Positions 1 to 64,000 of a stretch of DNA of 64,000 bases are shown one piece after another. This DNA is from an uncultured Gammaproteobacteria bacterium (GTDB lineage: Bacteria; Pseudomonadota; Gammaproteobacteria; JABCZS01). How positions within the stretch are numbered: the first letter of the stretch is position 1; every line of letters begins with the position of its first letter. The stretch is taken from the NCBI GenBank assembly GCA_964383495.1, contig CAYLHG010000003.1, forward strand, positions 17,771-81,770. Direction: 5' to 3'. Below the pieces are notes generated by a model. It was not told where the DNA came from and made no database searches. It saw nothing but the letters and a program-made list of their open reading frames with translations. The position numbers and the translations under genes are program-made.

Positions 1-1196
1 AACCACTTCCCGTGTAAGAAAATTTCATGGTGTCAATAGGGAGACCATTGAGATTGCTTAATGGTGAAACACCTCTAGCAATGGAATCTAATGCAACCTC
101 GCCGCCCCAAGCATCTATCACAGCATCCCAGTTAATACCGTAATCCGTGTTTGCGGTTAACTCAACATTAAATACATCCACCTTCACTGCAATTTTACGA
201 CGACCTTTATCATTAATTTTATTGATATAATCTTCAATACGTAATAAACGCTCAGGGATATCTGTCACGGTTAAGTAACCTGACCTTGGGTTAGAGTTAA
301 CACGTCCGTCGCTTGATAGCATGGCTGAAATAGTAGCAATAGTATCTTTCCATGCGTTACTCGCAAGTTGATTGTACGTAACATCCATGACAGCACCACT
401 GTTTAAATTGGATCCCGAATCAGAACCACCCATGGTAGATGAGGATGACATTTCATTCTTAAATGTTGTTTCACCTGGCAGCAAATCTAAGGCTAACACC
501 TTTGTTTGCACACGGAAAAAGTTAACTGTTGTCTCTTCTGGAAGATATTCCCAATAAATATTAAAACCTGATGTGAATCTGTCTATTAATTCTTTCAATG
601 TTCCTTCATATTGCAAACTAAGTTGAATATTTTTCAGCACGCCGACATTGGCTGCCACATCACTGCTGCCGGCCTCAATGGCCGCTGATTGCAAACCTCC
701 CCCAGCCCCGGCGCCCGTGCCACTTATGATACTACTTGTTGGCTGAGCAGTATCACTAGAAGCTCCACTTTGTGCACTACTATTTGACGTGCTACTACTT
801 GCAGTTGCTCCGCTTGTACCACCCTGAATATAAATAATTGCATCGGGACTAAATCTAAATTTAATACCTGTTTGTGCATGAAGATCGGCTAGAATTGTTG
901 GCAAGCTTTCAGCAGATGCGCTAGCGTAAAGCATTTTTTGGTTAAATATGGGAGGCAAGGTCACTGCTTTATTAATTTGAAAAGAATTCTGAGCCACCAT
1001 GTATGCATCGGTATGCTCTACTAAGGAACGTTTATTTGCTATTTCATTTGTCTTAGCATAGATTTCTTGCGATTTATTAGAATCTCTATTTAAATCTTCT
1101 TGCGTGGTAACAAAATTGGAATCACAAGCAGCTAAAATACACGCGACTATAAAAACTGTACCTAAGCGCAGTGCAGATAAAAATCGTTCCATCATT
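1..1196 (-). CDS. Lipoprotein-type secretin (PilN/TcpC/MshL-like), N-terminal part; C-terminus lies beyond the window start
   Basis: Minus-strand translation from ATG at 1196: MMERFLSALRLGTVFIVACILAACDS (lipobox LAAC). An S/T/G-rich linker follows, then a secretin-N-like region. The C-domain onset motif RKIAVKVDVFNVELTANTDYGINWDAV is present. Reading frame runs open to position 1. Not in the ORF track because it is partial. Confidence 0.55.
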
Positions 1197-1206
1197 GCAG
1201 TTCCTT

Positions 1207-2043
1207 TTAAGGCATCACAGCCATAATGCTCGAGTTATAAGTATTCTCACGAATCACAACCACTTTATTTCGAGCAAACTGCGCTTTGAGCGGTTGATCA
1301 AGATGTCGTAAGGTTCCTAGCAATTGATCAAGAGAGCCTCCCTGGGCGCTAAATTCTCCAAAAATAGTCGCTGGAGCTACCATCGTGTAATCGCGTTGAA
1401 TAGACCATCGCATACTCCAATCTGCTTGCTTTGACCACCGAGAAACAGTTTGCTTGAGTGTTTGCCCTTTCAACACATAAAAAACACGAGGGCTTTTTTG
1501 CGCCAAGGCTTGCGCTTCTAAGGAATCTGATGCTACAGCAATAATTTTATCTTGCTTGTTTATTGCAACTACAGCATTAGGATATTGCTCTTTTGCATCT
1601 TCTAATCTCATACGCACTGAAGATTCAGCACGCCCTTTACTATAACGATCCTTATCATAACCTCTATCAAAATCTTTATCATAACCTCGCGGTTCAAGGT
1701 CTCTATCAAAATCTTTGTCATATCCACGGCGTGATGTATGGTTGATATGCATATTATCCGCAACACGCAATGTGTAACGTCGATATGTCATTTCATTCAA
1801 TTCATCTATGTTATGCACAAATCGTACATTAGATGCCGGTACGGTGCCCGTTTGATCGGGAGCGCCCAACATAGCACTAAGACTACCCAGCACATCGTCT
1901 GTTGCCATAGCTTCTTGTGTATTTTGCACAGCACGATTCGCATCGCTAGCGCGACTGTATTCATCAGTGTAATCAACTGAAGGGCCACTTATACAACCAA
2001 CTAATACTGAGGCAAGTAAGGTGGCGAGGTATCGATAGAACAT
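1207..2043 (-). CDS. Lipoprotein (LVGC lipobox) with a TcpQ/PilL-like C-terminal region and in-frame RGYDKDFD tandem repeats; likely partner of the downstream secretin
   Basis: 278 aa, signal peptide + Cys. Lies 10 bp upstream of the secretin gene on the same strand. Contains RGYDKDFDR x3 imperfect repeats. Confidence 0.45.
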   Translation of the reverse strand: MFYRYLATLLASVLVGCISGPSVDYTDEYSRASDANRAVQNTQEAMATDDVLGSLSAMLGAPDQTGTVPASNVRFVHNIDELNEMTYRRYTLRVADNMHINHTSRRGYDKDFDRDLEPRGYDKDFDRGYDKDRYSKGRAESSVRMRLEDAKEQYPNAVVAINKQDKIIAVASDSLEAQALAQKSPRVFYVLKGQTLKQTVSRWSKQADWSMRWSIQRDYTMVAPATIFGEFSAQGGSLDQLLGTLRHLDQPLKAQFARNKVVVIRENTYNSSIMAVMP

Positions 2044-2180
2044 ATGATATCCCTTTATAATGTCATTCCTAGGTACCGTACTACCTAAGGTTAAACCCCA
2101 TCAAGGTTTTTTTCAAGGGAAGAACAAAAAAACACAGTTCAGAAAAGAAATCTGCTATCATCCTGCGTATCAGGGGGGAA

Positions 2181-2774
2181 TTGACTTCTATGAGCAATCC
2201 GTTCTTACATGCGCTAGAGTTTTTGATCGACACACTCTTCACCCTTTATATTGCTACTTTCTTGCTACGTTTTTTACTGCAATGGGTCCGTGCTGACTTT
2301 TATAATCCTGTCTGCCAATCAATCATCAAAATAACTAATCCTGTTTTATTGCCCATGCGGCGCATCATCCCCGGCTGGAAAGGCGTTGACTGGGCTTCAT
2401 TAGTGATTGTATTAGTCTTTTGCTTTGTTAATCAGTATATATTAATTGCTTTACGTATGTTTATGCTACCTGACCCTGCAGGTACATTTTTATTTGCGAT
2501 AGCTGATGCTGTAGGGCTTTGCTTAAATATTTATATTTTTTCTACCCTGATTTGGGTAGTAACAAGCTGGCTAACCCCGCATGCCATCAATCCCGTTTTG
2601 CAGGCGATTTATCCATTGATTGCGCCCTGGCTACAGCAAATTCAACGCTTCATGCCACGGTTTGCTGGGCTAGATCTCTCGCCAGTTGCATTGATGGTTA
2701 GTCTTTCTTTGATAAATATTTTATTAGTGATTCCATTAAAAGAAATAGCTATCCGGTTAATTGCCAAATCATGA
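2181..2774 (+). CDS. yggT: YggT-family inner-membrane protein
   Basis: Motifs LLRFLLQW, DFYNP and PMRRIIPG match E. coli YggT. About 190 aa polytopic membrane protein. Confidence 0.8.
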   Translation: MTSMSNPFLHALEFLIDTLFTLYIATFLLRFLLQWVRADFYNPVCQSIIKITNPVLLPMRRIIPGWKGVDWASLVIVLVFCFVNQYILIALRMFMLPDPAGTFLFAIADAVGLCLNIYIFSTLIWVVTSWLTPHAINPVLQAIYPLIAPWLQQIQRFMPRFAGLDLSPVALMVSLSLINILLVIPLKEIAIRLIAKS

Positions 2775-3980
2775 ATACTCATCCATAAATCGTACATCCC
2801 TCGCAACTTTTTCTCCACGGCGACGGTGGCAACGGCTGATCATCCAATAACCCACCACACCTGATGTAATAGAGCCAATAAAAATACCGATCCGATCAGC
2901 TGCGAACCCATCCAATGTGCCAGGAACAAAAGAAAGTGATGCGATGAACAAACTCATGGTAAACCCAATACCACATAAGATACAGCCACCATACATGGTC
3001 ACCCAATCTGTATGTCGCGGCAGCTTCGCCACACCTAACTGAATAGCTACCCATACAAAAGCTGCAATGCCTAGCTGCTTACCTATAAATAAGCCCAACG
3101 ATACGCCGTAAGTCACCGTGTTAGCAAAGTCATGAATGGTTAAATTACTCAAATGCACACCTGCATTTGTAAACGCAAACAACGGCAAAATACCATATAC
3201 AACGTAAGGATGTAACGCAAATTCTAATTGTTTTAAAGGGGAAGGGATCCCTTTAGTTCCTTTGTGAGGAATCACTAGTCCCAACGCCACACCTGCTAAC
3301 GTTGCATGCACCCCAGACTTTAGCACAAACAACCACATCACCAAGCCAACTAACATGTACGGTGTTAGCTTGCGCACCCCCAGGCGATTGAAAGCAAATA
3401 GAATGGCCAAACACACTAGTGAACTCATCAACATGGTAAAAGATAAATCATGCGAATAGAAAAAGGCAATCACCATAATGGCGCCAATATCGTCAAAAAT
3501 CGCCAAAGATAATAGGAACATCCGCAAACCGGGTGGAACACGTTGGCCCAACAGCGCTAACATACCAAGGACAAAAGCAATGTCTGTAGCGGTAGGAATT
3601 GCCCAACCATGGCTGTAAAGAGGGTTCGCATGATTAAACAAAGCATAGATCAAGGCGGGCACTAACATTCCGCCCAGCGCCCCAATGGCAGGCAGCGCAA
3701 CCTGCGAAGGCGTTGATAACTCCCCTTCCAGGGCCTCGCGCTTCACTTCTAATGCGATCATCAAGAAGAAAATCACCATCAAGCCGTCATTAATCCAAAG
3801 CAGTAGAGGTTTGACTAATTCTCGCTGCCCCAGCGACACGCCAAATGCAGTAGATAATAACAACCCGTAAGCATCTTTTAAAGGAGAGTTAGCCACCAGC
3901 AAGGCGAGCACGGCGGCTGAGAATAATAGGATGCCTCCGACCAATTCACGGGTAAAAATTTTGCTGATGACCTTATTCAT
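2769..3980 (-). CDS. nhaA: Na+/H+ antiporter NhaA
   Basis: N-terminus MNKVISKIF..GGILLFSAAVLALLVANS aligns to E. coli NhaA. FFLMIALEVKRE motif present. Start placed at the internal Met (3980) rather than the ORF-track start at 4025. Confidence 0.85.
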   Translation of the reverse strand: MNKVISKIFTRELVGGILLFSAAVLALLVANSPLKDAYGLLLSTAFGVSLGQRELVKPLLLWINDGLMVIFFLMIALEVKREALEGELSTPSQVALPAIGALGGMLVPALIYALFNHANPLYSHGWAIPTATDIAFVLGMLALLGQRVPPGLRMFLLSLAIFDDIGAIMVIAFFYSHDLSFTMLMSSLVCLAILFAFNRLGVRKLTPYMLVGLVMWLFVLKSGVHATLAGVALGLVIPHKGTKGIPSPLKQLEFALHPYVVYGILPLFAFTNAGVHLSNLTIHDFANTVTYGVSLGLFIGKQLGIAAFVWVAIQLGVAKLPRHTDWVTMYGGCILCGIGFTMSLFIASLSFVPGTLDGFAADRIGIFIGSITSGVVGYWMISRCHRRRGEKVARDVRFMDEYS

Positions 3981-4041
3981 GGTATTGATAGCCTTCAAAA
4001 AAATGGAATAGCGCAACCATACCATATCTCAGGAAGCACGT

Positions 4042-6210
4042 CTAGGAGGAGGGGGTTTGCCCAGGCACAGACGTGCTGTGAGCGGAAGAAAACGCATCAT
4101 CAGATGACGCTGTCAAAGTGCCAGTATCAGACGCATCCGGCTCAGACAGTGCTCCAGGTGTTGCGATAATCATATGAGCTGTTGCTGTAAAGCGGTAGTG
4201 ACGATACGCGGCATAAACACTCAACGCAAATAACACCACAAGAAATGCTAGCGCCCCTGTAGTAGCAGAAGATTTTAACAATGCTGATTGATCTTCATCT
4301 TGCAATAAATTCATTTCTGTAACAACATTTACCTCACCTAAATATAAACTTAAAGCTGCAGCAAACCCAACAACCAAAGAAATGAACATAATACTGTCTA
4401 AACTAAGATACCATGGCCGAGCCTCTATCCATTTTTCCGCCGTAATAGAAAAAACATGATCTAGCTGGGGTTTGTAATCAACCTCAGCTGCTGCATATAA
4501 TGCAATTATCTTGCTCCCCACGGCAGATTTGCACTCACCTGCAGCGCCTAACGCAATAGCTTGGCACAACAGCTCGTTATTATTACATTCTAAAATTTGC
4601 TTTCTCTCTTCTTTATTACATATTAAAAAAATATCTTCTATGATTTGCGGATCACCATCTGCGTCAACCACTGCTTCCAACGTTTTTTGCACAGTTTCCA
4701 CTTTTTGTTCTTTAGGGCAATCATTGATCAAACACATCACCATTTCATCGCGCCTTTCATCGATAGCTGCTTTCAATGGTTCGTATAATGAAACGCAAGA
4801 TTTATTTGCTACAAGGTAGATCGGATAAAATAATTTCATGGAAGCTATCTTATCTGTTTTTGCAATTTCGGTTAATTGTCTTTGCATTTTTTCGTAAAAA
4901 GTTTCTCGAGGCGGGTATTGCTTCTGATTATTTCTATGCAATTCTCTTAATAATTCGAAAAGCTCAGGCGTGATTGAAAAATTACCGTCTCTATAAGCAT
5001 TAGCGAGACCATCTTTAGATAACCCCACTAACGCATTAACTTCAGCATACACCAAAATAGCATCCATATGCTCCTGATCAAGCGCAGGGCGATCTTCCAT
5101 CGCAAGTAATTGAGTGCATACATTATACGGATCGGTGCTCACATTTTTTTGTAACGATTTCAACAATGTTTCATTGAATAATTTAGATCTATCCTGAGAA
5201 GGGCAAAACTTGAAAGCTATTCTGATCATAATAGATCTATCGCTCGCGGAGATTTCGTTCTTTAATATATAAGCTAAAATAGATTCAGCAGCTAATTTCT
5301 TATCAGGGTGAGATTCCAATGTCCGTTCCAACATTACATTCGAAATTTTTCTTCTTTCAAAAATAAATGTCAATATTTCCTGATAAAACTGTTTTCTTAC
5401 ATCCAATCCTGCATTGGAAGACAAAGCCATCAATAATTTTTCAAAAATTTGCTCGTAAATATTTTTTTCTTTATTTAGCGCGTCTTCATAACCTACTATC
5501 ATTTGTTTGATAAATAATTCCAATGTTTCTGGTGTGAAAGTGTCGCGTTTTTTAGATATCCAAAAATCTAAAATATCAATACTATGATATTGAATAGCAG
5601 AATCTATAGCTATTTTAAATAAATCATCATCTTGAATAAGTGTGTCCCTAGTCGACAGTGGCATGCGCGCCCATATATCTTCAAACACAGCTTTAACGTA
5701 TTTGCCTTCATAGCCACCACTACTGCCTTTAGGATACCGTGTTCTCCATATAAAAATCTTTATCAATTCAGTCTCAGGATTTCCCCTAAAGGTAAGCTGA
5801 GAAATGCCTTGCACAATCTTTGTATAGTTAGTGGTAAGCACCTCTGAATTAGGCACACTCTCTTTATTATTTTCATATTCGGCTAATAGTTCCTCAAGAC
5901 CGACTATTTGCGTTTCTTGCCGGATTTTATGAGGTAGAAGTTTATATAAATCAAACGCTATTTCCAGTTTAGAAGTATTGGCCTCAGAGGTAGGAAACAT
6001 CATTGTGCCCTCTGCGCTCAATGGTTCTTCATGCCAAGAGGGGGCTTTAGGACTTAGGGAAGAGGGAGAAGGAGGCGAGGATAAAGAAGTAACAGCTGCG
6101 GCTGTCAATGTAGGACGTAACGGTTTTTTTCCTTTATCAATAACAGTGGTACTAGGCTGCTCGTTTGCAGGAATCACTGCAATATCTTCATTATCATCCC
6201 CGTTACCCAT
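4042..6210 (-). CDS. Hypothetical 722-aa protein; Pro/Ser-rich N-terminus, C-terminal two-helix hydrophobic hairpin, S/T/D-rich tail
   Basis: Long ORF with GGAGG RBS. AT-rich relative to its neighbours. No recognisable catalytic motifs. Confidence 0.6.
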   Translation of the reverse strand: MGNGDDNEDIAVIPANEQPSTTVIDKGKKPLRPTLTAAAVTSLSSPPSPSSLSPKAPSWHEEPLSAEGTMMFPTSEANTSKLEIAFDLYKLLPHKIRQETQIVGLEELLAEYENNKESVPNSEVLTTNYTKIVQGISQLTFRGNPETELIKIFIWRTRYPKGSSGGYEGKYVKAVFEDIWARMPLSTRDTLIQDDDLFKIAIDSAIQYHSIDILDFWISKKRDTFTPETLELFIKQMIVGYEDALNKEKNIYEQIFEKLLMALSSNAGLDVRKQFYQEILTFIFERRKISNVMLERTLESHPDKKLAAESILAYILKNEISASDRSIMIRIAFKFCPSQDRSKLFNETLLKSLQKNVSTDPYNVCTQLLAMEDRPALDQEHMDAILVYAEVNALVGLSKDGLANAYRDGNFSITPELFELLRELHRNNQKQYPPRETFYEKMQRQLTEIAKTDKIASMKLFYPIYLVANKSCVSLYEPLKAAIDERRDEMVMCLINDCPKEQKVETVQKTLEAVVDADGDPQIIEDIFLICNKEERKQILECNNNELLCQAIALGAAGECKSAVGSKIIALYAAAEVDYKPQLDHVFSITAEKWIEARPWYLSLDSIMFISLVVGFAAALSLYLGEVNVVTEMNLLQDEDQSALLKSSATTGALAFLVVLFALSVYAAYRHYRFTATAHMIIATPGALSEPDASDTGTLTASSDDAFSSAHSTSVPGQTPSS

Positions 6211-6367
6211 ACTAGCCTCCTAAACAGATGTTATTCGGTCTTCACAGGTTGTTTTTGATTTAATAATTTTTTAATTTTATAATTTTTAATTGATGTTAAT
6301 CAATCGACTTGTTCAGGAAGAAGCAAGCCTCCCGCCACACTAAGCATGTTATACTGAAGAAATCCTT

Positions 6368-7588
6368 TTGCGCTGGAGAGAACAATTCATGGCCTTTTTA
6401 AAAAAACCCCTTACGTTACTAATCATTGCATTAGGGTTAGGTGTTCTCACAGGGCTATACCCTCAGCCATTATTGATTAACCTTGCTAATACGGTAGCGA
6501 TGATTTTTGTTAATCTGCTTAAATTGATCAGTTTGCCTTTAATTTTTTTAGCAGTTGTAGCTACGCTCACCCAAATGCAAAACATGGCAGAGCTCAGATC
6601 ATTAGGAAGTAGGGTGCTGAAATATACATTGCTTACGACTATCACAGCAGCAACCATCGGGTTAGGTTTATTTTTATGGCTTAACCCTGTTCAAACGGGG
6701 CTTTCTTTAGATGTTGCGCCCCTATACACACCGGAAGGCACCTATTGGGATTATTTATTAAAAATCGTTCCCTCCAATCTCATCACACCTTTCAGCGAAG
6801 GCAATGTGATTGCTGTATTGATTTTAGCGCTTTTAGTAAGCTTCGCGATTTTACCTCTACCACCACACCAAAAAAACTTATTGAATGATTTGTTCACCAG
6901 TTTATTTGCAGCCATGCTTTCCATTGCTAAATTAATTTTAAAATTTATTCCCATTGCTATATGGGCGTTTATCGCACAGTTTATTGAGGAAATGAATACA
7001 AAGAAAGAGTTGCAACATATTGTTGTATTCTTAATTTGTGTAGTTTCTGCTAATTTAATTCAAGCACTCGTCGTGCTACCGTTGCTTTTAAAGTCAAAAG
7101 GTATTCCTCCCTTGAAAACCTTCAAAGCAATGTTCCCTGCATTAAACATCGCATTTTGGTCAAAATCTTCTGCAGCAACATTGCCTATCACACTACAATG
7201 TGCAAAAGAACGTTTAGGAATTTCCGAAAAAACAGCTGGGTTTTCCATTCCGATCTGCACAACCATTAATATGAATGGTTGTGCAGCATTCATTGTCATC
7301 ACGGTTTTATTTGTGTCCATGAGTAACGGCATGCATTTTTCCGTTCCAGAGTTGATCGCATGGATATTCATTGCAACATTAACTGCGGTTGGTAACGCCG
7401 GCGTTCCGATGGGATGCTACTTTTTATCGATGGCTTTATTAACGAGTATGAATGTACCGTTAGATCTAATGTTTGTGATTTTGCCTTTTTACGTATTCCT
7501 CGATATGTTGGAAACATCCATCAATGTGTGGTCTGATGCGTGCGTCACGGCAGTGGTGGATAAAGAGGAAAACAGACATTCACAATAA
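6368..7588 (+). CDS. Dicarboxylate/amino acid:cation symporter (DAACS/GltP-SstT family)
   Basis: Multi-TM protein with SSAATLP and NMNGCA motifs, corresponding to the SSSAALP and NMDGTA family signatures. True start may be the Met at 6389. Confidence 0.75.
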   Translation: MRWREQFMAFLKKPLTLLIIALGLGVLTGLYPQPLLINLANTVAMIFVNLLKLISLPLIFLAVVATLTQMQNMAELRSLGSRVLKYTLLTTITAATIGLGLFLWLNPVQTGLSLDVAPLYTPEGTYWDYLLKIVPSNLITPFSEGNVIAVLILALLVSFAILPLPPHQKNLLNDLFTSLFAAMLSIAKLILKFIPIAIWAFIAQFIEEMNTKKELQHIVVFLICVVSANLIQALVVLPLLLKSKGIPPLKTFKAMFPALNIAFWSKSSAATLPITLQCAKERLGISEKTAGFSIPICTTINMNGCAAFIVITVLFVSMSNGMHFSVPELIAWIFIATLTAVGNAGVPMGCYFLSMALLTSMNVPLDLMFVILPFYVFLDMLETSINVWSDACVTAVVDKEENRHSQ

Positions 7589-7625
7589 CATGCAGCCGCT
7601 CTATTTATTAGGGTTTTTGTACTAA

Positions 7626-9902
7626 TCACTCACCCAATGGCTCAGCATGCCCACACGTCTTAATCGGACATACTTTTTCTTTCCCTTTGCGCTTGGTTTC
7701 TTTTTTTGTCATCATCAAGAAACCACATTTAGGACAAGGTTCATCCAAAGGTTCATTCCAAACAGCAAATTTACAGTCAGGATAACGGCTACACGAATAA
7801 AATATTTTTCCGTAACGCGATTTGCGCGACACCATATTTCCTTGGGAGCATTCGGGGCAACGCACCCCCGTATCAGCCGGTTTTTCTAACGGCTCAATGT
7901 GCTTGCAATCAGGATACCCCGTACATCCAATAAATTTACCAAAACGTCCATGACGAATTTGTAATTTTTTGCTGCAATCCGGACAGTCCCTATCTAAAAT
8001 TTCTGGTTGTGATGTTTCTTCTCCATCCATGCTGCGCGTGTAATCGCAATCAGGATAGGACACGCACCCAATAAACCGTCCGCGTCGACCTAAACGAATA
8101 GATAATTCTTTTCCACATTTAGGGCATTTTTCATCTAATTTTTCTTGCGTCACATCACTACGCTTCACATTTACTTCTGTATCATCTACTAACGTTTTAA
8201 ACGGTTGCCAGAAATTTTCTAACAAAGGCACCCATTGCGCTTCGCCGCGTGATACAGCATCTAATTGATCTTCCAAATGCGCTGTAAAATCATAATCGAC
8301 ATAATTTGTAAAATACTCTGTCAAAAATTTGTTGACGACTTTACCTACATCGGTAGGAATAAAACGTTTTTTATCCATTTCAACATATTCACGCGCTTGA
8401 AGTGTATGAATAATACTTGCATACGTAGAAGGGCGGCCAATACCGTGCTCCTCTAATGCTTTCACAAGGCTTGCTTCCGTATACGCAGGCGGAGGTTCTG
8501 TGAAATGTTGAATCGGCTCAATGCTTTTTAAAGAAACTATTTGTCCTTCGTGAAACTCAGGCAACATTTTTTCATCATCTTCGCCCGGTTTTTGATCATC
8601 CACACCTTCTTGATACACAGAAATAAAACCCGGATCAACAATTGTTGAACCCGTTGCACGAAATACATGCTGCTCATCTGCTGCTAAATCAACACCCACT
8701 GTATTAATGGTCGCATGAATCATTTGGCATGCAACAGCTCGCTTCCAAATTAATTGATACAGTTTAAATTGATCGGCAGATAAATGTGTCTTAATAGCTT
8801 CCGGCACATTTTCTACGTGCGTAGGGCGAATAGCTTCATGCGCTTCTTGTGCATTTTTTGATTTTGATTTATACACGCGCGGTTCATCGGGTAAATTTTT
8901 CTTTCCGTAGCGTGATTCAATAAATGCACGAATTTCTGCTACCGCTTCAGGTGCTAAATGCGTCGCATCAGTACGCATATACGTAATCAAACCTTCTACA
9001 CCATTTCCAACATCAACACCTTCATATAATTGTTGCGCAGTGCGCATGGTGCGTTGTGCTGTAAAGCCTAATTTCCGTGCTGCCTCTTGTTGCAATGTGG
9101 ATGTGATGAACGGCGCAGCGGGGTTTCTTTTACGTTGTTTTTTCTCTATATTTGTAACAGTTAATTTCCCTTGCGCTAATTTTTCTAGCTTTTGTTGCGC
9201 TTTTAATGCAGTTGCTTCATCAGTAATAGTAAATTGCTCAAACTTTTTTCCATCAAACAAAGTTAATCTGGCATCTACCTCTTGTCCATCTGGATGACAA
9301 TGCGCTTCAATACTCCAAAATTCTTGTGGCACGAAAGCATCAATCAATGCTTGTCGTTCAACGATCATTCGCAAAGCAGGGCTTTGCACACGTCCGGCCG
9401 ATAAACCGCGTCGAATTTTTTTCCATAACAATGGGGATAAATTAAAACCTACTAAATAATCTAACGCACGACGTGCTTGTTGCGAATGCACTAAATCCAT
9501 GGATAATTCGCGCGGGTGTGCAATGGCATCTAATACTGCATTTTTGGTAATTTGGTTGAACACGATACGATGTACGGCTTTACCTTTCAATGCATTATGC
9601 TCTTTTGCTACTTCATAAAGATGCCAAGAAATAGCTTCCCCTTCGCGGTCTGGGTCAGTGGCCAGTAGCAATTCATCTACATCTTTCAACGCTTTTAAAA
9701 AAGTGTCGACGTGCTTTTTATTTTTTTCGATTAATTCATAACGCATGGCAAAATCATGTTGCGGATCAACCGCGCCTTCTTTGGCTACTAAGTCACGAAT
9801 ATGGCCATAAGAAGCGATGACCTTGTAATCCTTCTTGCCCAGATATTTTTCCAAGGTTTTTGTTTTAGCTGGCGATTCAACGACAACGAGACGTTTAGTC
9901 AT
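7626..9902 (-). CDS. topA: DNA topoisomerase I
   Basis: Toprim N-terminus (VVVESPAKTKT), active-site region and three C-terminal C4 zinc ribbons (CPKCG, CPDCS, CPECS). Confidence 0.95.
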   Translation of the reverse strand: MTKRLVVVESPAKTKTLEKYLGKKDYKVIASYGHIRDLVAKEGAVDPQHDFAMRYELIEKNKKHVDTFLKALKDVDELLLATDPDREGEAISWHLYEVAKEHNALKGKAVHRIVFNQITKNAVLDAIAHPRELSMDLVHSQQARRALDYLVGFNLSPLLWKKIRRGLSAGRVQSPALRMIVERQALIDAFVPQEFWSIEAHCHPDGQEVDARLTLFDGKKFEQFTITDEATALKAQQKLEKLAQGKLTVTNIEKKQRKRNPAAPFITSTLQQEAARKLGFTAQRTMRTAQQLYEGVDVGNGVEGLITYMRTDATHLAPEAVAEIRAFIESRYGKKNLPDEPRVYKSKSKNAQEAHEAIRPTHVENVPEAIKTHLSADQFKLYQLIWKRAVACQMIHATINTVGVDLAADEQHVFRATGSTIVDPGFISVYQEGVDDQKPGEDDEKMLPEFHEGQIVSLKSIEPIQHFTEPPPAYTEASLVKALEEHGIGRPSTYASIIHTLQAREYVEMDKKRFIPTDVGKVVNKFLTEYFTNYVDYDFTAHLEDQLDAVSRGEAQWVPLLENFWQPFKTLVDDTEVNVKRSDVTQEKLDEKCPKCGKELSIRLGRRGRFIGCVSYPDCDYTRSMDGEETSQPEILDRDCPDCSKKLQIRHGRFGKFIGCTGYPDCKHIEPLEKPADTGVRCPECSQGNMVSRKSRYGKIFYSCSRYPDCKFAVWNEPLDEPCPKCGFLMMTKKETKRKGKEKVCPIKTCGHAEPLGE

Positions 9903-9977
9903 GGGGGTCCTTGTAAGTAAAATAGTGTGAGTGGGAATTTAGCTCAGATTTCAAAGAATGACAAGGGGGCGGAGGTC

Positions 9978-10022
9978 GGAAGACGGAAGAAACCTCTTTC
10001 TGTTCTCCGACTTCCGTCTTCC
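9978..10022. other. 12-bp-stem hairpin (GGAAGACGGAAG / CTTCCGTCTTCC, 21-nt loop) just downstream of smg
   Basis: Seen in sequence. No flanking T-run. Confidence 0.35.
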
Positions 10023-10024
10023 AA

Positions 10025-10513
10025 TCAATGCATTGTTTCAGTACAATCCCCCAGCATGAGTTCTTCCACCCATTCTACTGAAGGGCCATCTTCCCTACTC
10101 GTATTACATAAAACCATTAAAATCACCCACTTAAGTTGGCTTACGTCTACGCGTACAGATTCTAGCGCCAATACTCGCTCAATCACCATTTCACGTAATT
10201 GCGCATCGATCACACCGCACTCTTCCATGGTTTGCAAAAAACCTCGGCATTCTGGTAATAAACGGTCCACTTCCTCAGGCGTGTAAATCCGCATTCCGCC
10301 TTTTGTATGGGTGCGGACGCTTTCTGTACGCGCTTGGGCAAAGTGTAAATCTTCTAACCAATTGAAAGCCTTATCGATTTCTATCTTTTCAAAACCCGCT
10401 GCTTCCAGCTCTGTTGCTAAGGTCTCTTGGTCCGTTTCTATCTCATTATCAGTGTCCATATCAAAAACGTGATCGAACAAATAGATTAATACATCAAGCA
10501 CATTCTCTTTCAT
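10025..10513 (-). CDS. smg: Smg protein (DUF494)
   Basis: MKENVLDVLIYLFDHVF aligns to the E. coli Smg N-terminus. ATGA overlap with the dprA stop. Confidence 0.85.
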   Translation of the reverse strand: MKENVLDVLIYLFDHVFDMDTDNEIETDQETLATELEAAGFEKIEIDKAFNWLEDLHFAQARTESVRTHTKGGMRIYTPEEVDRLLPECRGFLQTMEECGVIDAQLREMVIERVLALESVRVDVSQLKWVILMVLCNTSREDGPSVEWVEELMLGDCTETMH

Positions 10514-11637
10514 TTTGCGCTCCTCCACGCCCGAGTGTACCCACCCGGCATTGTCTGTACTAAACCACGTAACTCCAGCTCTGTTAAACGACAGGCCACT
10601 TCCTGTGCAGGCAGATTTAGCCGGCTAATTAATTCATCTACCCCCACGACTCCCATCTCCAAGATCGTCACCATTTCTCGATCTTGCTTATCTAAGTGTG
10701 AACAACTTATTCGATTTTGGCCAGTCGTTTTCCCATTATTGTTTTTATTTTGCTGCAATAACCCAAGTTCCAATAAAATATCTTCAGGTGTTTCAACCAA
10801 GGTTGCTCCTTGTTTGATTAAATAATGGCATCCTTGCGTCTGGGGGTTTCTCACTGCACCGGGAATCGCAAATACTTCTCGATTCTGCTCAACGGCATGC
10901 TTAGCCGTTGTCAATGTGCCACTGCGCAATGCAGCCTCCACGACTAGCACACCTTGCGATAATCCGCTGATAATGCGGTTACGCTGAGGGAATAGAGGCG
11001 GGGTCGGCTGTGTGCCTAAGGGAAACTCAGTGATCACGGCTCCTTGAGAAGCTACCATACTGGCTGCTAAGCGACGATGGCGCGCCGGATATATTTCATC
11101 TATTCCAGTAGCCATCACCCCTATTGTTGGAGCGCTCACTTCTAAAGCACCCTGATGCGCACTAGCATCCACACCCACCGCCAAGCCACTGGTGATCGTC
11201 AACCCTGCTTGCCCTAATGCTCGAGCAAAATCTTCTGCCAATGCAGCGCCCAACGGTGAAGGCTTCCGACTACCCACAATACCAATCTGCAAAGATTGCA
11301 ACGCAGCTACATTGCCTTGCACGTAAAGCCCTAAGGGCGGCATGGGAATTTCTTTTAACAAAGCAGGGTACTCAGGCGACCACACCGGCACAAAATGATG
11401 TTGGGGGGAAGCGGCCAGCCACGCCTCTAAACGCGCACAAAATGAAAGAGAAGGACGAGACAAAGCAGCCATGCGATCTGGCGTTAAACCCAGCGCGGGA
11501 CCTAATTCAGGCCCTATGTACCACTCGCCGACCTTTGCTTCTTCAAAATAATCAATAATAACCCGCGCACGGGTGCGTGCAATATCACTTATCCATGCCC
11601 ACTGAACGAGGGTCTTATGATTCTGATTGTATTCCAT
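10510..11637 (-). CDS. dprA: DNA processing protein DprA/Smf
   Basis: Rossmann-like DprA core (IVGSR, GVDASAH, VIxExPLG). Conserved position divergent from def-fmt. Confidence 0.9.
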   Translation of the reverse strand: MEYNQNHKTLVQWAWISDIARTRARVIIDYFEEAKVGEWYIGPELGPALGLTPDRMAALSRPSLSFCARLEAWLAASPQHHFVPVWSPEYPALLKEIPMPPLGLYVQGNVAALQSLQIGIVGSRKPSPLGAALAEDFARALGQAGLTITSGLAVGVDASAHQGALEVSAPTIGVMATGIDEIYPARHRRLAASMVASQGAVITEFPLGTQPTPPLFPQRNRIISGLSQGVLVVEAALRSGTLTTAKHAVEQNREVFAIPGAVRNPQTQGCHYLIKQGATLVETPEDILLELGLLQQNKNNNGKTTGQNRISCSHLDKQDREMVTILEMGVVGVDELISRLNLPAQEVACRLTELELRGLVQTMPGGYTRAWRSAK

Positions 11638-11688
11638 TTATCTTCCTGGTATCCTGCGGAAGAGTAGTATACGGCGAGGTCAAAAATC

Positions 11689-12192
11689 ATGCAACCTTTA
11701 GAGGTACTCATTTACCCTGACAAAAGGCTCTTAACAGCTGCGCGCCCTGTAGAGCAAGTTGATGAGTATGTGCGCAGTATTGCTGAAGGCATGATTGTTA
11801 CATTGTACAAAGAAGAGGGTGTGGGTCTTGCTGCCACACAAGTAGGCATTCCACTTCGCATGTTAGCCGTAGATACCACCGAAGAAAAACAAAGTGCACA
11901 AATTCTCATTAACCCTGAAATCACTGAGCGACACGGTGAAGTGGTAAGTTCTGAAGGTTGTCTTTCATTTCCTGGTTTATATATTGAGGTGCTTCGCGCA
12001 GAAAAAATTGTGATTACTGCGACAAATCTTAATAACCAACCTATACACATAGAAGCAGAAGGATTATTATCACGCTGCTTACAACATGAAGTTGATCATT
12101 TAGATGGTGTTGTGTTTATTGATCATCTTTCGTCACTTAAACGCAGCCGCGCTGAGAAAAAGTTTTTCAAGCAATTGAAGGAACTCTCTTGA
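11689..12192 (+). CDS. def: Peptide deformylase
   Basis: EGCLSFPG and HEVDHLDG motifs. Confidence 0.95.
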   Translation: MQPLEVLIYPDKRLLTAARPVEQVDEYVRSIAEGMIVTLYKEEGVGLAATQVGIPLRMLAVDTTEEKQSAQILINPEITERHGEVVSSEGCLSFPGLYIEVLRAEKIVITATNLNNQPIHIEAEGLLSRCLQHEVDHLDGVVFIDHLSSLKRSRAEKKFFKQLKELS

Positions 12193-13136
12193 AACCTACT
12201 CTTGTTTTTGCAGGCACTCCAGATATTGCTGCTGATGTATTAAATGCGCTCATCCATGCAGGTTACCCTGTGAAAGGTGTGTTCACACAACCCGATCGCC
12301 CCGCGGGGCGCGGTAAAATTGATACACCAAGCCCTGTCAAAACATTAGCGCTTTCAAACAATATTCCTGTCTTTGAACCAGAACGTTTTAACAAAAAAGC
12401 ACAAGCCTCCTTACAGGAGCTTGCACCAGATTATTTAGTTGTTGTTGCTTATGGATTAATATTACCCAAAGCAGCACTCGCTATTCCATGTAAAATGGCG
12501 TTAAACATTCATACTTCTTTATTGCCACGTTATCGCGGCGCTGCACCTGCACAACGTGCATTATTAGAAGGCAACGCCACAACAGGTGTAACGTTAATGC
12601 AAATGGATGAAGGGTTAGATACAGGCCCTGTTTTAATTCAAACAGAAACGATCATTACTGCACATGAAACATCCGGCGAATTAATCCAACGTTTAGTCCA
12701 TTTAGGCATCGATGCATTGCTACGCTATTTAAACAATCCTGAAATGTATTTACCTAAACCCCAAACAACCGGTCTTGAGTCTTACGCATCAAAACTAACC
12801 GTTGAAGAGGCTGCCATTGATTGGACACAAAGCGCAAACACAATTGAACACGCTATTAGAGGCTACCAACCTTGGCCGGTCGCCTATACGCAATGGAAAG
12901 AATGGCGCGTGCGTGTGCTGAAAGCTACCATTGTGCCTTCTTTGGTTACAGCAACTACCTGCGATAACGCGCCAGGCACAATCTTAGCCTTCAGCCCCAA
13001 AGGTTTACTCGTCCAAACCGGCGCAGGCGCTTTATGTCTTCTACAATTACAATTACCTGGTAAAAAGCCGATGGACGTTGCGGCATTATGGAATGGATAT
13101 GCCAAGCATTTTAAAGTAGGGGAAAAATTTGAATAA
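12189..13136 (+). CDS. fmt: Methionyl-tRNA formyltransferase
   Basis: Formyltransferase N- and C-domains. Overlaps the def stop (def-fmt operon). Confidence 0.95.
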   Translation: MKPTLVFAGTPDIAADVLNALIHAGYPVKGVFTQPDRPAGRGKIDTPSPVKTLALSNNIPVFEPERFNKKAQASLQELAPDYLVVVAYGLILPKAALAIPCKMALNIHTSLLPRYRGAAPAQRALLEGNATTGVTLMQMDEGLDTGPVLIQTETIITAHETSGELIQRLVHLGIDALLRYLNNPEMYLPKPQTTGLESYASKLTVEEAAIDWTQSANTIEHAIRGYQPWPVAYTQWKEWRVRVLKATIVPSLVTATTCDNAPGTILAFSPKGLLVQTGAGALCLLQLQLPGKKPMDVAALWNGYAKHFKVGEKFE

Positions 13137-13157
13137 GCAGAAGGTAGATAAGGCACC

Positions 13158-14531
13158 ATGAAAATTATTATCCTCGGCGCGGGCCAAGTAGGTGGCACAC
13201 TGGCCGAACACCTGACCTCTGAAGCAAATGATATCACCATTGTCGATAGCAACATCAAAATCTTACAAGCCATTGATGAAAAACTTGATGTGCGCGCGAT
13301 CGTAGGGCATGCATCCCACCCTAGTGTATTACGCCGCGCGGGTGCTGAAGATGCAGACATGCTGATCGCTGTCACTAATAATGATGAAACCAATATGCTG
13401 GCGTGCCAAATGGCGTACAGTTTATTTAAAACACCCATTAAAATTGCGCGCGTGCGTTCTTCAGAATATATGCTCTATCCACAATTATTTGAAAACAAAG
13501 CGATTCCCATCGATGTTTTGATCAGCCCTGAGCAACTTGTCACACGTTACGTGAAACGTTTAATTGAGTTTCCTGGCGCATTACAAGTGCTCGATTTTGC
13601 AAACGGCCGAGTACAATGTGTAGCTTTACGCGCAATAGAAGGTGCGCCACTCGTAGGCCAAGCATTAAAAAATTTACATGTACACATGCCTTCTATTAAA
13701 ACAAGAGTGGCTGCTATTTTTAGGCAAAACACTTCTATGCCCATTTCCGAAGATACAGTTATTCAAGCCAACGATGAAGTGTTTTTTATTTGTGAATCTT
13801 CCGACGTTCGCGAAGTGATAAGCGAATTACGGGGCATCACAGCGCCTTATAAACGAATCATGATTGCAGGCGGCGGAAACATCGGCTTTAATTTGGCACA
13901 CACGCTTGAAAAAAATTATCACATTAAAATTATTGATAGAGGGCAACCACGCTGCCGTGTTTTGGCAGAGCAACTCCACAAATCAGTAGTGTTGTGTGGT
14001 GATTGTTCCGATAAAAATTTACTTTATAATGAGAATATTGAAGAAACAGATGTGTTTTGCGCACTCACCAATGACGATGAAACAAATATCATGTCCGCCA
14101 CACTTGCAAAACGCATGGGCGCACGTAAAGTAATGGCATTAATTAATCGCACGGCTTATGTTGATTTAGTTGAGGGCAGTGAAATTGATATTGCTATTTC
14201 ACCCCAGCAATCTACCATCAGCAGTTTATTAACACATATTCGCCGCGGTGATATTGTGCAAGTGCATGCGTTGCGCCGTGGTGCTGCTGAAGCCATTGAG
14301 GCCATTGCGCATGGCACATTAGAAACATCAAAAGTAGTTGGTCGCACCATTGAAACATTACCTCTGCCACCAGGAACCATGATCAGTATGTTGGTACGAG
14401 GAGATCAAGTCATTCCTGTTGAACCCACTACACGCATTGAAGCTGATGATCACGTTATTTTATTTGTCAGCAATAAAAAATATATTGGAGATGTAGAACG
14501 TTTGTTCCAAGTCGCCATTAATTTCTTTTAA
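13158..14531 (+). CDS. trkA: Trk potassium uptake NAD-binding subunit TrkA
   Basis: Two tandem RCK/KTN domains (GAGQVG...GGGNIG). Confidence 0.9.
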   Translation: MKIIILGAGQVGGTLAEHLTSEANDITIVDSNIKILQAIDEKLDVRAIVGHASHPSVLRRAGAEDADMLIAVTNNDETNMLACQMAYSLFKTPIKIARVRSSEYMLYPQLFENKAIPIDVLISPEQLVTRYVKRLIEFPGALQVLDFANGRVQCVALRAIEGAPLVGQALKNLHVHMPSIKTRVAAIFRQNTSMPISEDTVIQANDEVFFICESSDVREVISELRGITAPYKRIMIAGGGNIGFNLAHTLEKNYHIKIIDRGQPRCRVLAEQLHKSVVLCGDCSDKNLLYNENIEETDVFCALTNDDETNIMSATLAKRMGARKVMALINRTAYVDLVEGSEIDIAISPQQSTISSLLTHIRRGDIVQVHALRRGAAEAIEAIAHGTLETSKVVGRTIETLPLPPGTMISMLVRGDQVIPVEPTTRIEADDHVILFVSNKKYIGDVERLFQVAINFF

Positions 14532-14540
14532 GGAGATCCC

Positions 14541-15995
14541 ATGCATTGGGCTGCTATTTTAAAAGTATTAGGATATTTACTCATGTGCTTAAGCATCAGC
14601 CACCTTCCACCGATGGCTATTGCGTGGTGGTATGATGAAGTAGCACTCTACCATCCTTTCTTGATGTCAGGCTTGGCAACATTATTTTCGGGCGTGACGT
14701 TATGGTTATTCACACGCAACACATGTGAAGAACCGCGTAAACGGGATGGTTTTTTAATCGTTGTATTATTTTGGGCTGTACTCAGCTTATTCGGCTCATT
14801 GCCATTTATTGTCACAGAAACACCCCATCTTTCTTTTACTGATGCGGTCTTTGAAACAATTTCAGGGCTCACAACCACAGGAGCAACAGTGATTCGTGGG
14901 CTTGATCAGCTACCCAAAGCATTATTATATTACCGGCAACAATTACATTTATTAGGTGGTATGGGAATCATCGTATTAGCAGTAGCAGTGCTACCCACAT
15001 TAGGCGTTGGAGGATTACAATTATTTCGTGCGGAAACGTCGGGCATGAATAAAGAAAGCAAGCTCACGCCTCGCGTTGCTGAAACCGCAAAAACGCTATG
15101 GTTCATTTATATTGGGTTGGTTATTGCATGTGCATTAAGTTATCGCTTAAATGGCATGTCTGGATTTGACGCCATTTGCTACGCTTTTTCAACTATTTCG
15201 ACAGGGGGGTTCGCTCCTCACGATAATAATTTTGCTTTTTATCCACAAACTTCTCTCAAGATATGGGCTTCTTTATTTATGTTTTTGGGTGGGTTAAATT
15301 TTTCATTACATTTTTTAGCATTAAGAAATACAAGTTTGATGAGTTATTGGAGAAATGCAGAATTTCGTTTCTTTCTCAAATTACAACTTGGGATTATTTT
15401 TATCGTATTTCTCATTTTACTATGGCAAAAAATCTATCCTCATGCCTTAGAGGCATTCGTAGACACGGTTTTCCATGTTATTTCAATTAGCACTACAACA
15501 GGGTTTGTCGCTTCAGATTTTAGTGTTTGGCCTATGTTTGTTCCAATATTGATCATTCTAGGAGGATTAATAGGCGGCTGTGCAGGCTCAACAGCGGGTG
15601 GTGTGAAAGCCCTGCGAATGCTGGTGGTGATCAAACAAGCTTCGCGAGAATTGCACCGATTGATTCATCCCAACGGAGAATATATTTTAAAAATTGATAA
15701 TAAAATGTTGCCTGATAAAGTGATTGATGCTGTTTGGGGATTTGTAGGTGTTTTTGGCGTATTATTTTGTTTGTTTTTGTTTATCTTAATGTCATGTGGG
15801 TTGGATTTTCTATCCGCTTTTGGTGCGGTGATTGCGAGCATTGCAAACGTTGGCCCAGGATTAGGTTCTGTATTTTGGGATTACGCAGATTTAAATAACA
15901 TTGCAAAGTGGACGCTTTCTTTTTCAATGCTAGTAGGACGTTTAGAAATTTTTGCTGTGATGGTGTTATTAATGCCGGCCTTTTGGAGGCAGTGA
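14541..15995 (+). CDS. trkH: Trk potassium transporter membrane subunit TrkH
   Basis: Polytopic TrkH/KtrB-family protein with GGxxN/TGF-type selectivity segments. Sits directly after trkA. Confidence 0.9.
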   Translation: MHWAAILKVLGYLLMCLSISHLPPMAIAWWYDEVALYHPFLMSGLATLFSGVTLWLFTRNTCEEPRKRDGFLIVVLFWAVLSLFGSLPFIVTETPHLSFTDAVFETISGLTTTGATVIRGLDQLPKALLYYRQQLHLLGGMGIIVLAVAVLPTLGVGGLQLFRAETSGMNKESKLTPRVAETAKTLWFIYIGLVIACALSYRLNGMSGFDAICYAFSTISTGGFAPHDNNFAFYPQTSLKIWASLFMFLGGLNFSLHFLALRNTSLMSYWRNAEFRFFLKLQLGIIFIVFLILLWQKIYPHALEAFVDTVFHVISISTTTGFVASDFSVWPMFVPILIILGGLIGGCAGSTAGGVKALRMLVVIKQASRELHRLIHPNGEYILKIDNKMLPDKVIDAVWGFVGVFGVLFCLFLFILMSCGLDFLSAFGAVIASIANVGPGLGSVFWDYADLNNIAKWTLSFSMLVGRLEIFAVMVLLMPAFWRQ

Positions 15996-16009
15996 ACGCG
16001 CCTCTACAC

Positions 16010-16912
16010 TCAATACATTTTTTTGCCGCTTCGCTTAAATCTTTTATAACTCCACACATATTGATCAGGATAACGCATGATGACTGTTTCTAGTGCTGTA
16101 TTCATCGCTACCGCAGCAGCGACATCATCATCACTGTAAATAGCATCACTCACATCGACACAGTCTGGCTTAAACCCTTCTCCCAGTTTTAACCGCGCTG
16201 AATATCCCACCAACACACGCGCCCCTGTTCGTACAGCTAATTTTGCAGCCAATGTCATGGTTAATGCAGGCACGCCAAAAAAAGGAGCAATCACTCCTCC
16301 TGCAGTACTCGGTACTTGATCCGGCAGCATGACAACCAATTCATTCCGCTTCAATGCTTTCAACATTTCACGAATACCACCCGCTGTTGCTGGCACTAAA
16401 TGCGCGCCTGCGCGCTCGCGCGCTTGACGCACCACAGTTTCTAATGAAGCCATGCGAAGAGGGCGATACATCATGGTTGCTTGCCCTAATGCAGGCAAAA
16501 ATCCTAACATGCTTTCCCAGGAACCCATATGTGGACTTAACAAAATCACGCCTTTACCGTGTGCACGTGCGGCTTCAAAACGTGCCACAGCGTTTTCGTC
16601 GGGTGGAACAATATAATCTGTGATTTTTTGAACATTCCAAAACCAATGCATTGCATACTCAACCATGGTGATAGTTGTATTGCGTAAACTGTTACGCACT
16701 AATTGTTCACGCCATGCTTCGCTTTGCTGCGGAAAACACAATGCAATATTTTTATGCGATACTTCTCGGAAGCCTGTGGGTAATGCGGCTAATACGCTAC
16801 CTAATACCCAGCCTATTCGCTGAATCGTTAATAAACTGCACCGACTTAACAACCGCAACGCGCCAATCATGGCCGTGGCTCCCCAGACTCGAATGCGTTT
16901 TGAAAGACTCAT
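16010..16912 (-). CDS. Lipid A biosynthesis acyltransferase (LpxL/LpxM/LpxP family)
   Basis: N-terminal anchor, NIALCFP...HWFW and HMGSWE motifs match E. coli LpxL. Confidence 0.8.
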   Translation of the reverse strand: MSLSKRIRVWGATAMIGALRLLSRCSLLTIQRIGWVLGSVLAALPTGFREVSHKNIALCFPQQSEAWREQLVRNSLRNTTITMVEYAMHWFWNVQKITDYIVPPDENAVARFEAARAHGKGVILLSPHMGSWESMLGFLPALGQATMMYRPLRMASLETVVRQARERAGAHLVPATAGGIREMLKALKRNELVVMLPDQVPSTAGGVIAPFFGVPALTMTLAAKLAVRTGARVLVGYSARLKLGEGFKPDCVDVSDAIYSDDDVAAAVAMNTALETVIMRYPDQYVWSYKRFKRSGKKMY

Positions 16913-16954
16913 TGCTTAAACCCTGCTGCTGAAATAGACTGCATTATACCTTAT

Positions 16955-17896
16955 TTATGCAAATGCTTTTAAACTTAATTGCTCTATTATTTGAATTGCT
17001 TTTTCATAAGGTTGAGCAGATTCGATTTCATAAACCATAGAATTTATAAATTCTTCATAGCGTGATTTCCATAATACACTTTCTTTCAATAACATCAAAG
17101 ATCGTGTTATCTCTGCAGCAGGGTTGTCTGAATATTCTGGATGTTGATTTTTAAATTGAGCCGCGTCGTTTTCAATAATGACTTTAGATAATCCATAAAA
17201 TGCATCACTTATTTTATCAGCTTTTTTAATCGAGTTAAGATCATAAACATGCCGGATAAGCGTCTTATCATCAAAATGATATTGACGTTCAATGGCAACC
17301 ACTCTGCGTGTTAATCCTACCCATTTTTCAACAGCTGTTTCATCCACACAAACACACTCTACAGATAAAGATGAAAAAATTTTAGGAATTTTGATTGTTT
17401 CTTCAATAATGGTTTGAATATTTAAACTCTCTGTTCCAAGACGAACGTCTGCTAAAGTAAACTCTAAAAGAAGATGCGGTCTTAAAATATTATTTGTTTC
17501 AAACAAAATAGGATAAGTTAACTCAACTCTTGAATATTTCCCCTCATTCCTCACGGCAAAATCACTAATACTGAGATTTGTTGTTGATAGCAAGGAAAAT
17601 ATTTTTTTTCTAAATTCTTTTAATTCTTTTAGTAATTTACTTTTACTAAATTTTCTAGCATCCTGTTTTGTACAAATTTTAAAATCAATATCTTCTGACA
17701 TTCGCTTTACAAGCTTATGTGCCTTTGATAAGCAAGTCCCTCCGCAAAAAACTAATCGAAAATATTCATTTTCTAATCCTGCAATTGCATGAATAGCTTG
17801 TGTGACGTAATAATCTTTTTCAAGGACTGCTAAAGGCAAATTAATTTGCTGATTAGCAATAGAAACCAACTCATACAACTCTTTTTTATTTAGCAT
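16955..17896 (-). CDS. AbiEii-family nucleotidyltransferase (type IV toxin-antitoxin / abortive infection toxin)
   Basis: EKDYYVTQA...FCGGTCLSKA...RMSEDIDF matches the DUF1814/AbiEii signature. Confidence 0.8.
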   Translation of the reverse strand: MLNKKELYELVSIANQQINLPLAVLEKDYYVTQAIHAIAGLENEYFRLVFCGGTCLSKAHKLVKRMSEDIDFKICTKQDARKFSKSKLLKELKEFRKKIFSLLSTTNLSISDFAVRNEGKYSRVELTYPILFETNNILRPHLLLEFTLADVRLGTESLNIQTIIEETIKIPKIFSSLSVECVCVDETAVEKWVGLTRRVVAIERQYHFDDKTLIRHVYDLNSIKKADKISDAFYGLSKVIIENDAAQFKNQHPEYSDNPAAEITRSLMLLKESVLWKSRYEEFINSMVYEIESAQPYEKAIQIIEQLSLKAFA

Positions 17897-18314
17897 TGAT
17901 ATTATTCTCGAAAAATAACTTACTATTTTGGTAACCGATTTGACGTCGGCAACGCTTCTTCAATCTAACAATATTCCGAATCGGAATTTGCGTCGATTTG
18001 CCCGTATTATACTCCTCCTCAAGGCTTCCTGATTCATAAATAATATCTAAACATTTCAAAGCTTCTCTTAATGCTGCATCGATCCCCCCCTTAATAAGCG
18101 GTATATCAGAATAGGGGGATAGGTACGCTTTTGCATATACACCAGCACCTATTCTAACTATTTTTTTCTGCGCAATCAGCCTATCTAAAGCGCGACTTAC
18201 CTGACGATAAGAGCCAAGATCATTAAAATTTTGACGCAAAAACACGTTTTCACGAATCGATTTGATGCGCTCCCACACCTTACATCCAATGCTTTCTAAA
18301 TACTTAACCCGCAT
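17886..18314 (-). CDS. AbiEi-family antitoxin / transcriptional regulator
   Basis: 142 aa, motif RLIAQKKIVRIGAGVYA. Overlaps the start of the AbiEii gene by 11 nt. Confidence 0.65.
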   Translation of the reverse strand: MRVKYLESIGCKVWERIKSIRENVFLRQNFNDLGSYRQVSRALDRLIAQKKIVRIGAGVYAKAYLSPYSDIPLIKGGIDAALREALKCLDIIYESGSLEEEYNTGKSTQIPIRNIVRLKKRCRRQIGYQNSKLFFENNINAK

Positions 18315-18542
18315 ACACCACCGCCAATTAAGGACATATAATTATTATACCACACCCTAAAATAACGTCAATATGGGACATATAAACTCACTAACAGGTT
18401 GAATAATAAATTATTTTCATATCTCAAGGGAAATTTAAAAGCCACAGAAAAGCTTTATGATCGAATGCTATTATCAAGAGACACCCCTCTTCTTTCTCCA
18501 AACCTGACCTATAATTGAATATATATCGCCAGGAGAATTCCT

Positions 18543-19106
18543 ATGAACCCCATGAATAATGACGAATCCATTATTTCCATGTCACAAGAGGAACTTAAAA
18601 GCCATTGGAAAAGCATTATGTTTGAAGGAGCGTTGTTTACATTTTTAGGCGCCCTTGCACTCATTATTCCCTCTTTATTTTCATTGACATTCGAATTGGT
18701 GGTAGGCTGGTTATTCCTGATTGGTGGCGCCATTCAACTTTACCGCGCCGTGCAATCCAATGCAGCGCCTGGGTTTTGGATGTTTACCTTGTCCGCCTTA
18801 CTTGCCATGGTTTTTGGTGTATTAATGATCTTTCATCCTTTAGCAGGCTTAGTTGCACTCACTACTATTATTGCTGTTTTCTTTATAATGGAAGGCATTG
18901 TTAAAATTATCTACGCTTTTCAAATTCAATCTTTCGCTAGCTGGGGATGGGTACTGGTCAGCGGCATTTGTTCCCTTTTAATTGCCATGTTAGTATTTTC
19001 GAACTGGCCAACTAGCAGTGCTTGGTTTATTGGCATATTAATTGGCGTTTATTTGATCATCAACGGAGTCGCTTTGATGATGATGTCTTGGCAAGCGCGC
19101 CGATGA
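18543..19106 (+). CDS. HdeD-family (DUF308) membrane protein
   Basis: Six-TM small protein with the repeated GxxxG-rich helices typical of HdeD/DUF308. Confidence 0.55.
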   Translation: MNPMNNDESIISMSQEELKSHWKSIMFEGALFTFLGALALIIPSLFSLTFELVVGWLFLIGGAIQLYRAVQSNAAPGFWMFTLSALLAMVFGVLMIFHPLAGLVALTTIIAVFFIMEGIVKIIYAFQIQSFASWGWVLVSGICSLLIAMLVFSNWPTSSAWFIGILIGVYLIINGVALMMMSWQARR

Positions 19107-19118
19107 TATTGGAATAAC

Positions 19119-19134
19119 TCCCGCTTTCGCGGGA
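19119..19134. terminator. GC-rich hairpin tcccgc-tttc-gcggga followed by ATTTTTATT; bidirectional terminator between convergent genes
   Basis: Seen in sequence between the HdeD-like gene end (19106) and the DUF502 gene end (19141). Confidence 0.5.
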
Positions 19135-19140
19135 TTTTTA

Positions 19141-19788
19141 TTATTTAACCACTCTATCGTAAGTAATATCTTTCGGTGCAACAGCTCCGCCCGATACAAT
19201 AAACGTCATGGCTTGATCAAATGTCCAATCTGTCGGCGTGATCTGATCAACCGGCACAATTTCTAAATACCCTGAAGTTGGGTTCGGCGTGGTTGGCACG
19301 TACACCGCTGCTAATTCTCGCCCTGTGTTACGGTCAATAAATGTGCGCGTCACTAATCCTACGGTTTTCATTGTAGGGTTGGGGAATTCAATCAATACCA
19401 CACGCTGTGTTGTTCCCGGGTTTTGTTGTAACGCTTCAATCAGTTTTTTAATAGCGTTATAAATCGTCTTCACCAATGGAATACGTTGCATGATCGAATC
19501 AACCAATGCTAGGATTTTTTGCCCCAAATAACGACTAGCCAATAATCCCAATGTATATAAAATCAAACCGACTAAACCTAACGCAATGAACATATCTAAA
19601 ACAGGCAGGTCTATCCATCCAGCAAGCCCCGGGGCGAAAGGTTTCAGTTCGCTCACAATAATGTGCATTAGAGGGCTAGCAATATCTAGAATTAAGCGCA
19701 ATAAAAATTCCACAATCACGAGTGTGAGCGCCACAGGAATCACTGTAACTAACCCGATCAAAATATTCTTTTTGACATTAGCATTCAT
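19141..19788 (-). CDS. DUF502-family membrane protein
   Basis: N-terminal two-TM region plus conserved soluble domain typical of DUF502. Confidence 0.6.
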   Translation of the reverse strand: MNANVKKNILIGLVTVIPVALTLVIVEFLLRLILDIASPLMHIIVSELKPFAPGLAGWIDLPVLDMFIALGLVGLILYTLGLLASRYLGQKILALVDSIMQRIPLVKTIYNAIKKLIEALQQNPGTTQRVVLIEFPNPTMKTVGLVTRTFIDRNTGRELAAVYVPTTPNPTSGYLEIVPVDQITPTDWTFDQAMTFIVSGGAVAPKDITYDRVVK

Positions 19789-20002
19789 CTGCTATCTCCT
19801 GTACACTTACGACATTACCAGGGCTTACGCAAAACGCGCTTCTCTGCGTTAAAAAGCTCCTCAAAATGCTCACATACAAATCGTATGCTGCGCATTTTTC
19901 GTCGCTTTTTGTCTTGCGATCCACGTTTTGCGGGGGCCCTGTGAACTGAACTGACGCATTTGGCGTCAGCCTGAATTATACACCGGAAGGGAGAAATGCA
20001 CC

Positions 20003-20515
20003 ATGGCAACTGTTTTTTTCAAAGGCGAACCCGTTCCTACCGCTGGCCACGTTCCTGCTGCAGGCAGCCCAGCCCCCGCTTTTACACTCACAGACAACTC
20101 ACTGAAGGAACGGTCGTTGGCTGAGTTTAAAGGAAAAACCATTATCCTCAATATTTTTCCTAGCCTTGACACCCCCACATGTGCCGCCAGTGTAAATGCA
20201 TTTAACCGTGCTGCAACTTCTTTAACAAATACAGTTGTGTTATGTATTTCGATGGATTTGCCCTTTGCGCAAAGCCGTTTTTGTGGCGCAGGCAATGTTC
20301 ACGATGTTATTACACTTTCTGCCTTTCGCCATCATGAGTTTGGGGAAGCTTATGGCGTAACAATCATGAGTGGTCCGTTGCAAGGTTTGCTATCTCGCGC
20401 GGTGCTCATTATCAACCCTGAAGGGCAAGTCACATACGCAGAACATGTTGCTGAAATCACTCAAGAGCCGGATTATCCCAAAGCATTAGGCAGTCTACAA
20501 GCGTGGTCTGCTTAG
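20003..20515 (+). CDS. tpx: Thiol peroxidase (Tpx, atypical 2-Cys peroxiredoxin)
   Basis: FPSLDTPTCAAS peroxidatic Cys motif and a resolving Cys downstream. Confidence 0.9.
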   Translation: MATVFFKGEPVPTAGHVPAAGSPAPAFTLTDNSLKERSLAEFKGKTIILNIFPSLDTPTCAASVNAFNRAATSLTNTVVLCISMDLPFAQSRFCGAGNVHDVITLSAFRHHEFGEAYGVTIMSGPLQGLLSRAVLIINPEGQVTYAEHVAEITQEPDYPKALGSLQAWSA

Positions 20516-20516
20516 C

Positions 20517-21071
20517 ATGACGATGGCAAATACAAAGCTTGTCATACTGGATCGTGACGGGGTGATTAATCAAGACTCACCCCATTTTATTAAATCTCCT
20601 GATGAATGGGTTCCACTACCCGGCAGTATTGAAGCCATTGCTGCCTTAAAACAAGCAGGTTTTTTAGTGGCAGTGTGTACAAATCAATCGGGCGTGGGAA
20701 GAGGGTATTACACTGAAGCAACGCTTTCAGCCATTCATTCCAAAATGGAATTATTATTAGCAGCACAAGGCTATGCATTTGACGCTATTGTTTATTGCCC
20801 ACACTTACCTGAAGCTAATTGTGCATGCCGCAAACCAAAACCTGGAATGGTGGAAAACTTGCTGGCACAATTAAATGTTGGGCCCGATGAAACATGGATA
20901 ATTGGCGATAGCTTTCGTGATCTCGCCGCAGGCATGAGTGCCGGCTGCCGCACGCTATTAGTGAAAACAGGGAATGGCGAAAAAACATTAAGTAAACATG
21001 CTGCAGAACTTATCAATATTCCTGTTTATGCAGATTTGAAGGAAGCGGTGGGGATGTTTGTAAAACAATGA
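20517..21071 (+). CDS. gmhB: D-glycero-beta-D-manno-heptose-1,7-bisphosphate 7-phosphatase (HAD-IIIA)
   Basis: ILDRDGVIN, TNQSG and CPHLPEANCACRKPKPGM zinc-binding loop. Confidence 0.85.
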   Translation: MTMANTKLVILDRDGVINQDSPHFIKSPDEWVPLPGSIEAIAALKQAGFLVAVCTNQSGVGRGYYTEATLSAIHSKMELLLAAQGYAFDAIVYCPHLPEANCACRKPKPGMVENLLAQLNVGPDETWIIGDSFRDLAAGMSAGCRTLLVKTGNGEKTLSKHAAELINIPVYADLKEAVGMFVKQ

Positions 21072-21152
21072 ACGTGTCCATCTGCAGCTCTAGGCTTTCC
21101 TAAATTAGAGCTTGGTGGTAAAAAAAGAGGGGCTACATAACAGCTCAAAAAC

Positions 21153-21187
21153 CTTGCAATAATAATATAATATATTATTATTGCAAG
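21153..21187. repeat. Perfect 16-bp-arm AT-rich palindrome (cttgcaataataatat-aat-atattattattgcaag) abutting the start of the frameshifted ATPase gene
   Basis: Seen in sequence. Confidence 0.7.
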
Positions 21188-21188
21188 C

Positions 21189-22339
21189 ATGATAACTCGG
21201 CTATCTCAATCGACAATCCTACAGCAGCTGCGCCACTCACCCGCTGTAGCCTCTTAGGCCCGCGGCAAGTAGGGAAAACCACGCTCGCTCGCGAAATTGC
21301 TAGGCAATGGCCCAAAGAAAATGTTTACCTTGATTTAGCAAGGATTAGCGAACCTGAAATTTACCTCAAAAAACCAGGCAAATTAATTATTCTTGATGAA
21401 ATTCAAAGAGTTCCCACGCTATTCCCTGTATTGCGATCAATCATTGACGAGCGTCGCTTTGCCGGTGAAAAAAATGGGCAATTTTTGCTTCTAGGGCCTG
21501 CTTCGTTGGACATTGTTCAAGGTGTTTCAGAAAGTCTTGCAGGTCGCGTGTCTTATGTCGATTTAGGTATTGTAAATGCACTTGAGTATTCCTCCGACAA
21601 CGATTTAAATCCCTTATGGTTACGGGGTGGGTTTCCAGAGAGTTTATTGGCAGGCACAGATATAGAAAGTTTTATTTGGCGAGAAAATTTTATTACAAGC
21701 TATCTGGAGCGCGATATTCCCAATTTAGGGCCCAGAGTTCCTGCTGAAACGTTACGGCGTTTTTGGACAATGCTGGCACATCTACAAGGGCAAATCATCG
21801 ATAAAGCCAGTATTGCTGCGGGTATCGGCGTAAGCGCTCCTACCATTGCACGTTATATTGATCTTTTAGTCGATTTATTTTTACTTCGTCCGCTACAACC
21901 ATGGTCAGGCAATATCGGCAAACGTTTGGTTAAACGTCCTAAGTATTTTATTCGTGACAGTGGTTTAGTACATGCATTATTAAATCTTACAAGCCTAGAT
22001 GATTTACTGGGCCACCCCGTAGCAGGTAAAAGTTGGGAAGGATTTGTTATAGAAAATTTATTGTCTATAGCGCCTAAGCGAGCCATCCCATTTTTTTATG
22101 AATCAAGCAGCAAAGCAGAAATTGATCTTGTTTTTGAAATCTCACCTCACACCCGTGTTGCCATAGAAGTAAAACGATCTCTCAATCCCACACTTTCAAA
22201 AGGATTTTACAATGCCTGTGAGGCGCTTGCCATTGAGCAGTCCTACATTGTTTATCCTGGACAGGAACGTTTCGCCTATGCTAAAAATATTGAAGTATTG
22301 CCATTGAAAGAAATGATGGAAATGATAAGAGACATGTAA
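21189..22339 (+). pseudogene. DUF4143/AAA_14 ATPase gene, frameshifted near the Walker A region
   Basis: ATG at 21189 gives MITRLSQSTILQQLRHSPAVAS*. The +1 frame then continues LLGPRQVGKTTLAREIA...DEIQRVP into the ORF-track protein (TTG at 21431). A 1-nt indel lies within 'gtagcctcttagg'. Confidence 0.6.
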
Positions 22340-22467
22340 TTTATTTCAAAACTGGCCACAATTTCTCTCGCCAGCGTGGGCTTTCCTACCTGGCGCTCCC
22401 CTATAATGGCTACGACAGGGAACAGGGTCATCAACGTTTTTAAAGAAGGGCAACATTCCGCTGGCAA
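22276..22467 (-). pseudogene. N-terminal remnant of a second DUF4143 ATPase gene in opposite orientation
   Basis: Encodes ...LFPVVAIIGERQVGKPTLAREIVASFE then degenerates. Overlaps the 3' end of the frameshifted copy. Confidence 0.45.
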
Positions 22468-22527
22468 ATATTGGCATCATTTTGTTTGAATTGTATAGGT
22501 TAATCGTGAAACACCCAGCTTAAAGCG

Positions 22528-24105
22528 CTAGGGATTCCCCCCTAAATCAGGGCCTGCTTTTGGAATGTTACCAGAAGCAATTGGCTGAGCCGAGTATCCA
22601 GTGAGGCTAGTTGAGCTTGTTGCCGTACAACGCAAGGTGCTTTGTAACTGCTCAAGATGGGCGTACAGGGGCACTTTATAAATGTCATTTACTAAAAAAC
22701 TGACGGGGACATTGTGTTCAAATAAAATGGTTATCCGAAAACTGGGCTTGGAATTCTCATTTGTATTTTCTTGGATACAATGCACTTGATGTGGGATAAC
22801 GCCTATACTAAAAACTAATTCAGTGTAAACAGCAACAAGCAAATTTTCTAGCTGGTCTTGACTCGAAGTTGGTATAAGCAACCCTATGCTTACATAGCTG
22901 TCATCCCCAATGGGGAATAGCTTATCAATGACAGTATTTGCTGCTTCGACATTTCGAAATCGGACCAGCGCATTCGCAAGGATAGCGGCTATTTTCATTT
23001 TTTTTAAAAGCGCTTGTTGATTGTCTGCACGATATGCTGAAAGCGCAAGATGAAAAAAATCATGCTCAGGCATTAAAGAAGGGCCTAGATATTGGTCATG
23101 TGCTGCGTAAAGATTACTTTTAGCATTAGGTAAGTAAGCTTGTACAAGGCGTGCCCCAAAAAAAGCAGCAGCATTAAACGCTTCATAAGGCAGATATCCG
23201 AAAGCAAATATAGGAAGCACTTGTTGTCGTGTGTTCCTTAAAGCACCATAAAGGAGTGCGATGGAGGGATAATGGATACTGAGTTTTTGTTCATTATTGG
23301 TCACGTAATAAGGTAATCCACCAATCAAAGTTTCTATAGTGACTGGCAGCCGTTTCCACTCATCTAGCGGTTCCGTGACCCGCTGGTAAGCCAACCGGCC
23401 CCATTCAGAAGCCAAAATGCCAGTATAGCCCAATGTAATATCTGCAAAAACCACTTGATGTAATAAGAGGGGCTGACAAGATGGAACGTACTCTTTTGAA
23501 CGCGCTTTTAAGGGGGTTTGCTCTGTTGCCATGTACAGTGTAAACGGCGCTTCGCCAAACTGAATAATGCTTGCTTGCCACAAAAGCAACGTATTGAGTG
23601 TATCTATAGAAAGTGCGCCTTGATCTACCCTATTCAATGCTACGCCCAACCATTGAGATGTTTTAAACAAAGCACATAAGCGGGTTTTTAAATCCTGCAA
23701 TGCTTCTTGTGTTATTTCTTCTTCAGGTTGATTGAAAGTGTTATTAATAGAGGAAATCTGCGCAGTAATATTGTGACATATATTTGGGTTCTCAGGCAGA
23801 TCAAGTAAAAGTTGATCTTCTTTAGTAACAAATGCAGTTAAAAACCACCGCTTGAGTAGCTCAACGTTATGGGCAAATGGTTGTTGAGAGAGATGAAAAA
23901 GATCGACAAGCGCAGATGATGGGAGAGGCTGCTTTTGATTTGAAAGTACTCGTTGCTTTTGCTCTTCTTTGCTTGGAATCTGTGCAGCCCATTGTTTCGC
24001 CCACTCGGGGCTATCTTGGGAAACAAAGGGAGAGGGACCAAATTTTAAATGCTCTGAAGGAATCATCTGCAACACCCCAATTACAATATATTTGTAAGTT
24101 ATCAC
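22528..24105 (-). CDS. Hypothetical 525-aa protein, 15 bp downstream of znuA on the same strand
   Basis: Long ORF with no recognisable motifs. True start may be the Met at 24066. Confidence 0.55.
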   Translation of the reverse strand: MITYKYIVIGVLQMIPSEHLKFGPSPFVSQDSPEWAKQWAAQIPSKEEQKQRVLSNQKQPLPSSALVDLFHLSQQPFAHNVELLKRWFLTAFVTKEDQLLLDLPENPNICHNITAQISSINNTFNQPEEEITQEALQDLKTRLCALFKTSQWLGVALNRVDQGALSIDTLNTLLLWQASIIQFGEAPFTLYMATEQTPLKARSKEYVPSCQPLLLHQVVFADITLGYTGILASEWGRLAYQRVTEPLDEWKRLPVTIETLIGGLPYYVTNNEQKLSIHYPSIALLYGALRNTRQQVLPIFAFGYLPYEAFNAAAFFGARLVQAYLPNAKSNLYAAHDQYLGPSLMPEHDFFHLALSAYRADNQQALLKKMKIAAILANALVRFRNVEAANTVIDKLFPIGDDSYVSIGLLIPTSSQDQLENLLVAVYTELVFSIGVIPHQVHCIQENTNENSKPSFRITILFEHNVPVSFLVNDIYKVPLYAHLEQLQSTLRCTATSSTSLTGYSAQPIASGNIPKAGPDLGGNP

Positions 24106-24120
24106 TCAAAATATAATTTG

Positions 24121-25029
24121 TCAATGATTAAGCTGTTGTTTGCTTTCACTCTGGCCCAGGCATCCTACCAGCTCATCCGCAATATCTGTCAGCAAGGCAG
24201 CATAACCTTCTGTGCCAGCAGGGATTTCTGCTCCCATTGGGTTCAATACCCCCAGCTTTACATGGTTCTCTGTCGCAAACTGCTTCAACGTGTCACTGTG
24301 ATTTTGCGGCTCGCTAAATATACAAGGAATATGCTCTGCTTTCACCAGTTGGCTCATCGCTAGCCAGCGCTTTGCACCTATCGGCACGGTGGGGCTGAGC
24401 ACAATACTATCTAAGCGTTTTAACCCATAACGTTTTTCAAAATATTGAAAAGCATCATGATAAACCAAAAAAGGTATTGATTGCATAGGTGTCAATTTTT
24501 TTTCCAATTCAGTATTCAGCGCAGAAATCTTCTCAACAAATTTTGCGACATTTCGTCGGTATATTTTTTGACGTTCAGGATCAAGCGCACTCAAACGTTT
24601 TTCCAATTGTTTAGCAATCGTCATCGCATTAAAAGAATCTAACCATAAGTGTGGATCCATGGGGACATTTTGAGGAATAGTATCGTCTGTTTGCCGCAAT
24701 GGATAACGCAACATATAAGGCTCAGCGAGTAACACCATTTGTCGAGAAACAGGTACTTTTGCAATAGCATCCGTTAAATACGTTTCTAACGAAGGACCAA
24801 TCCAAATTAAAACATCTGCTTTTTGAATAGCCGCGTATTGTGAGGGCTTTAACGCATAAGCATGTTCAGAAGCGCCTTCTGGCACAAGCAACACAGGATG
24901 CCCCACGTTCCCCATGACAGCTTGCGCAATATGGTACAAAGGCAAAATACTAACAACTACTGTCGGCGCCTGTGCAAAAGCATGCGTCGCTACGACGATC
25001 CAGAGCAGCCACCCGAAAAACCATTTCAT
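24121..25029 (-). CDS. znuA: Periplasmic zinc-binding protein ZnuA (TroA family)
   Basis: Signal peptide, DPHLWLD and HDAFQYF motifs. Lacks a His-rich loop. Confidence 0.8.
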   Translation of the reverse strand: MKWFFGWLLWIVVATHAFAQAPTVVVSILPLYHIAQAVMGNVGHPVLLVPEGASEHAYALKPSQYAAIQKADVLIWIGPSLETYLTDAIAKVPVSRQMVLLAEPYMLRYPLRQTDDTIPQNVPMDPHLWLDSFNAMTIAKQLEKRLSALDPERQKIYRRNVAKFVEKISALNTELEKKLTPMQSIPFLVYHDAFQYFEKRYGLKRLDSIVLSPTVPIGAKRWLAMSQLVKAEHIPCIFSEPQNHSDTLKQFATENHVKLGVLNPMGAEIPAGTEGYAALLTDIADELVGCLGQSESKQQLNH

Positions 25030-25848
25030 TTATTGCCTCACTAAACGTATGTTGTTAGGTCGCCCCGTTTTGGATGTGCTGCGATAAGGATTAATATCTA
25101 CACCTCCACGGCGAGTATAGCGCGCATACACTGTTAATGCGCTCGGCTGGCAGTACGATAAAATATCCAAAAACATTTTTTCCACACAATGTTCATGAAA
25201 TTCTTGCTCACGATGGAAGTGAATGATGTATCGCAATAACGAAGGATGATCGATTGCCAATCCTGTATATTGAATTTGCACACTGCCCCAATCAGGTTGA
25301 CCCGTCACAGGACAATTTGATTTCAATAAATCAGATGTCAATGTTTCCGCCACCACTTTATCAGAACAAGTATGTAACAATGAAGCATTATCCGTAGGCT
25401 CACATGTGATCTCATATTGATCTAACGAAACACCTGGCAAGCTTGCGTGTAATGATCCATGTAAATCAGACAGCGGCGCTAACAAAACATCAACCGGCAC
25501 GCCTACTGCGTCGCTTAAATCACGTTGCAATACTGCTTGTACCGCTCCCGTACTGGCAAAACGTGATTGACTAAAACTTGTCAAATATAATTTGAATGAT
25601 TTCGATTCAATCAAAAAAGGGCTTGCGCAATCAATGCGACATTCTGCAACCGCTACTTGCGGTTTTCCATGCTCGTTTAACCAAGAGATTTCATAAGCAT
25701 TCCAAAGATCCAGACCATAAAAGGGAAGAGGATCTTGCGATGATAACCCTAATGATTCTCGCGACAATGCGCGAGGAATTTTATCTAAGAGCGAAGGCGT
25801 GTAGGTTTGAATATAAGAAGATTTTTTTCCTAAATGTGTTAATGCCAT
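25030..25848 (-). CDS. queF: NADPH-dependent 7-cyano-7-deazaguanine (preQ0) reductase, two-domain type
   Basis: ESKSFKLYL and QDPLPFYGLDLWNAYEISWL motifs with catalytic Cys and the E(F/H)HEHC region. Stop abuts the znuA start. Confidence 0.9.
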   Translation of the reverse strand: MALTHLGKKSSYIQTYTPSLLDKIPRALSRESLGLSSQDPLPFYGLDLWNAYEISWLNEHGKPQVAVAECRIDCASPFLIESKSFKLYLTSFSQSRFASTGAVQAVLQRDLSDAVGVPVDVLLAPLSDLHGSLHASLPGVSLDQYEITCEPTDNASLLHTCSDKVVAETLTSDLLKSNCPVTGQPDWGSVQIQYTGLAIDHPSLLRYIIHFHREQEFHEHCVEKMFLDILSYCQPSALTVYARYTRRGGVDINPYRSTSKTGRPNNIRLVRQ

Positions 25849-25859
25849 AAAATACCCAC

Positions 25860-27416
25860 TTAGTGTCGCTTGCTACTGCCAGAGGCTGAAGCGTAAGGTT
25901 GTGCTGCAGCAGCAATAACAGCTGGCGCCATTAAAGGTGCTTGTCCATGCAAATGCTGGACATGCACATATCCTTTAGCGCACGCCGGGTTATATTGCCA
26001 ATGTAATGTGGTAGGATTACATTGCAAAGCACCTAAACCTACTAAGCGCTGCGTGACACCTGGTTTATCTTCTGGATTTTTAAGTGGGCTTTTACCTGAA
26101 TTGTTATTTGGTTTCTGATCTAATGAGGAGGACTGCGCAACACGCAGCTCTCGCATTAATAATAAGGTGTTTGGATCATTTAAAGCGACAGGGTAACTTA
26201 CCATTTTATTACCTCTAAGGGGATCCTTGTACTGAATTTGATCTATTATCTGCTCGTTTGATTTACCTAACAACACTGTCAGTACTTCATTTTCAATAAA
26301 ATCGATTGCATCAAGCGTAGGAAGCTGCATGGGCGCTGCACGATGTTTAATATAATCAATATCAACCACCTGGTGTCTTCCATCATACTTTACATACTTT
26401 TCCGTTATCAATATGTTTATTTTTCGACTTGCTGCTAAAATTTCTGCATTATCAACGCTTCCTCGCAACAATAAAAACCGTTCACACGCACGATAACAAG
26501 CATGAAAAATAAGTTTCTTTTCGTAAAACATATTAGGTTCATTCCATGTGCCTAGGCTTATTAAAGCTGTTCCTACAATCTTCTGCATGTTGAGAAGTAA
26601 AGCATTATTTTGCATTAGAGCACGATACATATCCATCCTATCCATAATATCTTGCTTATAAACATCCAGCCGATACTGCGCTGTTACTGGCGCAAAGCCT
26701 GCAGAAATGAGCGCAGACACACGGCTGCCAATAAACAATACACCCAATACAAAAGCACCGATTCCTAAATCCCCATCAAAAACGGTGGCTGCATACGCCA
26801 TGAAAATAATAGCACTAAACACTGTGCCTAAAAAACCATTAAAATCATGTGCGTACCGGCTTGCTTGCATGTAGCGAATCGCTCGGGAAGGCCCTACTTC
26901 CTCCGTTTTGTCTGTCTTACTATTCACTAACTCCTGCAGCTTCACCTGAGCGTCGTAATATTGCTGAATCTTATGGTGGTTGGCTGCACTTCCCACAAAC
27001 ACTGCGAACATGTTCATTAACATTCCCGCATTGATGACTAAAGCAGCCCACAACGGCATGTCCTGAATCGCTACCCCTATACTTTTAATAATCGCATCAA
27101 CATGGGATACGTCACCCCCTGCGTGCATCGCAGCATCTGCCACATTAAACGCCTGTATGGCAATGGGCACTAGCACGATAGCCAACACTGCCAGAATGGC
27201 TATATTCGTCATAATACGCACGATACGGGAAATATGGGCCGCCCATCCTGCTTTCAAACGCCCATCAAATGCCCAATTGCCAAAGTCAAATAGGAAAGGA
27301 ACCCAGTGCTTGGTGTATAAAGCTCGCCCCTTTGCAAAAAAATGCCAAAAAATTCCCGAACCTTTGTGAGAATGCCCGTGACTGTGCGCTTCACCAGCAT
27401 GGCTGTGACTCCCCAT
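25860..27416 (-). CDS. Hypothetical polytopic membrane protein with His-rich N-terminus (MGSHSHAGEAHSHGHSHKG) and a ~270-aa C-terminal soluble domain
   Basis: 518-aa ORF, 11 bp upstream of queF on the same strand and divergent from znuC. Several hydrophobic helices between residues ~60 and 240. Confidence 0.6.
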   Translation of the reverse strand: MGSHSHAGEAHSHGHSHKGSGIFWHFFAKGRALYTKHWVPFLFDFGNWAFDGRLKAGWAAHISRIVRIMTNIAILAVLAIVLVPIAIQAFNVADAAMHAGGDVSHVDAIIKSIGVAIQDMPLWAALVINAGMLMNMFAVFVGSAANHHKIQQYYDAQVKLQELVNSKTDKTEEVGPSRAIRYMQASRYAHDFNGFLGTVFSAIIFMAYAATVFDGDLGIGAFVLGVLFIGSRVSALISAGFAPVTAQYRLDVYKQDIMDRMDMYRALMQNNALLLNMQKIVGTALISLGTWNEPNMFYEKKLIFHACYRACERFLLLRGSVDNAEILAASRKINILITEKYVKYDGRHQVVDIDYIKHRAAPMQLPTLDAIDFIENEVLTVLLGKSNEQIIDQIQYKDPLRGNKMVSYPVALNDPNTLLLMRELRVAQSSSLDQKPNNNSGKSPLKNPEDKPGVTQRLVGLGALQCNPTTLHWQYNPACAKGYVHVQHLHGQAPLMAPAVIAAAAQPYASASGSSKRH

Positions 27417-27573
27417 TTTTTCACCCTTATCTTTATGCGGGGTAGTAACTACATCATAAAACTACCATCCTGTCAAGAGGAGGGCTCACTCATCATCCTC
27501 ACAAATCAGTTGAAAACTATGGACGTTACAACCACCACATGCTATCGTTCTTCTCTATCGATAAGGATACACC

Positions 27574-28260
27574 ATGCAACTGCGCCTTGAAAACGTTGGC
27601 ATCCAGCAAAAAGGCCGCTGGATATTACGCGATATTTCGCTCCAAATTGATGCGGGGCAAATCATCACCCTGATAGGACCCAACGGATGCGGTAAAACCA
27701 CGTTATTGCGAGCGCTCTTGCAGCTTATCCCCCTCACCACTGGAAAAATTGAAAAAAAGCAGGGGTTACGCATTGGCTACATGCCTCAAAAACTCTACAT
27801 CGATCCCACCTTGCCACTCACTGTTCAACGTTTCTTGCAACTCAGCCCCGCCTTTAATGAAACAGTACTTGAAAAATTGCGCGTTAAACCACTGCTTGAA
27901 AAATCCATGCATGTATTATCAGGGGGAGAATCACAACGCGTATTATTAGCACGTGCATTAATGAACCAACCTGAATGCTTGGTATTGGATGAGCCACTGC
28001 AAGGCGTTGATGTGAATGGACAAGCTGCTTTTTATGATTTAATTTTAGAAGCGCGCCAATCATTGCAATGCAGTGTATTGATGGTATCGCATGATTTACA
28101 TGTTGTAATGGCCAAAACAGACCAAGTAGTCTGCTTAAATCATCACATTTGTTGTTCTGGCACACCCGAAATGGTTACATTAGACCCCGCGTTTATTCAT
28201 TTATTTGGAGAAAACGCAGCATGGTATGCGCATAAACACGATCATCATCATGATGAATAA
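27574..28260 (+). CDS. znuC: Zinc ABC transporter ATPase ZnuC
   Basis: Walker A GPNGCGKTT, signature LSGGESQR, Walker B LVLDEP. His-rich C-terminus HKHDHHHDE. Confidence 0.9.
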   Translation: MQLRLENVGIQQKGRWILRDISLQIDAGQIITLIGPNGCGKTTLLRALLQLIPLTTGKIEKKQGLRIGYMPQKLYIDPTLPLTVQRFLQLSPAFNETVLEKLRVKPLLEKSMHVLSGGESQRVLLARALMNQPECLVLDEPLQGVDVNGQAAFYDLILEARQSLQCSVLMVSHDLHVVMAKTDQVVCLNHHICCSGTPEMVTLDPAFIHLFGENAAWYAHKHDHHHDE

Positions 28261-28274
28261 AAGGATAAATAAGA

Positions 28275-29075
28275 ATGAACTATGATTTTTTAATTCGCGC
28301 TTTTATTGCTGGCATCGGCATTGCATTATTGTGCGCACCACTGGGCTCTTTGGTAGTATGGCGAAGATTATCTTATTTTGGCGATACGCTCTCACATGCT
28401 GCATTGCTCGGTGTTGCATTAAGCGCAGCATTTTCATTAGCAACACCTTTTTATGGTATTTTATTCAGCGCGATTGTAATCAGTTTATTTTTATTATTCA
28501 TGGAACATCACACGCGCTTACCCAGCGATGCTTTACTTGGGATCTTAGCGCATGGATCACTTGCGCTCGGTATTGTCGTTGTTTCTTTGTTACCTTCTTT
28601 CCGAACAGATTTATACGCTTATTTATTTGGTGATATTTTAGGTGCGAATAAAGCCGATATTTTGCACATTTACAGCATGGGTACAGTAGTATTGCTTCTT
28701 GTTGCAGCACGCTGGCGCGCATTATTAATGAGTACCATACATGAAGATCTTGCTAAAGTAGAAGGCATTCACGTCACACGTGAACGCACGCTGTTCACCT
28801 TGCTATTAGCCTGCGTCATCGCATTATCAATCAAAATATTAGGCGTATTATTAATTACCGCCATGCTGGTTATTCCCGCCGCCAGCAGCCGCGCTTTTGC
28901 TCAAACACCTGAACAAATGGTAGCAGGCGGGGCCTTAAGCGGCGTGTTAGCTGTGGGAGGAGGCCTGCTATCTTCTCTATGGTTTGATTTACCCGCTGGG
29001 CCTATGATTGTTCTAGCCAGTATCCTCATCTTTATCTTGGCGTATACGGCAAAAAGTGTTATGGTACGCGCATGA
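28275..29075 (+). CDS. znuB: Zinc ABC transporter permease ZnuB
   Basis: Eight-TM ABC-3 family permease following znuC. Confidence 0.9.
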   Translation: MNYDFLIRAFIAGIGIALLCAPLGSLVVWRRLSYFGDTLSHAALLGVALSAAFSLATPFYGILFSAIVISLFLLFMEHHTRLPSDALLGILAHGSLALGIVVVSLLPSFRTDLYAYLFGDILGANKADILHIYSMGTVVLLLVAARWRALLMSTIHEDLAKVEGIHVTRERTLFTLLLACVIALSIKILGVLLITAMLVIPAASSRAFAQTPEQMVAGGALSGVLAVGGGLLSSLWFDLPAGPMIVLASILIFILAYTAKSVMVRA

Positions 29076-29929
29076 TATCGATAGACGCACTTATTTCCAC
29101 CATCCCCTTTTTGGCGGGCTCTCCGTTTGAGGTCACATGCCTAGATGGCTGGTCTAATCACACATATTTGCTGAAGCGGGAAAAAGAAGCTTACGTTGTC
29201 CGCATCCCTATACAAGCGGATCTACCTTGGCTAAACCGAAAACATGAAGCTGCCCACATTCGCGCCATTCAAGACTTAGAAATCACGCCTCCTACCGTTT
29301 ATGACGATTCTTCCACCGGCATTGCTATTCGTGTTTATTTACCAGGGCATGTGTTAAGTGAAGATGCTACGCGCACCACACCGATCCAATTAGCTGGCAT
29401 GGCGACCATATTAAAAAAATTACATGAAAGCCCTTCTACTTTTCATCCGTTATCTTTATTTGGATTTTTAATGCGCGATATGCAATATATCGAACAATTT
29501 TTTGAATCAGAATTAGATCTACGTTACAATGAATTAAAAGCCTATGCAAAACGCATTGAAAAAAAGTGGCCTCACGTGAAAACAACGCCTTGCCATATGG
29601 ACCCTAATCCTCATAATTTTTTATGTAGTGATAATAAAGTATGGCTAATCGATTTTGAATTTGCAGGACAATGTGATCCCGCATGGGATTTGGCGTACAC
29701 CATTACTTATTGCAATTTATCCAAAACCCAAGAAAAGATTTTTTTAGATGCATATCATGCTGATGCTGCAATGCGCGAGCGCGTGCAAGATTACAAAGCA
29801 CTGACACAGTGGGTCCAAGCGATTTGGATTCGACAACAAATCACGCTAAAACACCATCCCGTTCCTGAAGATGAAATGTTACGATGGGAAGACAGAGCGC
29901 TTGAACGAGCGATGTTATTACGATCGTAA
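29072..29929 (+). CDS. Phosphotransferase-family kinase (APH/choline-kinase fold)
   Basis: HMDPNPHNF catalytic loop and IDFEFAG (DFE) motif. ATGA overlap with the znuB stop. Confidence 0.7.
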   Translation: MISIDALISTIPFLAGSPFEVTCLDGWSNHTYLLKREKEAYVVRIPIQADLPWLNRKHEAAHIRAIQDLEITPPTVYDDSSTGIAIRVYLPGHVLSEDATRTTPIQLAGMATILKKLHESPSTFHPLSLFGFLMRDMQYIEQFFESELDLRYNELKAYAKRIEKKWPHVKTTPCHMDPNPHNFLCSDNKVWLIDFEFAGQCDPAWDLAYTITYCNLSKTQEKIFLDAYHADAAMRERVQDYKALTQWVQAIWIRQQITLKHHPVPEDEMLRWEDRALERAMLLRS

Positions 29930-29933
29930 CCTT

Positions 29934-30551
29934 TTACCGAATTGGACGCGTACGAGAACTAGGCTCATCCACTACATCCATTGCTTCGACAAACAAAGCA
30001 TTTACTTTTAGCGAGTGACTAGCAGGCTGCATATAGAGAAGAAAATTAGATGCTTGTTGGCCTTGAGGCAAATATCTCTTAGCAGCGTGTTCGAGATACG
30101 CTTTATCACATCTATCCGACACTGCTTTCCAATACTCACATGTCTCAATCAATGCAGCAACATCTGAGATTGTTCGCATCTTATCCGGATATTCCGTAAA
30201 ATCAAGTAGATACATGAAGTTTTGCAACGAACGCTTTATTATGTCCGCGTATGTTCCAAAACATTTAACAAAAAAAATATTCCATCTATTATTGTTTGCT
30301 ACTTCTAATCTTATATTCGAGCATGAAAGCCGATATTTTAGCAAAATCAGCACCATCTGGATGTGGTCCCGGTCCCCAGTAGAAGCCAACGCATTAGGAA
30401 AATCAACACTTTCAATAAGAGTATTAATCTCGACCTGCCTAAAATTAGTGGGGTCATGAGGTTTCCCCATGGCACTCCATACAGCCTTGGCTGCTTCTTT
30501 TTCACGCTGAGCTTCGTTCTGAGGTATAACTGCTGTTGAATTACTACGCAC
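29934..30551 (-). CDS. Hypothetical 205-aa protein immediately downstream of the intact DUF4143 ATPase
   Basis: ORF with no recognisable motifs. Same strand as the ATPase, 79-bp gap. Confidence 0.5.
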   Translation of the reverse strand: MRSNSTAVIPQNEAQREKEAAKAVWSAMGKPHDPTNFRQVEINTLIESVDFPNALASTGDRDHIQMVLILLKYRLSCSNIRLEVANNNRWNIFFVKCFGTYADIIKRSLQNFMYLLDFTEYPDKMRTISDVAALIETCEYWKAVSDRCDKAYLEHAAKRYLPQGQQASNFLLYMQPASHSLKVNALFVEAMDVVDEPSSRTRPIR

Positions 30552-30630
30552 CTTATTTTTCCTACATCTATTCAGGCAGCTATATAATAACCTAAAACAA
30601 GGCAGCTGGTCAAATGCTATCGACGATATT

Positions 30631-31959
30631 TTAAGCCGATAAAGATAACAATAATCGAGGCAATTCGGGGATTAAATAAAAAGGAATAGACAAAATTTGC
30701 TTATCCCATTGGGGTAGATCAGCCCAAATACGCGCTCCGCACAAAGATTTTTTTTCTTCCATAAATAATTGTAATGATTTCAGCCGCCCGGTGCTACCCG
30801 CTTTAACTTCAATAGGGATAATATTATTTGCCACTGTTAATAAATAATCTATTTGAGCTTGACTATTTTTTGCCTCTCTACACCAAAAAAATAAATGAGG
30901 ATCATCATCCATTGCTTGCAACGCTAACAACTCTTGCCCTACAAATTGCTCTGCTAATTCACCAGCATTTAAAAATAAAATATTTTGATTCAATAGCAGA
31001 TCCGCTGTCAATAAACCACTGCAATTCGCCAACCCAATATCAATAAATAATAATCTAAATTTTTTTAGATCAATGACTGCTGTTAAAGGCAACCCCGCTG
31101 CAGCCGTTCTATAAACGGGGCAAAGCAACCCTGCATTAAATAAATTTTCTAATGCTTGCTTTATTGCAACAGCGCGTATATCAGGATCAATTTTATTATA
31201 TTTTACCCACTGCGATACAAATTGAGGCGCCTGCTTCAACAAAGTTTCTAATAAAGCATGCTGAGTGTGTTTTGCATACTTCCCAAAATCCAATCGATAA
31301 CTTGCTAATAATGCTCGTTGCACTTCTTGAGCACGTAAAAAGCTACCTGTTTCAAAATAAGCATTCAACACGGCAGGCATCCCCCCTAGTACCGTGTATT
31401 CTCGAATAAGCGTTATAAGTTTTTCATGTATCGGTAAAGCGAGAGGAGACGTCATATCATAATGGCGTAAATAGTCTTTTAATTTTTTATGCCCAGCTGC
31501 TTCTAAAAACTCATAAAACGTCAACGGCTTAAGGTATAAAAATTGTACGCGCCCCACAGGCATACGAAAATTTTCATCACGTAAAGCAAATTCTAATAAA
31601 GATCCTGCCCCTACCACATGTAACGCTGAATACTGCTCTTTAAAATAGCGTAGTGCCATAATAGCATTGGGGCACTCTTGAATTTCATCTAAAAATAAAA
31701 GTGTTTCTCCAGGAATAATAGGTATCTCAGATAAGACCTCAAGCAGGGCGGTGATTTTTTGAGGATCCAATGTATCAAAACATGCCTTGTATTCTGGACG
31801 TTGCTCAAAATTAATAACACAAAAATGCTTAAAATATTTTCTGCCAAAATCGGTCACCAAATGGGTTTTACCCACTTGCCGAGCGCCTCGTACCAATAAA
31901 GGGGAGCGCACAGGATTGCCCTTCCAATCTAAAAGCTGAGCCAAAGCATCTCTGTCCAT
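30631..31959 (-). CDS. AAA+ ATPase, DUF4143/AAA_14 family (intact copy)
   Basis: Walker A LLVRGARQVGKTHL, Walker B LLFLDEIQ, DUF4143-type C-terminal region. Confidence 0.75.
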   Translation of the reverse strand: MDRDALAQLLDWKGNPVRSPLLVRGARQVGKTHLVTDFGRKYFKHFCVINFEQRPEYKACFDTLDPQKITALLEVLSEIPIIPGETLLFLDEIQECPNAIMALRYFKEQYSALHVVGAGSLLEFALRDENFRMPVGRVQFLYLKPLTFYEFLEAAGHKKLKDYLRHYDMTSPLALPIHEKLITLIREYTVLGGMPAVLNAYFETGSFLRAQEVQRALLASYRLDFGKYAKHTQHALLETLLKQAPQFVSQWVKYNKIDPDIRAVAIKQALENLFNAGLLCPVYRTAAAGLPLTAVIDLKKFRLLFIDIGLANCSGLLTADLLLNQNILFLNAGELAEQFVGQELLALQAMDDDPHLFFWCREAKNSQAQIDYLLTVANNIIPIEVKAGSTGRLKSLQLFMEEKKSLCGARIWADLPQWDKQILSIPFYLIPELPRLLLSLSA

Positions 31960-31974
31960 TTTTCACCCTACAAA

Positions 31975-32033
31975 TGCTAAAATACAGGGTTATTTTAGCA
32001 TAATAAATGCTAAAAAACAGGGTTATTTTAACA
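31975..32033. promoter_or_regulatory. Two tandem copies of a palindromic site (TGCTAAAATA-n6-TATTTTAGCA, then TGCTAAAAAA-n6-TATTTTAACA), 16-75 bp upstream of the ATPase start
   Basis: Seen in sequence. 10-bp arms, 6-bp spacer 'cagggt', duplicated with a 33-bp period. Confidence 0.45.
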
Positions 32034-32223
32034 ATAAATTTAATAAATCAGTGACAATGCTTTGCAGCCCGTTTGTAAGTGCTTAATTTTAAATAACTTC
32101 GCTCTATCTCGTTAAAATTCATCAAACTAATGAGCACGGCCAAAAGGAGCGTACTACAAAATAGACGCGTCTAGAAGAAAGTAGGGCACAAAATAACCGG
32201 CTAGAGCACTCTCTATTTCGGCT

Positions 32224-33300
32224 TTATATACAAAGAGCTGAAAGTCGCAGCACCGCTTCCTTTTCATTTTCACCCACCACGGTGACATGCCCCAGCTTGC
32301 GTCCAGGTTTGGCCGTCTTGCCGTAAATATGATAAAAAATATGGGGTTCACATTTCATCTCTGCAGCTTCTGGCACCGACCCAATATAATTTATCATGAT
32401 GCTGAAACCCTTAGCATCACAAGCACCTAATGGTAAACCTGCTATGGCACGTAGATGATTTTCAAATTGTGACGTTTGCGCACCTTCGATGGTCCAGTGC
32501 CCGCTGTTATGAACGCGCGGTGCCATTTCATTTCCGATCAATGTATTATCTTTAACGAAAAATTCTATCGTTAATACACCCACGTAATTTAATGCTTTCA
32601 ATATTTTTTTCATATAATGTTGCGCCGCTAATGAAAGTGTTTCATTTACAAGCGGTGCTCGTGTAATACGTAAAATTCCTCCTTGATGTTCATTTTCACA
32701 TAAAGGATAAAATAATATTTCCCCCTTTATATTACGCACACCCATTAATGAAATTTCGCGATCAAATTTTACCAAGCCTTCATAAATTAATGCAGCAGGG
32801 GAAAGTGCTTCCACTCCCGCCACTAAATCTTCTTTTGAATAACAACGTATTTGCCCTTTGCCATCGTATCCTAAACGTCGCGTTTTTAAGATGCCAGGCA
32901 ACCCTACCGCTTCTAGTGCAGCAGAAATATCCAACTCGGTATTAATCGCATAAAATGGCGCGGGGGATAAACCCACTTGTTGAAATAATTGTTTTTCAAA
33001 CAAACGATCTTGTGAAATTTCTAATGCTTTTACAGAAGGGTAAAATGACTTTTGACTGCTTAAATATTTTGCAAAATCAAGAGGTATATTTTCTGTTTCA
33101 ATAGTAATAATATCAACGTCATTCACAAATGTTTGAACATGTGCAGCTTTCAATGCGGGCACAACACAAAGCGCAGACTCTCGCCCTGCACATTCTTCTT
33201 GCGATAGTGCTAAACATATTGTCTCAATATTCATTTGCTTTGCCGCTTGCGCCATCATTTGCGCTAACTGCCCCGCACCGACAATACCTATCCGCATCAC
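32224..33300 (-). CDS. purK: N5-carboxyaminoimidazole ribonucleotide synthase
   Basis: ATP-grasp PurK with [12 protein letters not shown]-terminus. Confidence 0.9.
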
Positions 33301-33791
33301 TTGCCCTGCAAAGTATGTGACAATACTTCTTCCGTCTGCGCTGCGCGGAATGCCGCTAACCGCGCTTGTAATGCTTTATCTTCCAGCGCCAAAATGCTTG
33401 CTGCAAGTAACGCCGCGTTTTTTGCGCCGGCAGCCCCAATTGCCAAAGTGCCCACTGGCACGCCCGCCGGCATTTGGACAATAGACAATAAAGAATCCAT
33501 ACCATTTAATGCCGCAGATTGAACAGGCACACCTAACACAGGCAAAATTGTTTTAGCCGCTATCATCCCTGGTAAATGCGCTGCACCCCCGGCGCCTGCG
33601 ATGATCACTTTAATACCACGGCTTGCAGCTTCACTTGCGTATTCAAATAATAAATCCGGCGTGCGATGTGCCGAAACAACACGGTATTCATGAGGAATTT
33701 CAAGGAGTTCCAGAAGGGCGTGGGCATGCTGCATTGTTTCCCAGTCAGATTGGGAACCCATCACCACTCCTACGCAAGGTAAGCCTGCCAT
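33297..33791 (-). CDS. purE: N5-CAIR mutase
   Basis: [11 protein letters not shown] and [14 protein letters not shown] motifs. Start trimmed to the Met at 33791. Confidence 0.9.
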
Positions 33792-34027
33792 CTTGAAAAG
33801 TCTCCTATGCTGTGTAAGATCAGATTGTATGCTAAAAAAAATACCAAGCATAACATTTTTTTGGCATAATACGCTTCCGAAAATGCTATGCGTGCAGCGG
33901 GTAATATTGAACCTCGGTGAACGGCTATATTTTAGCGCAAGATTGCCACACGAGCTGTTCAGTAGGAGTAGTGAACAACTTCCAAAAATGCTATGCTAAT
34001 CATTCTTAAATTAAAGGAGAGGCGCCC

Positions 34028-35110
34028 ATGAGAACTCGCTTGCTACTGGCTAGCTTAGCCCTTTGGTGCTGTGCGCATACTGTGCTCGCCGCGTCTAAAT
34101 TGTACATCTACAATTGGTCTGAATATTTCGCGCCCAATACCCTCTCCCAGTTTGAAAAAGAAACGGGCACTGATGTTGTGTATGACGTTTATGATAGCAA
34201 TGACATGCTGGAAGCCAAGCTCTATTCCGGTAATACAGGGTATGATCTTGTGTTCCCAACTAATTTCCCTTATTTTTTCCGCCAGCAACACGCGGGCATT
34301 TATCGTCCGCTGGATATAACCAAGTTACCAAACCTGAAAGGTGCTGACCAGTCCCTTGTCAAACCGCTGATGAAGGATGGGAAGCTTTACGCTGTACCTT
34401 ATATGTGGGGTACATTCAGCATAGGGGTGAATGTGGATAAGGTGGCGCCTTTATTTGATGGCAAAATCCCTGATAGCTGGTCTTTAATTTTTGACCCCGA
34501 AAATATGAAAAAGCTTTCAGCTTGTAAAGTAGCCTTCGTAGATTCCCCCATGTATGTCTATCCAATTATCATGAATTATCTCGGTTTACCCCGTGATACC
34601 ACAGAGTATGCACAGTTTGAGAAAGCAACGGCTATTATGCGCAGTGTGCGGCCTTATGTCACTTATTTTCATGATTCCCAGTATTTGAATGACCTCGCTA
34701 ACGGCAATGTCTGTGTGGCCTTTGGCTGGTCGGGTGATTTGGTGCTGGCGCGTAACCGAGCAAAGGAATCTGGAAACAATGTGAATATTCAGGTAATCAA
34801 TCCTAAAGAAGGCTCCTTGTTATTGTATGATGTGATTGCAATGCCCAAGGATGCCAAGGACGTAGATGCAGGGTTACAATTTATGAACTTTCTCATGCGC
34901 CCTGAGGTAGCTGCGCAAATCACAAACCATGTTGGTTTTCCTAATGCCATTCCCAGTTCAACAACATTACTGGCGCCTGGGGTAGCCACTGATCCTGCTA
35001 TCTATCCACCAGAAGCTGCACGCCAAAAAATGTTCACGCCTAACGAACTCCCGCTTGCGCTTGAAAAACAATTGCACCGCGATTGGGCTAGAATGAAAAC
35101 GATTAGATAG
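34028..35110 (+). CDS. potF: Periplasmic putrescine-binding protein (PotF-like)
   Basis: LYIYNWSEYFAPNTLSQFEKETGTDVVYDVYDSNDMLEAKL aligns closely to the E. coli PotF N-terminus. Signal peptide present. Confidence 0.85.
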   Translation: MRTRLLLASLALWCCAHTVLAASKLYIYNWSEYFAPNTLSQFEKETGTDVVYDVYDSNDMLEAKLYSGNTGYDLVFPTNFPYFFRQQHAGIYRPLDITKLPNLKGADQSLVKPLMKDGKLYAVPYMWGTFSIGVNVDKVAPLFDGKIPDSWSLIFDPENMKKLSACKVAFVDSPMYVYPIIMNYLGLPRDTTEYAQFEKATAIMRSVRPYVTYFHDSQYLNDLANGNVCVAFGWSGDLVLARNRAKESGNNVNIQVINPKEGSLLLYDVIAMPKDAKDVDAGLQFMNFLMRPEVAAQITNHVGFPNAIPSSTTLLAPGVATDPAIYPPEAARQKMFTPNELPLALEKQLHRDWARMKTIR

Positions 35111-35118
35111 AGGGACAC

Positions 35119-36234
35119 ATGCAACAGCCACAACAGAAACCTAAAAAAGACAATTACGTCCGCATCGAGGGGCTTACCAAGCATTACGACCGCGTGACGG
35201 CTGTCGATAACGTGACCCTAGGCATTCGTCAAGGCGAAATTTTTGGATTAATGGGAAGCTCCGGTTGCGGGAAATCGACGCTGCTGGAGCTTCTGGCTGG
35301 CCTAGAAACGCCTACCAAAGGGCGCATCTTTATTGACGGCCAAGACATAACCGAAGTGCCTGCACACTTACGCTCTGTCAACATGATGTTTCAGTCCTAT
35401 GCGTTATTCCCTCACATGACAGTTTGGGAAAATATTGCCTTTGGCCTTCAACAAGATAAACTCAGCAAGCAAGAAATCGTTGAGCGCGTGGAAGAAATGC
35501 TGGATATCGTCCGCATGTCTGATTATCGCCATGCAAAACCACATACCTTATCTGGTGGGCAACGTCAGCGCGTTGCGTTGGCTCGCAGCTTAGCCAAAAG
35601 ACCAAAGCTTTTATTATTAGATGAACCTATGGGCGCGCTGGATAAGAATCTGCGCGATCGCATGCAACTTGAAGTCGTGAGTATTCTTGAAAGGTTAGGC
35701 GTAACTTGTCTTATCGTTACGCATGATCAAGACGAAGCAATGACCATGTCTGAACGCATCGCCATCATGGACAAAGGCGAAATTATTCAAATTGGTACGC
35801 CAAAAGAAGTGTATGAATATCCGAGCTGTGTATTCAGTGCACAATTTTTGGGTTCTGTGAATATGTTCAAGGGTGTAATATCGCCTGACCAAAATGATAT
35901 AACGATCATTCATGTGCCTGATTTACAAAGTGATGTAACACTTGATCGTTCTTTATCATTACCGCAAGACCTATCTGTTTATGTTGCTGTGCGCCCAGAA
36001 AAAGTCATTCTATCACTGGAACATCCTGGGGTAACATACAATGTGGCCCGCGGTGTTGTGCGCGACATCGCATACATGGGTAGCCATTCCATTTACCACG
36101 TCACATTAGATTCTGGTAAAAAATTAGAAGCGAATGTATACCATAGTGACCGCTTTATTTCAGAGCCCATCACGTGGGACGACAAAATTTATGTTCATTT
36201 TCAACCAGACAGCGCGGTGGTACTCCAAGGATGA
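35119..36234 (+). CDS. potG: Polyamine ABC transporter ATPase (PotG/PotA)
   Basis: Walker A GSSGCGKST, signature LSGGQRQR, Walker B LLLDEP, TOBE C-domain. Confidence 0.9.
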   Translation: MQQPQQKPKKDNYVRIEGLTKHYDRVTAVDNVTLGIRQGEIFGLMGSSGCGKSTLLELLAGLETPTKGRIFIDGQDITEVPAHLRSVNMMFQSYALFPHMTVWENIAFGLQQDKLSKQEIVERVEEMLDIVRMSDYRHAKPHTLSGGQRQRVALARSLAKRPKLLLLDEPMGALDKNLRDRMQLEVVSILERLGVTCLIVTHDQDEAMTMSERIAIMDKGEIIQIGTPKEVYEYPSCVFSAQFLGSVNMFKGVISPDQNDITIIHVPDLQSDVTLDRSLSLPQDLSVYVAVRPEKVILSLEHPGVTYNVARGVVRDIAYMGSHSIYHVTLDSGKKLEANVYHSDRFISEPITWDDKIYVHFQPDSAVVLQG

Positions 36235-37145
36235 TCACAACCAGCCTCAAAAAATTCTTTTTTTCTGGCCGGACCTGGGTGTTAGGGATCCCTTATTTTT
36301 GGCTTTTTCTTTTTCTAGCATTGCCGTTTTTAATGGTTTTTCGTTTAAGCTTCAGCCAAATGACGTTTCAAGTTCCCCCGTATGAACCTTTGGTAACCAT
36401 TCAAAATTATTTGATCACACTGCATATCAACTTAAGTAATTATCGCACTATTTTACTCGATCACTTTTATGTGAGTGCTTATTTTAGCTCGTTGAAAATT
36501 GCTTTATTTTCGACCATCGGATGTTTATTAATCGGCTACCCTATGGCCTATTGTATTGCTCGTGCTGAAGGGGCTGTACGTTCTTTATTGCTTACACTCG
36601 TCGTATTACCATCCTGGACTTCTTTTTTATTACGCGTATACGCTTGGATGGGTATTTTGCAAGAAACAGGATTATTAAATCAATTATTATTGAAGCTACA
36701 TATTATTGCCACACCTATACAATTTTTATACACGCCGTTTGCAGTGTATTTAGGTATTATTTATGCTTACTTACCTTTCATGATTTTGCCGCTATACGTT
36801 TCTATTTCCAAACTAGACTGGACATTACTGGAAGCCGCAGCAGATTTAGGCGCAAAACCTTGGGTTGCTTTTTTACGCATCACCTTACCATTGACCATGC
36901 CAGGAATTATCACGGGAAGTTTATTGGTATTCATTCCTGCGGTTGGTGAGTTTGTTATACCTGATTTATTAGGTGGTTCTAGCACGAGCATGATAGGCCG
37001 TGTACTATGGCAAGAATTTTTCAATAATCGCGATTGGCCGCTAGCCGCAGCCTTAGCTACAGTGATGCTGGTTCTATTGTTAGTACCCATTTATTTATTC
37101 TCCCGTCATGAGCAAAAGCAGCAAGAGGAGAATGACAATGTTTAA
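36231..37145 (+). CDS. potH: Polyamine ABC transporter permease (PotH/PotB)
   Basis: Six-TM permease with EAA loop (EAAADLGA). ATGA overlap with potG. Confidence 0.85.
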   Translation: MITTSLKKFFFSGRTWVLGIPYFWLFLFLALPFLMVFRLSFSQMTFQVPPYEPLVTIQNYLITLHINLSNYRTILLDHFYVSAYFSSLKIALFSTIGCLLIGYPMAYCIARAEGAVRSLLLTLVVLPSWTSFLLRVYAWMGILQETGLLNQLLLKLHIIATPIQFLYTPFAVYLGIIYAYLPFMILPLYVSISKLDWTLLEAAADLGAKPWVAFLRITLPLTMPGIITGSLLVFIPAVGEFVIPDLLGGSSTSMIGRVLWQEFFNNRDWPLAAALATVMLVLLLVPIYLFSRHEQKQQEENDNV

Positions 37146-37947
37146 AACATCGCCTGTTGTTAAAACATTATCGATATTAGGATATATTTTTTTATATATG
37201 CCTATTGCGTTATTAGTCATTTATTCTTTTAACAGCTCACGCTTAGTCACAGTATGGTCTGAATTTTCTTTTAAATGGTATGGAGAATTATTTCAAGACA
37301 CCCAGCTTTTAACTGCCGCCTGGACCAGTGTGCGCATTGCACTGATGACAGCATTTGGCGCTACTTTCTTAAGCACACTGGCAGCTTATGCACTCACACG
37401 TTACCGCATGAAAAGCAGCAGTGCTTTATTTAATTTAATGATTCGTGCTCCACTGGTTATTCCTGAAGTGATTATGGGATTTTCGTTATTGTTATTATTT
37501 GTTGCCATGGAAGACTGGTTTGGATTTCCGCATGGCCGAGGCATGCTTACCATCTGGATTGCACACATGACACTGAGCCTTGCTTATGTCACCATGGTGA
37601 TTGTTGCACGATTACAAGAAATGGACCGCAGCTTGATTCTTGCTGCCACCGATTTAGGCGCAAAACCACTCACTATTTTCTTACGAGTCACTTTACCTGT
37701 CATTGCGCCTGCATTAGTGAGCGGTTGGTTATTAGCTTTCACATTGTCATTTGATGATTTGGTGATCGCAAGTTTTGTATCCGGCCCACAATCTACCACA
37801 TTACCCATGGCAGTTTATTCCAGCGTACGCATGGGCGTTAGCCCTAAAATTAATGCATTAGCAACATTGATGATCAGCATTGTAACTCTCATGGCCGTCA
37901 TTTTCTGCCTCATGTCTATACGTTTAGAGCGAAATAAATATCAATGA
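37132..37947 (+). CDS. potI: Polyamine ABC transporter permease (PotI/PotC)
   Basis: N-terminus aligns to E. coli PotI (VIYSFN). EAA loop AATDLGA. Confidence 0.85.
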   Translation: MTMFKTSPVVKTLSILGYIFLYMPIALLVIYSFNSSRLVTVWSEFSFKWYGELFQDTQLLTAAWTSVRIALMTAFGATFLSTLAAYALTRYRMKSSSALFNLMIRAPLVIPEVIMGFSLLLLFVAMEDWFGFPHGRGMLTIWIAHMTLSLAYVTMVIVARLQEMDRSLILAATDLGAKPLTIFLRVTLPVIAPALVSGWLLAFTLSFDDLVIASFVSGPQSTTLPMAVYSSVRMGVSPKINALATLMISIVTLMAVIFCLMSIRLERNKYQ

Positions 37948-38873
37948 ACGGATGGATTTTATATAGCCAAGCAGCATCGCAATTAAATGAAAAACATTAT
38001 GAAATGCAGCGTTTTATTGAAGCTGCAAAGGCACTGAATATTACGTTGCACATTCTTAAACCAGAAAACGTATCTTGGGTAGTAGACGCGCAACATCCCT
38101 TACAATTATTTGTTTGCGGGGAACCTTACGCTACACCTCATTTTGTGATTGCACGCCAAGGGTTTAATACCACTTATCCTGCACTTGCACTGTTGAATAC
38201 ATTAGAACATCATGGCGTATTTTTATGTAACCATGCGCGCGCTATTCAAGCAGCGCGAGATAAATATTTCATGCATCAACAATTTGTTAAACACGGGCTG
38301 CCCACCCCCAAAACCATGCTCGCACCTTACCCTATTGATTATACGTACATTGAAAAACATATTGGATTTCCATTAGTATTAAAAATACTCAACGGTAGCC
38401 AGGGCAGGGGAGTAATGTTGTGCGACACACCCTTAGCGCTTCAAAATATGTTGGAGTTTATTTACAATTACGATCGCAAAGCCACTACATTATTGCAAGG
38501 TTACATTGCAGAAAGCCGCGGACGTGATTTGCGCGTGCTCGTGCTAGGTGGGAAAGTTTTGGGCGTATTTGAACGTTCTTCTGAAACAGATTTCAAAGCC
38601 AATTTTTCTCGCGGTGGAAAAGTAGCGCCTTTTTCCATCAATGCAGAAATAGAGCAATTAGCATTATCTGCCACGAAAATTGCAGATTTAAGCATGGCTG
38701 GTGTGGATTTATTATTTACCAATACAGGCTATACATTGTGCGAAATTAATTCTTCCCCAGGTTTTCAAGGGTTTGAACGAGCGTTGGGTGGTTCTGTTGC
38801 ACAAGCCATGCTGGAGTATTGCATACAAAGCTTAAAATCCAAAATTTGCGCCCCCACGGGACCCCCCATCTGA
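37944..38873 (+). CDS. ATP-grasp ligase of the RimK family, coupled to the pot operon
   Basis: RimK-like motifs (DK...GFPLVLK..GSQGRGVML, LLQGYI.ESRGRDLRVLVLG, DFKANFSRGG, GVDLLF...CEINSSPGF). ATGA overlap with potI. Confidence 0.7.
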   Translation: MNGWILYSQAASQLNEKHYEMQRFIEAAKALNITLHILKPENVSWVVDAQHPLQLFVCGEPYATPHFVIARQGFNTTYPALALLNTLEHHGVFLCNHARAIQAARDKYFMHQQFVKHGLPTPKTMLAPYPIDYTYIEKHIGFPLVLKILNGSQGRGVMLCDTPLALQNMLEFIYNYDRKATTLLQGYIAESRGRDLRVLVLGGKVLGVFERSSETDFKANFSRGGKVAPFSINAEIEQLALSATKIADLSMAGVDLLFTNTGYTLCEINSSPGFQGFERALGGSVAQAMLEYCIQSLKSKICAPTGPPI

Positions 38874-41432
38874 TGATGGATGATTTCTTTGGCTTTGTCT
38901 AACATACATCGGCATTGTAGCCTGCTTGTTAAATATTTCATTTGTTTTATCTAACATTTTGTTTGCTGCAGCTTCCCTATCGCTCTCACTATTGATAGTA
39001 ATTCCTGTACGAAAGGATGTCATGGAAGTGCTTTCACTGGGAGCCGTCCGAGCAATCAGCTTTGGCATAGTTATAATATAGCTTACGATGCCGTGTATGA
39101 ATTCTTCATAATCTGTGTTACTTGTGATGAGTATGACATCTTTAGGTTTGATGTTTTCAAGAAGGTGTAAAAATTCTTCTCCCATATGCCCTAAATACTC
39201 ATTACAATCATCTAGAACCCAAATAATATTTCCTGTTATACGATTTCTTGTTGCCTTGATACCACCATGGCTTTTAACGCTTTCTGGGTTTAAATAAATC
39301 GACTGCATGCCTTGCTGTACCAATATTTTTATGACGGAAATAACTAAATGTGTTTTCCCTTCTCCGGCTTTACCGTGCAAAAACATTCCAATCGCTCTAT
39401 CTTGATGTTCATTGGCAAGGGCTTTAAGGACACGCTGTGCATCTTCGTACCATGATTTTTGCTGCTCACTCTTGAGAGTGTAGTTGCTCAGCTGCGAACA
39501 ATAATTTTCTACGGGGATAAGATCTGTCATTTTATGAAAGAAAAAAAGATCGCTATGAAGTAACTTTAAATTTCCTTCTGTCATGTTACCTAAACTCTCC
39601 TGCGTCACAGCTTGATTTTTTACTTCAAGCGCTGGGTAGAAGCGGGATAACTCTGTTGCGAATATGAACGAAATACCTTTATTGTAATCCTGAATGCTCC
39701 GAAGTAATTCTGCGCGTAATTCAACATCACCGGCAGCACCATGGACCCTCTCGGACCGCATCCGCTTGGTTTGTTCGGCGTAGAGCAGTGCATTTCTTTC
39801 TATGCAGCCCAATAATTCACGAAAACGACGAAACAAACGCTCAGAATCTCTCGTGTCCACTGTCTTAAAGAACCGCATAAACTCAATAGGGCTTACATCT
39901 GTTTCCACACATAAATAATCACCATACTGGTGACAATGAATAATAATTTTTCTCAACTCTTCATTATAAGATGTATAAGTTTCAAGATGATTAAATACCC
40001 ATACCCTTGTTTTACTATTGCTCAAACTTTGAGGATGATATTTACGCAAATATTCTGAGGCAAGCCATGTCTGGTGAACACCCAGAGCATCTCGCTCCAT
40101 CTCCTTGAGGTTAACTTCAATAAAAACTGCTTCGGGAAGATCGGGTAACTGCTTCCGCGCCCCTTTACCCCAAAATAGAGTCTGGAAGGCGAATTTAGAG
40201 TTGTTGGGCTCAAATGCCATCCTCTCAGAAGCAGAAGGAAGCCAGGCGGGAAGAGGGGGCTCATAATAACTGGAAGAAGAGGAACTGGAAGAAGAGGAAG
40301 AATTAGCATGAGAAAGGGCGTTGTTGGTAGTGCCAGCGTATAAATCATCGATAGCATCTATAATCCACTCTCCATCTCCATCAGCTCTAACTTGCAGAAA
40401 AGTTGTTGAACCATCATCAAGGGGCCGTATAATAGGCCTTCTAGAACCCGCATTTGTTACCTGCTTTTTTTGTTGTTCTTGTTCTTTTTTCTCTTCCTCC
40501 CTCGCAATTCTCAACGCTATTACTACCGATTCATCGAGTTGTTGGGGTGCTACTGACGCTGACGTTCCCCCAGCAGAAGACCTTTTCAGGTGAAGCAGAG
40601 TAAGCATGGTAGCAACACAGCGTAATACAGGCTTATAAACTGGCGGTTGCAATAAAGCTACAGCAACTTTACTCCACCCTACTGATTCTGATAAAAATAA
40701 TGACGCTGAGTCTAGCTGCAGCAAAACCTTTGCAACGTGGAGCTTGTGGTCGCCGTGATATGCTCTCTTGATAATTTCTTTCAAAATGGCCGCAGTATGT
40801 TGATCTCCAACAATATCTTCCAGATAACTTTCTAAAAGCGTAGCGCAATATGTTACCTCTTCACCTTCTTTTATAGCCTGAATAATGGGCGTTAAATTAT
40901 CATCCTCACTTGCCAAAGTCGCATAGCTTATTGATAGAGAAGGAGAAAACCGCACCGTTCTATGAAGCAAGAGTCTCGGCCTTTTTACAGGTAACCATGG
41001 CATCTCTGCGATGCTAGTATCGCCCTGTGGCAGTGCTCTCTTTTTTAATTCGGGGAAAGCAGGATCCATGCAACTAGCATCCACAAGACCGCCATCAAGC
41101 AGCTTCCTTCTTTCATTCTCTTCATAGCGTTCTAATAGGCGTATAAGGCTATGAGTAAGTAATTTAGCATGTTTTTGTAAGCAGCTCCGCCCCAGCAAAG
41201 TCCACTGCAGCTCTCCTGAAACCTTAATAACAAAAGGAAAAACTTCGGCAACCAAGCTAAAAAATCGCTCCTTTTCTTGTGGAGAAGCCAGCTCATTGAG
41301 AGCTTCAACGACTTTATCGTCTCTAAAAGGTGCAGCAAGGAAGCCAAATTGCATAAAATAAGCGCTAAGCGCCTTTTTAGCATCGTCTTTATTAGTTTCC
41401 GCTAAATGTAGAATAGCTTTAGAATCAAACAT
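38832..41432 (-). CDS. Hypothetical 866-aa protein with poly-Ser tract and C-terminal P-loop NTPase-like domain
   Basis: Walker A-like HGKAGEGKTH and Walker B-like IIWVLDDCNE near the C-terminus. A run of 11-12 Ser mid-protein. 3' end overlaps the convergent RimK-like gene by 42 bp. Confidence 0.55.
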   Translation of the reverse strand: MFDSKAILHLAETNKDDAKKALSAYFMQFGFLAAPFRDDKVVEALNELASPQEKERFFSLVAEVFPFVIKVSGELQWTLLGRSCLQKHAKLLTHSLIRLLERYEENERRKLLDGGLVDASCMDPAFPELKKRALPQGDTSIAEMPWLPVKRPRLLLHRTVRFSPSLSISYATLASEDDNLTPIIQAIKEGEEVTYCATLLESYLEDIVGDQHTAAILKEIIKRAYHGDHKLHVAKVLLQLDSASLFLSESVGWSKVAVALLQPPVYKPVLRCVATMLTLLHLKRSSAGGTSASVAPQQLDESVVIALRIAREEEKKEQEQQKKQVTNAGSRRPIIRPLDDGSTTFLQVRADGDGEWIIDAIDDLYAGTTNNALSHANSSSSSSSSSSSYYEPPLPAWLPSASERMAFEPNNSKFAFQTLFWGKGARKQLPDLPEAVFIEVNLKEMERDALGVHQTWLASEYLRKYHPQSLSNSKTRVWVFNHLETYTSYNEELRKIIIHCHQYGDYLCVETDVSPIEFMRFFKTVDTRDSERLFRRFRELLGCIERNALLYAEQTKRMRSERVHGAAGDVELRAELLRSIQDYNKGISFIFATELSRFYPALEVKNQAVTQESLGNMTEGNLKLLHSDLFFFHKMTDLIPVENYCSQLSNYTLKSEQQKSWYEDAQRVLKALANEHQDRAIGMFLHGKAGEGKTHLVISVIKILVQQGMQSIYLNPESVKSHGGIKATRNRITGNIIWVLDDCNEYLGHMGEEFLHLLENIKPKDVILITSNTDYEEFIHGIVSYIITMPKLIARTAPSESTSMTSFRTGITINSESDREAAANKMLDKTNEIFNKQATMPMYVRQSQRNHPSSDGGSRGGANFGF

Positions 41433-41511
41433 ATATACTTCTCATTTATGATCAAAGTATATATTCTAACTTATCTCCAATGAAAAGACAAACATTTGCC
41501 AGGGGCTTGGC

Positions 41512-42696
41512 TTAATTGGAAGCACCAGCAATAAAGTAAGACAATACATCTGGCTCGTCCACCGTATTGCACTCCGTTGAAGGTGGGTGCGGGCGATTAG
41601 CAGGAGGCACTACAGGGTATATCTGAGAGTGGAAAGTTTTTTCCCCTGCTTCTATCGACGCGTATGAAGGCGCAGAGCAGATGTAGGTGTTGAGCACTTT
41701 TCTAATATAGAACACGTAGGTTCGATCTTCGTAACGAATCGGCTTTACAGCATGTCGCGTCCACATGCCTCCCTTACTGGGCTCTACCCAAATGACCTCA
41801 TCATCACCCGACCATAGCGCTTCGGTAAGCGGCGCACTTGTCATTCTGGTACGGCCTTTACCCTCTTCGCCGTTGTAATATAATTGCAATTCGTTATTAA
41901 CGCTCAACACGCCAATCGGCGTTTTTGCTGGCAATGAAATTTTGCCTGAACGATGCAACGCATCCCATTGATTATTTTTTGCATTATAACGATGAAAAGC
42001 AGCGTAATTTCCATCGCGGATTAACCATAACGTTTCTTTATCCCCATTATCTAACGTTAATGTTATTAAACTTGCGGGCTGCTTGTTTTTTGAGCTTTTA
42101 ACTGGCACATCTTTACATGACAACGCGCTATTTGCTGATGCCGCGCAACGCAACGAAGCGGGATAATGTTTCCCACCTTTATCATAATATGCCAGCAACA
42201 TTGCATCTCCTTCAGGCGTCAATGCAGTAGAAAGATGATCATGTTCAGGGTGGCCTTTCACATTTAACGCTTGATATTCGCGTTTACCAGGACCGTCTTG
42301 AGTATGCGCGATTAAATCATCTAAACTATCAAAATAATTGTAAATAAGATGGCGGCCCTCTTCACGATGACGCCCAATTAAATATAATTTATCTGCAAAC
42401 TTTATAGGAGCAGGGGAGAAACCACCCGCTGTGAGCACAGAAGTTTTAAGCTCATAATGCATTTCATCCCACAATAAAGTGCCTTGATTATCTGCACGGC
42501 CCACCATAAAACCCACTTTTTGGTGCTTCCCTGGCACGCGGTAAAATAACACAAGCACTTCTTGTCCTGCGCTATCTTCCATCACAATCGCATCCGGCGT
42601 TAAAGGCGGATCTTGAATGCCACCCATATCAGCCCCAAATGAAGCAAGTACAGGTATTACGGCTAAACATAATGCGATGATCGCTTTTTTCATCAT
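41512..42696 (-). CDS. Secreted paralog family member 1 (signal peptide; beta-strand-rich repeats)
   Basis: Shares GPDAIVM.D..G.(D/E)(V/A)LV.FYR, LYL(F/I)GR, H.IYN.F..L.DLIAHT and DHLS.A motifs with the next three genes. Confidence 0.6.
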   Translation of the reverse strand: MMKKAIIALCLAVIPVLASFGADMGGIQDPPLTPDAIVMEDSAGQEVLVLFYRVPGKHQKVGFMVGRADNQGTLLWDEMHYELKTSVLTAGGFSPAPIKFADKLYLIGRHREEGRHLIYNYFDSLDDLIAHTQDGPGKREYQALNVKGHPEHDHLSTALTPEGDAMLLAYYDKGGKHYPASLRCAASANSALSCKDVPVKSSKNKQPASLITLTLDNGDKETLWLIRDGNYAAFHRYNAKNNQWDALHRSGKISLPAKTPIGVLSVNNELQLYYNGEEGKGRTRMTSAPLTEALWSGDDEVIWVEPSKGGMWTRHAVKPIRYEDRTYVFYIRKVLNTYICSAPSYASIEAGEKTFHSQIYPVVPPANRPHPPSTECNTVDEPDVLSYFIAGASN

Positions 42697-42739
42697 GGTA
42701 AGATCGTTCCCTTAAAAAAATTAACTTGCTGATGATCGA

Positions 42740-43867
42740 TTATTGCGAGTCGACAAAATACCATAATCGCGGACCTGAAACTCTGTTACACGACTTACTG
42801 CGATCACACACACGTTCTGGGTCTAGTTTTGAAAAGAGTACATAAGCTCTGTCCTTAAATACAATCGGTTTAATCGCTGCTTTTACTTCAAACTGCGAAG
42901 TCACATCCGAGTCTTTAACCCAATAAGCCTTATCGTCTAATACTTCACTTACCCATGCAAATTTTTTAAGCATGCGCTCCACATTATAATGTGGATCAGA
43001 AAAATATACTTGCAGCATACCATTTATGGTAAAAGCGCCGATAGATTTATTCGCTAATGTGTGGCCAGATGAAGTGTACAATGACTCCCATGCATTTTGA
43101 GCAGGATCAAATTTGCTCAATGATAAATGACGATTCTCGCCTGCCATGACCATCACTGTTTCCATCGCGCCATTCACAGAAATAGGCGCAATAGCCATCA
43201 TACTCTTCGTATTCACATCCGGCGTAGTAACAGGTTCGCACATCAGTTCACCTACCCATCGCTCAACACAACGTGCTGAAGAAAAAGGTAAGCTTGATTT
43301 CTTTTTGTTCCTCTCGTAATAAGTGAATACAATGCTATTGTCTACTGGAGCTGCAGCAAAATAGGCCAATTCTTCATGGCCACGAATAGGTAAGGGGTTT
43401 GGATCCATACCAACATGCACATTTTTAAACTCACGATTACCCGCGCCGCTACGAGTATGTGTAATTAAATCCTCAAGATTGACAAAAGAATTGTAAATAA
43501 TATGTCTGCCATCCCCATGCGTGCGATCTCGACCAAACAAATATAATCTGTCGCCCAAAAGCACCGGCGTAGGGGGATTACCATCGGCCACCATCACAGT
43601 GTTTTTAAGCACATAATGCTCGTCTTCCCATTTCAACGCGCCACTGTCCGGCGCTGCCTCTTTTGATATGACGAAACCAACCTGATCTTTTCCTTCTAAA
43701 CGATAAAAGACAACTAATGCGTCACTCCCTGCGGCATCTTTCATCACAACCGCATCAGGTCCAACTGGAGCATTGATAACACTATTACCTATGCGAGCCT
43801 CTGTAGTAGCGGCACCTGCAACCACCGAAAAACTCAACATCCATAAACTTATTAATCGCTTGAGCAT
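42740..43867 (-). CDS. Secreted paralog family member 2
   Basis: Same motif set, signal peptide. Confidence 0.6.
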   Translation of the reverse strand: MLKRLISLWMLSFSVVAGAATTEARIGNSVINAPVGPDAVVMKDAAGSDALVVFYRLEGKDQVGFVISKEAAPDSGALKWEDEHYVLKNTVMVADGNPPTPVLLGDRLYLFGRDRTHGDGRHIIYNSFVNLEDLITHTRSGAGNREFKNVHVGMDPNPLPIRGHEELAYFAAAPVDNSIVFTYYERNKKKSSLPFSSARCVERWVGELMCEPVTTPDVNTKSMMAIAPISVNGAMETVMVMAGENRHLSLSKFDPAQNAWESLYTSSGHTLANKSIGAFTINGMLQVYFSDPHYNVERMLKKFAWVSEVLDDKAYWVKDSDVTSQFEVKAAIKPIVFKDRAYVLFSKLDPERVCDRSKSCNRVSGPRLWYFVDSQ

Positions 43868-43885
43868 TTTTTATTTCCCTCTCAA

Positions 43886-45019
43886 TCACTTTACTTCAAT
43901 ATCGCTGAAATAATACAATTTATCTGCATATTCAGCACAACCATATTTGTCGTAAAAATTACAATAAAGATCCTTAAAAAACACATAGACCCGATCACCA
44001 AAAATAATGGGCTTCACAGCATCAATACTTTCAAATGCCTCCCCGCCCATACCTTTCTTTCTTGTAGCTATTGTCCATGAAGCATCAGGAGAAAAAATTT
44101 CATCTGACACAACATGTGTTTCCAAAATATTTGCTGTTTTACTATTGTAATAAACATGTAGATTTCCATTAACCTCAACCATTCCCATGGGCAGAAAACC
44201 TTTTAAGTCATATAAAAAGATACTATGAGATTCGACCCACTCATTATGCGCGGAATTGAGCTGAAATATATCCCAAGTATTCTCACCATCTTTCACAAAT
44301 AACAATGTTTCAAGCGCTCCATTGACAGTGACTTGTGTGATCACAGTAGGTGCCTGGTATTTAGAAGTCGGCACAGTGACATCTTTACAAGAGAGCAAAT
44401 CTGTATTGGTACTCTTGGGTGTGCACCGTGATGAAGAAAAAGGCATTGCAGATGTTTTTTTCTCGTTTTTTTCATAATATGCTAACAAAACAGCACCATC
44501 AACAACAGCAGCAGATAAGTGATCAAATTCTTTATGGCCTTTTATTCCCAACTCTTTGAAAGAGCGATCACCTGATCTTTCTTCAGTATGAGCAATCAAA
44601 TCTTCTACATTTTCAAAAGAATTGTAGATAAGATCTCTTCCATCATTTTTTTCCCTCTCTCTACCAAATAAATACAACTTTCCGTCCAGCATCACAGGCG
44701 CTGGAGAAAATCCACCGGCTTTCATCACTTCTTCTTTTAATACGTGCGGTTTATCCCATAATAAATTAGCGCCATTCTCACCGACTCCTCGAGAAACAAT
44801 AAATCCTACTTTTTGGGAACTTCCTTTTAGTCGATAAAAAACAACTAACACATCGTTGCCAATGCTATCTTTCATCACAATCGCATCTGGCCCTAAAGGA
44901 AGTTTCTTTTGGATTTCGCCATTACCACCCACGAGCCCACTCACCATAGGCGCATTTGATGCAAATAAGGGGAGTGCAATGATGCTACATACCCACAACA
45001 ACAATAGTTTTTTAATCAT
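43886..45019 (-). CDS. Secreted paralog family member 3
   Basis: Same motif set. Start set at MIKKLLLLWV (ATG 45019, GAGGA RBS) rather than the ORF-track start. Confidence 0.6.
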   Translation of the reverse strand: MIKKLLLLWVCSIIALPLFASNAPMVSGLVGGNGEIQKKLPLGPDAIVMKDSIGNDVLVVFYRLKGSSQKVGFIVSRGVGENGANLLWDKPHVLKEEVMKAGGFSPAPVMLDGKLYLFGREREKNDGRDLIYNSFENVEDLIAHTEERSGDRSFKELGIKGHKEFDHLSAAVVDGAVLLAYYEKNEKKTSAMPFSSSRCTPKSTNTDLLSCKDVTVPTSKYQAPTVITQVTVNGALETLLFVKDGENTWDIFQLNSAHNEWVESHSIFLYDLKGFLPMGMVEVNGNLHVYYNSKTANILETHVVSDEIFSPDASWTIATRKKGMGGEAFESIDAVKPIIFGDRVYVFFKDLYCNFYDKYGCAEYADKLYYFSDIEVK

Positions 45020-46199
45020 TTCCATTCCTCTTTTCTTCATTAACCCAATAAAAAACTTCATCTGGAAACGAAATTGTAATAGGCTGCGGGCGAGGCCCGT
45101 TTGGTCCAGCGCCAACCCCGGTTTCTTGCTGATCCGGTATATTTCTTAAATAAAAGATATAAATGCGATCATGATATACGATTGGCTTAACAACCTCTGC
45201 TGTCATTAATAAGTTTCCTTCAGGGTCGTGCAATTTGATAGGCTTACTCCATACTACTGGCTCAGACGGCGATGCTTCATCATGGACCGGCTCTTTTGTC
45301 ACCACAGACGCTTTTGTCATCATGATAGGTGCTGATTTTTTATCTTCTTTATAATATAAATACAATTCGTGATTAAAGCTCACCGCGCCCACAGGCATTT
45401 CAGGCGGCAAATTTAATTTTGCGGAACTCTGAAAATTCATCCATGTATTTTGGTGCTCATCATAATGATGCACCCCTAAATATTTATCATCCCGCATTAA
45501 CCACAACACTGCTGTGCTGTCATCAGGAAAAGAAATGGGAACAAGTTCTGCAGGCTGCTTGTGTTTGTGACTCTCCACTAACACGTGCTGGCACGATAAT
45601 AAAGCACTATTTTGTTTGGGCTCACAACGCAAAGAAGAGGGCACTGTTTTTCCGTTTTTTTTAGTCTCGTGTTTCGCATGATAAGCCAACAAAATTGCAT
45701 CATCTCCTGGCACTGCAGCTGCAGAGAGATGATCGTGGTCCTGATGTCCCTTTATACCTAAATCTTGGAAAGGGCGATCTTTATCTCCATCAGTAGTATG
45801 AGCAATCAAATCATCTAAATTTTCAAAATAATTATAAATAAAATGTCTGCCATCTCCATGAGTGCGATTGCGGCCAAATAAATACAATTTATTATTCAAC
45901 AACACTGGCGCAGGTGAAAAACCACCTGCCATCATCACTGTTGATTTGATCGTATACGGGGCGTCATCCCATATTAATTTTGCAGAATCAGCCTGAGCCC
46001 GCCCCACCACAAAAGCTGCGCGCTGCGAATCGCCTTGTAGCCGGTAAAAAACAACCACAACGTCTTGACCTGAGCTGTCTTGCATGACGATCGCATCAGG
46101 GCCCAGGGGAATATCTTGTATGCCTAATTGGCCTTCCGTTACCGCAAAAGCCGGCAAGAATACTAACCAAATAACCCATGTGATAACTAATTGTCTCAT
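45012..46199 (-). CDS. Secreted paralog family member 4
   Basis: Same motif set. Start set at MRQLVITWVIWLV (46199). Overlaps the start of member 3 by 8 nt. Confidence 0.6.
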   Translation of the reverse strand: MRQLVITWVIWLVFLPAFAVTEGQLGIQDIPLGPDAIVMQDSSGQDVVVVFYRLQGDSQRAAFVVGRAQADSAKLIWDDAPYTIKSTVMMAGGFSPAPVLLNNKLYLFGRNRTHGDGRHFIYNYFENLDDLIAHTTDGDKDRPFQDLGIKGHQDHDHLSAAAVPGDDAILLAYHAKHETKKNGKTVPSSLRCEPKQNSALLSCQHVLVESHKHKQPAELVPISFPDDSTAVLWLMRDDKYLGVHHYDEHQNTWMNFQSSAKLNLPPEMPVGAVSFNHELYLYYKEDKKSAPIMMTKASVVTKEPVHDEASPSEPVVWSKPIKLHDPEGNLLMTAEVVKPIVYHDRIYIFYLRNIPDQQETGVGAGPNGPRPQPITISFPDEVFYWVNEEKRNGND

Positions 46200-46407
46200 T
46201 TTCCACAACCTTAGAATACCCAAAACTTCTTCAAGCATAAAGGAATCTTATGCAAATGTCCATGATATTAATTTTTCGTTAATCACATCACGGCTAACTC
46301 GTTAATATTTGAACCAGATAAAGCAGACTAACTAGCTAATTTTAACCTACCAAGCGGTTTAAACTATTTCTTAAAGCAACAAGATATGGATATAATACAG
46401 AAACCCG

Positions 46408-48612
46408 TTGCATGTAAGGATCTTGAATATGGCAATACCATTATTCTCACGCATCTCCATCCTATCCCTACTCGGGTTTACTAGCCTGGCCTGTCAGGGG
46501 AAACCGCTTGCTTGGTACGAAACCTGGCCCACGCTTCCTTCCCCAATCACCGTTCCTGCAGAGAAAAGCTTTGTAGAGCAACGCATTGCGCAAATGAGTG
46601 TGGAAGAAAAAATAGCACAAATGTTGATGGTGGAGCATAATGCTGTCACGCCTGAAACCGCTTCTGCATATAAACTGGGTGCGATGTTACACGCTGGCGG
46701 GCAAGCAACGTTTCATATACATGGGAAAAACGCTGTTTCCCTTAAATGCCGAACAGCTACCTATTTGAGCTTGAGTTGTTGGGGTGAATTGGCAGATGCC
46801 TATTGGGACGCATCCATGAAGGCATTATGGCATAACAATGCCGCTCCCATTCCTATATTATGGGGAACAGATGCCATGCACGGGGCAGGCGCTATTCACG
46901 GTGCAACACTTTTTCCGCATAATATTGGATTAGGCGCAGCATTAGTAGGTAACCCGAAAAATCTTATGTTGCTTGAACAAATGTATGAAGCAACCCGCGA
47001 ACAGGTGGCACTGCAAGGATTTCGGCAAATTTTTGGGCCAACAGTGACCGTGGCACGCAACACTCATTGGGGCCGCACTTACGAAAGCCTCTCTGAAAAT
47101 CCTATTATTCAATACGAATCTACACCTTTTGCTGTAGTAGGTATACAAAAACCATGGACAGATACTAACGGCAATCCCCAACGCATCGCAGCTACATTGA
47201 AACATTTTGTAGGGGATGGTGGAACAACCACTGGAACAGGTTATGTCACCAAAGCAATTGACGCTGGCTTTGACCCCACAGATACCGTTTATACATATCC
47301 TCGCACTGATCGCGGTTTAAATGAATATAGTGAAGAAATGTTGATCAATTTACACGCGCCGGGTTATTTTTCGGGGATTACTACAGGCGCAATGAGCGTC
47401 ATGGTTTCTCTGAGCAGTTGGCAAAACGGAAAATTACATGCTGATCATTATTTGATCCAAGAAATATTAAAAGATCGCTTACAATTTGATGGTATTGTTG
47501 TGACTGATTGGGAAGGGTTTGCGGCAGTAGAAGGCTGCTCGGTGAATGATTGCCCCGCAGCGATTAATGCTGGCATTGATTTATTCATGTTTGGTTTTGA
47601 TAAACCTAATGCATGGAAAAATTTCTACAACAACACCATACAACATATTTCAACTGGTCATATTTCCATGGATCGCATTGATGATGCCGTGCGCCGTATT
47701 TTACGTGTGAAATATCGACTGGGTTTTTTTGCGGAAAATTCATCTTATAAACCCTCGCAAACTTACTCCGCGTTTGGTTATGCTTCTATTGATGATGCTC
47801 AAAAATCACTTAACAAATGGAAAAATTTTGCTAAAATATTAGCAGAAAAATCCATGGTATTAATGAAAAACAACGAGCAAACTTTGCCATTAGCAACAAC
47901 ACAATTCACTGAAGAAACACCTTTGTTGGTTGCAGGAAATGCGCTCAACAGCCCCGCAATGCAGGTCGGCGGCTGGAGTTTATATTGGCAAGGCTTTAAA
48001 CGATCAGATAACAACCCTTTCTACAATAAAGCAGATTATCCTCAAACCATTACGGTATTGGATGCGCTGGAAAATAAAAACATTGCCATTTGCGAATATG
48101 AAAAAAATACTGCTTGTGCTGTCAAAGCTAAAACAGCACTGGTTGTCATGGGAGAACATCCTTACGCAGAATGGTATGGCGATATTCATACCGGCGATGT
48201 AAAAGGCGGGAGGCAAACCATTGCCTATAAAACCATTCGTGAAGAATATGCTGCAAATGAACAATTGGTAAAAGATTTAAAGCAAAAAGGGTACAAAGTA
48301 ATCACTGTATTTTTCTCAGGGCGTCCGCTAGTGGTTGATGCGCTAAACAACAGCGATGCTTTTATAGCAGGCTTTATCCCAGGCAGTGAAGGCGGCCCGG
48401 CTGTGGCCGACTTATTATTTGGAAAAACTTCTTTTGAAGGTCGCTTACCTTTTGCTTGGCCCACTCGCGTAGAAGATACAGCAATATTTCATGGAAAACC
48501 CAGTCATTTTCCAGGTGATAATGAAGCTTGGCTGAATGCACTGAGCAAAGAAAAGGCAATAGAAGTATTGGTGGGGCCAGAGCATCCGTATCCATATGGA
48601 TCCGGCTTATAA
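46408..48612 (+). CDS. Glycoside hydrolase family 3 (beta-glucosidase/BglX-like), probable lipoprotein
   Basis: GTDAMHG and VVTDWEG (nucleophile Asp) motifs. Lipobox SLAC after a signal peptide. True start may be 46429. Confidence 0.8.
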   Translation: MHVRILNMAIPLFSRISILSLLGFTSLACQGKPLAWYETWPTLPSPITVPAEKSFVEQRIAQMSVEEKIAQMLMVEHNAVTPETASAYKLGAMLHAGGQATFHIHGKNAVSLKCRTATYLSLSCWGELADAYWDASMKALWHNNAAPIPILWGTDAMHGAGAIHGATLFPHNIGLGAALVGNPKNLMLLEQMYEATREQVALQGFRQIFGPTVTVARNTHWGRTYESLSENPIIQYESTPFAVVGIQKPWTDTNGNPQRIAATLKHFVGDGGTTTGTGYVTKAIDAGFDPTDTVYTYPRTDRGLNEYSEEMLINLHAPGYFSGITTGAMSVMVSLSSWQNGKLHADHYLIQEILKDRLQFDGIVVTDWEGFAAVEGCSVNDCPAAINAGIDLFMFGFDKPNAWKNFYNNTIQHISTGHISMDRIDDAVRRILRVKYRLGFFAENSSYKPSQTYSAFGYASIDDAQKSLNKWKNFAKILAEKSMVLMKNNEQTLPLATTQFTEETPLLVAGNALNSPAMQVGGWSLYWQGFKRSDNNPFYNKADYPQTITVLDALENKNIAICEYEKNTACAVKAKTALVVMGEHPYAEWYGDIHTGDVKGGRQTIAYKTIREEYAANEQLVKDLKQKGYKVITVFFSGRPLVVDALNNSDAFIAGFIPGSEGGPAVADLLFGKTSFEGRLPFAWPTRVEDTAIFHGKPSHFPGDNEAWLNALSKEKAIEVLVGPEHPYPYGSGL

Positions 48613-48615
48613 ATA

Positions 48616-49038
48616 TTAAGGGATATCTTCTATCCAAATCATTAGCTTCGCCAAAGGCGTATCTTGCAATATATTAAATAATTTTTGATCAGCAGTTACC
48701 AGCAAACATTCTTCTTTTAACGCCAAAGCAACATACAGTGCATCATAGAAAGTGCACTGATATGTTATTGCTATTTGCCATGCATCATTCAGCAATAGTT
48801 CAATAGCACAGCTCTCGAGGGGTAGACGTTGAAAATCTGATAAGATTTGACATGCGTCCTCTTTAGATATTTCTTTGAAACGCTGCTTTTTCCAAAGAAT
48901 ATTCCCTATCTCAGCAAAAAGCAAATTTGGCACTAATAATTTAGTGTTTTTTTTCCACAAATTTTGTGCATGTAAAGTGTAATTTTCTGGAATAAACCAT
49001 TTAATAGCAACACATGCGTCGACTACTACTGTTTTCAC
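48616..49038 (-). CDS. vapC: PIN-domain toxin (VapC-like)
   Basis: MKTVVVDACVAIKW N-terminal acidic residue plus conserved downstream D/E positions. Stop 4 bp from the GH3 stop. Confidence 0.75.
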   Translation of the reverse strand: MKTVVVDACVAIKWFIPENYTLHAQNLWKKNTKLLVPNLLFAEIGNILWKKQRFKEISKEDACQILSDFQRLPLESCAIELLLNDAWQIAITYQCTFYDALYVALALKEECLLVTADQKLFNILQDTPLAKLMIWIEDIP

Positions 49039-49268
49039 CGGGTATCTCTATCCTCTCGCACTAATGAAGCACTGTCACTAAACGCCCCTCCCGATAAACG
49101 TTGCTGCCAAGCAGCGCTTATTTTTGCAGCGTCAGCAAAAGACACTTTGGTAGCAGTTTCAATAATGCATTTTAACTCCCCCTGCAATGATCGATGATGC
49201 TTTTTTGCTAATAATTTCAAAGAGTTAATCGTGCTGCTGTCTAAGTTACGAATGAGCAAATCAGGCAT
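49035..49268 (-). CDS. vapB: Ribbon-helix-helix antitoxin (VapB/FitA-like)
   Basis: MPDLLIRNLDSSTINSLKLLAKKHHRSLQGE, an Arc/MetJ-type N-terminal strand. Overlaps the vapC start by 4 nt. Confidence 0.65.
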   Translation of the reverse strand: MPDLLIRNLDSSTINSLKLLAKKHHRSLQGELKCIIETATKVSFADAAKISAAWQQRLSGGAFSDSASLVREDRDTR

Positions 49269-49304
49269 ATTTTCTCCTTTTGATATCATAATGATAGCAT
49301 ATTT

Positions 49305-49862
49305 TTAAGAAAAGCCAATACACCCCTCATGCGCCAGCAACCATTTTTTGCGGTCTAGCCCACTAGAATATCCGCCCAACGTCCCATTACCCTGAATCAC
49401 ACGATGGCACGGCACAATAATGGTCAATCGGTTCGCACCGTTTGCATTTCCCAGCGCACGGCTTGCACCCGGTTTCCCTGCAATATTTGCTACCTCAGCG
49501 TAACTGCGTGTTTCACCGCACGGAATTGTTTGCAACGCACGCCAAGTCGCTTGTTGGAAATCTGTCCCTAATAAACGGACCGGTGTTTTAAAAACACGCA
49601 ACATGCCTGCAAAATACTCTGCCAACTCTTGCTGAATTTGATGCAACGGCGCTGTAACTTCTGTGCCCAGCGTAAACGGTGTATGTTTTTGCAATTTTTT
49701 TATTTCTTTTTCAAACTTTTTACTTTCTTTAAATTCCAATAATATCAACGCATCTTTATCTGCAATGGCAAACATATCGCCTAATGGAGTTTGAATTTGT
49801 ACTGAGGAAAATGTGCAGGCTGTGGATGGAATTCTATCATTTTGCGTAAGTCCTACATTCAT
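49305..49862 (-). CDS. ogt: Methylated-DNA--protein-cysteine methyltransferase
   Basis: IPCHRVI active-site motif and HTH region. Confidence 0.9.
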   Translation of the reverse strand: MNVGLTQNDRIPSTACTFSSVQIQTPLGDMFAIADKDALILLEFKESKKFEKEIKKLQKHTPFTLGTEVTAPLHQIQQELAEYFAGMLRVFKTPVRLLGTDFQQATWRALQTIPCGETRSYAEVANIAGKPGASRALGNANGANRLTIIVPCHRVIQGNGTLGGYSSGLDRKKWLLAHEGCIGFS

Positions 49863-49933
49863 AATGACTCCTTTAATAAAAATTTAGACAAAGGAACAAC
49901 AAGTATTTCATGAAAAAATTATTCTTCTGAGCA

Positions 49934-49996
49934 GTTCCAAAGAATTATACCATTAAAATAATGTTGAATCTGCTTTAAATCTGTTGATCGTAATTG
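49934..49996. repeat. Direct repeat copy 1 (~63 bp, ~85% identical to copy 2)
   Basis: gttccaaagaattataccattaaaataatgttgaatctgctttaaatctgttgatcgtaattg. Confidence 0.7.
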
Positions 49997-50185
49997 AGTA
50001 GTCCATTTCACTTCTATAAGTAGCCTCCATGCATCAAATATTCATTAAGAAACGACATCAATTCTGAATGAGCTTGAGTATAAAGTTTATTATTAATGAA
50101 AAGATCTGCTTTCTGGATCGAATCACATAATTGTTTTAAAAGAATAAATGTCTAATGCTACATTTTGTCTCTTAATATTAAGTAT

Positions 50186-50800
50186 TTATTTATTCAACGA
50201 GGAGTAAAAAGTATTTGAACTTTGTAATTGATGCATTGCATTCGTAATCGAAGTATTAAATGCTTTTTTAACAGCGGTATTTATGCTCGTAAATGCCATT
50301 GACTCAGCACGCGCTTTTCCGCTGATATTTTGTTGCCATAATATTTCGCCCGTATTTTCATTAACCAATTGCAAATTGATCTGCGTGCTTGCATAAACAA
50401 GCGTACTGATATCGCCTGCAACAAATGTTAATTCCACTTCTTCTAGTATTGATTCTAATTTATAGCGTGCAGAGCTCTGGTTTACTTGGTAGCCCACTTG
50501 ACTTAAGCTTTCATGCAACGCTTGATTCACCACATCTGCCACTGGTTTTTCAGCCGAATAAGTGCCTGATGTTTGCATCTGATACATATTCTTTTTATGT
50601 GCGATAACTGTTGGATCGCTCATAGCACGATTATCTTGTGTTTCAGCGAGTTGTAACGCCACATGTTTTTGCGAAAACCGAGCATTTTCGCTAGGTGCTG
50701 GCATTTGATAGTTCAGCGGCACGCTGGATTGCATTGCGACACAACCTACCAATAAAAACGCCATTATCCCGATGATTATCAATCTAATTGATTTTTTCAT
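50186..50800 (-). CDS. Hypothetical lipoprotein (LVGC lipobox)
   Basis: MKKSIRLIIIGIMAFLLVGC. ~200-aa periplasmic protein. Bracketed by the two 63-bp direct repeats. Confidence 0.6.
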   Translation of the reverse strand: MKKSIRLIIIGIMAFLLVGCVAMQSSVPLNYQMPAPSENARFSQKHVALQLAETQDNRAMSDPTVIAHKKNMYQMQTSGTYSAEKPVADVVNQALHESLSQVGYQVNQSSARYKLESILEEVELTFVAGDISTLVYASTQINLQLVNENTGEILWQQNISGKARAESMAFTSINTAVKKAFNTSITNAMHQLQSSNTFYSSLNK

Positions 50801-50936
50801 TATAAAAACTCCCAATTATTTGGAATAAAATGTTAAGCCTGACCCCACTGTGCTACTTAAAGAATACCATATGATGCCACAGTTAACACTCACTTTATTT
50901 CAAGAGGCAAAAGGCGACGAAAAAGCGCAGCATAAA

Positions 50937-51000
50937 GTTCCAAAGAATCGTACCATTAAAATAATAACTGGATCTGCCTTAAATCTATTGATCGTAATTG
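50937..51000. repeat. Direct repeat copy 2
   Basis: gttccaaagaatcgtaccattaaaataataactggatctgccttaaatctattgatcgtaattg. Confidence 0.7.
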
Positions 51001-51128
51001 CCCCAGCCTTGAAACACACAGCCAAGCACGCTAGAACGAACCATTTATTTAGGGCATTGTAACCTTAGAAGATCTCTTTGCATAAACGTGCTCAATGAAT
51101 TACACTCTATACCAATATCAAGGAGCTT

Positions 51129-51656
51129 TTGATGAAATACCCTCTACCCATGAGAATTATCCACTGGACAATGTCGATCATTATTTTATGTTTACTCACG
51201 GTGGGTCTTTACATGGCGAGCTTGCCCACCGACGCACCGCATAAATACGATTGGTATTTTTGGCATAAATCTTTTGGTATGTTAATTTTAGGATTAGTAT
51301 GTCTGCGCATATTAGTGCGCCATAAAAGCACTGTTCCACCACCTGCGCCGGGCTTAACAGCATTTGAACACCGTGCTGGAAGATTAAGTCATTATCTTTT
51401 ATACGCTTTGATGATCCTCATTCCATTATGCGGCTATATTATGTCGGCTTCTTATACGGAAGGAACGGGTGTTTCATTTTTTGGGTTATTCACATTCCCT
51501 GATCTTGTGCCCAAAAACGATCATTTCTCCAGTACTTTTCGTACCCTCCATAAGGTATTTGCATTTACATTAATAGGTGTGCTTGTCATCCACCTGGGCG
51601 CGGTTCTTAAACACCGTTTTTATGATAAGAAAGACGTGCTTAAGCGAATGCTGTGA
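51129..51656 (+). CDS. Cytochrome b561 (CybB family)
   Basis: Four-TM protein with conserved His ligands (IIHW, HKSFG, H in the last helix). Confidence 0.85.
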   Translation: MMKYPLPMRIIHWTMSIIILCLLTVGLYMASLPTDAPHKYDWYFWHKSFGMLILGLVCLRILVRHKSTVPPPAPGLTAFEHRAGRLSHYLLYALMILIPLCGYIMSASYTEGTGVSFFGLFTFPDLVPKNDHFSSTFRTLHKVFAFTLIGVLVIHLGAVLKHRFYDKKDVLKRML

Positions 51657-51905
51657 AGATAGGCTCTGGGGCGTGCCTCTGGGGCCGTTGACATTCCGCC
51701 CCCTCTTTGGAAAAACCCCAGCCCCTCCATTTACAAGCCTGCTGCGCATGCAGCTTTCTCATTACAGTTATGAGCGCTGGTACAGGCTAAACAACCCTCC
51801 ACCTGTACGAAACAAATTAACCCTCTCCGACACAAATGCCGGCACTTCATTATCCGTCAACACCCAGTACCAACAGCTGGTAGTGAACTAATCAATTAAC
51901 TTTAA

Positions 51906-54383
<2,478 letters not shown>

Positions 54384-54786
54384 CTACCATTTTTTGCCTC
54401 AAAAGGGGAAAAGTGATTACGAAAAGAGGTGAATATCAACACTTAACTAACTTATGCTCTAGAGGGCAAGGGATACATATGCAAGGCATTTTAACGACAC
54501 TTCGACAAAGGGAGTATGGAAAAAATCAAGCTTTAAAGAAGTCTTGAAGCAAAGGAAATTATTGATACGTTTTTAAGTAAACATGAGCCCCTTTTTTTCG
54601 ATCATTACTCAATCGGGCGAATCTTAACAACAAATTGAAGCAAATGACTATAAAGGGCGCGTAAAAGTCCTTTCTCAAGCATTGACAGAGCGAATAGCAT
54701 TCATAGAGCCTTCCATGCCGCCCCTACACTACAAGAAATGATACCCAGCATACCGCAAAGATCAAGAGGACCGAAGTAAGCAAGGA

Positions 54787-54802
54787 TGTTCCACGTGGAA
54801 CA
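54787..54802. promoter_or_regulatory. parS-like palindrome TGTTCCACGTGGAACA (perfect 16-mer)
   Basis: 15/16 match to the Bacillus-type parS TGTTCCACGTGAAACA. Symmetric. Confidence 0.6.
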
Positions 54803-54944
54803 ATGAAAGAAAAGCAGAAAGCTAGGGTAGATCGCACAAAAAAACCCCCGATTCCCTGCGCGAATCTGCCCCGCCCGGATCAAATCTGGGCCAAGCTAAA
54901 AAGGAACAGCACATGCTTAACTATAAAAAGCATTTTTTAGAAAA

Positions 54945-55130
54945 TTGAGAAACAATCAAACTGCTGCAGAAAAATTACTGTGGCGTTTTTTAGGAAAAAA
55001 ACAAAGCTTAAACACAAGTTTCACCCGTCCAAAGCCCATAGGGCCTTTTATTGTGGATTTTTATGCAAAATCTGCAAATTTAATCATTGAATTTGATGGC
55101 GGCCAACATTACGATAAATGTGAGCGCTAA
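54945..55130 (+). pseudogene. Truncated DUF559 (Vsr-like endonuclease-domain) gene remnant
   Basis: 61 aa: AAEKLLWRFL...FTRPKPIGPFIVDFYAKSANLIIEFDGGQHYD matches the DUF559 core, then stops. Confidence 0.55.
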
Positions 55131-55298
55131 TAGATAAAAATAGAGATTCGTATTTTGCGCTTTTAGTTTATCCGTATTGCGATTTAATAATTTGAAGGTT
55201 TTGTTTAGCACAGAGCCGGGGTAGCGGATGATAAGATAGCAGGCAAGCCATATTCGCGTAAGGATGGGAGTTTATTGAGCTTTAGTGAGGCGGCGAAT

Positions 55299-55314
55299 GT
55301 TCCACGTGGAACCA
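55299..55314. promoter_or_regulatory. parS-like palindrome TGTTCCACGTGGAACc
   Basis: One terminal mismatch to the local consensus. Confidence 0.55.
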
Positions 55315-55568
55315 TGAGGAAAATCGATGGGCTGGAGAGCAGATCATGCAAGAAACCTCTCGATTCGTGGAGTTTATTCCCCCGCGAAAGCGGAAACCGA
55401 CCACCCCGTCAGCATCAAGTCCAGAGCAATGCCTAGATCAAATCCGGGCCAAGCTTTTAGAGGGTAGGTGAGCAGCACAGCTGCGAAGCGGGATTCTCAT
55501 GTCACAGAGGACAAGAAAAGAGATCTAATGTCCCGTAAAGATCGATGGGGCCAAGGTAAGGATCGCAT

Positions 55569-55584
55569 GTTCCACGTGGAACTA
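55569..55584. promoter_or_regulatory. parS-like palindrome TGTTCCACGTGGAACt
   Basis: One terminal mismatch. Confidence 0.55.
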
Positions 55585-55759
55585 CAAGGAGAGCAGTGAA
55601 GCAAGTATCTTGTGCAAGAAAACCTCGTCTCATGCTCCGCGCCCGCCTGCCTCTTAAAAGGGGGCTATTAGCAATGTTATTGGTGAAACACTCCCGATTC
55701 GCGGAGTTTATTCCATGCGCAAGCACAATATGCGGGGGTTTTCTTCCTGCGTAATCATC

Positions 55760-56836
55760 TTAAACAACCGTAACCGCTCCATGTTCCACGTGGAACACCG
55801 CACGCTCACGCTCACCACCAAGATCTATTTTCTCTACGCTCGTTAAACAAATTTGGGCATCTAATATAGACAAACGCTCATTTAATAAAGCTCGCGCACC
55901 TTTATCTAGCTCAGAGGGCAGGTCATCTATCAATAATGTTGGACGTTTTCCTGTCTGCTCTATCATCCAGGATACTTGCGCCAATTGTAAGCCTGTTACA
56001 AATGTTTTTTGTTGCCCAGTAGACAACACTTGCGCAGCAGGTTTTTCGTTTACTTTGATTTTCAAATCAGCACGATGTGGGCCCGCGTGTGTGAACCCTA
56101 AAAACATATCCCGCTCAGAAGAAGCCAGCAAAGCCTCCTCTAGGCTTGTCCCTTTTGTCCAGCCCGGCTCATAGAGTAGTCTCAAATCAGAGACACCAGG
56201 CAGCCCTTCTAACGCAATTAAAAAAGAAGGTAAGCAGACATCTAAAATGGAGCAACGTATTTCATGTAACTTTTGGCCTGCTGCAGCTAATAAACTTGTC
56301 CATAAAGACAAATCAGAACGCGCACCTCCAGAAGCACGCAATGCTGCATTGCGTTGTTTCAATAAACGATGGTACTCTCGCCAAACCGCATGGAAAGAAG
56401 GTTCCACGTGGAACATTAACCAATCCAGCCATCGACGCCGCTCTTCAGGAGGATCAGCAAGCAGTTGGTAACCCTCCAAGTTGAGAATTTGAACCGGAAG
56501 CAGTTGTGCAAGTGCAGCAATAGAACCAGCAGGTTCATCATTAATGAGGTAACTATATTTCTCATGTGCATTTTTAATGCACTTCAGTGTGCAAACCAGA
56601 CCATCGTCCAATAGCACCCGAGCACCGATTTGACACGTTTTTTTTCCATGAGAGATCGCTGTAGACAGCTGGGAAGCACGAAATGATTTGCCCGTACCTA
56701 ATATATAGATGCTTTCAAGAATAGAGCTTTTTCCAGCCCCGTTGTCACCGTAAAAATAATTAAGCCCAGGGGAGAGGGTGATGCACTCAGAAGATAAATT
56801 GCGTATATGGTTGCACTGTAAGACTTCAAGCGTCAT
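55760..56836 (-). CDS. recF: DNA replication and repair protein RecF
   Basis: Walker A GDNGAGKSS, signature and Walker B regions. C-terminus VFHVEHG resembles E. coli MFTVEKG. Confidence 0.95.
   Translation of the reverse strand: MTLEVLQCNHIRNLSSECITLSPGLNYFYGDNGAGKSSILESIYILGTGKSFRASQLSTAISHGKKTCQIGARVLLDDGLVCTLKCIKNAHEKYSYLINDEPAGSIAALAQLLPVQILNLEGYQLLADPPEERRRWLDWLMFHVEPSFHAVWREYHRLLKQRNAALRASGGARSDLSLWTSLLAAAGQKLHEIRCSILDVCLPSFLIALEGLPGVSDLRLLYEPGWTKGTSLEEALLASSERDMFLGFTHAGPHRADLKIKVNEKPAAQVLSTGQQKTFVTGLQLAQVSWMIEQTGKRPTLLIDDLPSELDKGARALLNERLSILDAQICLTSVEKIDLGGERERAVFHVEHGAVTVV
55782..55797. promoter_or_regulatory. parS-like palindrome TGTTCCACGTGGAACA (perfect), inside the last codons of recF (encodes VFHVEH)
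   Basis: Seen in sequence. Confidence 0.6.
56400..56415. promoter_or_regulatory. parS-like palindrome gGTTCCACGTGGAACA inside recF coding (encodes MFHVEP)
   Basis: Seen in sequence. Confidence 0.55.
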
Positions 56837-56916
56837 TTATAAAACCCCCGACCCGCGGAGCTTCCCCGCATCATCCGCGTTCCACGCAAAAAATCCATTA
56901 GCAAGCAATCAAGCGC

Positions 56917-58029
56917 TCACAGTCTCAACGGCATTACCACATGAAAATGAGTCATGCCTGGCAAAGGCTCCCCTGAAATCACTGCAGAACAACTGGGATC
57001 AATCAGCTTTAGACACACGTTTCCTGGCGGCAAGGTGTTCAACACGTCCAATAAATACCCTGCGTTAAAACCAATTTCGAAAGGATTTCCTTGATAAGGC
57101 AAATGTATCGCCGCCTCGGCTTCTTCTTGTTCGGGGTTGTTTGCAACAATTCGAAGCAAATCGCCGCTTAATAGCAGACGAACGCCGCGATTCTTCTCAT
57201 TTGATAATGTTGCGGCTCTCATTAACCCTTGTTTTAAAGTGTCCCGATCTAACCCAAGCTCCATGGTGGCAGGAGGGGGAAGGACGCGCTTATAATCTGG
57301 GAAGCGTCCCTCTATTAGTTTTGTGATAAATTCGTGTCGATCTGACGTGATTTTGAGGGTATTGTCGTCGATTTGCACCCCAACAAGATCCATTGTATCA
57401 TTTAGTAATGATAATAATTCTGTTACCGCCTTGCGAGGGACAATCACATGGACGGGAGGGTCTGCAGGAAAAAGAGGGGTAGCGTATTCATTGACCGCAA
57501 GTCTGTGCCCATCTGTGGCGATCATCCTTAAAATTCCTCGATCTGTCTCGAACAGCATCCCATTTAGATAGTAACGGGAATCGTTATTTGCCATGGCAAA
57601 TCGTGTGGCCATCATCATCTGGCGCAATATGCTCTGAGGAAACTTTGCAGAGATTTTCGCTGAATTTCTTTGAATAGCAGGGAAATCCGCGGCAGGGAGG
57701 GTTGCTAGGACAAAGCGCGCACGACCGCTACGCAAAATGAGCCTTTCTCCTTCTAATTTGCAATGAATATCGTCGTTCTCCGCCAAACTTCTGCAAATAT
57801 CTAAAATTTTTCTTGCGGGAGCAGTGACCTCTCCAGAGGTGAATTGTCCTTCAAGCGCATCCTTTACCATTAGCTCAACTTCAAGATCGGAGGCGTTCAA
57901 CGAAATTTGTGAATTTTCAACACAGATCAACACGTTTGACAGTATCGGCATATGTTGTTTTTTTTCAGCCACCCCCGACACCTGCTGAACCAACTTAAGC
58001 AACTTCTCGCATTTTATTGTAAATTCCAT
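56917..58029 (-). CDS. dnaN: DNA polymerase III beta sliding clamp
   Basis: Three-domain beta clamp with MEFTIKCEKLLK N-terminus. Confidence 0.97.
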   Translation of the reverse strand: MEFTIKCEKLLKLVQQVSGVAEKKQHMPILSNVLICVENSQISLNASDLEVELMVKDALEGQFTSGEVTAPARKILDICRSLAENDDIHCKLEGERLILRSGRARFVLATLPAADFPAIQRNSAKISAKFPQSILRQMMMATRFAMANNDSRYYLNGMLFETDRGILRMIATDGHRLAVNEYATPLFPADPPVHVIVPRKAVTELLSLLNDTMDLVGVQIDDNTLKITSDRHEFITKLIEGRFPDYKRVLPPPATMELGLDRDTLKQGLMRAATLSNEKNRGVRLLLSGDLLRIVANNPEQEEAEAAIHLPYQGNPFEIGFNAGYLLDVLNTLPPGNVCLKLIDPSCSAVISGEPLPGMTHFHVVMPLRL

Positions 58030-58062
58030 GATAAACTCCGATTTTCGCCGAAATTAACGACA

Positions 58063-59427
58063 TTAAGAAGACAAGATTCGTACCAAATCTGTCCAATCTT
58101 CCTGAATTTGCCCATCAGATTCCAACATTGCTTTAATAGTACGGCAGGCATGCAATACGGTAGTATGGTCGCGACCACCAAATGCATCACCCACTTCTGG
58201 CAAGCTATGATTTGTTAACTCTTTTGCCAGCGCCATCGCCAACTGTCGAGGGCGAGCCACAGAGCGAGAACGACGCTTCGATAGCAAATCAGCCACTTTA
58301 ATGTTGAAATACTCAGCCACTGTTTTTTGGATATTTTCAATCGTAACAAGCTTGTCTTGCAAAGCTAACAAGTCCTTCAAAGATTCTTTCACAAATTCGA
58401 TAGTAATTTCTTTCCCTGTAAAACGCGCATTCGCCATGACTCGTTTTAAGGCGCCTTCTAATTCACGCACGTTGGCACGCACCCGTTTTGCAATAAAGAA
58501 GGCGACATCGTAAGATAACTCAAGCCCCATTGCTTGGGATTTGCTCATTAAAATAGCTACTCGCGTTTCCAACTCTGGCGGCTCTACAGCCACCGTCAAC
58601 CCCCAGCCAAAGCGTGATTTTAAACGCTCTTCTAATCCTGTGATTTCTTTAGGGTAACGATCACTGGCAATCACTAATTGTTGGCGCCCCTCAAGTAACG
58701 CATTCAATGTATGAAATAACTCTTCTTGTGAGCGCTCTTTACCAGCAAAAAATTGAATATCATCCACCATCAAGACGTTGCGCGAACGATAAAAATCTTT
58801 GAACTCCCCGATTTGGTTATTTTGTAAGGCTTTCACCATGTCCGCCACAAAGCGCTCTGAGTGCCTATACAATATTTTTGCCTGAGGATCACGTTCTAAT
58901 ATCATATTACCAATAGCGTGCATCAAATGCGTTTTCCCAAGGCCTACGCCTCCATAGATGAAAAGCGGGTTGTACACTGTGCCCGGGTTTTCAGCAACCT
59001 GTATTGCCGCGGCCCGCCCCAGCTGGTTAGATTTGCCTTCTACGAAATTTTCAAACGTAAATTCTTTGTTAAGATTATCTGCAGATGAGAACGTCATGGC
59101 ATTCGTTTTAGTAGGAACAACCTTTGTTGTAATAAAAGAAGCCGCAGGCTCTGCAGAAATCGCGGCCATTCCATTCGATTTTCTTCCCATTTTCAACACA
59201 ACATCAGGAGGGTTCGTCGGACAAAACTGTTGCATCCACGCTTTTATCATAACGAGATAGTTATCTTCCACGTACCCGCAAATAAAACGGTTAGGCGCAA
59301 ACAGACAAAGCCCTTCTTCGAGCATTTCTGCTTGCAACGGAAAAATCCACGTATGATAATCAGTTGGTGTAAGCTTGTCTTCTAAGAACTGTAAGCACTG
59401 ATGCCACAGAGACAGTGTGCCAGACAT
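58063..59427 (-). CDS. dnaA: Chromosomal replication initiator DnaA
   Basis: AAA+ Walker [11 protein letters not shown], sensor motifs, C-terminal DnaA-box-binding HTH (HTTVLHA). Confidence 0.97.
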
Positions 59428-59511
59428 TGGCCCCTCCCATGCCCAAAACGATATTCAGTATACCTTGTTTTGAAGTACTGTTGTTGATCTCTACGCACCA
59501 AGAATGCCATA

Positions 59512-60687
59512 ATGTCTACTTTTTTGGAGCCCTCACTCATGAAGCCTGCCTCTTATTTCACCACGGGACTTGGTTTGTTTGCGATGTTTTTTGGAGCAGG
59601 CAACGTCGTGTTCCCATTATTTGTGGGTATGAAAGCAGGCACTGGGTTAATCCCTGCCATTACCGGGCTCTTACTCACAGCAGTTGCTTTACCCATGGCA
59701 GCGGTACTTGCAATGGTAGAGTATCGCGGTGAACAAAAAGCATATTTTGCGCGTGCAGGGAAATGGGGCGGCGCACTTTTATTATTACTCTGCCTGTTTT
59801 TATTAGGGCCTTTTTTGGTTGTGCCTAGAACAGTATCTGTTGCACACTCTGCCATTTCTCAAACAATTATTCCTGTTTCACCGGAAGTATTCGGGTTAGG
59901 GTATTGCATTTTGATTGCCATTTTATCGCTCAACACGAATACCATGTTGCGGCTAATGGGTCAATTTTTCACGCCATTAATGCTGATTTTATTAGGATGG
60001 ATTATTGCAGCAGGCATTTTCACTCCCGCAACAAATACGATCGCATTAGACCACGCCGAAGGATTTTCCTTTGGATTAAAAGAGGGATATTTCACACTCG
60101 ATGCCATTGCAGCATTGGTGTTTGGACAATTTATTTATGTACAATTACGGCATCAAAGTAAAGATTTATCGCACACACATTTTAAAAAGCACGTGATACA
60201 AGCATCTTGCGTTGCAGGCTTATTATTAAGCTTGGTATATATTGGTCTTGCGTACATCAGCCACAAACAAGCAGACGCGAGCATGCTGTCATTAGATTTA
60301 AAACAAGCGTTATTAATTTTGTTGAGCGCAAAAATGTTGCCGGAAAAATTTATTGGTGTTGCAGGTATTATTATTGCTTCGGCGTGCATTACCACAGCAT
60401 GTGCATTGTCTAAAATTTTCGCGGATTATTTGCATCATTTTGTGAGGCATTACACGCGCAAAATCTCAGATACACATTGTTTATTATTTACCATTGCCAT
60501 TGCATACGGCATGAGCTTGCTAGGTTTTAACGAATTAATGGCGTATTTTTCACCTGTTATTATTGCATGTTATCCCGTTTTTATTTTGCTCACAGTGCAT
60601 GCGTTTGTGAAAGACAAAGTGAATACAAGATGGATGCCTTTTGGCGTTATCATTTGCTTAGCGCTTGGTGTGGCAGGATTAATATAA
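59512..60687 (+). CDS. Branched-chain amino acid transport system II carrier-like permease (LIVCS/BrnQ family)
   Basis: N-terminal FGAGNVVFPLFVGMKAG matches the BrnQ FGAGNxxFPPxxG signature. 12 TM. Confidence 0.65.
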   Translation: MSTFLEPSLMKPASYFTTGLGLFAMFFGAGNVVFPLFVGMKAGTGLIPAITGLLLTAVALPMAAVLAMVEYRGEQKAYFARAGKWGGALLLLLCLFLLGPFLVVPRTVSVAHSAISQTIIPVSPEVFGLGYCILIAILSLNTNTMLRLMGQFFTPLMLILLGWIIAAGIFTPATNTIALDHAEGFSFGLKEGYFTLDAIAALVFGQFIYVQLRHQSKDLSHTHFKKHVIQASCVAGLLLSLVYIGLAYISHKQADASMLSLDLKQALLILLSAKMLPEKFIGVAGIIIASACITTACALSKIFADYLHHFVRHYTRKISDTHCLLFTIAIAYGMSLLGFNELMAYFSPVIIACYPVFILLTVHAFVKDKVNTRWMPFGVIICLALGVAGLI

Positions 60688-60716
60688 AGCATAAGCGTTT
60701 AGGCAATGGCATCAAC

Positions 60717-61796
60717 TTATGGAATGGGGCACCCTGCCCGTTTCCCTTGAAACAACGATACCTCTTTCATAAGCTGCTCAAAATGAGAAGAGGTATCTTT
60801 GATGCAAATGAAATTAAGATCTTGTTGTTCCGATAGCAGGCCACTTAACCCCGACAGGCTTCTAGTAAATGAGTTTACTTGGTCTTGGGGGATACACAAA
60901 TCTTTTAAAGATGAAAACAGCGCAGTTTGCTCATCTTTAGGAAGCACCACAAATAATAAATCCTCGTGCATAAAAACTTTATTCACATGAAAATCTTTTA
61001 CATTTAGCATTTCTTTTAATGTGTGTTCAATCAGCAAAGAAGAAGGCGTACGATACGAACCACCCACTTTATGAGTGCTTCCTTCGCTGCTTATCTTAAA
61101 TGCAACAACCTCATTCGACAGCTCCTTACAATTGAACTGATGGAAATTAGGAGTCATGCGACCATGCGGTGAAATAAAACCTGCAGTGTGACAAAGATCG
61201 CCTAATTTTTCTATAACCTTAATTCGATTATCTCCAGAAATCTTAATGCCTAACGTTAACACAGGCGTCTCTGTCCCTGCACCAGATATATCCGGCGCAA
61301 AAGAAAATGAACATCCACTATCCTTTAGAACAGTTGCACAATACTCTCGTAATGTTAGCAGCATGAGGTTAGTTTCAAAAAACAGATCATCAAACCTTGC
61401 CGAGTCAAAGTGCCTTTTAATGGCTTCAGCGCTCACCAACATTTCTGCTGCATTTCGCGCAACGGTTGTTGAGGCGCTGGGGACAGGCGCATGCAGCTCA
61501 CTCATTTTACAACTGCTAAACAACACTTGAGCCAAATCATGCCCCAAGAAGTATGGCTCATTACCGGCGCTCCCTACCTTTTGCAAGAAGGTTGCATGAA
61601 GCTCTGACAAGCCTCCCCGGTAAACCTCGGGTAGAAAAGGCTCCGACGTAGAAGGCCACTGAATTTGGACCATACAATGGTCTTTTTGTTCGTTTTCGAT
61701 AATCAAGACCTTGACGGAATTTTTTAATGATTTAACTTGATTAATCTTATGAATAAACTCATTGATTTCTTTCTTTAGCTCTATCAACGTTGGCAT
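60717..61796 (-). CDS. Hypothetical 360-aa protein adjacent to oriC
   Basis: Start set at MPTLIELKK (ATG 61796 with GGGGGG RBS). No recognisable motifs. Confidence 0.5.
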   Translation of the reverse strand: MPTLIELKKEINEFIHKINQVKSLKNSVKVLIIENEQKDHCMVQIQWPSTSEPFLPEVYRGGLSELHATFLQKVGSAGNEPYFLGHDLAQVLFSSCKMSELHAPVPSASTTVARNAAEMLVSAEAIKRHFDSARFDDLFFETNLMLLTLREYCATVLKDSGCSFSFAPDISGAGTETPVLTLGIKISGDNRIKVIEKLGDLCHTAGFISPHGRMTPNFHQFNCKELSNEVVAFKISSEGSTHKVGGSYRTPSSLLIEHTLKEMLNVKDFHVNKVFMHEDLLFVVLPKDEQTALFSSLKDLCIPQDQVNSFTRSLSGLSGLLSEQQDLNFICIKDTSSHFEQLMKEVSLFQGKRAGCPIP

Positions 61797-61911
61797 ATTA
61801 CCCCCCTGAAAACAAACTAACCAATCTTTTGTGCATATTATCACAGCCCAGCTATAGCTTATTAAGCTTTTGAATAACTTAGCAAGTTGTTGTAAAGTAC
61901 CCTGTGTGGGC

Positions 61912-62394
61912 TGTGGATAACAACAGGTCACGCCTTGTTTATATCGAGATAAGTAGAGTTATCCACATCTTACCCCAATTAGCCCCCAAAAGAGTGATCG
62001 GTTTCTCCACAATTAAAACCGTTTTAATCTGTTGAAACATAACAAAAAAATAAACTTATCCACACAATATGCGATCCCTTATAGTAATAATATTTCTTTA
62101 TATACATATATAATATTATTGTAAATGAGCGCATACAACCCTTTTAGAACCCGAAGACATTGTCTAGCAAAAAATGGTCAGTCGAAAAATGAACGCAGTA
62201 TTTGTGTAGACAATCCATGGAACAAAATTGTTAAGTAACGAGTTATTAGATGTGCATAACCCGCCCATATTTTCCTGCCCAAGAAAACACCCACACTTAT
62301 CCACAAATGCCGATATGGCTACACCCCCTATTACCCACATCAAAGCATCGGCCTCAACTAATTAATATTAAAAGCATTAAATGGCTTATCCACA
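61912..62394. other. Putative oriC: DnaA-box cluster plus AT-rich unwinding element
   Basis: TGTGGATAA at 61912. TTATCCACA at 61959, 62056, 62297 and 62386. TTcTCCACA at 62003. AT-rich tract ~62085-62125 (tagtaataatatttctttatatacatatataatattattg). Confidence 0.7.
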
Positions 62395-62543
62395 GAAAAT
62401 GCGAAAGCTTATAAATATCATAAAGTTCTTCATATAAAATACTTAAATATATTAATCCCTGTGAAAAATCCTCAAAAAAGGCTAGCAAATCAGGAAAAGA
62501 TTCGTTAGAATGAGCACCTCAAGTTTTTAAACAGGTGTTACTC

Positions 62544-62693
62544 ATGAAAAGAACCTACCAACCTAAAAAGAAAAGACGGGCGAAAACCCATGGCTTTCGT
62601 GCACGCATGAAAACCAAAGGCGGCCGCAAGGTAATAGCTGCTCGCCGTGCTAAAGGACGTCATCGTTTGGCGCCCACCGCTTCTCGCGCGTAA
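62544..62693 (+). CDS. rpmH: 50S ribosomal protein L34
   Basis: [42 protein letters not shown]... Below the ORF-track size cutoff. Confidence 0.9.
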
Positions 62694-62708
62694 CTTTAAG
62701 ACGTTACC

Positions 62709-63059
62709 TTGATGTTTCAGAAGGAAAGCCGGCTTCTTACGTCCGGCGACTTCAGCTTCGTTTTCAAGAAACCATTGAAAGTAACGGGGCAGTCATTCGA
62801 TTTGTATGTCAGGGCGAATAATCTGCCTCGAGCGCGCTTAGGGCTTGCTGTTCCCAAAAAAGCAATTAAACACGCCGTTATGCGTAACCGCGTAAAGCGA
62901 GTATTGCGCGAATACTTTCGTGCACATCAGCAGCAATTAGAAGGGTTTGATGTAGTCGTGGTGGTAAAAAAGCCTATGGGCTTAGCGCCTTATACGGAAC
63001 AGGCGCAAATTGTAGCAAGCCATTGGGAACAAATGCTGAAGCGTTTGGGAGCAAGGTAA
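62709..63059 (+). CDS. rnpA: RNase P protein component
   Basis: RNR-like basic motif VMRNRVKRVLRE. Conserved position after rpmH. Confidence 0.9.
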   Translation: MMFQKESRLLTSGDFSFVFKKPLKVTGQSFDLYVRANNLPRARLGLAVPKKAIKHAVMRNRVKRVLREYFRAHQQQLEGFDVVVVVKKPMGLAPYTEQAQIVASHWEQMLKRLGAR

Positions 63060-63060
63060 G

Positions 63061-63312
63061 ATGAGGATAATTCATCTGGCGTTTCAACAAATATTTTTAA
63101 GCTTCATTGCGATTTATCGCTATTGTATCAGCCCCCTTTTGGGGTATCATTGTCGGTTCACACCCAGCTGCTCTGAGTATGCGGCAGAGGCAGTTCGTAC
63201 GCACGGGTTACTTCGTGGGGTGATGTGGAGTATTTGGAGGGTTGTGCGTTGTCATCCTTGGGGTGGCCATGGGCATGATCCAGTTCCCTTAGACGCTAAC
63301 AGAAGAAGATGA
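63061..63312 (+). CDS. yidD: Membrane protein insertion efficiency factor YidD
   Basis: YCISPLLG...CRFTPSCSEYA...RCHPWGGHGHDPVP. Confidence 0.9.
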   Translation: MRIIHLAFQQIFLSFIAIYRYCISPLLGYHCRFTPSCSEYAAEAVRTHGLLRGVMWSIWRVVRCHPWGGHGHDPVPLDANRRR

Positions 63313-63315
63313 CGT

Positions 63316-64000
63316 ATGGATTTTCAACGTAGTTTTTTAATTGCTGGTATGGTTCTCACTGCTTTCTTATTGTGGACAAATTGGCAAGAAGAACATCCAC
63401 CAGAAGTAAAACCCGCTATAGTGGCAAGTGCTGTTGTTGATGCAGCAAATCCGTCGGCCGCTACAGGAGATGTTCCACCTGTTTCTTTATCAACGCCGGC
63501 TACTTCTTCTGGTGACACGCCACTTAACCCTGCTTCGAGTATTTCAAATGATGTTATTCATTTGAAAACAGATGTGCTGGATATGATGATTGATAAGCGC
63601 GGTGGCAATATTGTCAACGCAAAATTATTGCAATATCTCAAGACGCAAGAAAAAAACAGTCCCCCTGTTGAGATTTTGAATTCGATACCAGAGACATTGT
63701 ACATTGCTCAAAGCGGTCTTGCGGGCCCCATGGGACCAGACAGTGCACAAAATGGCCAGGCGATGTTTAACAGTGAATCAAACGAATATTTACTTGAAGA
63801 GGGTGAAAATGTATTAGTTGTTCCATTGCAATGGGAACACAACGGCGTCAAAGTGACCAAAAACTTTCGATTTGAGCGTGGAAGTTATGTAGTCGATATT
63901 GATTACGTGATTGATAACGGTGGTTCCATGCCATGGGTGGGACAATTTTATGGACAAATCAAACGTGCGGAACTAGCGCAGCCTTCTTCGGGGTTTTTGG
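63316..64000 (+). CDS. yidC: Membrane protein insertase YidC, N-terminal part; continues beyond the window
   Basis: MDFQRSFLIAGMVLTAFLLWTNWQ aligns to the E. coli YidC N-terminus, followed by a periplasmic domain. Confidence 0.9.
   Translation, partial: MDFQRSFLIAGMVLTAFLLWTNWQEEHPPEVKPAIVASAVVDAANPSAATGDVPPVSLSTPATSSGDTPLNPASSISNDVIHLKTDVLDMMIDKRGGNIVNAKLLQYLKTQEKNSPPVEILNSIPETLYIAQSGLAGPMGPDSAQNGQAMFNSESNEYLLEEGENVLVVPLQWEHNGVKVTKNFRFERGSYVVDIDYVIDNGGSMPWVGQFYGQIKRAELAQPSSGFL

Follow-up and report, generated by a model that had tools for sequence, protein, structure and literature searches.

Leader ORFs of the CruR/DUF2946 type serve as a copper-sensing device in Bordetella, where CruR is defined by a CxxC-to-RAPP spacing of 45 ± 2 (PMC9426467). 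DUF2946 leaders can respond to copper by switching genes either off (CruR) or on (CutF) (bioRxiv 10.1101/2025.02.05.636593). MavN/IroT (lpg2815) is an iron-regulated effector of Legionella that acts as a vacuolar transition-metal transporter; it comprises 683 aa with eight transmembrane (TM) helices, and its histidines are functionally critical (PMC8760000). In addition, queF belongs to the Zur regulon of N. meningitidis (queC/queF) and to the Cu/Zn-induced ptrA-PA2807-queF genes of P. aeruginosa (PMC6103462, PMC10393844).

Here we analyzed a znu locus within a 64-kb stretch of DNA from an uncultured gammaproteobacterium (hereafter, the window), in which queF, a kinase gene and the gene for a His-rich membrane protein accompany znuABC. 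Our joint best explanation, to which we give slightly better than even odds of being right, is that the locus combines a ZnuABC importer, passenger genes of the lineage and a membrane protein for metal supply that would be expressed according to metal status.

Layout and gene content of the locus

The minus strand carries the gene of the His-rich membrane protein (25860-27416; 518 aa in the ORF list), queF (25030-25848), znuA, encoding the periplasmic zinc-binding protein (24121-25029), and an orphan ORF (22528-24105). They are divergent from znuC (ABC ATPase, 27574-28260), znuB (permease, 28275-29075) and an APH-family small-molecule kinase gene (29072-29929) on the plus strand. The gap between the His-rich gene and queF is 11 nt, the TAA of queF is directly followed by the ATG of znuA (0-nt gap), and the kinase start overlaps the znuB stop as ATGA. 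These ORFs, strands, coordinates and junctions reproduce the layout given in the original prediction, and the identities that it assigned to znuA, znuB, znuC, queF and the kinase were confirmed by profile matches. Two DUF4143 ATPase genes, present only in this genome, flank the locus.

ZnuA matched PF01297 at 2.6e-56, and its best NCBIfam match was to the ZnuA model (NF007091), with 191.6 bits, which is under the equivalog cut-off of 268 yet above AztC and MntC. Its sequence shows a signal peptide, and His is conserved at three positions (EH, DPH, YHD). ZnuB matched PF00950 (ABC-3) at 8e-69, and its best NCBIfam match was the ZnuB model (NF007089, 248 bits, under the cut-off of 284), while ZnuC reached 311 bits with NF007090, over the cut-off of 306, and ends in a His-rich C-terminal tail, HKHDHHHDE. 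Judged by these matches, the three proteins constitute a bona fide ZnuABC importer, encoded in the usual divergent layout of znuA and znuCB. QueF is of the bimodular type; it contains the QueF_N and QueF Pfam domains, matched TIGR03138 over its full length (360.4 bits versus a cut-off of 293.45) and carries the motifs SNCPVTGQPDW (catalytic Cys motif) and ESKSFKLY. The choline/ethanolamine/thiamine-kinase-like kinase matched PF01636 (79.9 bits versus a cut-off of 23.2; 3e-22) and PF01633 (39 versus 29 bits), and the motifs HMDPNPHN (HxDxxxxN loop) and IDFEF (DFE/DxD metal-binding) could be read in its sequence. Its nearest PDB matches, 3dxq and 4r77, belong to the choline kinase family; NCBIfam gave no substrate, the thiamine kinase and GntI equivalogs being far under their cut-offs.

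The 157-bp spacer between the His-rich gene and znuC (27417-27573) must hold both divergent promoters. The earlier observation that it lacks an obvious Zur box held at up to 7 mismatches to the gammaproteobacterial consensus, and the whole 64 kb likewise gave no match at up to 3 mismatches; an operator particular to this lineage may differ from this consensus. No match to a Zur, Fur or other operator or to a strong promoter was found in the spacer, and no palindrome was common to four relatives. The locus thus resembles E. coli-type ZnuABC in its three components with best matches to the ZnuA/B/C models and in the divergent layout seen in most of 80 loci, but differs from it in that queF and the gene of a membrane protein separate znuA from the divergent promoters, that a kinase gene is coupled to znuB and that no Zur box was recognizable. 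It differs further in a ZnuA whose sequence lacks the long His-rich loop, and in the scores of ZnuA and ZnuB, which fall under the NCBIfam equivalog cut-offs.

All four minus-strand genes had been read as one operon. The spacing is compatible with co-transcription of the His-rich gene, queF and znuA, but the orphan gene is not part of this conserved unit. Previously given as a hypothetical protein of 525 aa with a 15-bp gap after znuA, its ORF is indeed present, but a start at ATG 24066, for a protein of 512 aa whose gene follows znuA after 54 nt, appears more likely: a Shine-Dalgarno-like GGGGTG lies upstream of this ATG, which gene callers chose on three independent contigs. The orphan ORF had zero family matches in Pfam and NCBIfam and zero matches in the PDB. 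Among the 94 loci fetched it is confined to the organism's own contigs, where it replaces traT, the gene that follows znuA in three relatives (L004, L005 and L091).

Synteny and the insertion site in relatives

The comparison set comprised 94 loci overall, including 80 fetched as ZnuA loci. Divergent znuA and znuCB form the standard layout in these 80 loci, and the description of the window locus as rearranged was therefore an overstatement; the lineage only inserted genes. Among the 80 ZnuA loci, only the two closest, L004 and L005, have queF beside znuA and a kinase gene overlapping znuB, and a fifth genome reached through the kinase, L091, shows the same queF-znuA and znuB-kinase layout. 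In all three, queF lies directly upstream of znuA, and the kinase/znuB overlap is kept in L004, L091 and the 47%-identical L092. Both adjacencies were found in four or five genomes and were absent from 78 other ZnuA loci; the queF-znuA-znuCB-kinase arrangement is a lineage-specific synteny. As proposed, neither queF nor the kinase gene is a standard member of Znu loci, and both are passengers here, although queF has precedent in metal regulons. As in those metal-responsive operons, queF lies together with genes for metal homeostasis and is probably transcribed with them; in contrast to them, its neighbor here is znuA itself, only 0-3 nt away in four genomes, and neither a regulator nor an operator was identified.

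The position of the His-rich gene is less constant. L005 has the His-rich gene, queF and znuA in the window order, divergent from znuCB-kinase, and the P0015 JGI contig, read by gene layout alone, is consistent with the same neighborhood and is probably a further znu-adjacent case. The arrangement thus occurs in relatives; its absence from all of them, which would have spoken against the original prediction, was not observed. The znu loci of L004 and L091 have no copy of the His-rich gene at this site; in the genome from which L004 comes, a copy with its own leader ORF stands on a different contig, apart from znu. The cargo of the znuC-queF gap varies among relatives, being a BrnT/CopG toxin-antitoxin pair (in two of them), a small secreted ORF or a module of leader ORF plus gene, with the His-rich gene there in others. 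This stretch is thus an insertion hot spot, and for this reason the location of the His-rich gene by znu may be accidental.

Such a site would suit a hitch-hiking gene without metal function, whose His cluster is a low-complexity feature. The differing cargo of the gap fits this idea, as do the toxin-antitoxin genes near family members elsewhere (PIN in L084, HicB in L086) and the DUF4143 ATPase genes peculiar to this genome on both sides of the window locus. The family itself and its regulation, described below, argue against it.

The His-rich protein and its family

The reported His cluster at the N-terminus was borne out, with His at 6 of 20 positions, compared with a background of 2.5%. 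Only 2 of the 91 ORFs of at least 100 aa in the window reach this density, and both lie at the locus (the His-rich protein and the tail of ZnuC). Topology prediction by hydropathy and an AF2 model (pLDDT 82, pTM 0.82) also agreed with the proposed polytopic helices and subsequent soluble domain of ~270 aa. About four hydrophobic helices are predicted, at roughly residues 66-90, 122-144, 193-213 and 217-242; the model shows disorder over residues 1-19 and long membrane-spanning helices, and the soluble C-terminal domain ends in a conserved HG motif (H490). The charges flanking the helices fit an N-in orientation. The predicted topology would be N-in/C-in, with the His tail and a conserved polar cluster (N146/H147/K149, R187/H190/D191/N193, R249 and H490) on the cytosolic face.

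Searching 1.84e9 cluster representatives with phmmer yielded a family of 37 proteins including the query, none of which has a name, a Pfam family or a relative of known structure. The 518-aa protein itself matched no Pfam or NCBIfam family and no PDB entry by sequence or fold, and similarity to CDF, ZIP, NRAMP, P-type ATPase, NiCoT or ferroportin proteins was not detected at either level. Its four helices form a generic four-helix bundle, not a recognized transporter architecture. Collectively, the searches place it in a family of four-helix membrane proteins that is rare and had not been described before. Since the residues that are conserved map to the cytosolic side in the predicted topology and not to the bilayer interior, a sensor or an enzyme would fit as well as a transporter.

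N-terminal His clusters, mutually unrelated in sequence, are present in at least 13 of 36 family members. Their presence goes together with an ANH-x-K motif, in contrast to ANTVK in members that lack a cluster. The re-invention of the cluster with differing sequences argues for selection on composition.

Leader ORFs and Fur-box-like sites upstream of relatives

The family was found in only nine independent contexts, eight of them with sequence (window, L005, L084/85, L086, L087/88, L089, L093 and L094) and the ninth being the P0015 contig. A CruR/DUF2946-type leader ORF precedes all five of the other His-rich members for which upstream DNA is present. The regular expression CxxC-(35-55)-R[AG]PP, applied to the window and to ~1.4 Mb of fetched loci, matched only four distinct loci (L005, L084/85, L086 and L087/88), each time upstream of a His-rich family member; the fifth case, L094 (P0013), follows an ORF that is cut by the contig end and terminates in ...ARAPPIF and a stop. 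The ORFs at the four matched loci are complete, about 85-105 aa long, and have a TM segment near the N-terminus. Their CxxC-to-RAPP spacing is 46-47 residues, and RAPP stands two or three residues from the end. Outside the window, the His-rich gene is the second gene of a two-gene module that begins with the leader ORF, and the pair travels together.

The leader layout and the first-in-operon position are like those of the CruR/DUF2946 copper operons of Bordetella pertussis (bp2923-bfrG-bp2921) and Rhodobacter (CutF-cutO) (PMC9426467). The modules of the relatives differ from these operons in that the downstream gene encodes an uncharacterized four-TM protein and not a TonB-dependent transporter, PepSY, CopC/YcnI or multicopper oxidase, and in that the leader ORF ends 46-90 nt upstream of this gene, versus an intergenic gap of 162 nt. 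Their leaders also have an additional invariant His as well as an HHH[DE] patch, and score 17.3 and 18.2 bits with Pfam PF11162 (DUF2946), under the gathering cut-off of 23.7. Because DUF2946 leaders can act in either direction, those of the relatives do not establish starvation-induced expression.

The window copy departs from this pattern, since the regular expression finds no leader ORF upstream of its His-rich gene, where the spacer is only 157 bp. A 12-nt stretch in the spacer (27474-27485, minus strand, GCCCTCCTCTTG) is similar to the RAPP codons at the end of the relatives' leader ORF and may be a relic of it; the motif is unique in the window, for a pattern that was derived post hoc.

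Members without a His cluster point to metal by another route. Both of the two examined have Fur-box-like sites, one site set being common with feoAB: P0010 is divergent from feoAB, with two 16/19 Fur-box matches between the genes versus 0.02 expected, and in P0016 a Fur-like site (15/19) precedes the start by ~45 nt. The window and L005 are cases of a family member next to znu, as the P0015 contig probably is. Metal-linked context of three independent kinds thus recurs around the family: a leader ORF in five cases, a Fur-box-like site in two (one of them with feoAB) and adjacency to znu in two or three. Together with the His clusters re-invented in at least 13 members, they speak against mere cargo, which we consider improbable. 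The regulation of the relatives gives independent support for a metal-related role of the His-rich protein, and with relatives behind metal-sensing leaders or iron-repressor sites, a link of this protein to the supply of metal is probable.

Possible functions of the His-rich protein

The protein could also be a vacuolar metal transporter like MavN/IroT, sent by a type IV secretion system into the membrane of a host vacuole with both termini in the host cytosol. Its His tail would then capture host metal for delivery to the vacuole lumen and on to the adjacent importer (ZnuABC here, FeoAB in L089). MavN and the family proteins are both polytopic, ~500-700 aa long and without known domains, with prominent histidines. 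The family is extremely narrow and fast-evolving (34% identity between the window protein and that of L005, versus 63% for ZnuA of the same pair), its C-terminal extensions vary widely, and its members occur among ankyrin, Sel1, eukaryotic-like kinase, TIR and patatin genes. Genes of these kinds are typical of Legionellales effector repertoires. L005 is carried on a 1.58 Mb contig, which may indicate a small genome. Metal-starvation regulation would be a further likeness, as the Fur boxes of members without a His cluster, one beside feoAB, mirror the iron-regulated MavN feeding FeoB (PMC8760000), and metal-regulated TM effectors such as LciE and MavN are known (PMC6989116, PMC8760000). However, no secretion-system genes were seen in the 64-kb window or the fetched loci, the C-terminus has no obvious Dot/Icm-type signal, and TM1 is very hydrophobic (Kyte-Doolittle average 2.8), which favors insertion into the bacterial inner membrane. 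The family is also set apart from MavN, as published, by about four TM helices instead of eight, and no sequence link emerged, the 37 phmmer matches including no protein of a named Legionella genome. The sensing of periplasmic metal by CruR-type leaders likewise suits an ordinary envelope protein. We therefore regard a vacuolar transporter as unlikely.

Closer to the original prediction, the protein might be a zinc-specific accessory of ZnuABC, that is, a zinc sensor, chaperone or auxiliary transporter that depends on ZnuABC and is co-expressed with znuA under zinc limitation. Its gene is co-oriented with queF-znuA, only 11 nt from queF, a placement that recurs in L005 and probably on the P0015 contig. 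Clusters of the HxH type typically bind Zn(II), and a ZnuA without the long His-rich loop of the enterobacterial proteins could profit from an additional element that captures zinc. Zinc specificity is weakened, however, by the znu loci of L004 and L091 without the gene, by the copy away from znu with its own leader in the genome behind L004, and by the nature of the site as an insertion hot spot. Four further contexts with sequence (L084/85, L087/88, L090 and L093) have no znu neighbor, no Zur box was found in the window or the spacer, and the His tail is predicted to be cytosolic, whereas ZnuA works in the periplasm. The relatives' own regulator, moreover, is a CruR/DUF2946-type leader, known as a sensor of copper and not of zinc (PMC9426467). 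A zinc accessory thus has, in our estimate, about one chance in five, comparable to the vacuolar transporter. Of the zinc-handling role that had been derived from co-transcription with znuA, the metal-linked part is supported by context, in particular by the regulation of the relatives; zinc specificity is not supported, and copper is at least as likely.

We thus favor a ZnuABC locus that holds lineage passengers and a metal-supply membrane protein. One uncultured gammaproteobacterial lineage would have fixed two passengers, queF upstream of znuA and the kinase gene translationally coupled to znuB, and the znuC-queF gap would be a variable insertion site that here received the gene of a four-helix membrane protein from a rare family. 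The window copy would have lost its leader ORF, so that the gene is probably read from the divergent promoter region of znu together with queF and znuA. We propose that the His-rich protein binds a divalent metal, copper or zinc, on the cytosolic face and passes or gates it across a membrane alongside the neighboring high-affinity importer. The family as a whole would serve transition-metal supply, with its members expressed according to metal status.

Gene layout of the znu locus

ORF mapping reproduced exactly the gene layout set out in the original prediction: an orphan ORF (22528-24105), znuA (24121-25029), queF (25030-25848) and the 518-aa His-rich gene (25860-27416) on the minus strand, followed by znuC (27574-28260), znuB (28275-29075) and a kinase gene (29072-29929) on the plus strand. 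Family searches upheld the identities of znuA (Pfam match, 1e-56), queF (TIGR03138, 360 bits, exceeding the cut-off), znuC (passing the equivalog cut-off) and znuB (PF00950, 8e-69), and the Znu genes encode an ordinary zinc importer. The 285-aa kinase is an APH/choline-kinase-fold enzyme whose nearest solved relatives, by PDB comparison, are choline/ethanolamine kinases. The same searches returned no family match for the 518-aa, 525-aa and neighbouring 205-aa proteins. The junctions, read directly from the sequence, also agreed with those proposed: the TAA of queF is followed directly by the ATG of znuA (0-nt gap), 11 nt lie between the stop of the 518-aa gene and the queF ATG, and the start of the kinase gene overlaps the stop of znuB in ATGA. 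The ORF of 525 aa is present as well. Its start is more likely ATG 24066, which leaves 512 aa and places 54 nt between it and znuA, because GGGGTG lies upstream of this codon and gene callers chose it on three independent contigs from this organism. Its proposed membership of the operon was not borne out, as the gene belongs to no conserved unit; relatives carry traT in its place 3' of znuA. The C-terminus of ZnuC (28225-28260) bears a His-rich tail, AHKHDHHHDE, that is kept in the relatives' loci L004 and L005 and might serve the importer as a zinc-sensing or regulatory element in the cytosol.

To place this arrangement, 80 ZnuA-encoding loci from species-representative genomes were searched with all eight window proteins. 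Divergent znuA and znuCB proved to be the norm, and the description of the locus as rearranged therefore overstates its peculiarity. Among these 80 loci, queF beside znuA together with the kinase after znuB occurred only in the two closest relatives, L005 and L004 (ZnuA 63% and 61% identical to that of the window, respectively). A fifth genome reached through the kinase (L091) likewise showed the queF-znuA and znuCB-kinase layout, and in L092, a contig of greater distance with a 47% identical kinase, the kinase gene overlaps one for a ZnuB-type permease. These adjacencies indicate that queF-znuA and znuB-kinase are fixed features of one lineage, in which queF and the kinase are passengers. Elsewhere, queC and queF are members of the Neisseria meningitidis Zur regulon (PMC6103462), and the ptrA-PA2807-queF genes of P. 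aeruginosa are induced by copper and zinc (PMC10393844). The recurrence of queF in metal-responsive operons of Neisseria, Pseudomonas and the window hints at a link between queuosine synthesis and Cu/Zn status. Rfam gave no match to a preQ1 or other riboswitch near queF, and no tRNAs were found.

The content of the znuC-queF gap varies between genomes. It holds a CopG/BrnA-type antitoxin ORF in L004 (8829-9089), a full pair of BrnT/DUF4258-like toxin and CopG-type antitoxin in L091 (7309-7864), a small secreted ORF, a leader ORF and the His-rich gene in L005, and the His-rich gene alone in the window. The toxin-antitoxin cargo marks this gap as an insertion hot spot. Directly 5' of znuC, L005 (6814-7272, minus strand) and L091 (7987-8451, plus strand) share homologous secreted ORFs of ~153 aa with conserved Cys/His (C...HCT.FVD) and no Pfam family, which are absent from the window. 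Two DUF4143-type ATPase genes flank the window's znu locus at 21431-22339 (plus strand; apparently N-terminally shortened) and 30631-31959 (minus strand), and are not found at the corresponding positions in L004, L005 and L091.

In agreement with the original remark that the 157-bp spacer between the His-rich gene and znuC (27417-27573) has no obvious canonical Zur box, neither canonical Zur nor Fur boxes were found in the window or in the relatives' znu spacers. No conserved operator emerged when the spacers of four relatives were searched for palindromes and shared k-mers, and a sigma-70 promoter and terminator scan performed no better than on shuffled sequence.

Outside the locus, gyrB-recF-dnaN-dnaA (51906-59427, minus strand) shows that the window spans the chromosomal replication-origin region. 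Four tandem paralogous genes at 41512-46238 (minus strand; 394, 375, 409 and 408 aa), with N-terminal signal peptides and motifs in common, look like an expanded secreted-protein family; one of the four was scanned against Pfam and matched no family. A 722-aa orphan with two C-terminal TM helices (4042-6210, minus strand) and an 866-aa protein whose sole match is a weak STAND-NTPase (38832-41432, minus strand) look like effector-type orphans.

The 518-aa protein and its family

The 518-aa protein begins with MGSHSHAGEAHSHGHSH. A density of 6 His per 20 residues is reached by only two of the 91 window ORFs of at least 100 aa, and both lie in the znu locus, the other instance being the ZnuC tail. 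Hydropathy indicated ~4 TM helices, whose flanking charges are compatible with an N-in/C-in topology. A confident AlphaFold2 model computed from the family alignment (pLDDT 82, pTM 0.82) shows disordered residues 1-19, long helices that span the membrane and a C-terminal domain of mixed alpha/beta structure. At the N-terminus (27408-27416) Gly follows Met, and loss of Met would expose Gly-Ser-His, an ATCUN-type X-X-His site for Cu(II)/Ni(II); this reading of the mature tail applies to the window protein only, the other family members lacking it, and was thus not relied on.

Word-indexed searches with the protein and the family profile returned the query alone, and an exhaustive phmmer search of 1.84 billion cluster representatives was required. 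It yielded a family of 37 proteins including the query (147-800 aa), none of which has a name or a Pfam family. The family alignment revealed the conserved core motifs WxPFLFW, GGRxxAG, PHG and TNQxRL, together with GSAANhxKIQxYYD at the cytosolic end of TM2, RYxHDxNG immediately before TM3, SRxSALxS in TM4 and a C-terminal PHGxxFxPxxH. R187, G197, S238 and R249 are invariant, and N135, K149, H190, D191, N193 and H490 nearly so. The family divides into an ANH-x-K and an ANTVK branch. Members of the former usually carry an N-terminal His cluster, present in at least 13 of 36 members plus L005 and the fetched locus L086 (whose database entries are N-terminally truncated), and these clusters are unrelated in sequence (HSHSHGHH, THHHH, HAHSHHAHQADAHHSHSH, HSHGHG, HHKHH and DHDHHHH, for example); ANTVK members have longer C-termini and no cluster. 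Such repeated re-invention argues for selection on His content, as expected of a metal-binding tail.

We propose, by inference, that metal would first be bound by the flexible His tail, facing the cytosol, and by the conserved His/Asp/Arg cluster where membrane and cytosol meet. In a second step the protein would pass this metal across a membrane or gate its crossing, acting together with the importer encoded alongside. To our knowledge, the four-helix layout is not a known transporter architecture, and a role as sensor or enzyme fits the conserved cytosolic residues equally well.

Leader ORFs precede His-cluster members in relatives

In L005, and in L086, a ~100-aa ORF with a weak DUF2946 match precedes the family gene. 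L086 and L004 are separate contigs of one MAG, and the L086 contig is not near znu. DUF2946/CruR is a leader peptide that responds to copper: during its synthesis in Bordetella pertussis the chain senses copper through CxxC, copper relieves ribosome arrest at a C-terminal RAPP 45 residues past CxxC, and this relief leads to Rho termination ahead of downstream copper-uptake genes (PMC9426467). The related Rhodobacter CutF switches a copper-detoxifying oxidase on (bioRxiv 10.1101/2025.02.05.636593). We searched the window and all fetched loci (~1.4 Mb) with the regular expression CxxC-(35-55)-R[AG]PP. It matched at four distinct places only, each before a His-rich member: L005, L084/85 (member P0007), L086 and L087/88 (member P0020). 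Each ORF comprises an N-terminal TM segment, an HHH[DE] patch, CxxC, 46-47 residues, RAPP and 2-3 last residues, and ends 46-90 nt before the His-rich gene. Additionally, the one locus from a metagenome scan (L094, member P0013) starts within an ORF whose C-terminus reads ...LARAPPIF* and which stops 89 nt short of the gene. A leader thus precedes five of the five other His-rich members with upstream sequence. RNA folding found no significant or conserved stem-loop in the gaps between leader ORF and gene in relatives (z -0.35 to -1.5).

With no more than 157 bp between it and znuC, the window copy lacks a leader ORF. Twelve nucleotides at 27474-27485 (GCCCTCCTCTTG), correctly oriented and suitably spaced from the gene, resemble the RAPP codons seen in L005 and L086 and are unique in the window by a pattern defined post hoc; they are a possible relic of a deleted leader. 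The His-rich gene is part of a mobile two-gene module of leader ORF and gene, which has landed in the insertion hot spot of the znu locus and lost its leader in the window genome. Members of the family adjoin znu in the window and L005, and probably on the JGI contig of member P0015, where a gene for a 228-aa ABC ATPase is divergent from the family gene.

Copper is suggested by the leader ORFs, zinc by the location. A zinc-specific accessory of ZnuABC, as which the protein would serve the importer beside which it is encoded, is unlikely given that relatives exist without the gene at znu, that a copper-type leader stands before it in relatives, and that the tail is predicted to be cytosolic. 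Of the zinc-handling role originally suggested, the link to metal is supported by recurrent metal-linked contexts, but the zinc specificity is not.

Iron-linked members and the comparison with MavN

Fur-box-like sites accompany both examined members without a His cluster, P0010 and P0016. The P0010 gene and feoA-feoB diverge from a 68-nt gap, in and beside which the Fur consensus is matched twice at 16/19 (L089, 7899-7917 and 7963-7981) against 0.02 expected; these two strong boxes predict iron regulation of P0010. For P0016, a 15/19 match lies ~45 nt upstream of the start. Next to P0016, ankyrin-repeat proteins and two eukaryotic-like Ser/Thr kinases are encoded (L093, 3611-8562), with Sel1, ankyrin and TIR matches. 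Such repertoires are typical of Legionellales-like intracellular bacteria.

An alternative is a translocated protein working like MavN. In its favour, the family is very narrowly distributed and evolves fast (34% identity, against 63% for ZnuA), genes for ankyrin, Sel1, eukaryotic-like kinase and TIR proteins abound next to its members, and the feoAB/Fur setting parallels iron-regulated MavN (PMC8760000). However, no secretion-system gene was found in the window or the fetched loci, the helices are very hydrophobic, and there are four of them where MavN has eight, so that we regard translocation as rather improbable. Functionless hitch-hiking cargo is contradicted by the recurrence of metal-linked contexts and is very unlikely. 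Since the family is repeatedly associated with three different metal-control devices, a role in transition-metal supply has the best support of these readings, and we narrowly favour it.

Implications

Collectively, the original observation was confirmed and its interpretation partly supported. The Znu system is routine; the His-rich protein leads into a membrane-protein family undescribed in databases, which three independent kinds of genomic context link to metal homeostasis. A more ambitious but rather improbable reading would be a new family of metal-delivery membrane proteins, functional analogues of MavN. Its hosts would be uncultured, probably intracellular, Legionellales-like gammaproteobacteria. 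The His-tailed branch, under CruR-type leader control or placed at znu, would serve copper or zinc, and the tail-less branch, Fur-controlled and paired with feoAB, would serve iron. These proteins would move host metal over the vacuolar membrane, or, using four helices in a new mechanism, over the bacterial inner membrane, and would thereby feed the cognate high-affinity importer.

CruR/DUF2946 leaders have so far been linked mainly with TonB-dependent transporters and copper enzymes; if confirmed, the family would be a new class of downstream target for them. One gene with a leader ORF (L005) and without it (the window) constitutes a natural experiment. If confirmed, the family could also explain how intracellular bacteria without MavN acquire zinc, copper or iron.

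Follow-up and report, generated by a model that had tools for sequence, protein, structure and literature searches.

A solitary PDC-S01-type ATPase gene and a phased palindromic array in its promoter region

An intact PDC-S01-type ATPase gene in a variable islet

The locus analysed here is a variable islet of ~2.3 kb (29930-32275) in a 64-kb window, by which we mean the whole stretch of DNA under study. The islet is bounded by purK and an APH-family kinase gene, which are convergent and belong to two housekeeping operons, purEK and znuCB-kinase, and it holds two genes on the minus strand, a 442-aa ATPase gene (30631-31959) and a 205-aa ORF (ORF205, 29934-30551). In syntenic relatives, all of them metagenome-assembled genomes of uncultured Gammaproteobacteria, the same position is variable: in one (L086) the site is empty and purK abuts the kinase gene, and in another (L085) it carries a 372-aa ORF without a Pfam match together with a Phd antitoxin. 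The similarity of purK to relatives stops at residue 342.

The ATPase is intact, as the initial annotation had stated. Pfam matched both AAA_14 and DUF4143 (E 2e-23 each) in a single polypeptide, in that order, the latter domain belonging to the PD-(D/E)xK clan, in agreement with its published classification as a PD-(D/E)XK family (PMC3424549). The PADLOC model of PDC-S01 (PDLC04788) matched it over its full length (residues 2-437, E 7.3e-139). The Walker A (GARQVGKT) and Walker B (LFLDEIQ) motifs and the nuclease motif (D371/E384-x-K386) are all intact, and the Walker motifs, D371, E384 and K386 are invariant across 31 homologues (alignment A1). A Shine-Dalgarno-like AGGGTG, read from the sequence, is positioned at 31964-31969(-), 4 nt before the ATG.

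An AF2 model of the protein (pLDDT 86.8) predicted an AAA+ domain at residues ~1-155, a helical lid, a winged helix at ~231-305 and a C-terminal PD-(D/E)xK nuclease-like domain at ~327-425. The product is thus predicted to carry a DNA-binding domain. Searching with this model in Foldseek returned as best matches two archaeal AAA+/winged-helix ATPases, PABY2304 (2qen, E 5e-07) and SSO1545 (2fna, E 1e-06), followed by ORC/Cdc6 proteins, among them the origin-DNA-bound structure 2qby, and by RuvB. The likeness to 2qen and 2fna covers the AAA+ and winged-helix parts, with a TM-score of ~0.5 on the target and 15-16% identity; both proteins are themselves functionally uncharacterised, of the Arch_ATPase type. 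A profile search of PDB sequences with the ATPase gave a single match, to midasin, confined to the Walker region.

According to a published description of PDC-S01 (AAA_14 + DUF4143, COG1373), its protein joins an ATPase to a PD-(D/E)xK domain, and it ranks fourth among the most common 'defence' systems of prokaryotes (PMC12988326). The window's ATPase shares with it both the domain order and the solitary state. In 84 loci with homologous ATPases, no neighbouring gene family turned up in more than six, and the four closest homologues (66-74% identity) are found in unrelated contexts, for example in a 2-oxoacid dehydrogenase operon or beside icd, so that the gene fits the single-gene definition of PDC-S01. 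It differs from the described systems, whose candidacy is founded on their embedding in defence loci, in lying outside a defence island. The ATPase had been placed 7-14 kb from AbiE and VapBC toxin-antitoxin pairs; AbiE (16955-18314) is ~12.3 kb away, and VapBC (48616-49289) is ~16.7 kb away rather than 7. Housekeeping genes intervene on both sides, and an argument from this neighbourhood is weak for a gene in an islet that is set between housekeeping operons and is empty in L086.

The downstream ORF and the second ATPase copy

ORF205 begins with a GTG codon 79 nt downstream of the ATPase gene, on the same strand, and no terminator was predicted between the two. Its description as a domainless 205-aa ORF was borne out, with no match in Pfam, NCBIfam or PADLOC. 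Searches of 5.8 billion clustered proteins and 1.84 billion representatives recovered only ORF205 itself, a tblastn search against the 84 homologous ATPase loci recovered nothing, and the 372-aa ORF at the equivalent islet of L085 showed no similarity to it. Its codon score of 0.158 was ambiguous, real genes scoring 0.272±0.057 and shadow ORFs at most 0.169, and a single-sequence AF2 model (pLDDT 40.7) was uninformative. It is probably a real gene, specific to its lineage, and it has a promoter-like site of its own (TTGACC-18-TATTAT, 30613-30584).

These data bear on the proposal of a defence or addiction module made up of two genes, the ATPase and ORF205, that share one autoregulated operator. 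The shared strand, the 79-nt gap free of a predicted terminator and the common islet would suit such a module, but ORF205 has no homologue in the databases searched or beside any of the 84 ATPases, and therefore co-occurrence with DUF4143 ATPases, on which the proposal was to be judged, is impossible. Its marginal coding signal, its own promoter-like site, the lack of any recurrent neighbour, the empty site of L086 and the definition of PDC-S01 as a single-gene candidate speak against the module as well, which is largely refuted and, in our judgement, extremely improbable. Its presence beside the ATPase cassette in a small variable islet is coincidental, ORF205 being an unrelated orphan.

The window holds two further pieces of the ATPase family, both of which had been reported before. 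The first is a frameshifted pseudogene at 21189-22339(+), with AAA_14 (E 4e-11) and DUF4143 (E 3.5e-45) matched in different frames; the second, an inverted Walker-A fragment at 22327-22419(-) within an ORF at 22276-22467(-), matched AAA_14 weakly (E 0.0013). The pseudogene matched a separate PDC-S01 model (PDLC04790, E 1.4e-58) and aligned to the intact ATPase only over the N-terminal ~100 amino acids, at ~26% identity. The second copy is no evidence of local expansion, and the view of a family in expansion and decay at this site is not supported. Judged by sequence comparison, the frameshifted copy is a distant paralogue, the two copies belonging to different, anciently diverged subfamilies. 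Subfamily 2 has a promoter element of its own, a CCTTG-containing palindrome of the form CCTTGCAA-N21/22-TTGCAAGG directly before the ATG. In the window it is represented by CCTTGCAAT-N19-ATTGCAAGC at 21152-21188(+), which abuts the ATG of the frameshifted copy, and the relatives L090-L169 share this element.

A phased palindromic array upstream of the ATPase and its homologues

The intact ATPase gene had been reported to be preceded by a duplicated 26-bp palindrome within 75 bp of its start. We found the two units at 16-74 nt 5' of the ATG, 33 bp apart from start to start. The proximal unit (31974-32001(-)) reads ATGCTAAAATA-ACCCTG-TATTTTAGCAT on the gene strand and is a perfect palindrome around an asymmetric ACCCTG core, with 10-nt arms and a 6-nt centre if taken as 31975-32000 and with 11-nt arms if taken as 31974-32001. 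The distal unit (32008-32033(-), TGTTAAAATA-ACCCTG-TTTTTTAGCA) lies 33 bp further 5', its palindrome weakened by two substitutions. No further copy of the palindrome was found in the 64-kb window (0 in 100 shuffles), and no copy of the array was found 3' of the ATPase gene or elsewhere in the window. A possible inverted half-unit, AAAATAACC, lies ~160-190 nt 5' of the array at 32190-32198(+) (inverted-repeat pairs I6 and I7); its significance is uncertain, and an equivalent was not seen as a rule in the other homologous loci.

We then surveyed the upstream regions of 82 homologous ATPase loci, which span more than 10 phyla and 37-74% identity. In 42 of them a direct tandem repeat scored higher than the 99th percentile of shuffled sequences, with a period of 33 in 38 loci and of 32 in three; in some 20 more loci the best repeat had a period of 32-33 and fell short of the threshold. 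About half of the loci, and no more, passed the strict test. Arrays comprise 2-4 units. Cultured Criblamydia and Glaesserella also have arrays, on plasmids, and Bacteroidota keep the 33-bp period in 8 of 12 loci despite a different promoter consensus. An HMM of the canonical unit gave 51 matches in 83 upstream segments, compared to 2 in 410 controls (both strands scanned). CCTTG occurs in 18 of 41 arrays defined by periodicity alone (2.4 expected), and the CCYTG core is read in the sense direction in 23 arrays and antisense in one, the CC 5' of TTG being among the most conserved positions of the unit. While the period is constant, the unit sequence is lineage-specific, so periodicity is a more general detector than nhmmer and the covariance model R1 (whose best match, at 44.7 bits, is the window's proximal unit), both of which pick up no more than the third of units that is canonical. 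The arms differ from locus to locus yet stay complementary within units: at four positions of the outer arms, the observed complementarity was reached by 0-4 of 1000 between-locus permutations, a figure uncorrected for kinship. A comparison of recognition-helix residues with arm sequences, judged by eye, revealed no correlation. Taken together, the sequence comparison places equivalent phased units family-wide upstream of the homologues.

The array occupies an operator-type position. Its units overlap the region of the -10 box and the start site: the left arm of the proximal unit, TGCTAAAAT, has the appearance of an extended -10 box (TGnTAAAAT), and an exact TATAAT is found in the proximal left arm at 9 of 35 loci elsewhere, as opposed to none of 21 distal units. 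This position, the retention of phased equivalents in more than 10 phyla and the predicted winged helix together lend support to the earlier suggestion of a regulatory operator, which we adopt as a likely reading of the sequences and the model.

One alternative is that the units are merely duplicated promoter modules, which act as tandem constitutive promoters and have no dedicated binding protein. In addition to the extended -10 reading of the window's arms and the enrichment of TATAAT in the proximal arm, the -35-like TTGtat in the core of each unit precedes the -10-like TAAAAT or TATAAT in the arm of the next by 17 nt at the period of 33. This spacing weighs against the operator model, and promoter geometry could account for part of the conservation and of the 33-bp period. 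On the other hand, the CC before TTG, the T-run and the complementary outer arms are conserved or covary, although sigma-70 recognition makes no use of them. Conservation of the core is just as high in the proximal unit, whose core is located at the transcription start or beyond it. Some arrays have 3-4 units, and the period is constant while the unit sequence varies with lineage. Nor did a generic promoter scan call a sigma-70 site within the window's array. Because of the arm covariation, the conserved CC, the period kept in Bacteroidota and the CCTTG palindrome of subfamily 2, we take the array to be more than a plain promoter, and a promoter-only explanation appears rather unlikely.

The repeats might also act as RNA, either as a type III toxin-antitoxin-like transcript neutralising the nuclease or as 5'-UTR hairpins controlling translation or stability. 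With type III systems (ToxIN, CptIN and TenpIN) the locus has in common tandem direct repeats of 30-40 nt directly 5' of the gene for a putative nuclease with a link to phage defence, and the 33-nt repeats seen here are reminiscent of toxI/toxN. There is also a weak promoter-like site (TTAACG-18-TAAAAT, 32115-32086(-)) 5' of the array, and for the 86-nt region a folding energy of -17.1 kcal/mol (z -2.0) was computed. The ATPase (AAA_14 + DUF4143) is, however, of another family than the ToxN/AbiQ endoribonucleases. In type III systems an upstream promoter drives the repeats and a terminator sets them apart from the toxin gene, but here the last repeat contains the -10 box, and no terminator was found between the array and the gene. 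The A-U-rich stems are weak, and many lineages retain the period and the core without arms that could form hairpins. Mismatches in the arms show no G.U bias (32 versus 37, with 180 other) and no covariation of the RNA type, and an Rfam scan gave chance-level matches only, far under the gathering scores. We favour a DNA rather than an RNA element because of the proximal TATAAT, the lack of G.U bias, the lack of a terminator and the lack of an Rfam match, and regard action at the RNA level as unlikely.

A third alternative is a DNA transaction other than transcription, with the array serving as a platform of the ORC/Cdc6 kind or as the recognition site of a homing-like cassette. The fold resembles ORC/Cdc6 proteins, including 2qby on origin DNA, and gene and array together look like a single-gene insertion at unrelated sites, among them one within an operon. 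At locus L019, a duplicated array flanks an inserted Phd/PIN pair. Against this, the array is always in promoter position and orientation, target-site duplications and terminal repeats were not found, and no copy of the array is present 3' of the gene or anywhere else in the window. Such a role thus appears very unlikely.

A candidate autoregulatory circuit

The locus is a solitary PDC-S01 cassette, and we propose that its promoter-embedded operator array is probably bound by the winged helix of its own product. The analysis establishes the anatomy of the cassette, the conservation of the array throughout the family, its placement with respect to the start codon, its orientation and the lack of a partner gene; binding by the ATPase itself, repression through that binding and a role in defence are inferred. 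The gene for the ATPase-winged helix-nuclease protein would be transcribed from its own promoter, built into two 26-bp units set 33 bp apart. Each unit has an asymmetric ACCCTG core between A/T-rich arms that are complementary, and the proximal unit's left arm would double as the (extended) -10 box. ATPase protomers, attached to the phased units by their winged helices, would block the -10 and start-site region, such that a potentially harmful ATPase-nuclease would be held at a low, set level. The winged helix is the parsimonious candidate for the binder because the ATPase gene alone travels with the array across phyla and contexts.

There is precedent for such an arrangement. Initiator-type AAA+ proteins bind repeats near or in their own promoters, as in the case of archaeal Orc1/Cdc6 and ORB elements, of DnaA and the boxes within the dnaA promoter, and of plasmid Rep proteins and iterons. 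The ATPase has the same AAA+/lid/winged-helix architecture, and its phased repeats likewise adjoin the gene, so that the product may plausibly regulate its own gene. It differs from these initiators in its additional C-terminal nuclease-like domain, nothing points to a function in replication, and the 33-bp period, the CCYTG core and the unit sequence of the array are unrelated to ORB elements, DnaA boxes and iterons.

An extension of the autoregulatory model, to which we give little credence, is that the array is a cognate platform for ORC-like oligomerisation of the AAA+/winged-helix/nuclease protein, coupling its activity to its own expression. If so, the protein may sense titration by foreign DNA, or the array may be the recognition site for insertion of the cassette at new sites, operons included; PDC-S01 would then be a self-contained module of a protein and a DNA site rather than a defence system of one gene alone.

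In the searchable literature we found no description of a conserved promoter array in PDC-S01, and likewise no account of the mechanism or regulation of DUF4143, COG1373 or PDC-S01, results for AAA_14 being swamped by unrelated matches. A role of PDC-S01 in phage defence is unproven, and the system is a candidate only: in the sole test we found in the literature, one representative failed to protect against T4, T5 or T7 (bioRxiv 10.1101/2024.09.26.614923). The predicted autoregulatory circuit may explain why heterologous over-expression tests have been uninformative.

For the annotation of this genome, the analysis means that ORF205 is not to be treated as a partner gene of the ATPase. For the family, its bearing is wider, the PDC-S01 (COG1373) ATPases being among the most abundant defence candidates of bacteria and archaea (PMC12988326, PMC13356809). 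A conserved, phased cis-element that accompanies the gene in many phyla offers an experimental handle on these proteins, the array being the predicted DNA ligand of the winged helix and the plasmid loci of cultured Glaesserella parasuis (NZ_CP071488) and Criblamydia providing tractable examples.

The ATPase and its upstream palindromes

The intact AAA_14 and DUF4143 gene of the window (30631-31959, minus strand) encodes an ATPase of 442 aa, its ATG start preceded by AGGGTG, with AAA_14 at residues 19-152 (E 2e-23) and DUF4143 at residues 224-388 (E 2e-23). NCBIfam holds no model for it, and the PADLOC model of PDC-S01 matches it over its entire length (E 7e-139); the gene adds a new member to a candidate family that was already known. 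PDC-S01, in which an ATPase is joined to a PD-(D/E)xK domain, was put forward on genomic associations as a single-gene phage-defence candidate and ranks fourth among the commonest prokaryotic "defence" systems (PMC12988326), and in rumen genomes it is the most frequent individual locus (PMC13356809). In the one experimental test that we found, E. coli B carrying a PDC-S01 representative was not protected against T7, T5 or T4 (bioRxiv 10.1101/2024.09.26.614923).

A confident AlphaFold2 model of the ATPase (31 homologues as input; pLDDT 86.8, pTM 0.86) predicted an AAA+ core with a helical lid and a C-terminal domain of alpha-beta-beta-beta-alpha-beta topology. The initial annotation had suggested looking for a DNA-binding domain at the C-terminus, and a winged helix is predicted at approximately residues 231-305 (helices 231-247, 254-257 and 263-275, then a beta-hairpin wing). 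The top structural matches to the model were the archaeal AAA+/winged-helix ATPases 2qen and 2fna, followed by ORC/Cdc6 proteins (2qby, on origin DNA, among them) and then RuvB and RFC. Since the family alignment shows no variation in Walker A, Walker B or D371...E384-x-K386, the ATPase and nuclease activities of the protein are plausibly intact.

The main points first made about this locus, an intact ATPase with two palindromic units upstream and a 205-aa gene (ORF205) following on the same strand, were confirmed. There are indeed two tandem 26-bp units, starting 33 bp apart. The palindrome is perfect only in the proximal one (31975-32000), which reads TGCTAAAATA-N6-TATTTTAGCA and has arms of 11 nt when taken as 31974-32001; the distal one (32008-32033) carries two substitutions. 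On the gene strand each reads TG(C/T)TAAAATA-ACCCTG-T(A/T)TTTTAGCA, and no further copies were found in the rest of the 64-kb window or in 100 shuffles. An inverted half-unit, AAAATAACC at 32190-32198 (plus strand), lies ~160-190 nt upstream of the array, in the 190-nt spacer that follows purK. This match could be fortuitous or mark a distal site, and other loci as a rule lack an equivalent.

A phased array across the family

The palindromes of the window ATPase generalise across its homologues, which is our main result; the operator idea is supported and considerably extended, with phased units upstream of homologues in many phyla and a version of its own in a second subfamily. The three closest homologues with DNA carry two units at 33-bp spacing, GACAAAAT-TACCTTGG-ATTTTGTC, with the same core as the window and with arms that differ from those of the window yet are mutually complementary. 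A wider sample comprised 80 loci of homologues at 37-52% identity, from species-representative genomes of Chlamydiota, Omnitrophota, Verrucomicrobiota, Gammaproteobacteria, Bacteroidota, Acidobacteriota, Nitrospirota, Spirochaetota and others, and most of these loci have two to four units directly 5' of the start codon. A direct repeat exceeded the 99th percentile of shuffles in 42 of 82 upstream regions (150 nt each), its period being 33 in 38 and 32 in three of these 42 (46 periods tested), and ~20 further loci had a best sub-threshold period of 32-33. Arrays hold two units in 24 loci, three in 14 and four in 3, at a median distance of 27 nt from the ATG.

A profile of the canonical unit gave 51 matches in 83 upstream segments versus 2 in 410 control segments, the latter scanned on both strands, and in a whole-locus scan 52 of 74 matches fell within the sense-strand 250 nt upstream, which make up 1.7% of the search space. 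When arrays were defined by periodicity alone, no non-A/T 5-mer was more enriched than CCTTG (18 of 41 arrays versus 2.4 expected), and CCYTG lay in the sense orientation in 23 arrays and in the antisense in one. Of 34 pairs of successive cores, 23 were spaced at 33 nt.

Plasmid-borne homologues in two cultured bacteria, Criblamydia sequanensis and Glaesserella parasuis, have arrays too, and in G. parasuis (L088, plasmid NZ_CP071488, 2300-5906) the array has three units at a 33-bp period. This G. parasuis homologue lies directly 5' of type III restriction-modification methyltransferase and endonuclease genes, and offers a cultured, tractable example of PDC-S01 in a defence context. Bona fide phage genomes essentially lack ATPase homologues. 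At another homologue locus, L019, a three-unit array occurs twice (2786-2880 and 3898-3965), and the 1.1 kb separating the copies include genes for a Phd-like antitoxin and a PIN toxin (3103-3788); it looks as if the toxin-antitoxin pair was inserted into the array, or the array was duplicated.

The second DUF4143 gene of the window (21189-22339, plus strand) is frameshifted: AAA_14 (E 4e-11) is recognised in one frame, in the Walker-A part, and DUF4143 (E 3.5e-45) in another, over the C-terminal 302 aa. An inverted Walker-A fragment (AAA_14, E 0.0013) lies in an ORF at 22276-22467 (minus strand). Both relics of the family that was said to be expanding and decaying here do exist, but local expansion does not hold: the frameshifted copy aligns with the intact ATPase only across the N-terminal ~100 aa, at ~26% identity, and matches a separate PDC-S01 model, PDLC04790, and the two are old paralogues. 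Among 80 metagenomic relatives of the frameshifted copy (L090-L169, 49-58% identity), 38 carry an inverted pair, CCTTGCAA-N21/22-TTGCAAGG (at most one mismatch per arm), and because the ATG directly follows the right arm in 27 of these 38 strict matches, a leaderless transcript from a promoter within the palindrome is suggested. This second subfamily would then combine leaderless mRNAs with a second, related operator design. The window copy's own element, CCTTGCAAT-N19-ATTGCAAGC (21152-21188), is followed by the ATG of the frameshifted gene. With an element kept both in the intact-ATPase loci and in the second subfamily, two anciently diverged PDC-S01 subfamilies thus both retain a CCTTG-containing, promoter-embedded element. 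Two large ORFs without Pfam domains lie nearby (22528-24105, 525 aa; 25860-27416, 518 aa; both minus strand), and the 525-aa one adjoins the ATPase pseudogene, in the position held by traT in L086, the locus of a PurK relative.

The purK/kinase islet and its neighbours

ORF205 (29934-30551, minus strand, GTG start) begins 79 nt past the ATPase stop, and 4 nt separate its stop codon from that of a convergent kinase gene. That ATPase and ORF205 form a two-gene module, as the initial annotation proposed, now deserves hardly any credence: ORF205 itself was the sole match both among 5.8 billion clustered proteins (word-indexed search) and among 1.84 billion representatives (exhaustive HMMER search), tblastn gave no match at 84 loci encoding homologous ATPases (co-occurrence 0 of 84), and the corresponding site in L086 is empty. 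Of the gene families neighbouring the ATPase, none is shared by more than six of the 84 loci. The contexts of the four closest homologues (66-74% identity) differ as well, comprising a 2-oxoacid dehydrogenase operon, where the closest (74%; P0003 contig) lies between the E1-beta and E2 genes, an icd-adjacent position in two related contigs, and unrelated genes. The two closest homologues each have a gene for a small GIY-YIG nuclease (100-112 aa) shortly 3': at P0004 (L002, 3757-4095) it follows immediately, and in the P0003 contig the E2 gene intervenes.

In L086 (PurK 68% identical) purK and an APH-family kinase gene converge and directly adjoin each other (8029-8032), and in L085 (PurK 70%) their junction (7145-8632) is filled by a 372-aa ORF without Pfam domains and a Phd antitoxin; window positions 29930 to ~32275, the convergent purK/kinase junction holding ATPase and ORF205, are therefore a small variable islet. 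The 372-aa ORF was considered as a relative of ORF205 and rejected, the sequences being unrelated. The window PurK has a 16-aa C-terminal tail without counterpart in relatives.

ORF205 has a codon score of 0.158, intermediate between those of real genes and shadow ORFs (real genes 0.272+/-0.057, minimum 0.133; shadow ORFs, maximum 0.169) and a predicted promoter-like site of its own. By our own estimate an open frame of 205 codons is very unlikely to arise by chance at the local base composition, and ORF205 is probably a real, lineage-specific gene.

Of the toxin-antitoxin pairs placed 7-14 kb from the ATPase, AbiE (16955-18314, minus strand; AbiEii nucleotidyltransferase of 313 aa and an overlapping 142-aa DUF6088 protein in the antitoxin position) lies at ~12.3 kb and VapBC (48616-49289, minus strand; an 84-aa FitA-like RHH antitoxin and a 140-aa PIN toxin) farther off, at ~16.7 kb. 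Housekeeping genes intervene in both cases, and the argument from a toxin-antitoxin neighbourhood does not find support. The AbiE-type pair directly adjoins a lipid A acyltransferase gene, and VapBC lies immediately 3' of an O6-methylguanine-DNA methyltransferase gene (whole stretch 48616-49862, minus strand).

Operator, promoter or RNA element

At the 33-bp period the core TTGtat lies exactly 17 nt ahead of the next unit's TAAAAT or TATAAT, so promoter geometry may contribute to the fixed period, and the array could be a plain promoter. We consider this improbable, however, since the CC preceding TTG is among the most conserved unit positions, conservation of the core extends to the proximal unit, in which it is unable to serve as a -35, the period is retained in 8 of 12 Bacteroidota loci despite a different promoter consensus, and within-unit arm complementarity exceeds between-locus permutations at four positions (0-4 per 1000 reach the observed value, relatedness ignored). 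Repeats acting as RNA are less likely still: the left arm is exactly TATAAT in the proximal unit of 9 of 35 loci versus 0 of 21 distal units, so transcription probably starts inside the last unit, no terminator was found between array and ATPase gene, arm mismatches (32 G.T/T.G, 37 A.C/C.A, 180 other) show no G.U bias, Rfam has no match for the array, and folding is only mildly more stable than that of shuffles (z -2.0 as RNA, -2.5 as DNA). These comparisons provide evidence for an element that would act at the DNA level and be more than a plain promoter. That it serves as a loading or mobility site seems very unlikely.

The model that we find most economical would have protomers binding their own array, because only the array and the ATPase gene, together the cassette, travel together across phyla and contexts, and the protein has a predicted winged helix, set in an ORC/Cdc6-like arrangement. 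ATPase protomers on the phased units would repress the ATPase's own promoter, and this repression would keep the amount of ATPase-nuclease, potentially a harmful protein, at a set level. We regard such autoregulation, for which we infer the binding, the direction of regulation and any defence role alike, as moderately probable. No description of a family-wide phased promoter array was found in the searchable literature, and it is this array, common to the family, that is the part worth pursuing.

Follow-up and report, generated by a model that had tools for sequence, protein, structure and literature searches.

A rare family of putatively exported six-bladed propeller proteins encoded in tandem in an uncultured gammaproteobacterium

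The DNA analysed in this work (a stretch of 64,000 nucleotides from an uncultured gammaproteobacterium, referred to as the window) carries four consecutive, related genes on the minus strand at 41512-46199, and the locus raises the questions of what kind of protein they encode, how old the array is, and whether the products act as enzymes or as binding proteins. A sequence-only reading had described them as an old tandem expansion of secreted proteins, probably all-beta, that could not be assigned to any family and were a candidate lineage-specific set, and had suggested a role in carbohydrate or host-surface interaction from a neighbouring glycosidase gene. The fold is a known one, whereas the sequence family to which the four proteins belong is new. 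We propose, with a probability of roughly 0.55, that this is a rare Sec-exported family of ancient tandem duplicates, folded as six-bladed, non-catalytic, disulfide-stabilised binding propellers that combine a constant half with a diversifying half. The GyrB protein of the window has a best identity of 69% in the genome-contig scan, and in a neighbour-joining tree the window is placed, tentatively, at the base of a clade with Legionella, Legionellales, Chromatiales and Thioalkalivibrio.

The four ORFs (394, 375, 377 and 395 aa) were found as originally described, and the locus is arranged in the following order:
41512..42696, minus strand: paralog A, ORF of 394 aa, last gene of the array; a Pro-rich insertion precedes the last strand.
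42740..43867, minus strand: paralog B, ORF of 375 aa; blade 2 carries a 9-residue insertion, and no other copy is as divergent.
43886..45019, minus strand: paralog C, starting at MIKK (377 aa); there is an 8-nt overlap between its ATG and the stop codon of paralog D.
45012..46199, minus strand: paralog D, starting at MRQL (395 aa); it opens the array and is the protein that was modelled.
46200..46407, no strand: intergenic region that separates the divergently oriented paralog D and GH3 genes.
46408-48612, plus strand: GH3 gene, with Pfam matches at E 2.8e-50 and 1.8e-27.

The mechanical ORF of paralog C reaches upstream to a TTG at 45115, and the start of paralog D was picked by family alignment (the public annotation uses the ATG at 46238, giving 408 aa). 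With intergenic gaps of 43, 18 and -8 nt, the spacing of the array looks like that of an operon. The promoter region of the array is presumed to lie within 46200..46407, where a promoter-like site occurs on the minus strand at 46262-46234; promoter-like or terminator signals in the region scanned did not exceed the shuffled expectation, and no family was matched in an Rfam search of the window. Paralogs A, B and C are identical to database proteins P0003, P0001 and P0002, respectively; P0006 is a variant of paralog C with a single changed residue from another sequencing run, and an independent Logan contig (L002) carries paralog A together with part of B.

The quoted conserved blocks (GPDAIVM.D..G.DVLVVFYRL, LYLFGR, IYN.F.NLEDLIAHT and DHLSAA) were all seen in the alignment, in which the paralogs are 32-45% identical in pairwise comparison. 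Identity at the DNA level reaches a maximum of 60-74% even within the best blocks, and synonymous sites are saturated at these levels of divergence (protein 32-45%, DNA 74% or less). The array duplication is thus old, as had been supposed, and recent gene conversion among the paralogs was considered and rejected on the same DNA identity.

All four N-termini start with a K/R-rich n-region followed by a hydrophobic core (12-residue Kyte-Doolittle mean of 2.1-3.2), and a small residue occupies the aligned -1 position, which is Ala in 21 of the 23 aligned family members. Judged by eye and by hydropathy, they follow the n-h-c layout of a signal peptide, have small residues at -3/-1 and lack a lipobox Cys. 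Together with a conserved Cys pair (in paralog D numbering, all 23 members have C203 and 22 have C192), these features agree with the secretion suggested earlier, and the paralogs are probably Sec-exported with cleavage of the signal peptide.

The family is extremely rare. An HMM search run exhaustively over 1.84 billion representatives returned 27 matches, about 22 of them full-length members, a result in line with the proposed lineage restriction; the named ones are all annotated as "hypothetical" and the majority come from single metagenome contigs. A word-indexed search of 5.8 billion clusters gave five matches, and the JGI metagenome search (alignment A4) gave one 1.2-kb fragment. No relatives came out of a genome-contig scan that used the four-paralog alignment, although its very specific patterns may miss distant members in reference genomes. 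More than one copy per genome or sample is seen elsewhere: one contig (L085) carries a tandem pair, one sample holds at least three copies, and a fifth copy (P0004) occurs in sequencing runs numbered near one that carries the window genes.

At other loci the family genes sit among housekeeping genes, e.g. dnaJ, aroQ, miaA-hfq and comEC. In the window, the neighbours are the GH3 gene and a gene for an 866-aa protein, whose P-loop, noted before, belongs to an AAA+ region at about residues 646-780 (matches to DnaA/IstB/STAND-like models are weak). Pfam places the first neighbour in GH3 as claimed, while its designation as a lipoprotein is doubtful because the residues ahead of the Cys (T-S-L-A-C) depart from the canonical lipobox L-[AS]-[GA]-C. 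Neither gene is adjacent at any of nine other family loci, so conserved synteny was rejected and the adjacency in the window is probably incidental. The carbohydrate role drawn from the GH3 neighbour was not supported: at none of the nine other loci does GH3 adjoin the family gene, and the sequence hallmarks of those glycosidases whose fold the family resembles are missing.

The AlphaFold2 model of paralog D (pLDDT 84.9, pTM 0.87) has 24 strands in six blades, from which the family fold is predicted with confidence to be a six-bladed, four-stranded beta-propeller, one of the folds that had been suggested. The backbone of the model is nearest to the GH33 sialidases, and the leading fold matches are enzymes, which counts against a non-catalytic reading. 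When the family profile was searched against PDB sequences, every match was to Kelch at E 0.2 or worse, the best being the non-significant match to the Kelch domain of KBTBD2 (E 0.2). The earlier statement that the proteins cannot be assigned thus stands for Pfam, NCBIfam and PADLOC, which gave nothing significant, and for PDB sequences, and the family was not placed with confidence in any known glycoside hydrolase or lectin family.

Conservation is distributed unevenly around the ring. Among the four paralogs, identity is 52-59% in blades 1-2 and 23-25% in blades 4-5; strand and loop bookkeeping indicated that the conservation covers both faces of blades 1-2 rather than a single face of the entire ring. 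Blades 1, 2, 5 and 6 are linked by a recurrent A-B hairpin motif. In the close subgroup, D41, R53, Q59, R110, R118 and H152 are invariant, and these polar residues could form a subgroup-specific active site. In the 23-member alignment, no position holds an invariant Arg, Glu or Asp, and conservation falls almost entirely on Gly, Pro, Cys and hydrophobic or aromatic residues; since this alignment averages only 27% identity, a catalytic residue is possibly misaligned in the loops.

Because the catalytic and signature residues of sialidases are absent, we consider the four paralogs most likely to be binding proteins rather than enzymes, a view taken from the alignment. In the proposed mechanism, the signal peptide would be cleaved and the mature protein (of a family of ~350-415 aa) would fold as a single propeller, whose ring is probably closed by the mature N-terminal strand and whose blade 3 may be stabilised by a putative C192-C203 disulfide. 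The proteins would work as lectin-like or protein-binding modules, either periplasmic or extracellular. The near-constant blades 1-2, and partly blade 3, would carry a ligand or docking site with many Arg, His and Gln residues, presumably common to all copies, and blades 4-6, having diverged almost freely, would offer a different surface in each paralog. That the propeller is divided into one constant and one variable half is our inference, as is any link of the family to a host; glycan binding is possible only in that the fold resembles those of sialidases and fucose lectins.

Four other readings were weighed. The first, a tentative one that we would still take seriously, is that these are exported "pseudo-sialidase" propellers with a sialidase fold gained by descent or convergence and with catalysis lost, serving as an expandable set of receptors for glycans or host proteins in uncultured, probably host-associated, deep-branching Gammaproteobacteria; blades 1-2 would hold a shared anionic ligand or anchor, and blades 4-6 would give paralog specificity. 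Should the family consist of inactive binders with a sialidase fold, it would be a bacterial case of an enzyme scaffold turned to recognition and multiplied by tandem duplication, and would also mark a gammaproteobacterial lineage that is poorly sampled.

Somewhat less probable is the reading that they are degenerate Kelch-type propellers, acting as periplasmic or secreted scaffolds for protein-protein interaction or as NanM-type sugar mutarotases. The sole sequence-level signals are all of the Kelch type: the family profile matches P0025 (E 3e-15, six repeats) and P0029, both Kelch-repeat proteins by Pfam, through blade 4 only, and Kelch_1 matches 2 of the 23 members weakly (best E 0.0073, below the gathering threshold), in addition to the KBTBD2 match above. 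Signatures resembling the Kelch GG and Y/W residues (LYLFGG/R in blade 2, YD..N.W in blade 4) are recognisable in those two blades only. NanM has ~368 aa, a signal peptide and six propeller blades and resides in the periplasm, features that the paralogs largely share; against this, hhalign with E. coli NanM gave a probability of 5.8% over 29 columns, no sialic-acid gene context was found within the window, and no Kelch model reaches the Pfam threshold.

The suggestion that the paralogs are very divergent GH33/GH93-like glycoside hydrolases, whose non-canonical catalytic residues would attack a nonulosonic acid or some other sugar, possibly in concert with GH3, is doubtful. It gains from fold matches to pseudaminidase (2w38, 3h6j) and GH93 arabinanase (3a72), from the divergently adjoining GH3 gene and from the invariant Arg, Asp and His of the close subgroup. 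The GH33 Asp box (S-x-D-x-G-x-T-W), searched as [ST].D.G..[WFY], is, however, absent from all 23 members, and so is the FRIP (x-R-x-P) motif, which in GH33 supplies the first Arg of the Arg triad: Pro34 is invariant, and an Arg two residues earlier is found only in P0024 (VRTP). GH33 sialidases draw this triad from their first and C-terminal blades, unlike the three subgroup-invariant Arg, which are all in blades 1-2. By sequence alignment, the triad, the Tyr/Glu pair and the acid/base Asp are not conserved, no Arg, Glu or Asp being invariant family-wide; the strand-A position in blade 6 expected for the nucleophilic Tyr is Tyr or Phe, and blades 4-5 are only ~20-25% identical. The hhalign probability against Neu2 was 0.75%, no member of the 23 matched Pfam sialidase or BNR_2 (one of 23 each gave weak matches to BNR_4, E 0.019, and Neuraminidase-like, E 0.0078), and the GH3 adjacency is not repeated at the nine other loci. 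If the paralogs are enzymes after all, they would form a new glycosidase family with non-canonical catalytic residues.

Housekeeping envelope components similar to the periplasmic TolB/BamB propellers, with an incidental tandem array, would account for the signal peptide, the fold and the members located near dnaJ, aroQ, miaA-hfq and comEC, but are very improbable given the extreme rarity (~22 clusters in 1.84 billion representatives), the presence of several fast-diverging copies in a genome, and the absence of conserved envelope-machinery synteny and of TolB or BamB family similarity.

A family that lacked a Pfam or NCBIfam model, a solved relative and a named member now has a fold model and a 23-sequence alignment. 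Residues that can be put to the test are the C192-C203 pair and, in blades 1-2, R53, Q59, R110, R118 and H152. Whether the proteins bind or catalyse, the claim stays modest: genomes of this sort often encode lineage-specific secreted families built on common folds, and no new principle is indicated.

Among known systems, the six-bladed fold of the family resembles that of the AAL-type fucose lectins (Aleuria aurantia lectin 5mxc, AofleA 7c37 and SapL1 6trv), whereas those lectins have near-identical blades with a repeated Arg/Glu/Trp site, which the family lacks, being conserved in blades 1-2 only; PF07938, the model for these lectins, matched 0 of the 23 members. The family is like the NanM/YjhT mutarotase in having six blades, a signal peptide and a length of ~370 aa. 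With the GH33 sialidases (human Neu2, 1snt; Micromonospora, 1eur) it shares, according to the model, the six-bladed beta-propeller at an identity of ~10-12%; the C-terminal blades, which in sialidases carry half of the active site, are the least conserved part of the family.

Four consecutive minus-strand open reading frames (ORFs) were found in 41512-46238, and their product limits were set by family alignment and database entries:

41512-42696, minus strand, paralog A, 394 aa (database protein P0003)
42740-43867, minus strand, paralog B, 375 aa (P0001)
43886-45019, minus strand, paralog C, 377 aa (P0002); a longer TTG-initiated ORF is mechanical
45012-46199, minus strand, paralog D, 395 aa, first in the array

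The start of D is ambiguous: the public annotation uses the ATG at 46238, 13 codons further upstream (408 aa), and the family alignment and signal-peptide register favour the ATG at 46199 (395 aa). With intergenic spacing of 43, 18 and -8 nt, the array looks like one operon divergent from the GH3 gene; no promoter or terminator signals above chance expectation were found for it. The proteins share 32-45% pairwise identity, and the conserved blocks cited in the sequence-only reading were recovered in the paralog alignment, which confirmed the four-gene observation. DNA identity is at most 60-74%, best blocks included, and the duplication is therefore old and without homogenisation. At all four N-termini a basic n-region precedes a strongly hydrophobic core, and a small residue occupies the aligned cleavage position (Ala in 21 of the 23 members); these predicted signal peptides uphold export. 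There is no Cys after the cleavage site, hence A-D are not lipoproteins.

The family is rare. No Pfam, NCBIfam or PADLOC model matched it, and five proteins came out of a word-indexed search across 5.8 billion clusters, three of the window's own plus P0004 and P0005. P0004, which shares 48% identity with C, is a fifth paralog, and its one-residue variant P0007 adjoins dnaJ. When 1.84 billion representatives were searched exhaustively by HMM, 27 matches were obtained, in keeping with a lineage-restricted family; about 22 of them are full-length, signal-peptide-bearing proteins of 350-415 aa. In four cases (P0025, P0028, P0029 and P0030) the profile matches part of a repeat protein: P0028 has a clear family-type propeller at its N-terminus followed by additional sequence, and P0030 is an Enterobacter protein of 1281 aa with ~25 blade repeats. 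P0025 (779 aa) and P0029 (500 aa) are Kelch-repeat proteins in which the family profile matches repeated 'YFELHRYDPVHNQWHVL' Kelch blades, the overlap being limited to the blade-4 motif; P0025 also has a eukaryote-like Tyr/Ser/Thr protein kinase domain fused to its Kelch blades. The family clusters are singletons, mostly from Logan assemblies, bearing no name other than 'hypothetical protein' (one from a MAG labelled 'Gammaproteobacteria bacterium'). Scanning JGI metagenome contigs yielded one family fragment, and no further copies emerged when all fetched loci were scanned by HMM.

No neighbours are conserved across the nine other family-bearing loci:

L003: dnaJ
L001: aroQ, RNase H, RNase T, oligopeptide ABC system
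L085: miaA-hfq-hflXKC; tandem pair of members
L084: unannotated proteins, APH-type kinase, methyltransferase
L086/L087: Fic, GFA
P0020 locus: MacB-type ABC transporter, ComEC
L089: five unannotated genes
L090: TraI_2 relaxase
L092: PP2C, ankyrin, many unannotated genes

The pair in L085 (5122-7369, Logan SRR21359129; P0014 and P0012) is a second, independent one, and P0010 lies on a separate contig of the same sample; tandem expansion thus recurs in the family. The eukaryote-like and unannotated neighbours hint, we infer, at host-associated bacteria. Since these loci share no neighbours, the GH3 and 866-aa genes beside the array are specific to the window's genome. A carbohydrate role had been proposed from GH3 adjacency; it was not borne out, as GH3 is a neighbour in none of the nine, and no functional link between either gene and the array was found. 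The GH3 protein (46408-48612, plus strand, TTG start) is a divergent BglX-like enzyme scoring under every NCBIfam GH3 equivalog cutoff, with a non-canonical lipobox (T-S-L-A-C up to the Cys), which leaves its lipoprotein status and substrate doubtful. The 866-aa gene (38832-41432, minus strand) lies 79 nt downstream of the array; its product has a poly-Ser tract with a run of 13 serines (SSSSSSSSSSSSS) and a C-terminal P-loop AAA+ region (~residues 646-780) that is weakly DnaA-, DnaC-, IstB- or STAND-like, and it has no family, PDB or PADLOC match.

The window is core chromosome, proximal to the replication origin, with dnaA, dnaN, recF and gyrB at 51.9-59.4 kb, rnpA and yidD at 62.7 kb, and also topA, dprA, trkAH, a pot-type ABC transporter and purEK. 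Among the GTDB species representatives found, none has a GyrB more than 69% identical to that of the window. In a quick NJ tree the window's GyrB is basal to a group including Legionella, Legionellales and Chromatiales-type lineages, which makes the host a deep-branching gammaproteobacterium whose placement is uncertain. Besides the 866-aa gene, four genes in this origin-proximal housekeeping region have no Pfam or NCBIfam match and could encode lineage-specific effector-like proteins:

4042-6210, minus strand, 722 aa
22528-24105, minus strand, 525 aa
25860-27416, minus strand, 518 aa
60717-61931, minus strand, 404 aa

Toxin-antitoxin or defence-type genes are dispersed at 16955-17896 (minus), 21431-22339 (plus), 30631-31959 (minus) and 48616-49038 (minus), and encode an AbiEii nucleotidyltransferase toxin, a pair of AAA_14/DUF4143 ATPases, one of which seems truncated, and a 140-aa product that is PIN/VapC-like by eye, without NCBIfam or PADLOC match. 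Between gyrB and recF, 54330-55760 (1.4 kb) has no ORF of at least 120 aa and probably represents decayed genes; it contains a 61-aa fragment (54945-55130) which we take to resemble a DUF559/Vsr-like endonuclease remnant. At 1207-2043 (minus) a 278-aa protein ends in a TcpQ domain (Pfam E 5.6e-14), named by Pfam for toxin co-regulated pilus biosynthesis protein Q.

With six sequences AF2 reached pLDDT 69; with the 23-sequence alignment it gave an all-beta model (pLDDT 84.9, pTM 0.87) whose 24 main strands form six four-stranded blades, and the propeller guessed from strands ending in aromatics proved correct. In the model the mature N-terminal strand (residues 22-28) probably completes blade 6. 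Each blade opens with a shared A-B hairpin (Pro or a small residue, then a hydrophobic run, a turn and L-Y-x-F-Y), and sub-profiles of blades 1, 2, 5 and 6 weakly match one another (hhalign E 4e-5 to 7e-4). Foldseek against the PDB retrieved generic six-bladed propellers with Neu2 on top (E 1.8e-7, TM 0.57); in the fold comparison AAL-type fucose lectins scored ~22.6, Kelch (LZTR1) 20.2 and NanM 18.5. This is a new sequence family with a well-known fold. Mean identity among A-D is 52, 59 and 42% in blades 1-3 and 23, 25 and 29% in blades 4-6. When ring loops were compared by face, using the strand boundaries of the model, those of blades 1-2 were conserved on both faces in the close subgroup (0.39-0.57 identity) and top-face loops of blades 3-6 varied nearly freely (0.02-0.25), a pattern that, as modelled, fits a module with a constant and a variable half. 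The polar residues invariant in that subgroup (D41, R53, Q59, R110, R118 and H152) are all located in blades 1-2 and suggest a putative basic site that would accept a ligand or partner of anionic character.

The best explanation, to which we give a probability of roughly 55%, is that A-D are exported, disulfide-stabilised, non-catalytic putative binding propellers, which tandem duplication would have diversified. The sequence-only reading (exported, lineage-restricted, all-beta, unassignable) was largely right once its adjacency-based carbohydrate inference is removed. A degenerate Kelch or NanM-type scaffold, whose mechanism overlaps the binding propeller, is a much weaker candidate; hhalign of the family against E. 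coli NanM gave a probability of 5.8%. Doubtful, and slightly more so, is a non-canonical glycosidase; a central sialidase-style active site built from all blades does not match the conservation of blades and loops described above. A housekeeping envelope component, which would share the export signals, is very improbable for a family so rare (about 22 clusters among 1.84 billion representatives).

Membership among the sialidases was rejected by sequence tests (motifs, invariant residues and hhalign). Neither an Asp box nor a correctly placed x-R-x-P motif occurs in any of the 23 members; the invariant Pro34 may be the counterpart of the FRIP proline, with the arginine absent. Family-wide conservation covers P34, L75, P98, G109, L131, L201, C203 and Y347, together with near-invariant aromatics and C192, and the 23-sequence alignment holds no invariant Arg, Glu or Asp. 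The strand A aromatic of blade 6, where the nucleophilic Tyr of GH33 sialidases would lie, is Tyr or Phe in the family, and hhalign against a verified Neu2 sequence gave a probability of 0.75%. The sole sequence echoes of a known system are Kelch-like, namely 'LYLFGG/R' in blade 2 and 'YD..N.W' in blade 4.

Follow-up and report, generated by a model that had tools for sequence, protein, structure and literature searches.

The 64,000-nucleotide stretch of DNA from an uncultured gammaproteobacterium that was analysed here (the window) carries gyrB, recF and dnaN close to a putative replication origin. The gyrB-recF spacer extends from 54330 to 55759, and with 1,430 bp it is the longest among the 87 gammaproteobacterial recF-gyrB spacers measured, the next-longest having 798 bp and the majority less than 100 bp. 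The first-pass annotation of this DNA, which was made without database searches, had called the 1.4-kb spacer unusually long; the comparison with the closest relatives bears this out, their spacers being 74, 176, 426, ~660 and 740 bp in length (the best relatives found are 72% identical). Repeat units occupy approximately 54730-55780, while 54330-54730 comprises the gyrB promoter, its leader and further sequence. The promoter is of the extended -10 type (54381..54389, minus strand, reading TGGTAGAAT with an A-run ahead) and its motif is shared with the relatives: AAAARTGGTAnAAT is found ~60-70 nt 5' of the gyrB ATG in seven of the compared loci (L082, L085, L083, L087, L088, L064 and L077). 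It is the sole part of the spacer that is kept in the relatives, position 54330-54395 aligning with their gyrB leaders by blastn.

Five perfect copies of the 14-nt parS core GTTCCACGTGGAAC are present in the window, compared to 0.08 expected, and a search with the general parS consensus TGTTNCACGTGAAACA, a 16-bp palindrome, again returned five sites with 0-1 mismatch (0.27 expected). Three of them are located in the spacer, one per repeat unit: parS of unit 1 (54787..54802, TGTTCCACGTGGAACA, a perfect 16-bp palindrome), of unit 2 (55298..55313, TGTTCCACGTGGAACC) and of unit 3 (55568..55583, TGTTCCACGTGGAACT), and the 14-bp cores of all three are perfect. The parS-like palindromes noticed at first reading are hence confirmed, but two more sites inside recF had been overlooked. 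One lies in the 3' end of the gene (55782..55797), where the minus strand encodes ..VFHVEHG..., and is found at the same place in all the relatives and in the gammaproteobacterial loci; the other lies at approximately codon 141 (56400..56415), encodes WLMFHVEP, and is found at the same place in the relatives and in Pseudomonas loci. This recF pair sits at identical codons in every relative and in each of the 86 scanned loci, a universality inflated by ascertainment, as the loci were fetched by peptide patterns that included FHVE motifs. All five sites fall within 1.63 kb (54787-56415), and the successive parS-to-parS spacings from unit 1 to the recF 3' end are irregular (511, 270 and 214 bp).

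The cluster is situated 5.5-7.2 kb from oriC (61912..62394), which lies upstream of rpmH and combines five perfect copies of the DnaA box (TTATCCACA) with an AT-rich stretch; seven perfect DnaA boxes occur in the window, compared to 0.63 expected, and five of the seven fall in this segment. Neither ParB nor ParA was found among the ten ORFs of the window that were scanned against Pfam. Judging from synteny with the relatives, parAB would be located beyond the right end of the window, past yidC, mnmE and mnmG. The cognate ParB binder for these parS sites is assumed.

The segments surrounding the three spacer sites are homologous to each other. With parS masked, their flanks display above-null likeness in the direct orientation alone, with gapped scores of 17, 13, 12 and 8 (the 99th percentile of the null being 9), and the local alignments of units 1 and 2 and of units 2 and 3 are better than those of 300 out of 300 shuffles, that of units 1 and 3 better than 296 out of 300. 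The upstream flank of unit 1 contains a 50-nt segment (D3; 54731..54780, plus strand) in common with the upstream flank of unit 3 (55511..55560, plus strand), which was recovered by the repeat search and by local and anchored alignments; the two copies are 70% identical (4 out of 300 shuffles as good; anchored gapped score 17 versus a null 99th percentile of 9). Outside the boxes described below, the flanks show ~57% identity per aligned column (MAFFT). No similarity was found between spacer sites in inverted orientation, nor between the flanks of the spacer sites and those of the two recF sites in either orientation. Since the flanks resemble each other in the direct orientation only, the units are best explained as old, strongly diverged duplicates. 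The claim of three diverged copies of a ~250-bp unit had been made subject to an alignment showing that the units are homologous, and in this respect it stands. Tandem Repeats Finder detected no array of ~250 bp or of any other long period; the homology is revealed by the anchored and local alignments. A derivation of the units from the 3' end of recF or from its internal parS region was rejected on the basis of flanks that are dissimilar in both orientations. Likewise rejected was the idea that any unit is orthologous to the lone parS in the spacer of L082, L087 or L088, only parS and the gyrB promoter being alignable.

Two short boxes stand out within the units, all on the plus strand. Box1 is well preserved in unit 2 (55352..55380, GAAACCTCTCGATTCGTGGAGTTTATTCC; repeat family D7, profile match) and in unit 3 (55685..55714, GAAACACTCCCGATTCGCGGAGTTTATTCC; repeat family D7), and box2 in unit 1 (54873..54897, with 19 of 20 positions equal to the unit 2 copy; repeat families D5 and I12) and in unit 2 (55431..55455; repeat family D5, profile match), while unit 3 has no box2. 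A degenerate box1 was assigned weakly to unit 1 (54840..54870, AAAAACCCCCGATTC/CCTGCGCGAATC; repeat family D4 and MAFFT), seemingly lacking 13 nt that units 2 and 3 have, and was not recovered by the box1 profile. The two conserved boxes announced for every unit are, within the window, confined to the spacer, but no unit has both of them intact. Beyond the spacer, further copies turned up neither elsewhere in the 64 kb of the window nor in the related loci (1.55 Mb) nor among viral contigs. The box2 copy of unit 1 holds a 19-bp imperfect dyad (GCCCGGAT-CAA-ATCTGGGC, 54873-54891) that folds as an 8-bp hairpin; the half-sites read GCCYRGAT, and GCC..GAT is kept in four out of four half-sites as read by eye. 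An extension of the unit homology beyond box2 into the start of the DUF559 gene described below was not significant (score 4 versus a null mean of 3.3).

The best reading of the boxes is that they are patches of the duplicated segment which were kept better or underwent conversion more recently. They might instead be functional cis-elements, for example sites for accessory proteins that shape the partition complex or regulate the neighbouring genes, so that the unit would be a module of parS plus accessory site. The identity of the boxes (19/20 for box2 and ~27/30 for box1) exceeds the ~57% of the aligned flanks, both are restricted to this locus within the window, the GCC..GAT dyad halves are constant, and there is a precedent in P. 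aeruginosa, where ParB on intergenic parS affects adjoining promoters. On the other hand, each box has two good copies that are nowhere intact together in one unit, neither is found in the loci of the relatives, so that any function would be lineage-specific, no protein emerged as a candidate binder, and the same pattern is given by short gene-conversion patches or by nested duplications of different age. We therefore consider a cis-element function unlikely, though worth some weight. A more elaborate version, to which we give only an outside chance, is a composite centromere module joining parS to accessory sites particular to this lineage, namely box1 and the dyad of box2, for a putative factor; selection for more ParB loading beside gyrB and recF would have favoured its amplification. 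If it were true, the present locus, together with the extra parS sites that recur in long recF-gyrB spacers of other Gammaproteobacteria, would form a natural series for studying the causes of parS copy number and clustering. One point weighing against the main reading of the locus, a centromere enlarged by duplication, is that blocks of 90-95% identity next to flanks of 50-60% are unexpected under uniform neutral decay; the boxes may have a function that this reading leaves out.

Units 1 and 2 are separated by the remains of a gene of the DUF559 family (Vsr-like endonuclease; PF04480), located at 54913..55205 on the plus strand with a clean match at 54930-55127. The match to the Pfam profile is well above the cut-off (E 6.5e-16, 58.6 bits versus 20.6), yet the gene is not intact: only profile positions 5-70 of 109 are clean, the ORF has 61 amino acids and is not full-length, and its reading frame is broken by stops at 55128, 55131 and beyond. 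This agrees with the truncated DUF559 ORF that the first-pass annotation had placed between copies 1 and 2. The gene probably started at the ATG at 54913, with a frameshift in a T-run. Its homologues are restricted to four weak matches of at most 53% identity on short contigs. A second, older DUF559 remnant at 54420-54665 was considered and rejected, its colinear alignment being equalled by 17 out of 300 shuffles and Pfam giving no match.

The presence of this gene inside the array raises the question whether the units are mobile DNA, either a small non-autonomous element of the MITE or REP type carrying parS, or the remnants of a mobile DUF559 cassette that was inserted repeatedly. The recF-gyrB spacer does take insertions in this clade, as locus L087 has MITE-like long inverted repeats between two parS sites. 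However, the units display neither terminal inverted repeats nor target duplications, the only long inverted repeats in 54300-57000 being the parS palindromes themselves, and they adjoin each other, all in the same orientation. Copies of the boxes are absent from the other 62 kb of the window, from the 1.55 Mb of related loci and from viral contigs, and a search of plasmid and phage collections with the whole spacer came back empty. The JGI metagenomes contain one exact box1 match, on an unrelated high-GC contig, which is about what chance would give for 19.5 specified bases by our estimate. The MITE-like alternative put forward earlier consequently finds no footing in the structure of the units or in the sequences searched, and we hold a mobile origin to be very unlikely.

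Small RNAs or small proteins encoded by the units are, in our judgement, highly improbable. Plus-strand ORFs of 41-45 amino acids read across the boxes (SRFVEFIP, DQIRAKL), with box1 and box2 of unit 2 inside one ORF of 41 amino acids and both boxes of unit 1 spanned by one of 45, but box1 is not in the same frame in units 1 and 2, nor do the ORFs agree in where they start or how long they are. Run exhaustively against 1.84 billion representatives, phmmer gave one marginal match (E 2.4e-4, in five stretches), which was taken as repetitive, and Pfam gave only DUF559. As to RNA, the fold z-scores of the units range from -3.0 to +1.1; the plus strand of unit 1 folds better than its shuffles (z = -3.0), the other units no better than theirs. 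The units share no common fold, and their copies are too few for covariation; Rfam has no match at the gathering threshold or at E<=5, and the promoter and terminator scan of the spacer units stayed at or below shuffle expectation. The suggestion of a repeated noncoding RNA is accordingly not upheld. A role of box1 as an intrinsic terminator on the minus strand was also rejected, since only the copy in the recF-dnaN spacer passes a simple scan and the total equals shuffle expectation.

The spacer is thus probably the intergenic half of a chromosomal ParB-loading centromere that was enlarged by local segmental duplication. The two further parS sites inside recF would make the spacer one half of a five-site centromere and not a stand-alone oddity. 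The recF sites, which are contained in codons for FHVE motifs, would be the ancient ones, common to Pseudomonas and many Gammaproteobacteria, and the three spacer sites would have arisen in this lineage when an intergenic segment with parS was duplicated locally in direct orientation; a DUF559 gene would have become lodged between units 1 and 2 and later died. In line with the established ParABS model, each parS would serve as a loading site for ParB dimers, which would form closed, CTP-dependent clamps and slide along into gyrB, recF and dnaN, and the resulting partition complex would be moved by ParA and would recruit condensin. More sites, tightly clustered, may provide a higher local rate of ParB loading. 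The flanks are at ~57% identity while every 14-bp core is identical, from which we infer that the extra sites were kept by selection, and the perfect cores of the three intergenic sites point to a maintained function. The proposal of a local amplification of parS followed by decay fits as far as the amplification is concerned, and also for the flanks and the DUF559 gene, but decay has spared all three cores. The units are carried by one genome only, and the order and age of the duplications are therefore not datable.

Extra parS sites are not unique to this genome. The relatives, with 66-72% RecF identity, have three or four parS sites around recF, the third being located in the dnaN-recF or the recF-gyrB spacer. 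The 86 loci together (1.55 Mb) contain 202 parS sites, mostly the two conserved ones in recF, and fifteen other loci with spacers longer than 150 bp hold nine extra sites in 5.4 kb. Extra parS sites thus recur in expanded recF-gyrB spacers of other, unrelated Gammaproteobacteria, which identifies this spacer as a site where centromere growth is tolerated.

Read as a centromere, the locus is a larger example of a kind already known from bacteria. Five parS sites in 1.63 kb look, to our knowledge, denser than most described chromosomal clusters. The closest parallel is the parS1-parS4 cluster of P. aeruginosa, which has the same 16-bp palindrome family, the same two recF positions (parS1 and parS2 are located within recF; PMC5521831) and the same dnaA-dnaN-recF-gyrB context within a few kb of oriC, and in which a single site is enough for segregation (PMC5521831). 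The recF pair of this genome shares its codons with the Pseudomonas loci (L015-L036), while none of the three spacer sites corresponds to a validated one. P. aeruginosa, too, has additional intergenic sites, parS3 and parS4, a little further downstream, whereas here the extra sites are packed in the recF-gyrB spacer, which in Pseudomonas loci is absent or a few bp long; here, moreover, the predicted spacer sites are visibly paralogous direct repeats. Chromosomal parS sites commonly lie near the origin and differ in number between species (PMC7333895), and multi-site clusters of one to ~20 or more, such as that of Streptomyces coelicolor (PMC7333895), likewise consist of near-consensus sites near oriC in lineage-variable number. 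In contrast to these clusters, the duplication origin is here still legible in the flanks.

The centromere sopC of the F plasmid was enlarged by tandem amplification and consists of twelve 43-bp repeats, each with a SopB-binding inverted repeat. As in sopC, a unit holding one binding palindrome was amplified; unlike in sopC, the units measure 214-511 bp, are strongly diverged, irregular, interrupted by a pseudogene and chromosomal, and carry canonical chromosomal parS. A recent review raises the questions why species differ in their number of parS sites and what makes the sites cluster (PMC7333895), and the present locus offers an unusually legible route to more sites, with the recF pair and three duplicated intergenic sites whose cores are perfect amid decay. 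For annotation, parS sites and a pseudogene are the proper labels for this long 'empty' spacer, which should not be combed for genes or small RNAs.

The spacer on the other side of recF may preserve a trace of a further site. Between recF and dnaN (56840..56886, plus strand; repeat families D4 and D6), positions 56840-56865 form a stretch weakly resembling box1, and 56876-56886 hold a decayed half-site of parS (GCGTTCCACGC). The partial box reported there earlier is marginal: targeted local alignments were equalled by 2-8 out of 300 shuffles, and the box1 profile did not recover the stretch at E<=10. The sequence itself is backed by an independent Logan contig (L001; 1443 of 1444 positions identical), and two relatives (L083 and L085) have an intact parS where the half-site stands here.

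The genes gyrB (51906-54329), recF (55760-56836), dnaN (56917-58029) and dnaA (58063-59427) are all encoded on the minus strand of the window, and gyrB and recF are separated by a spacer of 1,430 bp (54330-55759). The first-pass annotation rightly called this spacer unusually long: in 86 gammaproteobacterial loci the recF-gyrB spacer is mostly below 100 bp and never exceeds 798 bp. Perfect DnaA boxes (TTATCCACA) occur seven times in the whole window versus 0.63 expected, and the region upstream of rpmH that combines five of them with an AT-rich stretch (61912-62394) is oriC. The 14-nt parS core GTTCCACGTGGAAC is found five times in the 64-kb window versus 0.08 expected, and all five copies are confined to 54788-56414. 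Three are located in the spacer (54787, 55298 and 55568, in repeat units U1, U2 and U3, respectively), one at the 3' end of recF (55782, codons VFHVEHG) and one inside recF (56400, codons WLMFHVEP), while upstream of recF the window contains only a decayed half-site, GCGTTCCACGC. From its sites and position, the spacer appears to be the intergenic half of a chromosomal centromere that comprises five parS and lies 5.5-7.2 kb away from oriC. Based on synteny, parB should be located past the window's right end.

The interval of approximately 3 kb between dnaA and oriC/rpmH (59428-62544) contains a branched-chain amino-acid transporter gene (59512-60687, plus strand), assigned by synteny with relatives, which have it at the equivalent place, and a 404-aa ORF (60717-61931, minus strand) having no Pfam match at 1e-5. 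In L083, a relative's 1.58-Mb MAG contig, an AAA_14/DUF4143 ATPase gene adjoins the transporter gene on the side facing rpmH, and dnaA (7431-8823) is called as two overlapping ORFs, one of 129 aa containing DnaA_N and one of 336 aa containing the AAA+ and C-terminal domains, owing to a frameshift or else to an error of assembly.

The flanks of the parS sites were compared over 60 nt on either side, in both orientations. Scores above the null were obtained only among the three spacer sites and only in direct orientation (17, 13, 12 and 8, versus a null 99th percentile of 9); no other site had flanks resembling those of the recF pair. The alignments support the homology of the units and the proposed tandem amplification, and the spacer parS are best read as paralogues that arose when a segment carrying parS was duplicated locally in direct orientation. 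The description of three diverged units with two conserved boxes each holds in outline and is overstated in detail, since the units share single segments pairwise. In local alignments with parS masked, U1 and U2 share only box2 (19/20), U2 and U3 only box1 (approximately 27/30), and U1 and U3 a 50-nt segment upstream of parS with 70% identity, equalled in 4 of 300 shuffles; the claimed box1 copy of U1 is degenerate. Tandem Repeats Finder detected no long-period array, and mean column identity in a MAFFT alignment of the units is 57%. In that alignment the 16-nt block ATGTTCCACGTGGAAC is invariant in all three units, versus 42 of the 327 columns elsewhere, from which we infer that the spacer parS are maintained, presumably through ParB binding; by our own arithmetic, three intact blocks would be vanishingly unlikely without selection. 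The decay that was proposed to follow amplification has affected the flanks and the DUF559 gene, and not the parS cores.

The boxes are 90-95% identical beside flanks at 50-60%, which exceeds the prediction of uniform decay. With two good copies of each in a single genome, they may represent short patches of conversion or nested duplications of more recent date, or possibly sites bound by a protein specific to this lineage, box2 being a dyad of 19 bp. A partial box1 reported from the recF-dnaN spacer is marginal: neither this copy nor that of U1 is recovered by a profile based on the two good ones. Protein-coding, small repeated noncoding RNA and MITE-like mobile element readings were all tested and found no support. 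Both boxes are absent from the rest of the window and from every relative's locus. The sole exact box1 20-mer in JGI metagenomes is on an unrelated, high-GC contig (L089, 551-599), approximately 12 nt ahead of an opposite-strand gene's start codon; this gene is taken from its N-terminus to be dapF-like. In the window, too, the weak box1-like copy adjoins a start codon, that of recF, probably by coincidence.

When all six frames of the spacer were searched with Pfam, only DUF559 was matched (E 6.5e-16; approximately 54930-55127, profile positions 5-70 of 109), which confirms the truncated Vsr-like gene noted between U1 and U2. Its frame runs on across several stop codons and it is therefore a pseudogene. 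The otherwise unassigned left part of the spacer (54420-54665) is colinear with this pseudogene (17 of 300 shuffles score equally well; one block matches at 24/27, 54517-54543 against 54993-55019) and may be an older, wholly decayed second copy, in which Pfam finds nothing.

The nearest relatives, uncultured gammaproteobacterial MAGs with RecF identities of 66-72%, share the dnaA-dnaN-recF-gyrB order with the window, whose dnaN-recF spacer is confirmed by a 1.4-kb Logan contig (1443/1444). The sole 100% match to the window's RecF is a stand-alone protein record. Their recF-gyrB spacers measure 74, 176, 426, approximately 660 and 740 bp. All keep both recF parS and have one or two further sites each, directly upstream of recF in L083 and L085, and in the recF-gyrB spacer, approximately 120 bp ahead of the ATG of gyrB, in L082, L087 and L088. 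Of the spacer sequence, window and relatives have in common only the leader of gyrB and its extended -10 promoter. This promoter, AAAARTGGTAnAAT (window 54372-54389), is strongly conserved in distant Gammaproteobacteria and was found upstream of gyrB in L064, L077, L082, L083, L085, L087 and L088; having its own promoter at any spacer length, gyrB is therefore independent of recF read-through in these lineages. The spacer of L087 (RecF 72%) carries a MITE-like or hairpin structure (4078-4530) between perfect parS at 4048 and 4585, with inverted repeats of 51 nt (88% complementarity) and 101 nt (81%) enclosing approximately 144 bp of AT-rich DNA. In the dnaN-recF spacer of L085 (9845-9925), three tandem repeats of approximately 22 bp (GCCGCATTGCTGCGCCCGAAAC) directly precede a perfect parS.

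The 86 loci (1.55 Mb) contain 202 parS, the majority being the two conserved recF sites, whose universality is partly built in, since the peptide patterns used to collect the loci contain the FHVE motifs encoded across these sites. The 15 other loci with spacers above 150 bp hold nine extra parS in 5.4 kb. Independently of this sampling, parS1 and parS2 of P. aeruginosa are located inside recF, and for segregation it is both necessary and sufficient that at least one site of the parS1-4 cluster be bound (PMC5521831). Origin-proximal parS clusters with parS inside recF are a known kind, of which the present locus is an unusually dense and visibly duplicated case. Following the established ParABS model (PMC7333895), ParB would load at these sites and spread along neighbouring DNA, ParA would segregate the complex, and ParB would recruit SMC. 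The main value of the locus is that it clearly illustrates how parS can increase in number, and that it corrects the annotation of a seemingly empty 1.4-kb spacer. In L064, an unrelated gammaproteobacterial MAG, five or six tandem units of approximately 23 bp (GGTATCAGTGGACAGGCACTCTC; 11070-11225) directly follow recF, and are themselves followed by two extra parS with weakly similar upstream flanks.

Follow-up and report, generated by a model that had tools for sequence, protein, structure and literature searches.

The window analysed here, a 64-kb stretch of DNA from an uncultured gammaproteobacterium, carries gyrB, recF, dnaN and dnaA on the same strand (Table 1). Within 1.63 kb of it, the 16-mer TGTTCCACGTGGAACA occurs five times, in two perfect copies and three with one terminal mismatch. 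Three copies lie in the gyrB-recF spacer and two within recF, the gene context given in the initial annotation of this DNA. All five are 16-bp inverted repeats that fit the consensus tGTTNCACGTGNAACa with 0–1 terminal mismatches, and the outermost base is the only core position that varies among them.

Table 1. Genes and sequence features around the palindrome cluster (window coordinates; parS assignments are predicted).
Feature	Position	Strand	Location	Details
gyrB	51906-54329	-		flanks the cluster
gyrB-recF spacer	54330..55759			1.43 kb in this assembly, with three parS units
parS copy 1	54787..54802		gyrB-recF spacer, unit A	perfect TGTTCCACGTGGAACA; same as P. aeruginosa parS2/parS3
truncated DUF559 gene remnant	54945..55130	+	gyrB-recF spacer	PF04480, E = 9.5e-16, profile positions 10-67 of 109, then a stop codon
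parS copy 2	55298..55313		gyrB-recF spacer, unit B	TGTTCCACGTGGAACC; same as P. aeruginosa parS1/parS4
parS copy 3	55568..55583		gyrB-recF spacer, unit C	TGTTCCACGTGGAACT (...AACT)
recF	55760-56836	-		hosts two parS sites; TIGR00611, 309.5 bits (cut-off 172)
parS copy 4	55782..55797		recF codons 347-352 (VFHVEH)	perfect; positional ortholog of P. aeruginosa parS2
parS copy 5	56400..56415 (GGTTCC...)		recF codons 141-146 (MFHVEP)	TGTTCCACGTGGAACC on the recF strand; positional ortholog of P. aeruginosa parS1
decayed third parS remnant	56875..56892		recF-dnaN gap	GCGTTCCACGCAAAAAAT, left half-site only
dnaN	56917-58029	-
dnaA	58063-59427	-
likely oriC	61912..62394		directly upstream of rpmH	5/7 of the window's perfect TTATCCACA DnaA boxes and an AT-rich stretch

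The initial annotation had also stated that the 16-mer is absent from the rest of the window and that the clustering is not due to chance, and both statements were confirmed. At up to two mismatches there are exactly five matches in the window, against an expectation of 0.02 from dinucleotide shuffling, and five copies were obtained in 0/100 shuffles. The 14-, 12-, 10- and 8-mer cores of TGTTCCACGTGGAACA are confined to the same five places in the window. A scan of the 64 kb for generic parS at three mismatches gave a single additional weak match, at 60739, and the half-site GTTCCAC has five plus-strand occurrences beyond the five sites (raw count, window).

The cluster is close to the origin of replication, as had been proposed. 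The minimum of the cumulative GC skew falls at the likely oriC, and the palindromes lie 5.5–7.1 kb from its five clustered perfect DnaA boxes and 1.6–3.3 kb from dnaA.

TGTTCCACGTGGAACA is the standard high-affinity parS site of Pseudomonas aeruginosa and P. putida (PMC4368675, PMC5098823, PMC7022226). The ParB protein of P. aeruginosa binds the same 16-mers in EMSA and ChIP-seq (PMC4368675, PMC5098823), its affinity for the ...AACC variant is only slightly lower, and a single parS copy suffices for segregation in that species (PMC4368675). Among its four sites parS1-parS4, parS2 and parS3 are TGTTCCACGTGGAACA and parS1 and parS4 are TGTTCCACGTGGAACC, identical to 16-mers of the window. The location of parS sites inside recF has been described previously, since P. 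aeruginosa parS1 and parS2 are within this gene, about 4 kb from oriC (PMC5521831, PMC3909081). They occupy the same codons as the two recF sites of the window, in the same order, with ...AACC followed by ...AACA along recF. The wider arrangement is also alike, with the sites on the dnaA-dnaN-recF-gyrB side of oriC, at a distance of a few kb, and parAB across from them, beside gidB and the atp operon. The other two strong sites of P. aeruginosa are ~10 kb further out (PA0010-PA0015 region), whereas the window has its additional sites in an expanded spacer directly downstream of recF. The host differs from Pseudomonas in GC content (42%) and in its RecF, with an identity of only about 36%, and while the P. 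aeruginosa sites are experimentally bound, those of the window are predicted from sequence.

Generic parS, as found in the Spo0J sites of Bacillus subtilis, in Caulobacter and on chromosome 1 of Vibrio cholerae (tGTTNCACGTGNAACa), shares with the window sites the 16-bp palindrome, the invariant GTT.CACGTG.AAC frame and the grouping of several, often intragenic, copies in the origin domain. It has T/A or mixed bases at positions 5 and 12, where the window sites have C/G on both arms. The initial annotation had correctly counted one difference from TGTTCCACGTGAAACA and two symmetric differences from TGTTTCACGTGAAACA, but it wrongly viewed this as an unusually symmetric parS variant, since the pan-bacterial form TGTTTCACGTGAAACA is a perfect palindrome too. 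With both forms perfectly palindromic, the window form is a common allele and not a new type. Nor is the variant novel, the CC/GG form being standard in Pseudomonas and Myxococcus: P. putida shares TGTTCCACGTGGAACA, and Myxococcus uses the near-identical TGTTCCACGTGGAACG (PMC7022226). Myxococcus xanthus parS has the same CC/GG core variant, although this organism, with its 22 sites and a system that is essential (PMC7022226), belongs to a different phylum-level lineage. As the exact sequence and the two recF positions are well documented in Pseudomonas, the locus is a routine example of its kind.

The two recF sites are read as WLMFHVEPSF (copy 5) and AVFHVEHGA (copy 4). Given the peptide FHVE and the codon usage of the window, the spelling TTC CAC GTG GAA has a probability of 0.0137 per site. 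A scan of a genome collection with RecF gave a best identity of 40% and no close relative. Both recF sites were present in 75/80 gammaproteobacterial recF loci (GC 0.38–0.70), a retrieval that is biased for the C-terminal site, which the seed peptide overlapped, the internal site being no retrieval criterion. FHVE peptides in the retrieved loci, over the same GC range, are spelled TTY CAC GTG GAA in 161 of 167 cases. Close relatives (L086, L087, L089 and L090) were retrieved through RnpA, and so free of the RecF seed-peptide bias, and all of these also carry both sites. In the RecF alignment, the FHVE codons of the window share columns with those of Pseudomonas, Stenotrophomonas, Paraglaciecola, Parahaliea and the close relatives. 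Escherichia coli has no ParABS system, and its RecF reads FHNE and FTVE at the same positions, with seven and four mismatches to parS, respectively. The improbable codon spelling and the orthologous positions bear out the earlier suggestion that the recF copies are under a dual constraint, as coding sequence and as binding sites. They indicate that the recF sites are under selection at the DNA level, beyond coding needs, and that the two sites are ancient, a pair whose conservation in many gammaproteobacterial orders reaches down to synonymous sites.

A parAB pair, which the initial annotation had named as something to look for, was found in Logan contigs (SRR8931240-42), where the genes for ParA (P0022) and ParB (P0147) are adjacent. 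ParB with an adjoining ParA fragment was found in the SRR89312xx run series, and the same series yields rnpA (SRR8931239-42) and dnaN (SRR8931239) of the window, the Logan matches to the window's dnaN, yidD and rnpA being 1–3 kb long. The NCBI records of the two proteins and of the window's exact RnpA each name a contig 134,468 bp long. Exact-product look-ups gave no record for RecF and GyrB of the window or for P0022. From these contig records and the run series we infer that the window's organism encodes the adjacent parA-parB, just outside the window. No further copy of the 16-mer was found in the rest of the 64-kb window or in the parAB-atp contigs.

Both proteins are intact, with all catalytic and DNA-binding motifs present. 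ParA carries the Walker A motif KGGVGKTT. ParB (302 aa) combines ParB_N and HTH domains with a C-terminal dimerisation domain, carries the CTP-binding motif GERRWRAA and scores 185.7 bits on TIGR00180 (cut-off 58.45). Its best PDB matches are the ParB proteins of Myxococcus and Caulobacter, the top match being 7BNK, from Myxococcus (E = 1.5e-54). Assignment as a Noc-type ParB paralog was rejected, the score being 226 bits on TIGR04285 (cut-off 315); the NBS motif and Firmicute host of Noc are likewise ill-matched to a gammaproteobacterium.

Sequence identity to proven parS sites, orthology of the recF copies, selection at the DNA level, proximity to oriC and the presence of ParA and ParB make it very likely that the five palindromes serve a ParABS partition system as the chromosome's centromere (parS) sites. 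By analogy with the protein family, dimers of ParB P0147 would use the helix-turn-helix domain to recognise each 16-bp palindrome, a specificity predicted from homology. Bound ParB would take CTP, close as a clamp and slide to adjacent DNA, so that the recF-gyrB region, a few kb from oriC, would be covered by one large nucleoprotein complex. ParA P0022 would then draw the duplicated origin regions apart. The parB gene, together with parA, would lie about 10 kb beyond oriC, opposite the parS cluster. The cluster would thereby mark the centromere of an uncultured gammaproteobacterium whose lineage uses a Pseudomonas-type ParABS system, and it supports placing oriC at about 61.9–62.4 kb; its significance beyond annotation is small.

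The sole lineage-specific feature of the cluster is the turnover of sites within a fixed centromere region, and this genome is a small, clean example of such parS gain and loss. In the close relatives the gyrB-recF spacer is 75–177 bp long and has no parS, compared with 1.43 kb and three parS sites here. The relatives carry a third parS in the recF-dnaN gap, intact in L086 and L089 at 19–22 nt from the recF start, and in the window the remnant in this gap retains one half-site (Table 1). Repeat searches and MAFFT alignment revealed three short flank similarities among the spacer units, a signal of duplication. The upstream flank of copy 1 is 70% identical to that of copy 3 over 50 nt, and the downstream flank of copy 2 (unit B) has repeats common to units A and C. 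In an ungapped, site-registered comparison of the flanks this similarity is lost, owing to small indels. The alignable flanks are short patches only, 70–92% identical, and the spacer cores keep 15–16/16 bases. The spacer sites are lineage-specific additions, probably derived from a parS-containing segment through local duplication.

The spacer units are not copies of the recF 3′ end, as their flank identity to the C-terminal recF site is at background level. A Pfam search of the small spacer ORFs returned the DUF559 fragment only, which gives no support to the idea that a conserved small protein is encoded by the repeated modules. No intact gene was found in the spacer, and the DUF559 remnant points to an insertion of foreign or selfish DNA at this place. 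Scanning the spacer for promoters and terminators gave fewer matches than shuffles, so no regulatory claim is made.

A tentative scenario, possible but not favoured by the odds, is that the recF-dnaN parS decayed to a half-site and that three copies of a parS module of ~150–250 bp were placed in a spacer, which lengthened from ~100 bp to 1.43 kb, with selection holding the cores and the flanks decaying. In that case birth and death by local duplication would keep up the number of parS sites. On the same tentative view, the great age of the recF pair would imply that a part of the RecF sequence, the valine of FHVE, is set by the centromere and not by RecF function.

A rather less probable reading is that the working centromere consists of the two conserved recF sites only, and that the spacer is decaying and its copies, brought in by recent segmental duplication or by insertion, are neutral passengers that bind ParB incidentally. 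The relatives manage with three sites and a short spacer lacking parS, one site is enough in P. aeruginosa, and the spacer here holds a truncated gene remnant, no intact gene and flanks bearing signatures of duplication. Against neutrality, the flanks are ~70% identical or unrecognisable and the cores have nonetheless stayed at 15–16 of 16 bases, which argues for purifying selection on the spacer cores. Their variation is limited to the outermost base, where ...AACC costs little affinity in P. aeruginosa, and the decay of the ancestral recF-dnaN site in this genome fits a functional replacement.

That the palindromes serve another DNA-binding protein (such as a CACGTG transcription factor or a restriction-modification system), or form the core of a dispersed repeat or MITE, with a coincidental likeness to parS, is very improbable. 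In its favour, short repeated modules surround the spacer copies, and a weak promoter-like match is found 22 nt away from copy 1, but the promoter matches as a whole are below those in shuffles and the window contains no Rfam family. The match to proven parS extends beyond the core to all 16 positions, and the recF copies are orthologous across gammaproteobacterial orders bearing ParABS and absent in E. coli. A dispersed REP or MITE family was rejected, there being five copies only, all in 1.63 kb, no other copy in the 64 kb, and no second blastn match of the spacer within the window or among the other loci retrieved. The possibility raised at first annotation that the 14-mer core belongs to a dispersed repeat likewise found no support, none of its occurrences in the window being scattered.

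It is equally hard to regard the parS sites as relics of a ParABS system lost or being lost, with the recF copies persisting through a need of RecF for FHVE: the peptide contexts F-H-x-E-P and F-x-V-E are partly kept in E. coli RecF, suggesting some constraint at the protein level, but the organism apparently encodes intact ParA and ParB, three of the copies are non-coding, where peptide constraint does not apply, all synonymous positions in recF are parS-compatible despite disfavoured codons, and the decay expected of relics is exemplified by the 4–7 mismatches of E. coli.

A search of the 64 kb window for TGTTCCACGTGGAACA, allowing up to two mismatches, returned exactly five matches, and a third mismatch added only one more weak match. 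The 8- to 14-nt cores are confined to the same five places, and the outermost base is the sole position that varies among the 16-bp copies. In dinucleotide shuffles 0.02 matches were expected, and five were reached in 0 of 100. The search reproduced the coordinates, counts and mismatch pattern of the initial annotation, which had described the cluster as parS-like.

Positions of the parS copies and surrounding features in the window
Feature	Position	Strand	Remarks
Copy 1	54787 (start)		perfect TGTTCCACGTGGAACA
Copy 2	55298 (start)		variant end ...AACC
Copy 3	55568 (start)		variant end ...AACT
Copy 4	55782 (start)		perfect TGTTCCACGTGGAACA
Copy 5	56400 (start)		variant start GGTT...
gyrB	51906-54329	minus	NCBIfam
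Truncated DUF559 remnant	54945-55130	+	Vsr-like endonuclease fold; Pfam E = 9.5e-16
Repeat modules	54840-54897, 55357-55455, 55686-55714, 56840-56868		AAAACCCCCGATTC..GCGGAGTTTATTCC and GATCAAATCYGGGCCAAGCT
recF	55760-56836	minus	NCBIfam
Left half-site GCGTTCCACGCAAAAAAT	56875-56892		all that remains in the recF-dnaN gap
dnaN	56917-58029	minus	NCBIfam
dnaA	58063-59427	minus	NCBIfam
brnQ-like transporter gene	59512-60687		between dnaA and likely oriC
404-aa ORF	60717-61931	minus	between brnQ-like gene and likely oriC
Likely oriC	61912-62394		480-bp stretch directly upstream of rpmH-rnpA-yidD-yidC

Full-text search traced the exact 16-mer to work on ParABS in Pseudomonas. In P. aeruginosa, TGTTCCACGTGGAACA is the sequence of parS2 and parS3, and TGTTCCACGTGGAACC that of parS1 and parS4; these four sites have the highest ParB affinity in vitro, any single one is enough for segregation, and the ...AACC variant, the only outermost-base variant tested, loses little affinity (PMC4368675). 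ChIP-seq located ParB on parS1-4 in vivo, with spreading that extended beyond 20 kb (PMC5098823). The 16-mers of P. aeruginosa are identical to the perfect and ...AACC copies of the window, and two of its sites (parS1 and parS2) likewise lie inside recF, about 4 kb from oriC (PMC5521831; PMC3909081). The identification of the cluster as parS is strongly supported, and its copies are very probably functional ParB sites. P. putida carries the same site, and that of Myxococcus xanthus is TGTTCCACGTGGAACG (PMC7022226). The CC/GG form, initially regarded as an unusually symmetric variant, is not unusual, because it is standard in Pseudomonas and nearly identical in Myxococcus, and the canonical TGTTTCACGTGAAACA is equally palindromic. 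The cluster is a further instance of a well-known type of element, here in an uncultured gammaproteobacterium.

Of the five copies, three are in the gyrB-recF spacer of 1.43 kb and two within recF, where they read as M141-F-H-V-E-P146 and V347-F-H-V-E-H352. The likely oriC holds five of the seven perfect TTATCCACA DnaA boxes of the window, an AT-rich segment and the cumulative GC skew minimum, placing the cluster 5.5-7.1 kb from it. This likely oriC does not adjoin dnaA but is set apart from it by two genes. One of these, the 404-aa ORF, has no family match in NCBIfam or Pfam, and its position next to the likely origin looks like a slot for variable insertions: the slot holds a 402-aa AAA_14/DUF4143 ATPase in the relatives L086-L088, an unrelated 491-aa ORF in L091, and is empty in L089.

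Eighty recF loci (GC 0.38 to 0.70) were fetched from diverse Gammaproteobacteria, including Pseudomonas, Halieaceae, Alkalimonas, Lysobacterales, Woeseiaceae, Steroidobacteraceae and Paraglaciecola. Two parS-type 16-mers, separated by about 600-640 nt, lie within recF in nearly all of them, although retrieval was biased towards the C-terminal site, as the overlapping seed peptide AVFHVEHG is present in 70 of the 80. The other overlapping seed, WLDWLMFH, is absent from all loci, so the internal site (75/80) is an independent observation. In Pseudomonas loci ...AACC comes first and ...AACA second along recF, the same order as in the window. In a RecF alignment, both FHVE motifs of the window match by column those of Pseudomonas, Stenotrophomonas, Paraglaciecola, Parahaliea and close relatives; RecF of E. 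coli, which is without ParABS, has CFHNEP and MFTVEK at these positions, and the underlying DNA differs from parS by 7 and 4 mismatches, respectively. Phe is encoded in the window by TTC in 20% of cases, His by CAC in 28%, Val by GTG in 34% and Glu by GAA in 72%; at these frequencies FHVE would take the parS spelling with a probability of 0.0137 per site and 1.9e-4 for both. The spelling TTY CAC GTG GAA is used for 161 of the 167 FHVE peptides across the loci. The dual coding and binding-site constraint proposed for the recF copies is borne out; it is both old and conserved.

The 64 kb window itself contains no ParA or ParB signature. The RnpA of the window (P0001) has database records both on a 134,468-bp NCBI contig and in Logan assemblies of SRR8931239-42; through it four relatives were found, with RnpA 76-77% identical (L086, L087, L089 and L090). 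These relatives have in common the order cytb561-gyrB-recF-dnaN-dnaA-brnQ-oriC-rpmH-rnpA-yidC-mnmE-mnmG, and in L086/L087 and L094 it goes on as gidB-parA-parB-EVE-atp. Searches with a relative's proteins recovered a ParA ortholog (P0022, 83% identical) and a ParB ortholog (P0147, 302 aa, 75% identical); for both, as for RnpA, the NCBI contig is 134,468 bp long. In Logan contigs of SRR8931240-42, P0147 is directly preceded by the exact C-terminus of P0022 and followed by EVE and atp genes. It contains the motifs GERRWRAA and IIENLQREDL, passes the ParB model TIGR00180, scores below the cut-off of the Noc model, and has structural matches to ParB of Myxococcus and Caulobacter (E = 1e-54 to 1e-50). 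The evidence assigning both proteins to the organism of the window is indirect, though specific. By analogy with the family, ParB dimers would recognise the individual palindromes, load as clamps in a CTP-dependent manner and spread, so that recF-gyrB next to oriC would be covered by a single partition complex, which ParA would segregate. Excess ParB in P. aeruginosa lowers expression around parS1-4, including the dnaA-dnaN-recF-gyrB operon (PMC5521831). It is conceivable that gyrB is similarly affected in the organism of the window; a promoter scan of the spacer gave no support for it.

The sole mildly notable feature is the apparent turnover and amplification of parS in the expanded gyrB-recF spacer, whose length in the window comes from one assembly. 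In close relatives parS occurs three times: twice within recF and once in the recF-dnaN gap, at 19-22 nt from where recF starts. The gyrB-recF spacer of L086 spans only 75 bp and that of L089 177 bp, with no parS in either. The GCGTTCCACGCAAAAAAT half-site looks like a decayed remnant of the relatives' third parS. The spacer of the window contains the truncated DUF559 fragment, which the close relatives lack; this suggests that foreign DNA was inserted, enlarging the spacer, and has since decayed. Short stretches of the spacer-unit flanks are alike (upstream, 70% identity over 50 nt between copies 1 and 3; downstream, 88% over 25 nt between copies 1 and 2 and 92% over 24 nt between copies 2 and 3), against an average of 26% for random spacer 56-mers, and the 16-bp cores retain 15-16 of 16 positions. 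By blastn the spacer matched nothing in the rest of the window or in the other loci fetched, and Rfam gave no match. The simplest reading is that a parS-bearing segment was duplicated locally, after which the flanks would have decayed and the cores been kept.

Repeat modules also lie beside the parS copies, with a related copy within the recF-dnaN gap; the small ORFs covering them have no protein family match. In the recF-dnaN gap of L089 (5170-5292), tandem GGGCGCAGCAATGCGGC-type repeats adjoin its parS. Gain of sites next to the recF pair appears to recur, since several unrelated gammaproteobacterial genomes carry extra parS directly downstream or upstream of recF: L063 (11269 and 11423), L036 (11076), L066 (11075), L076 (11152), L068 (9907) and L079 (2759).
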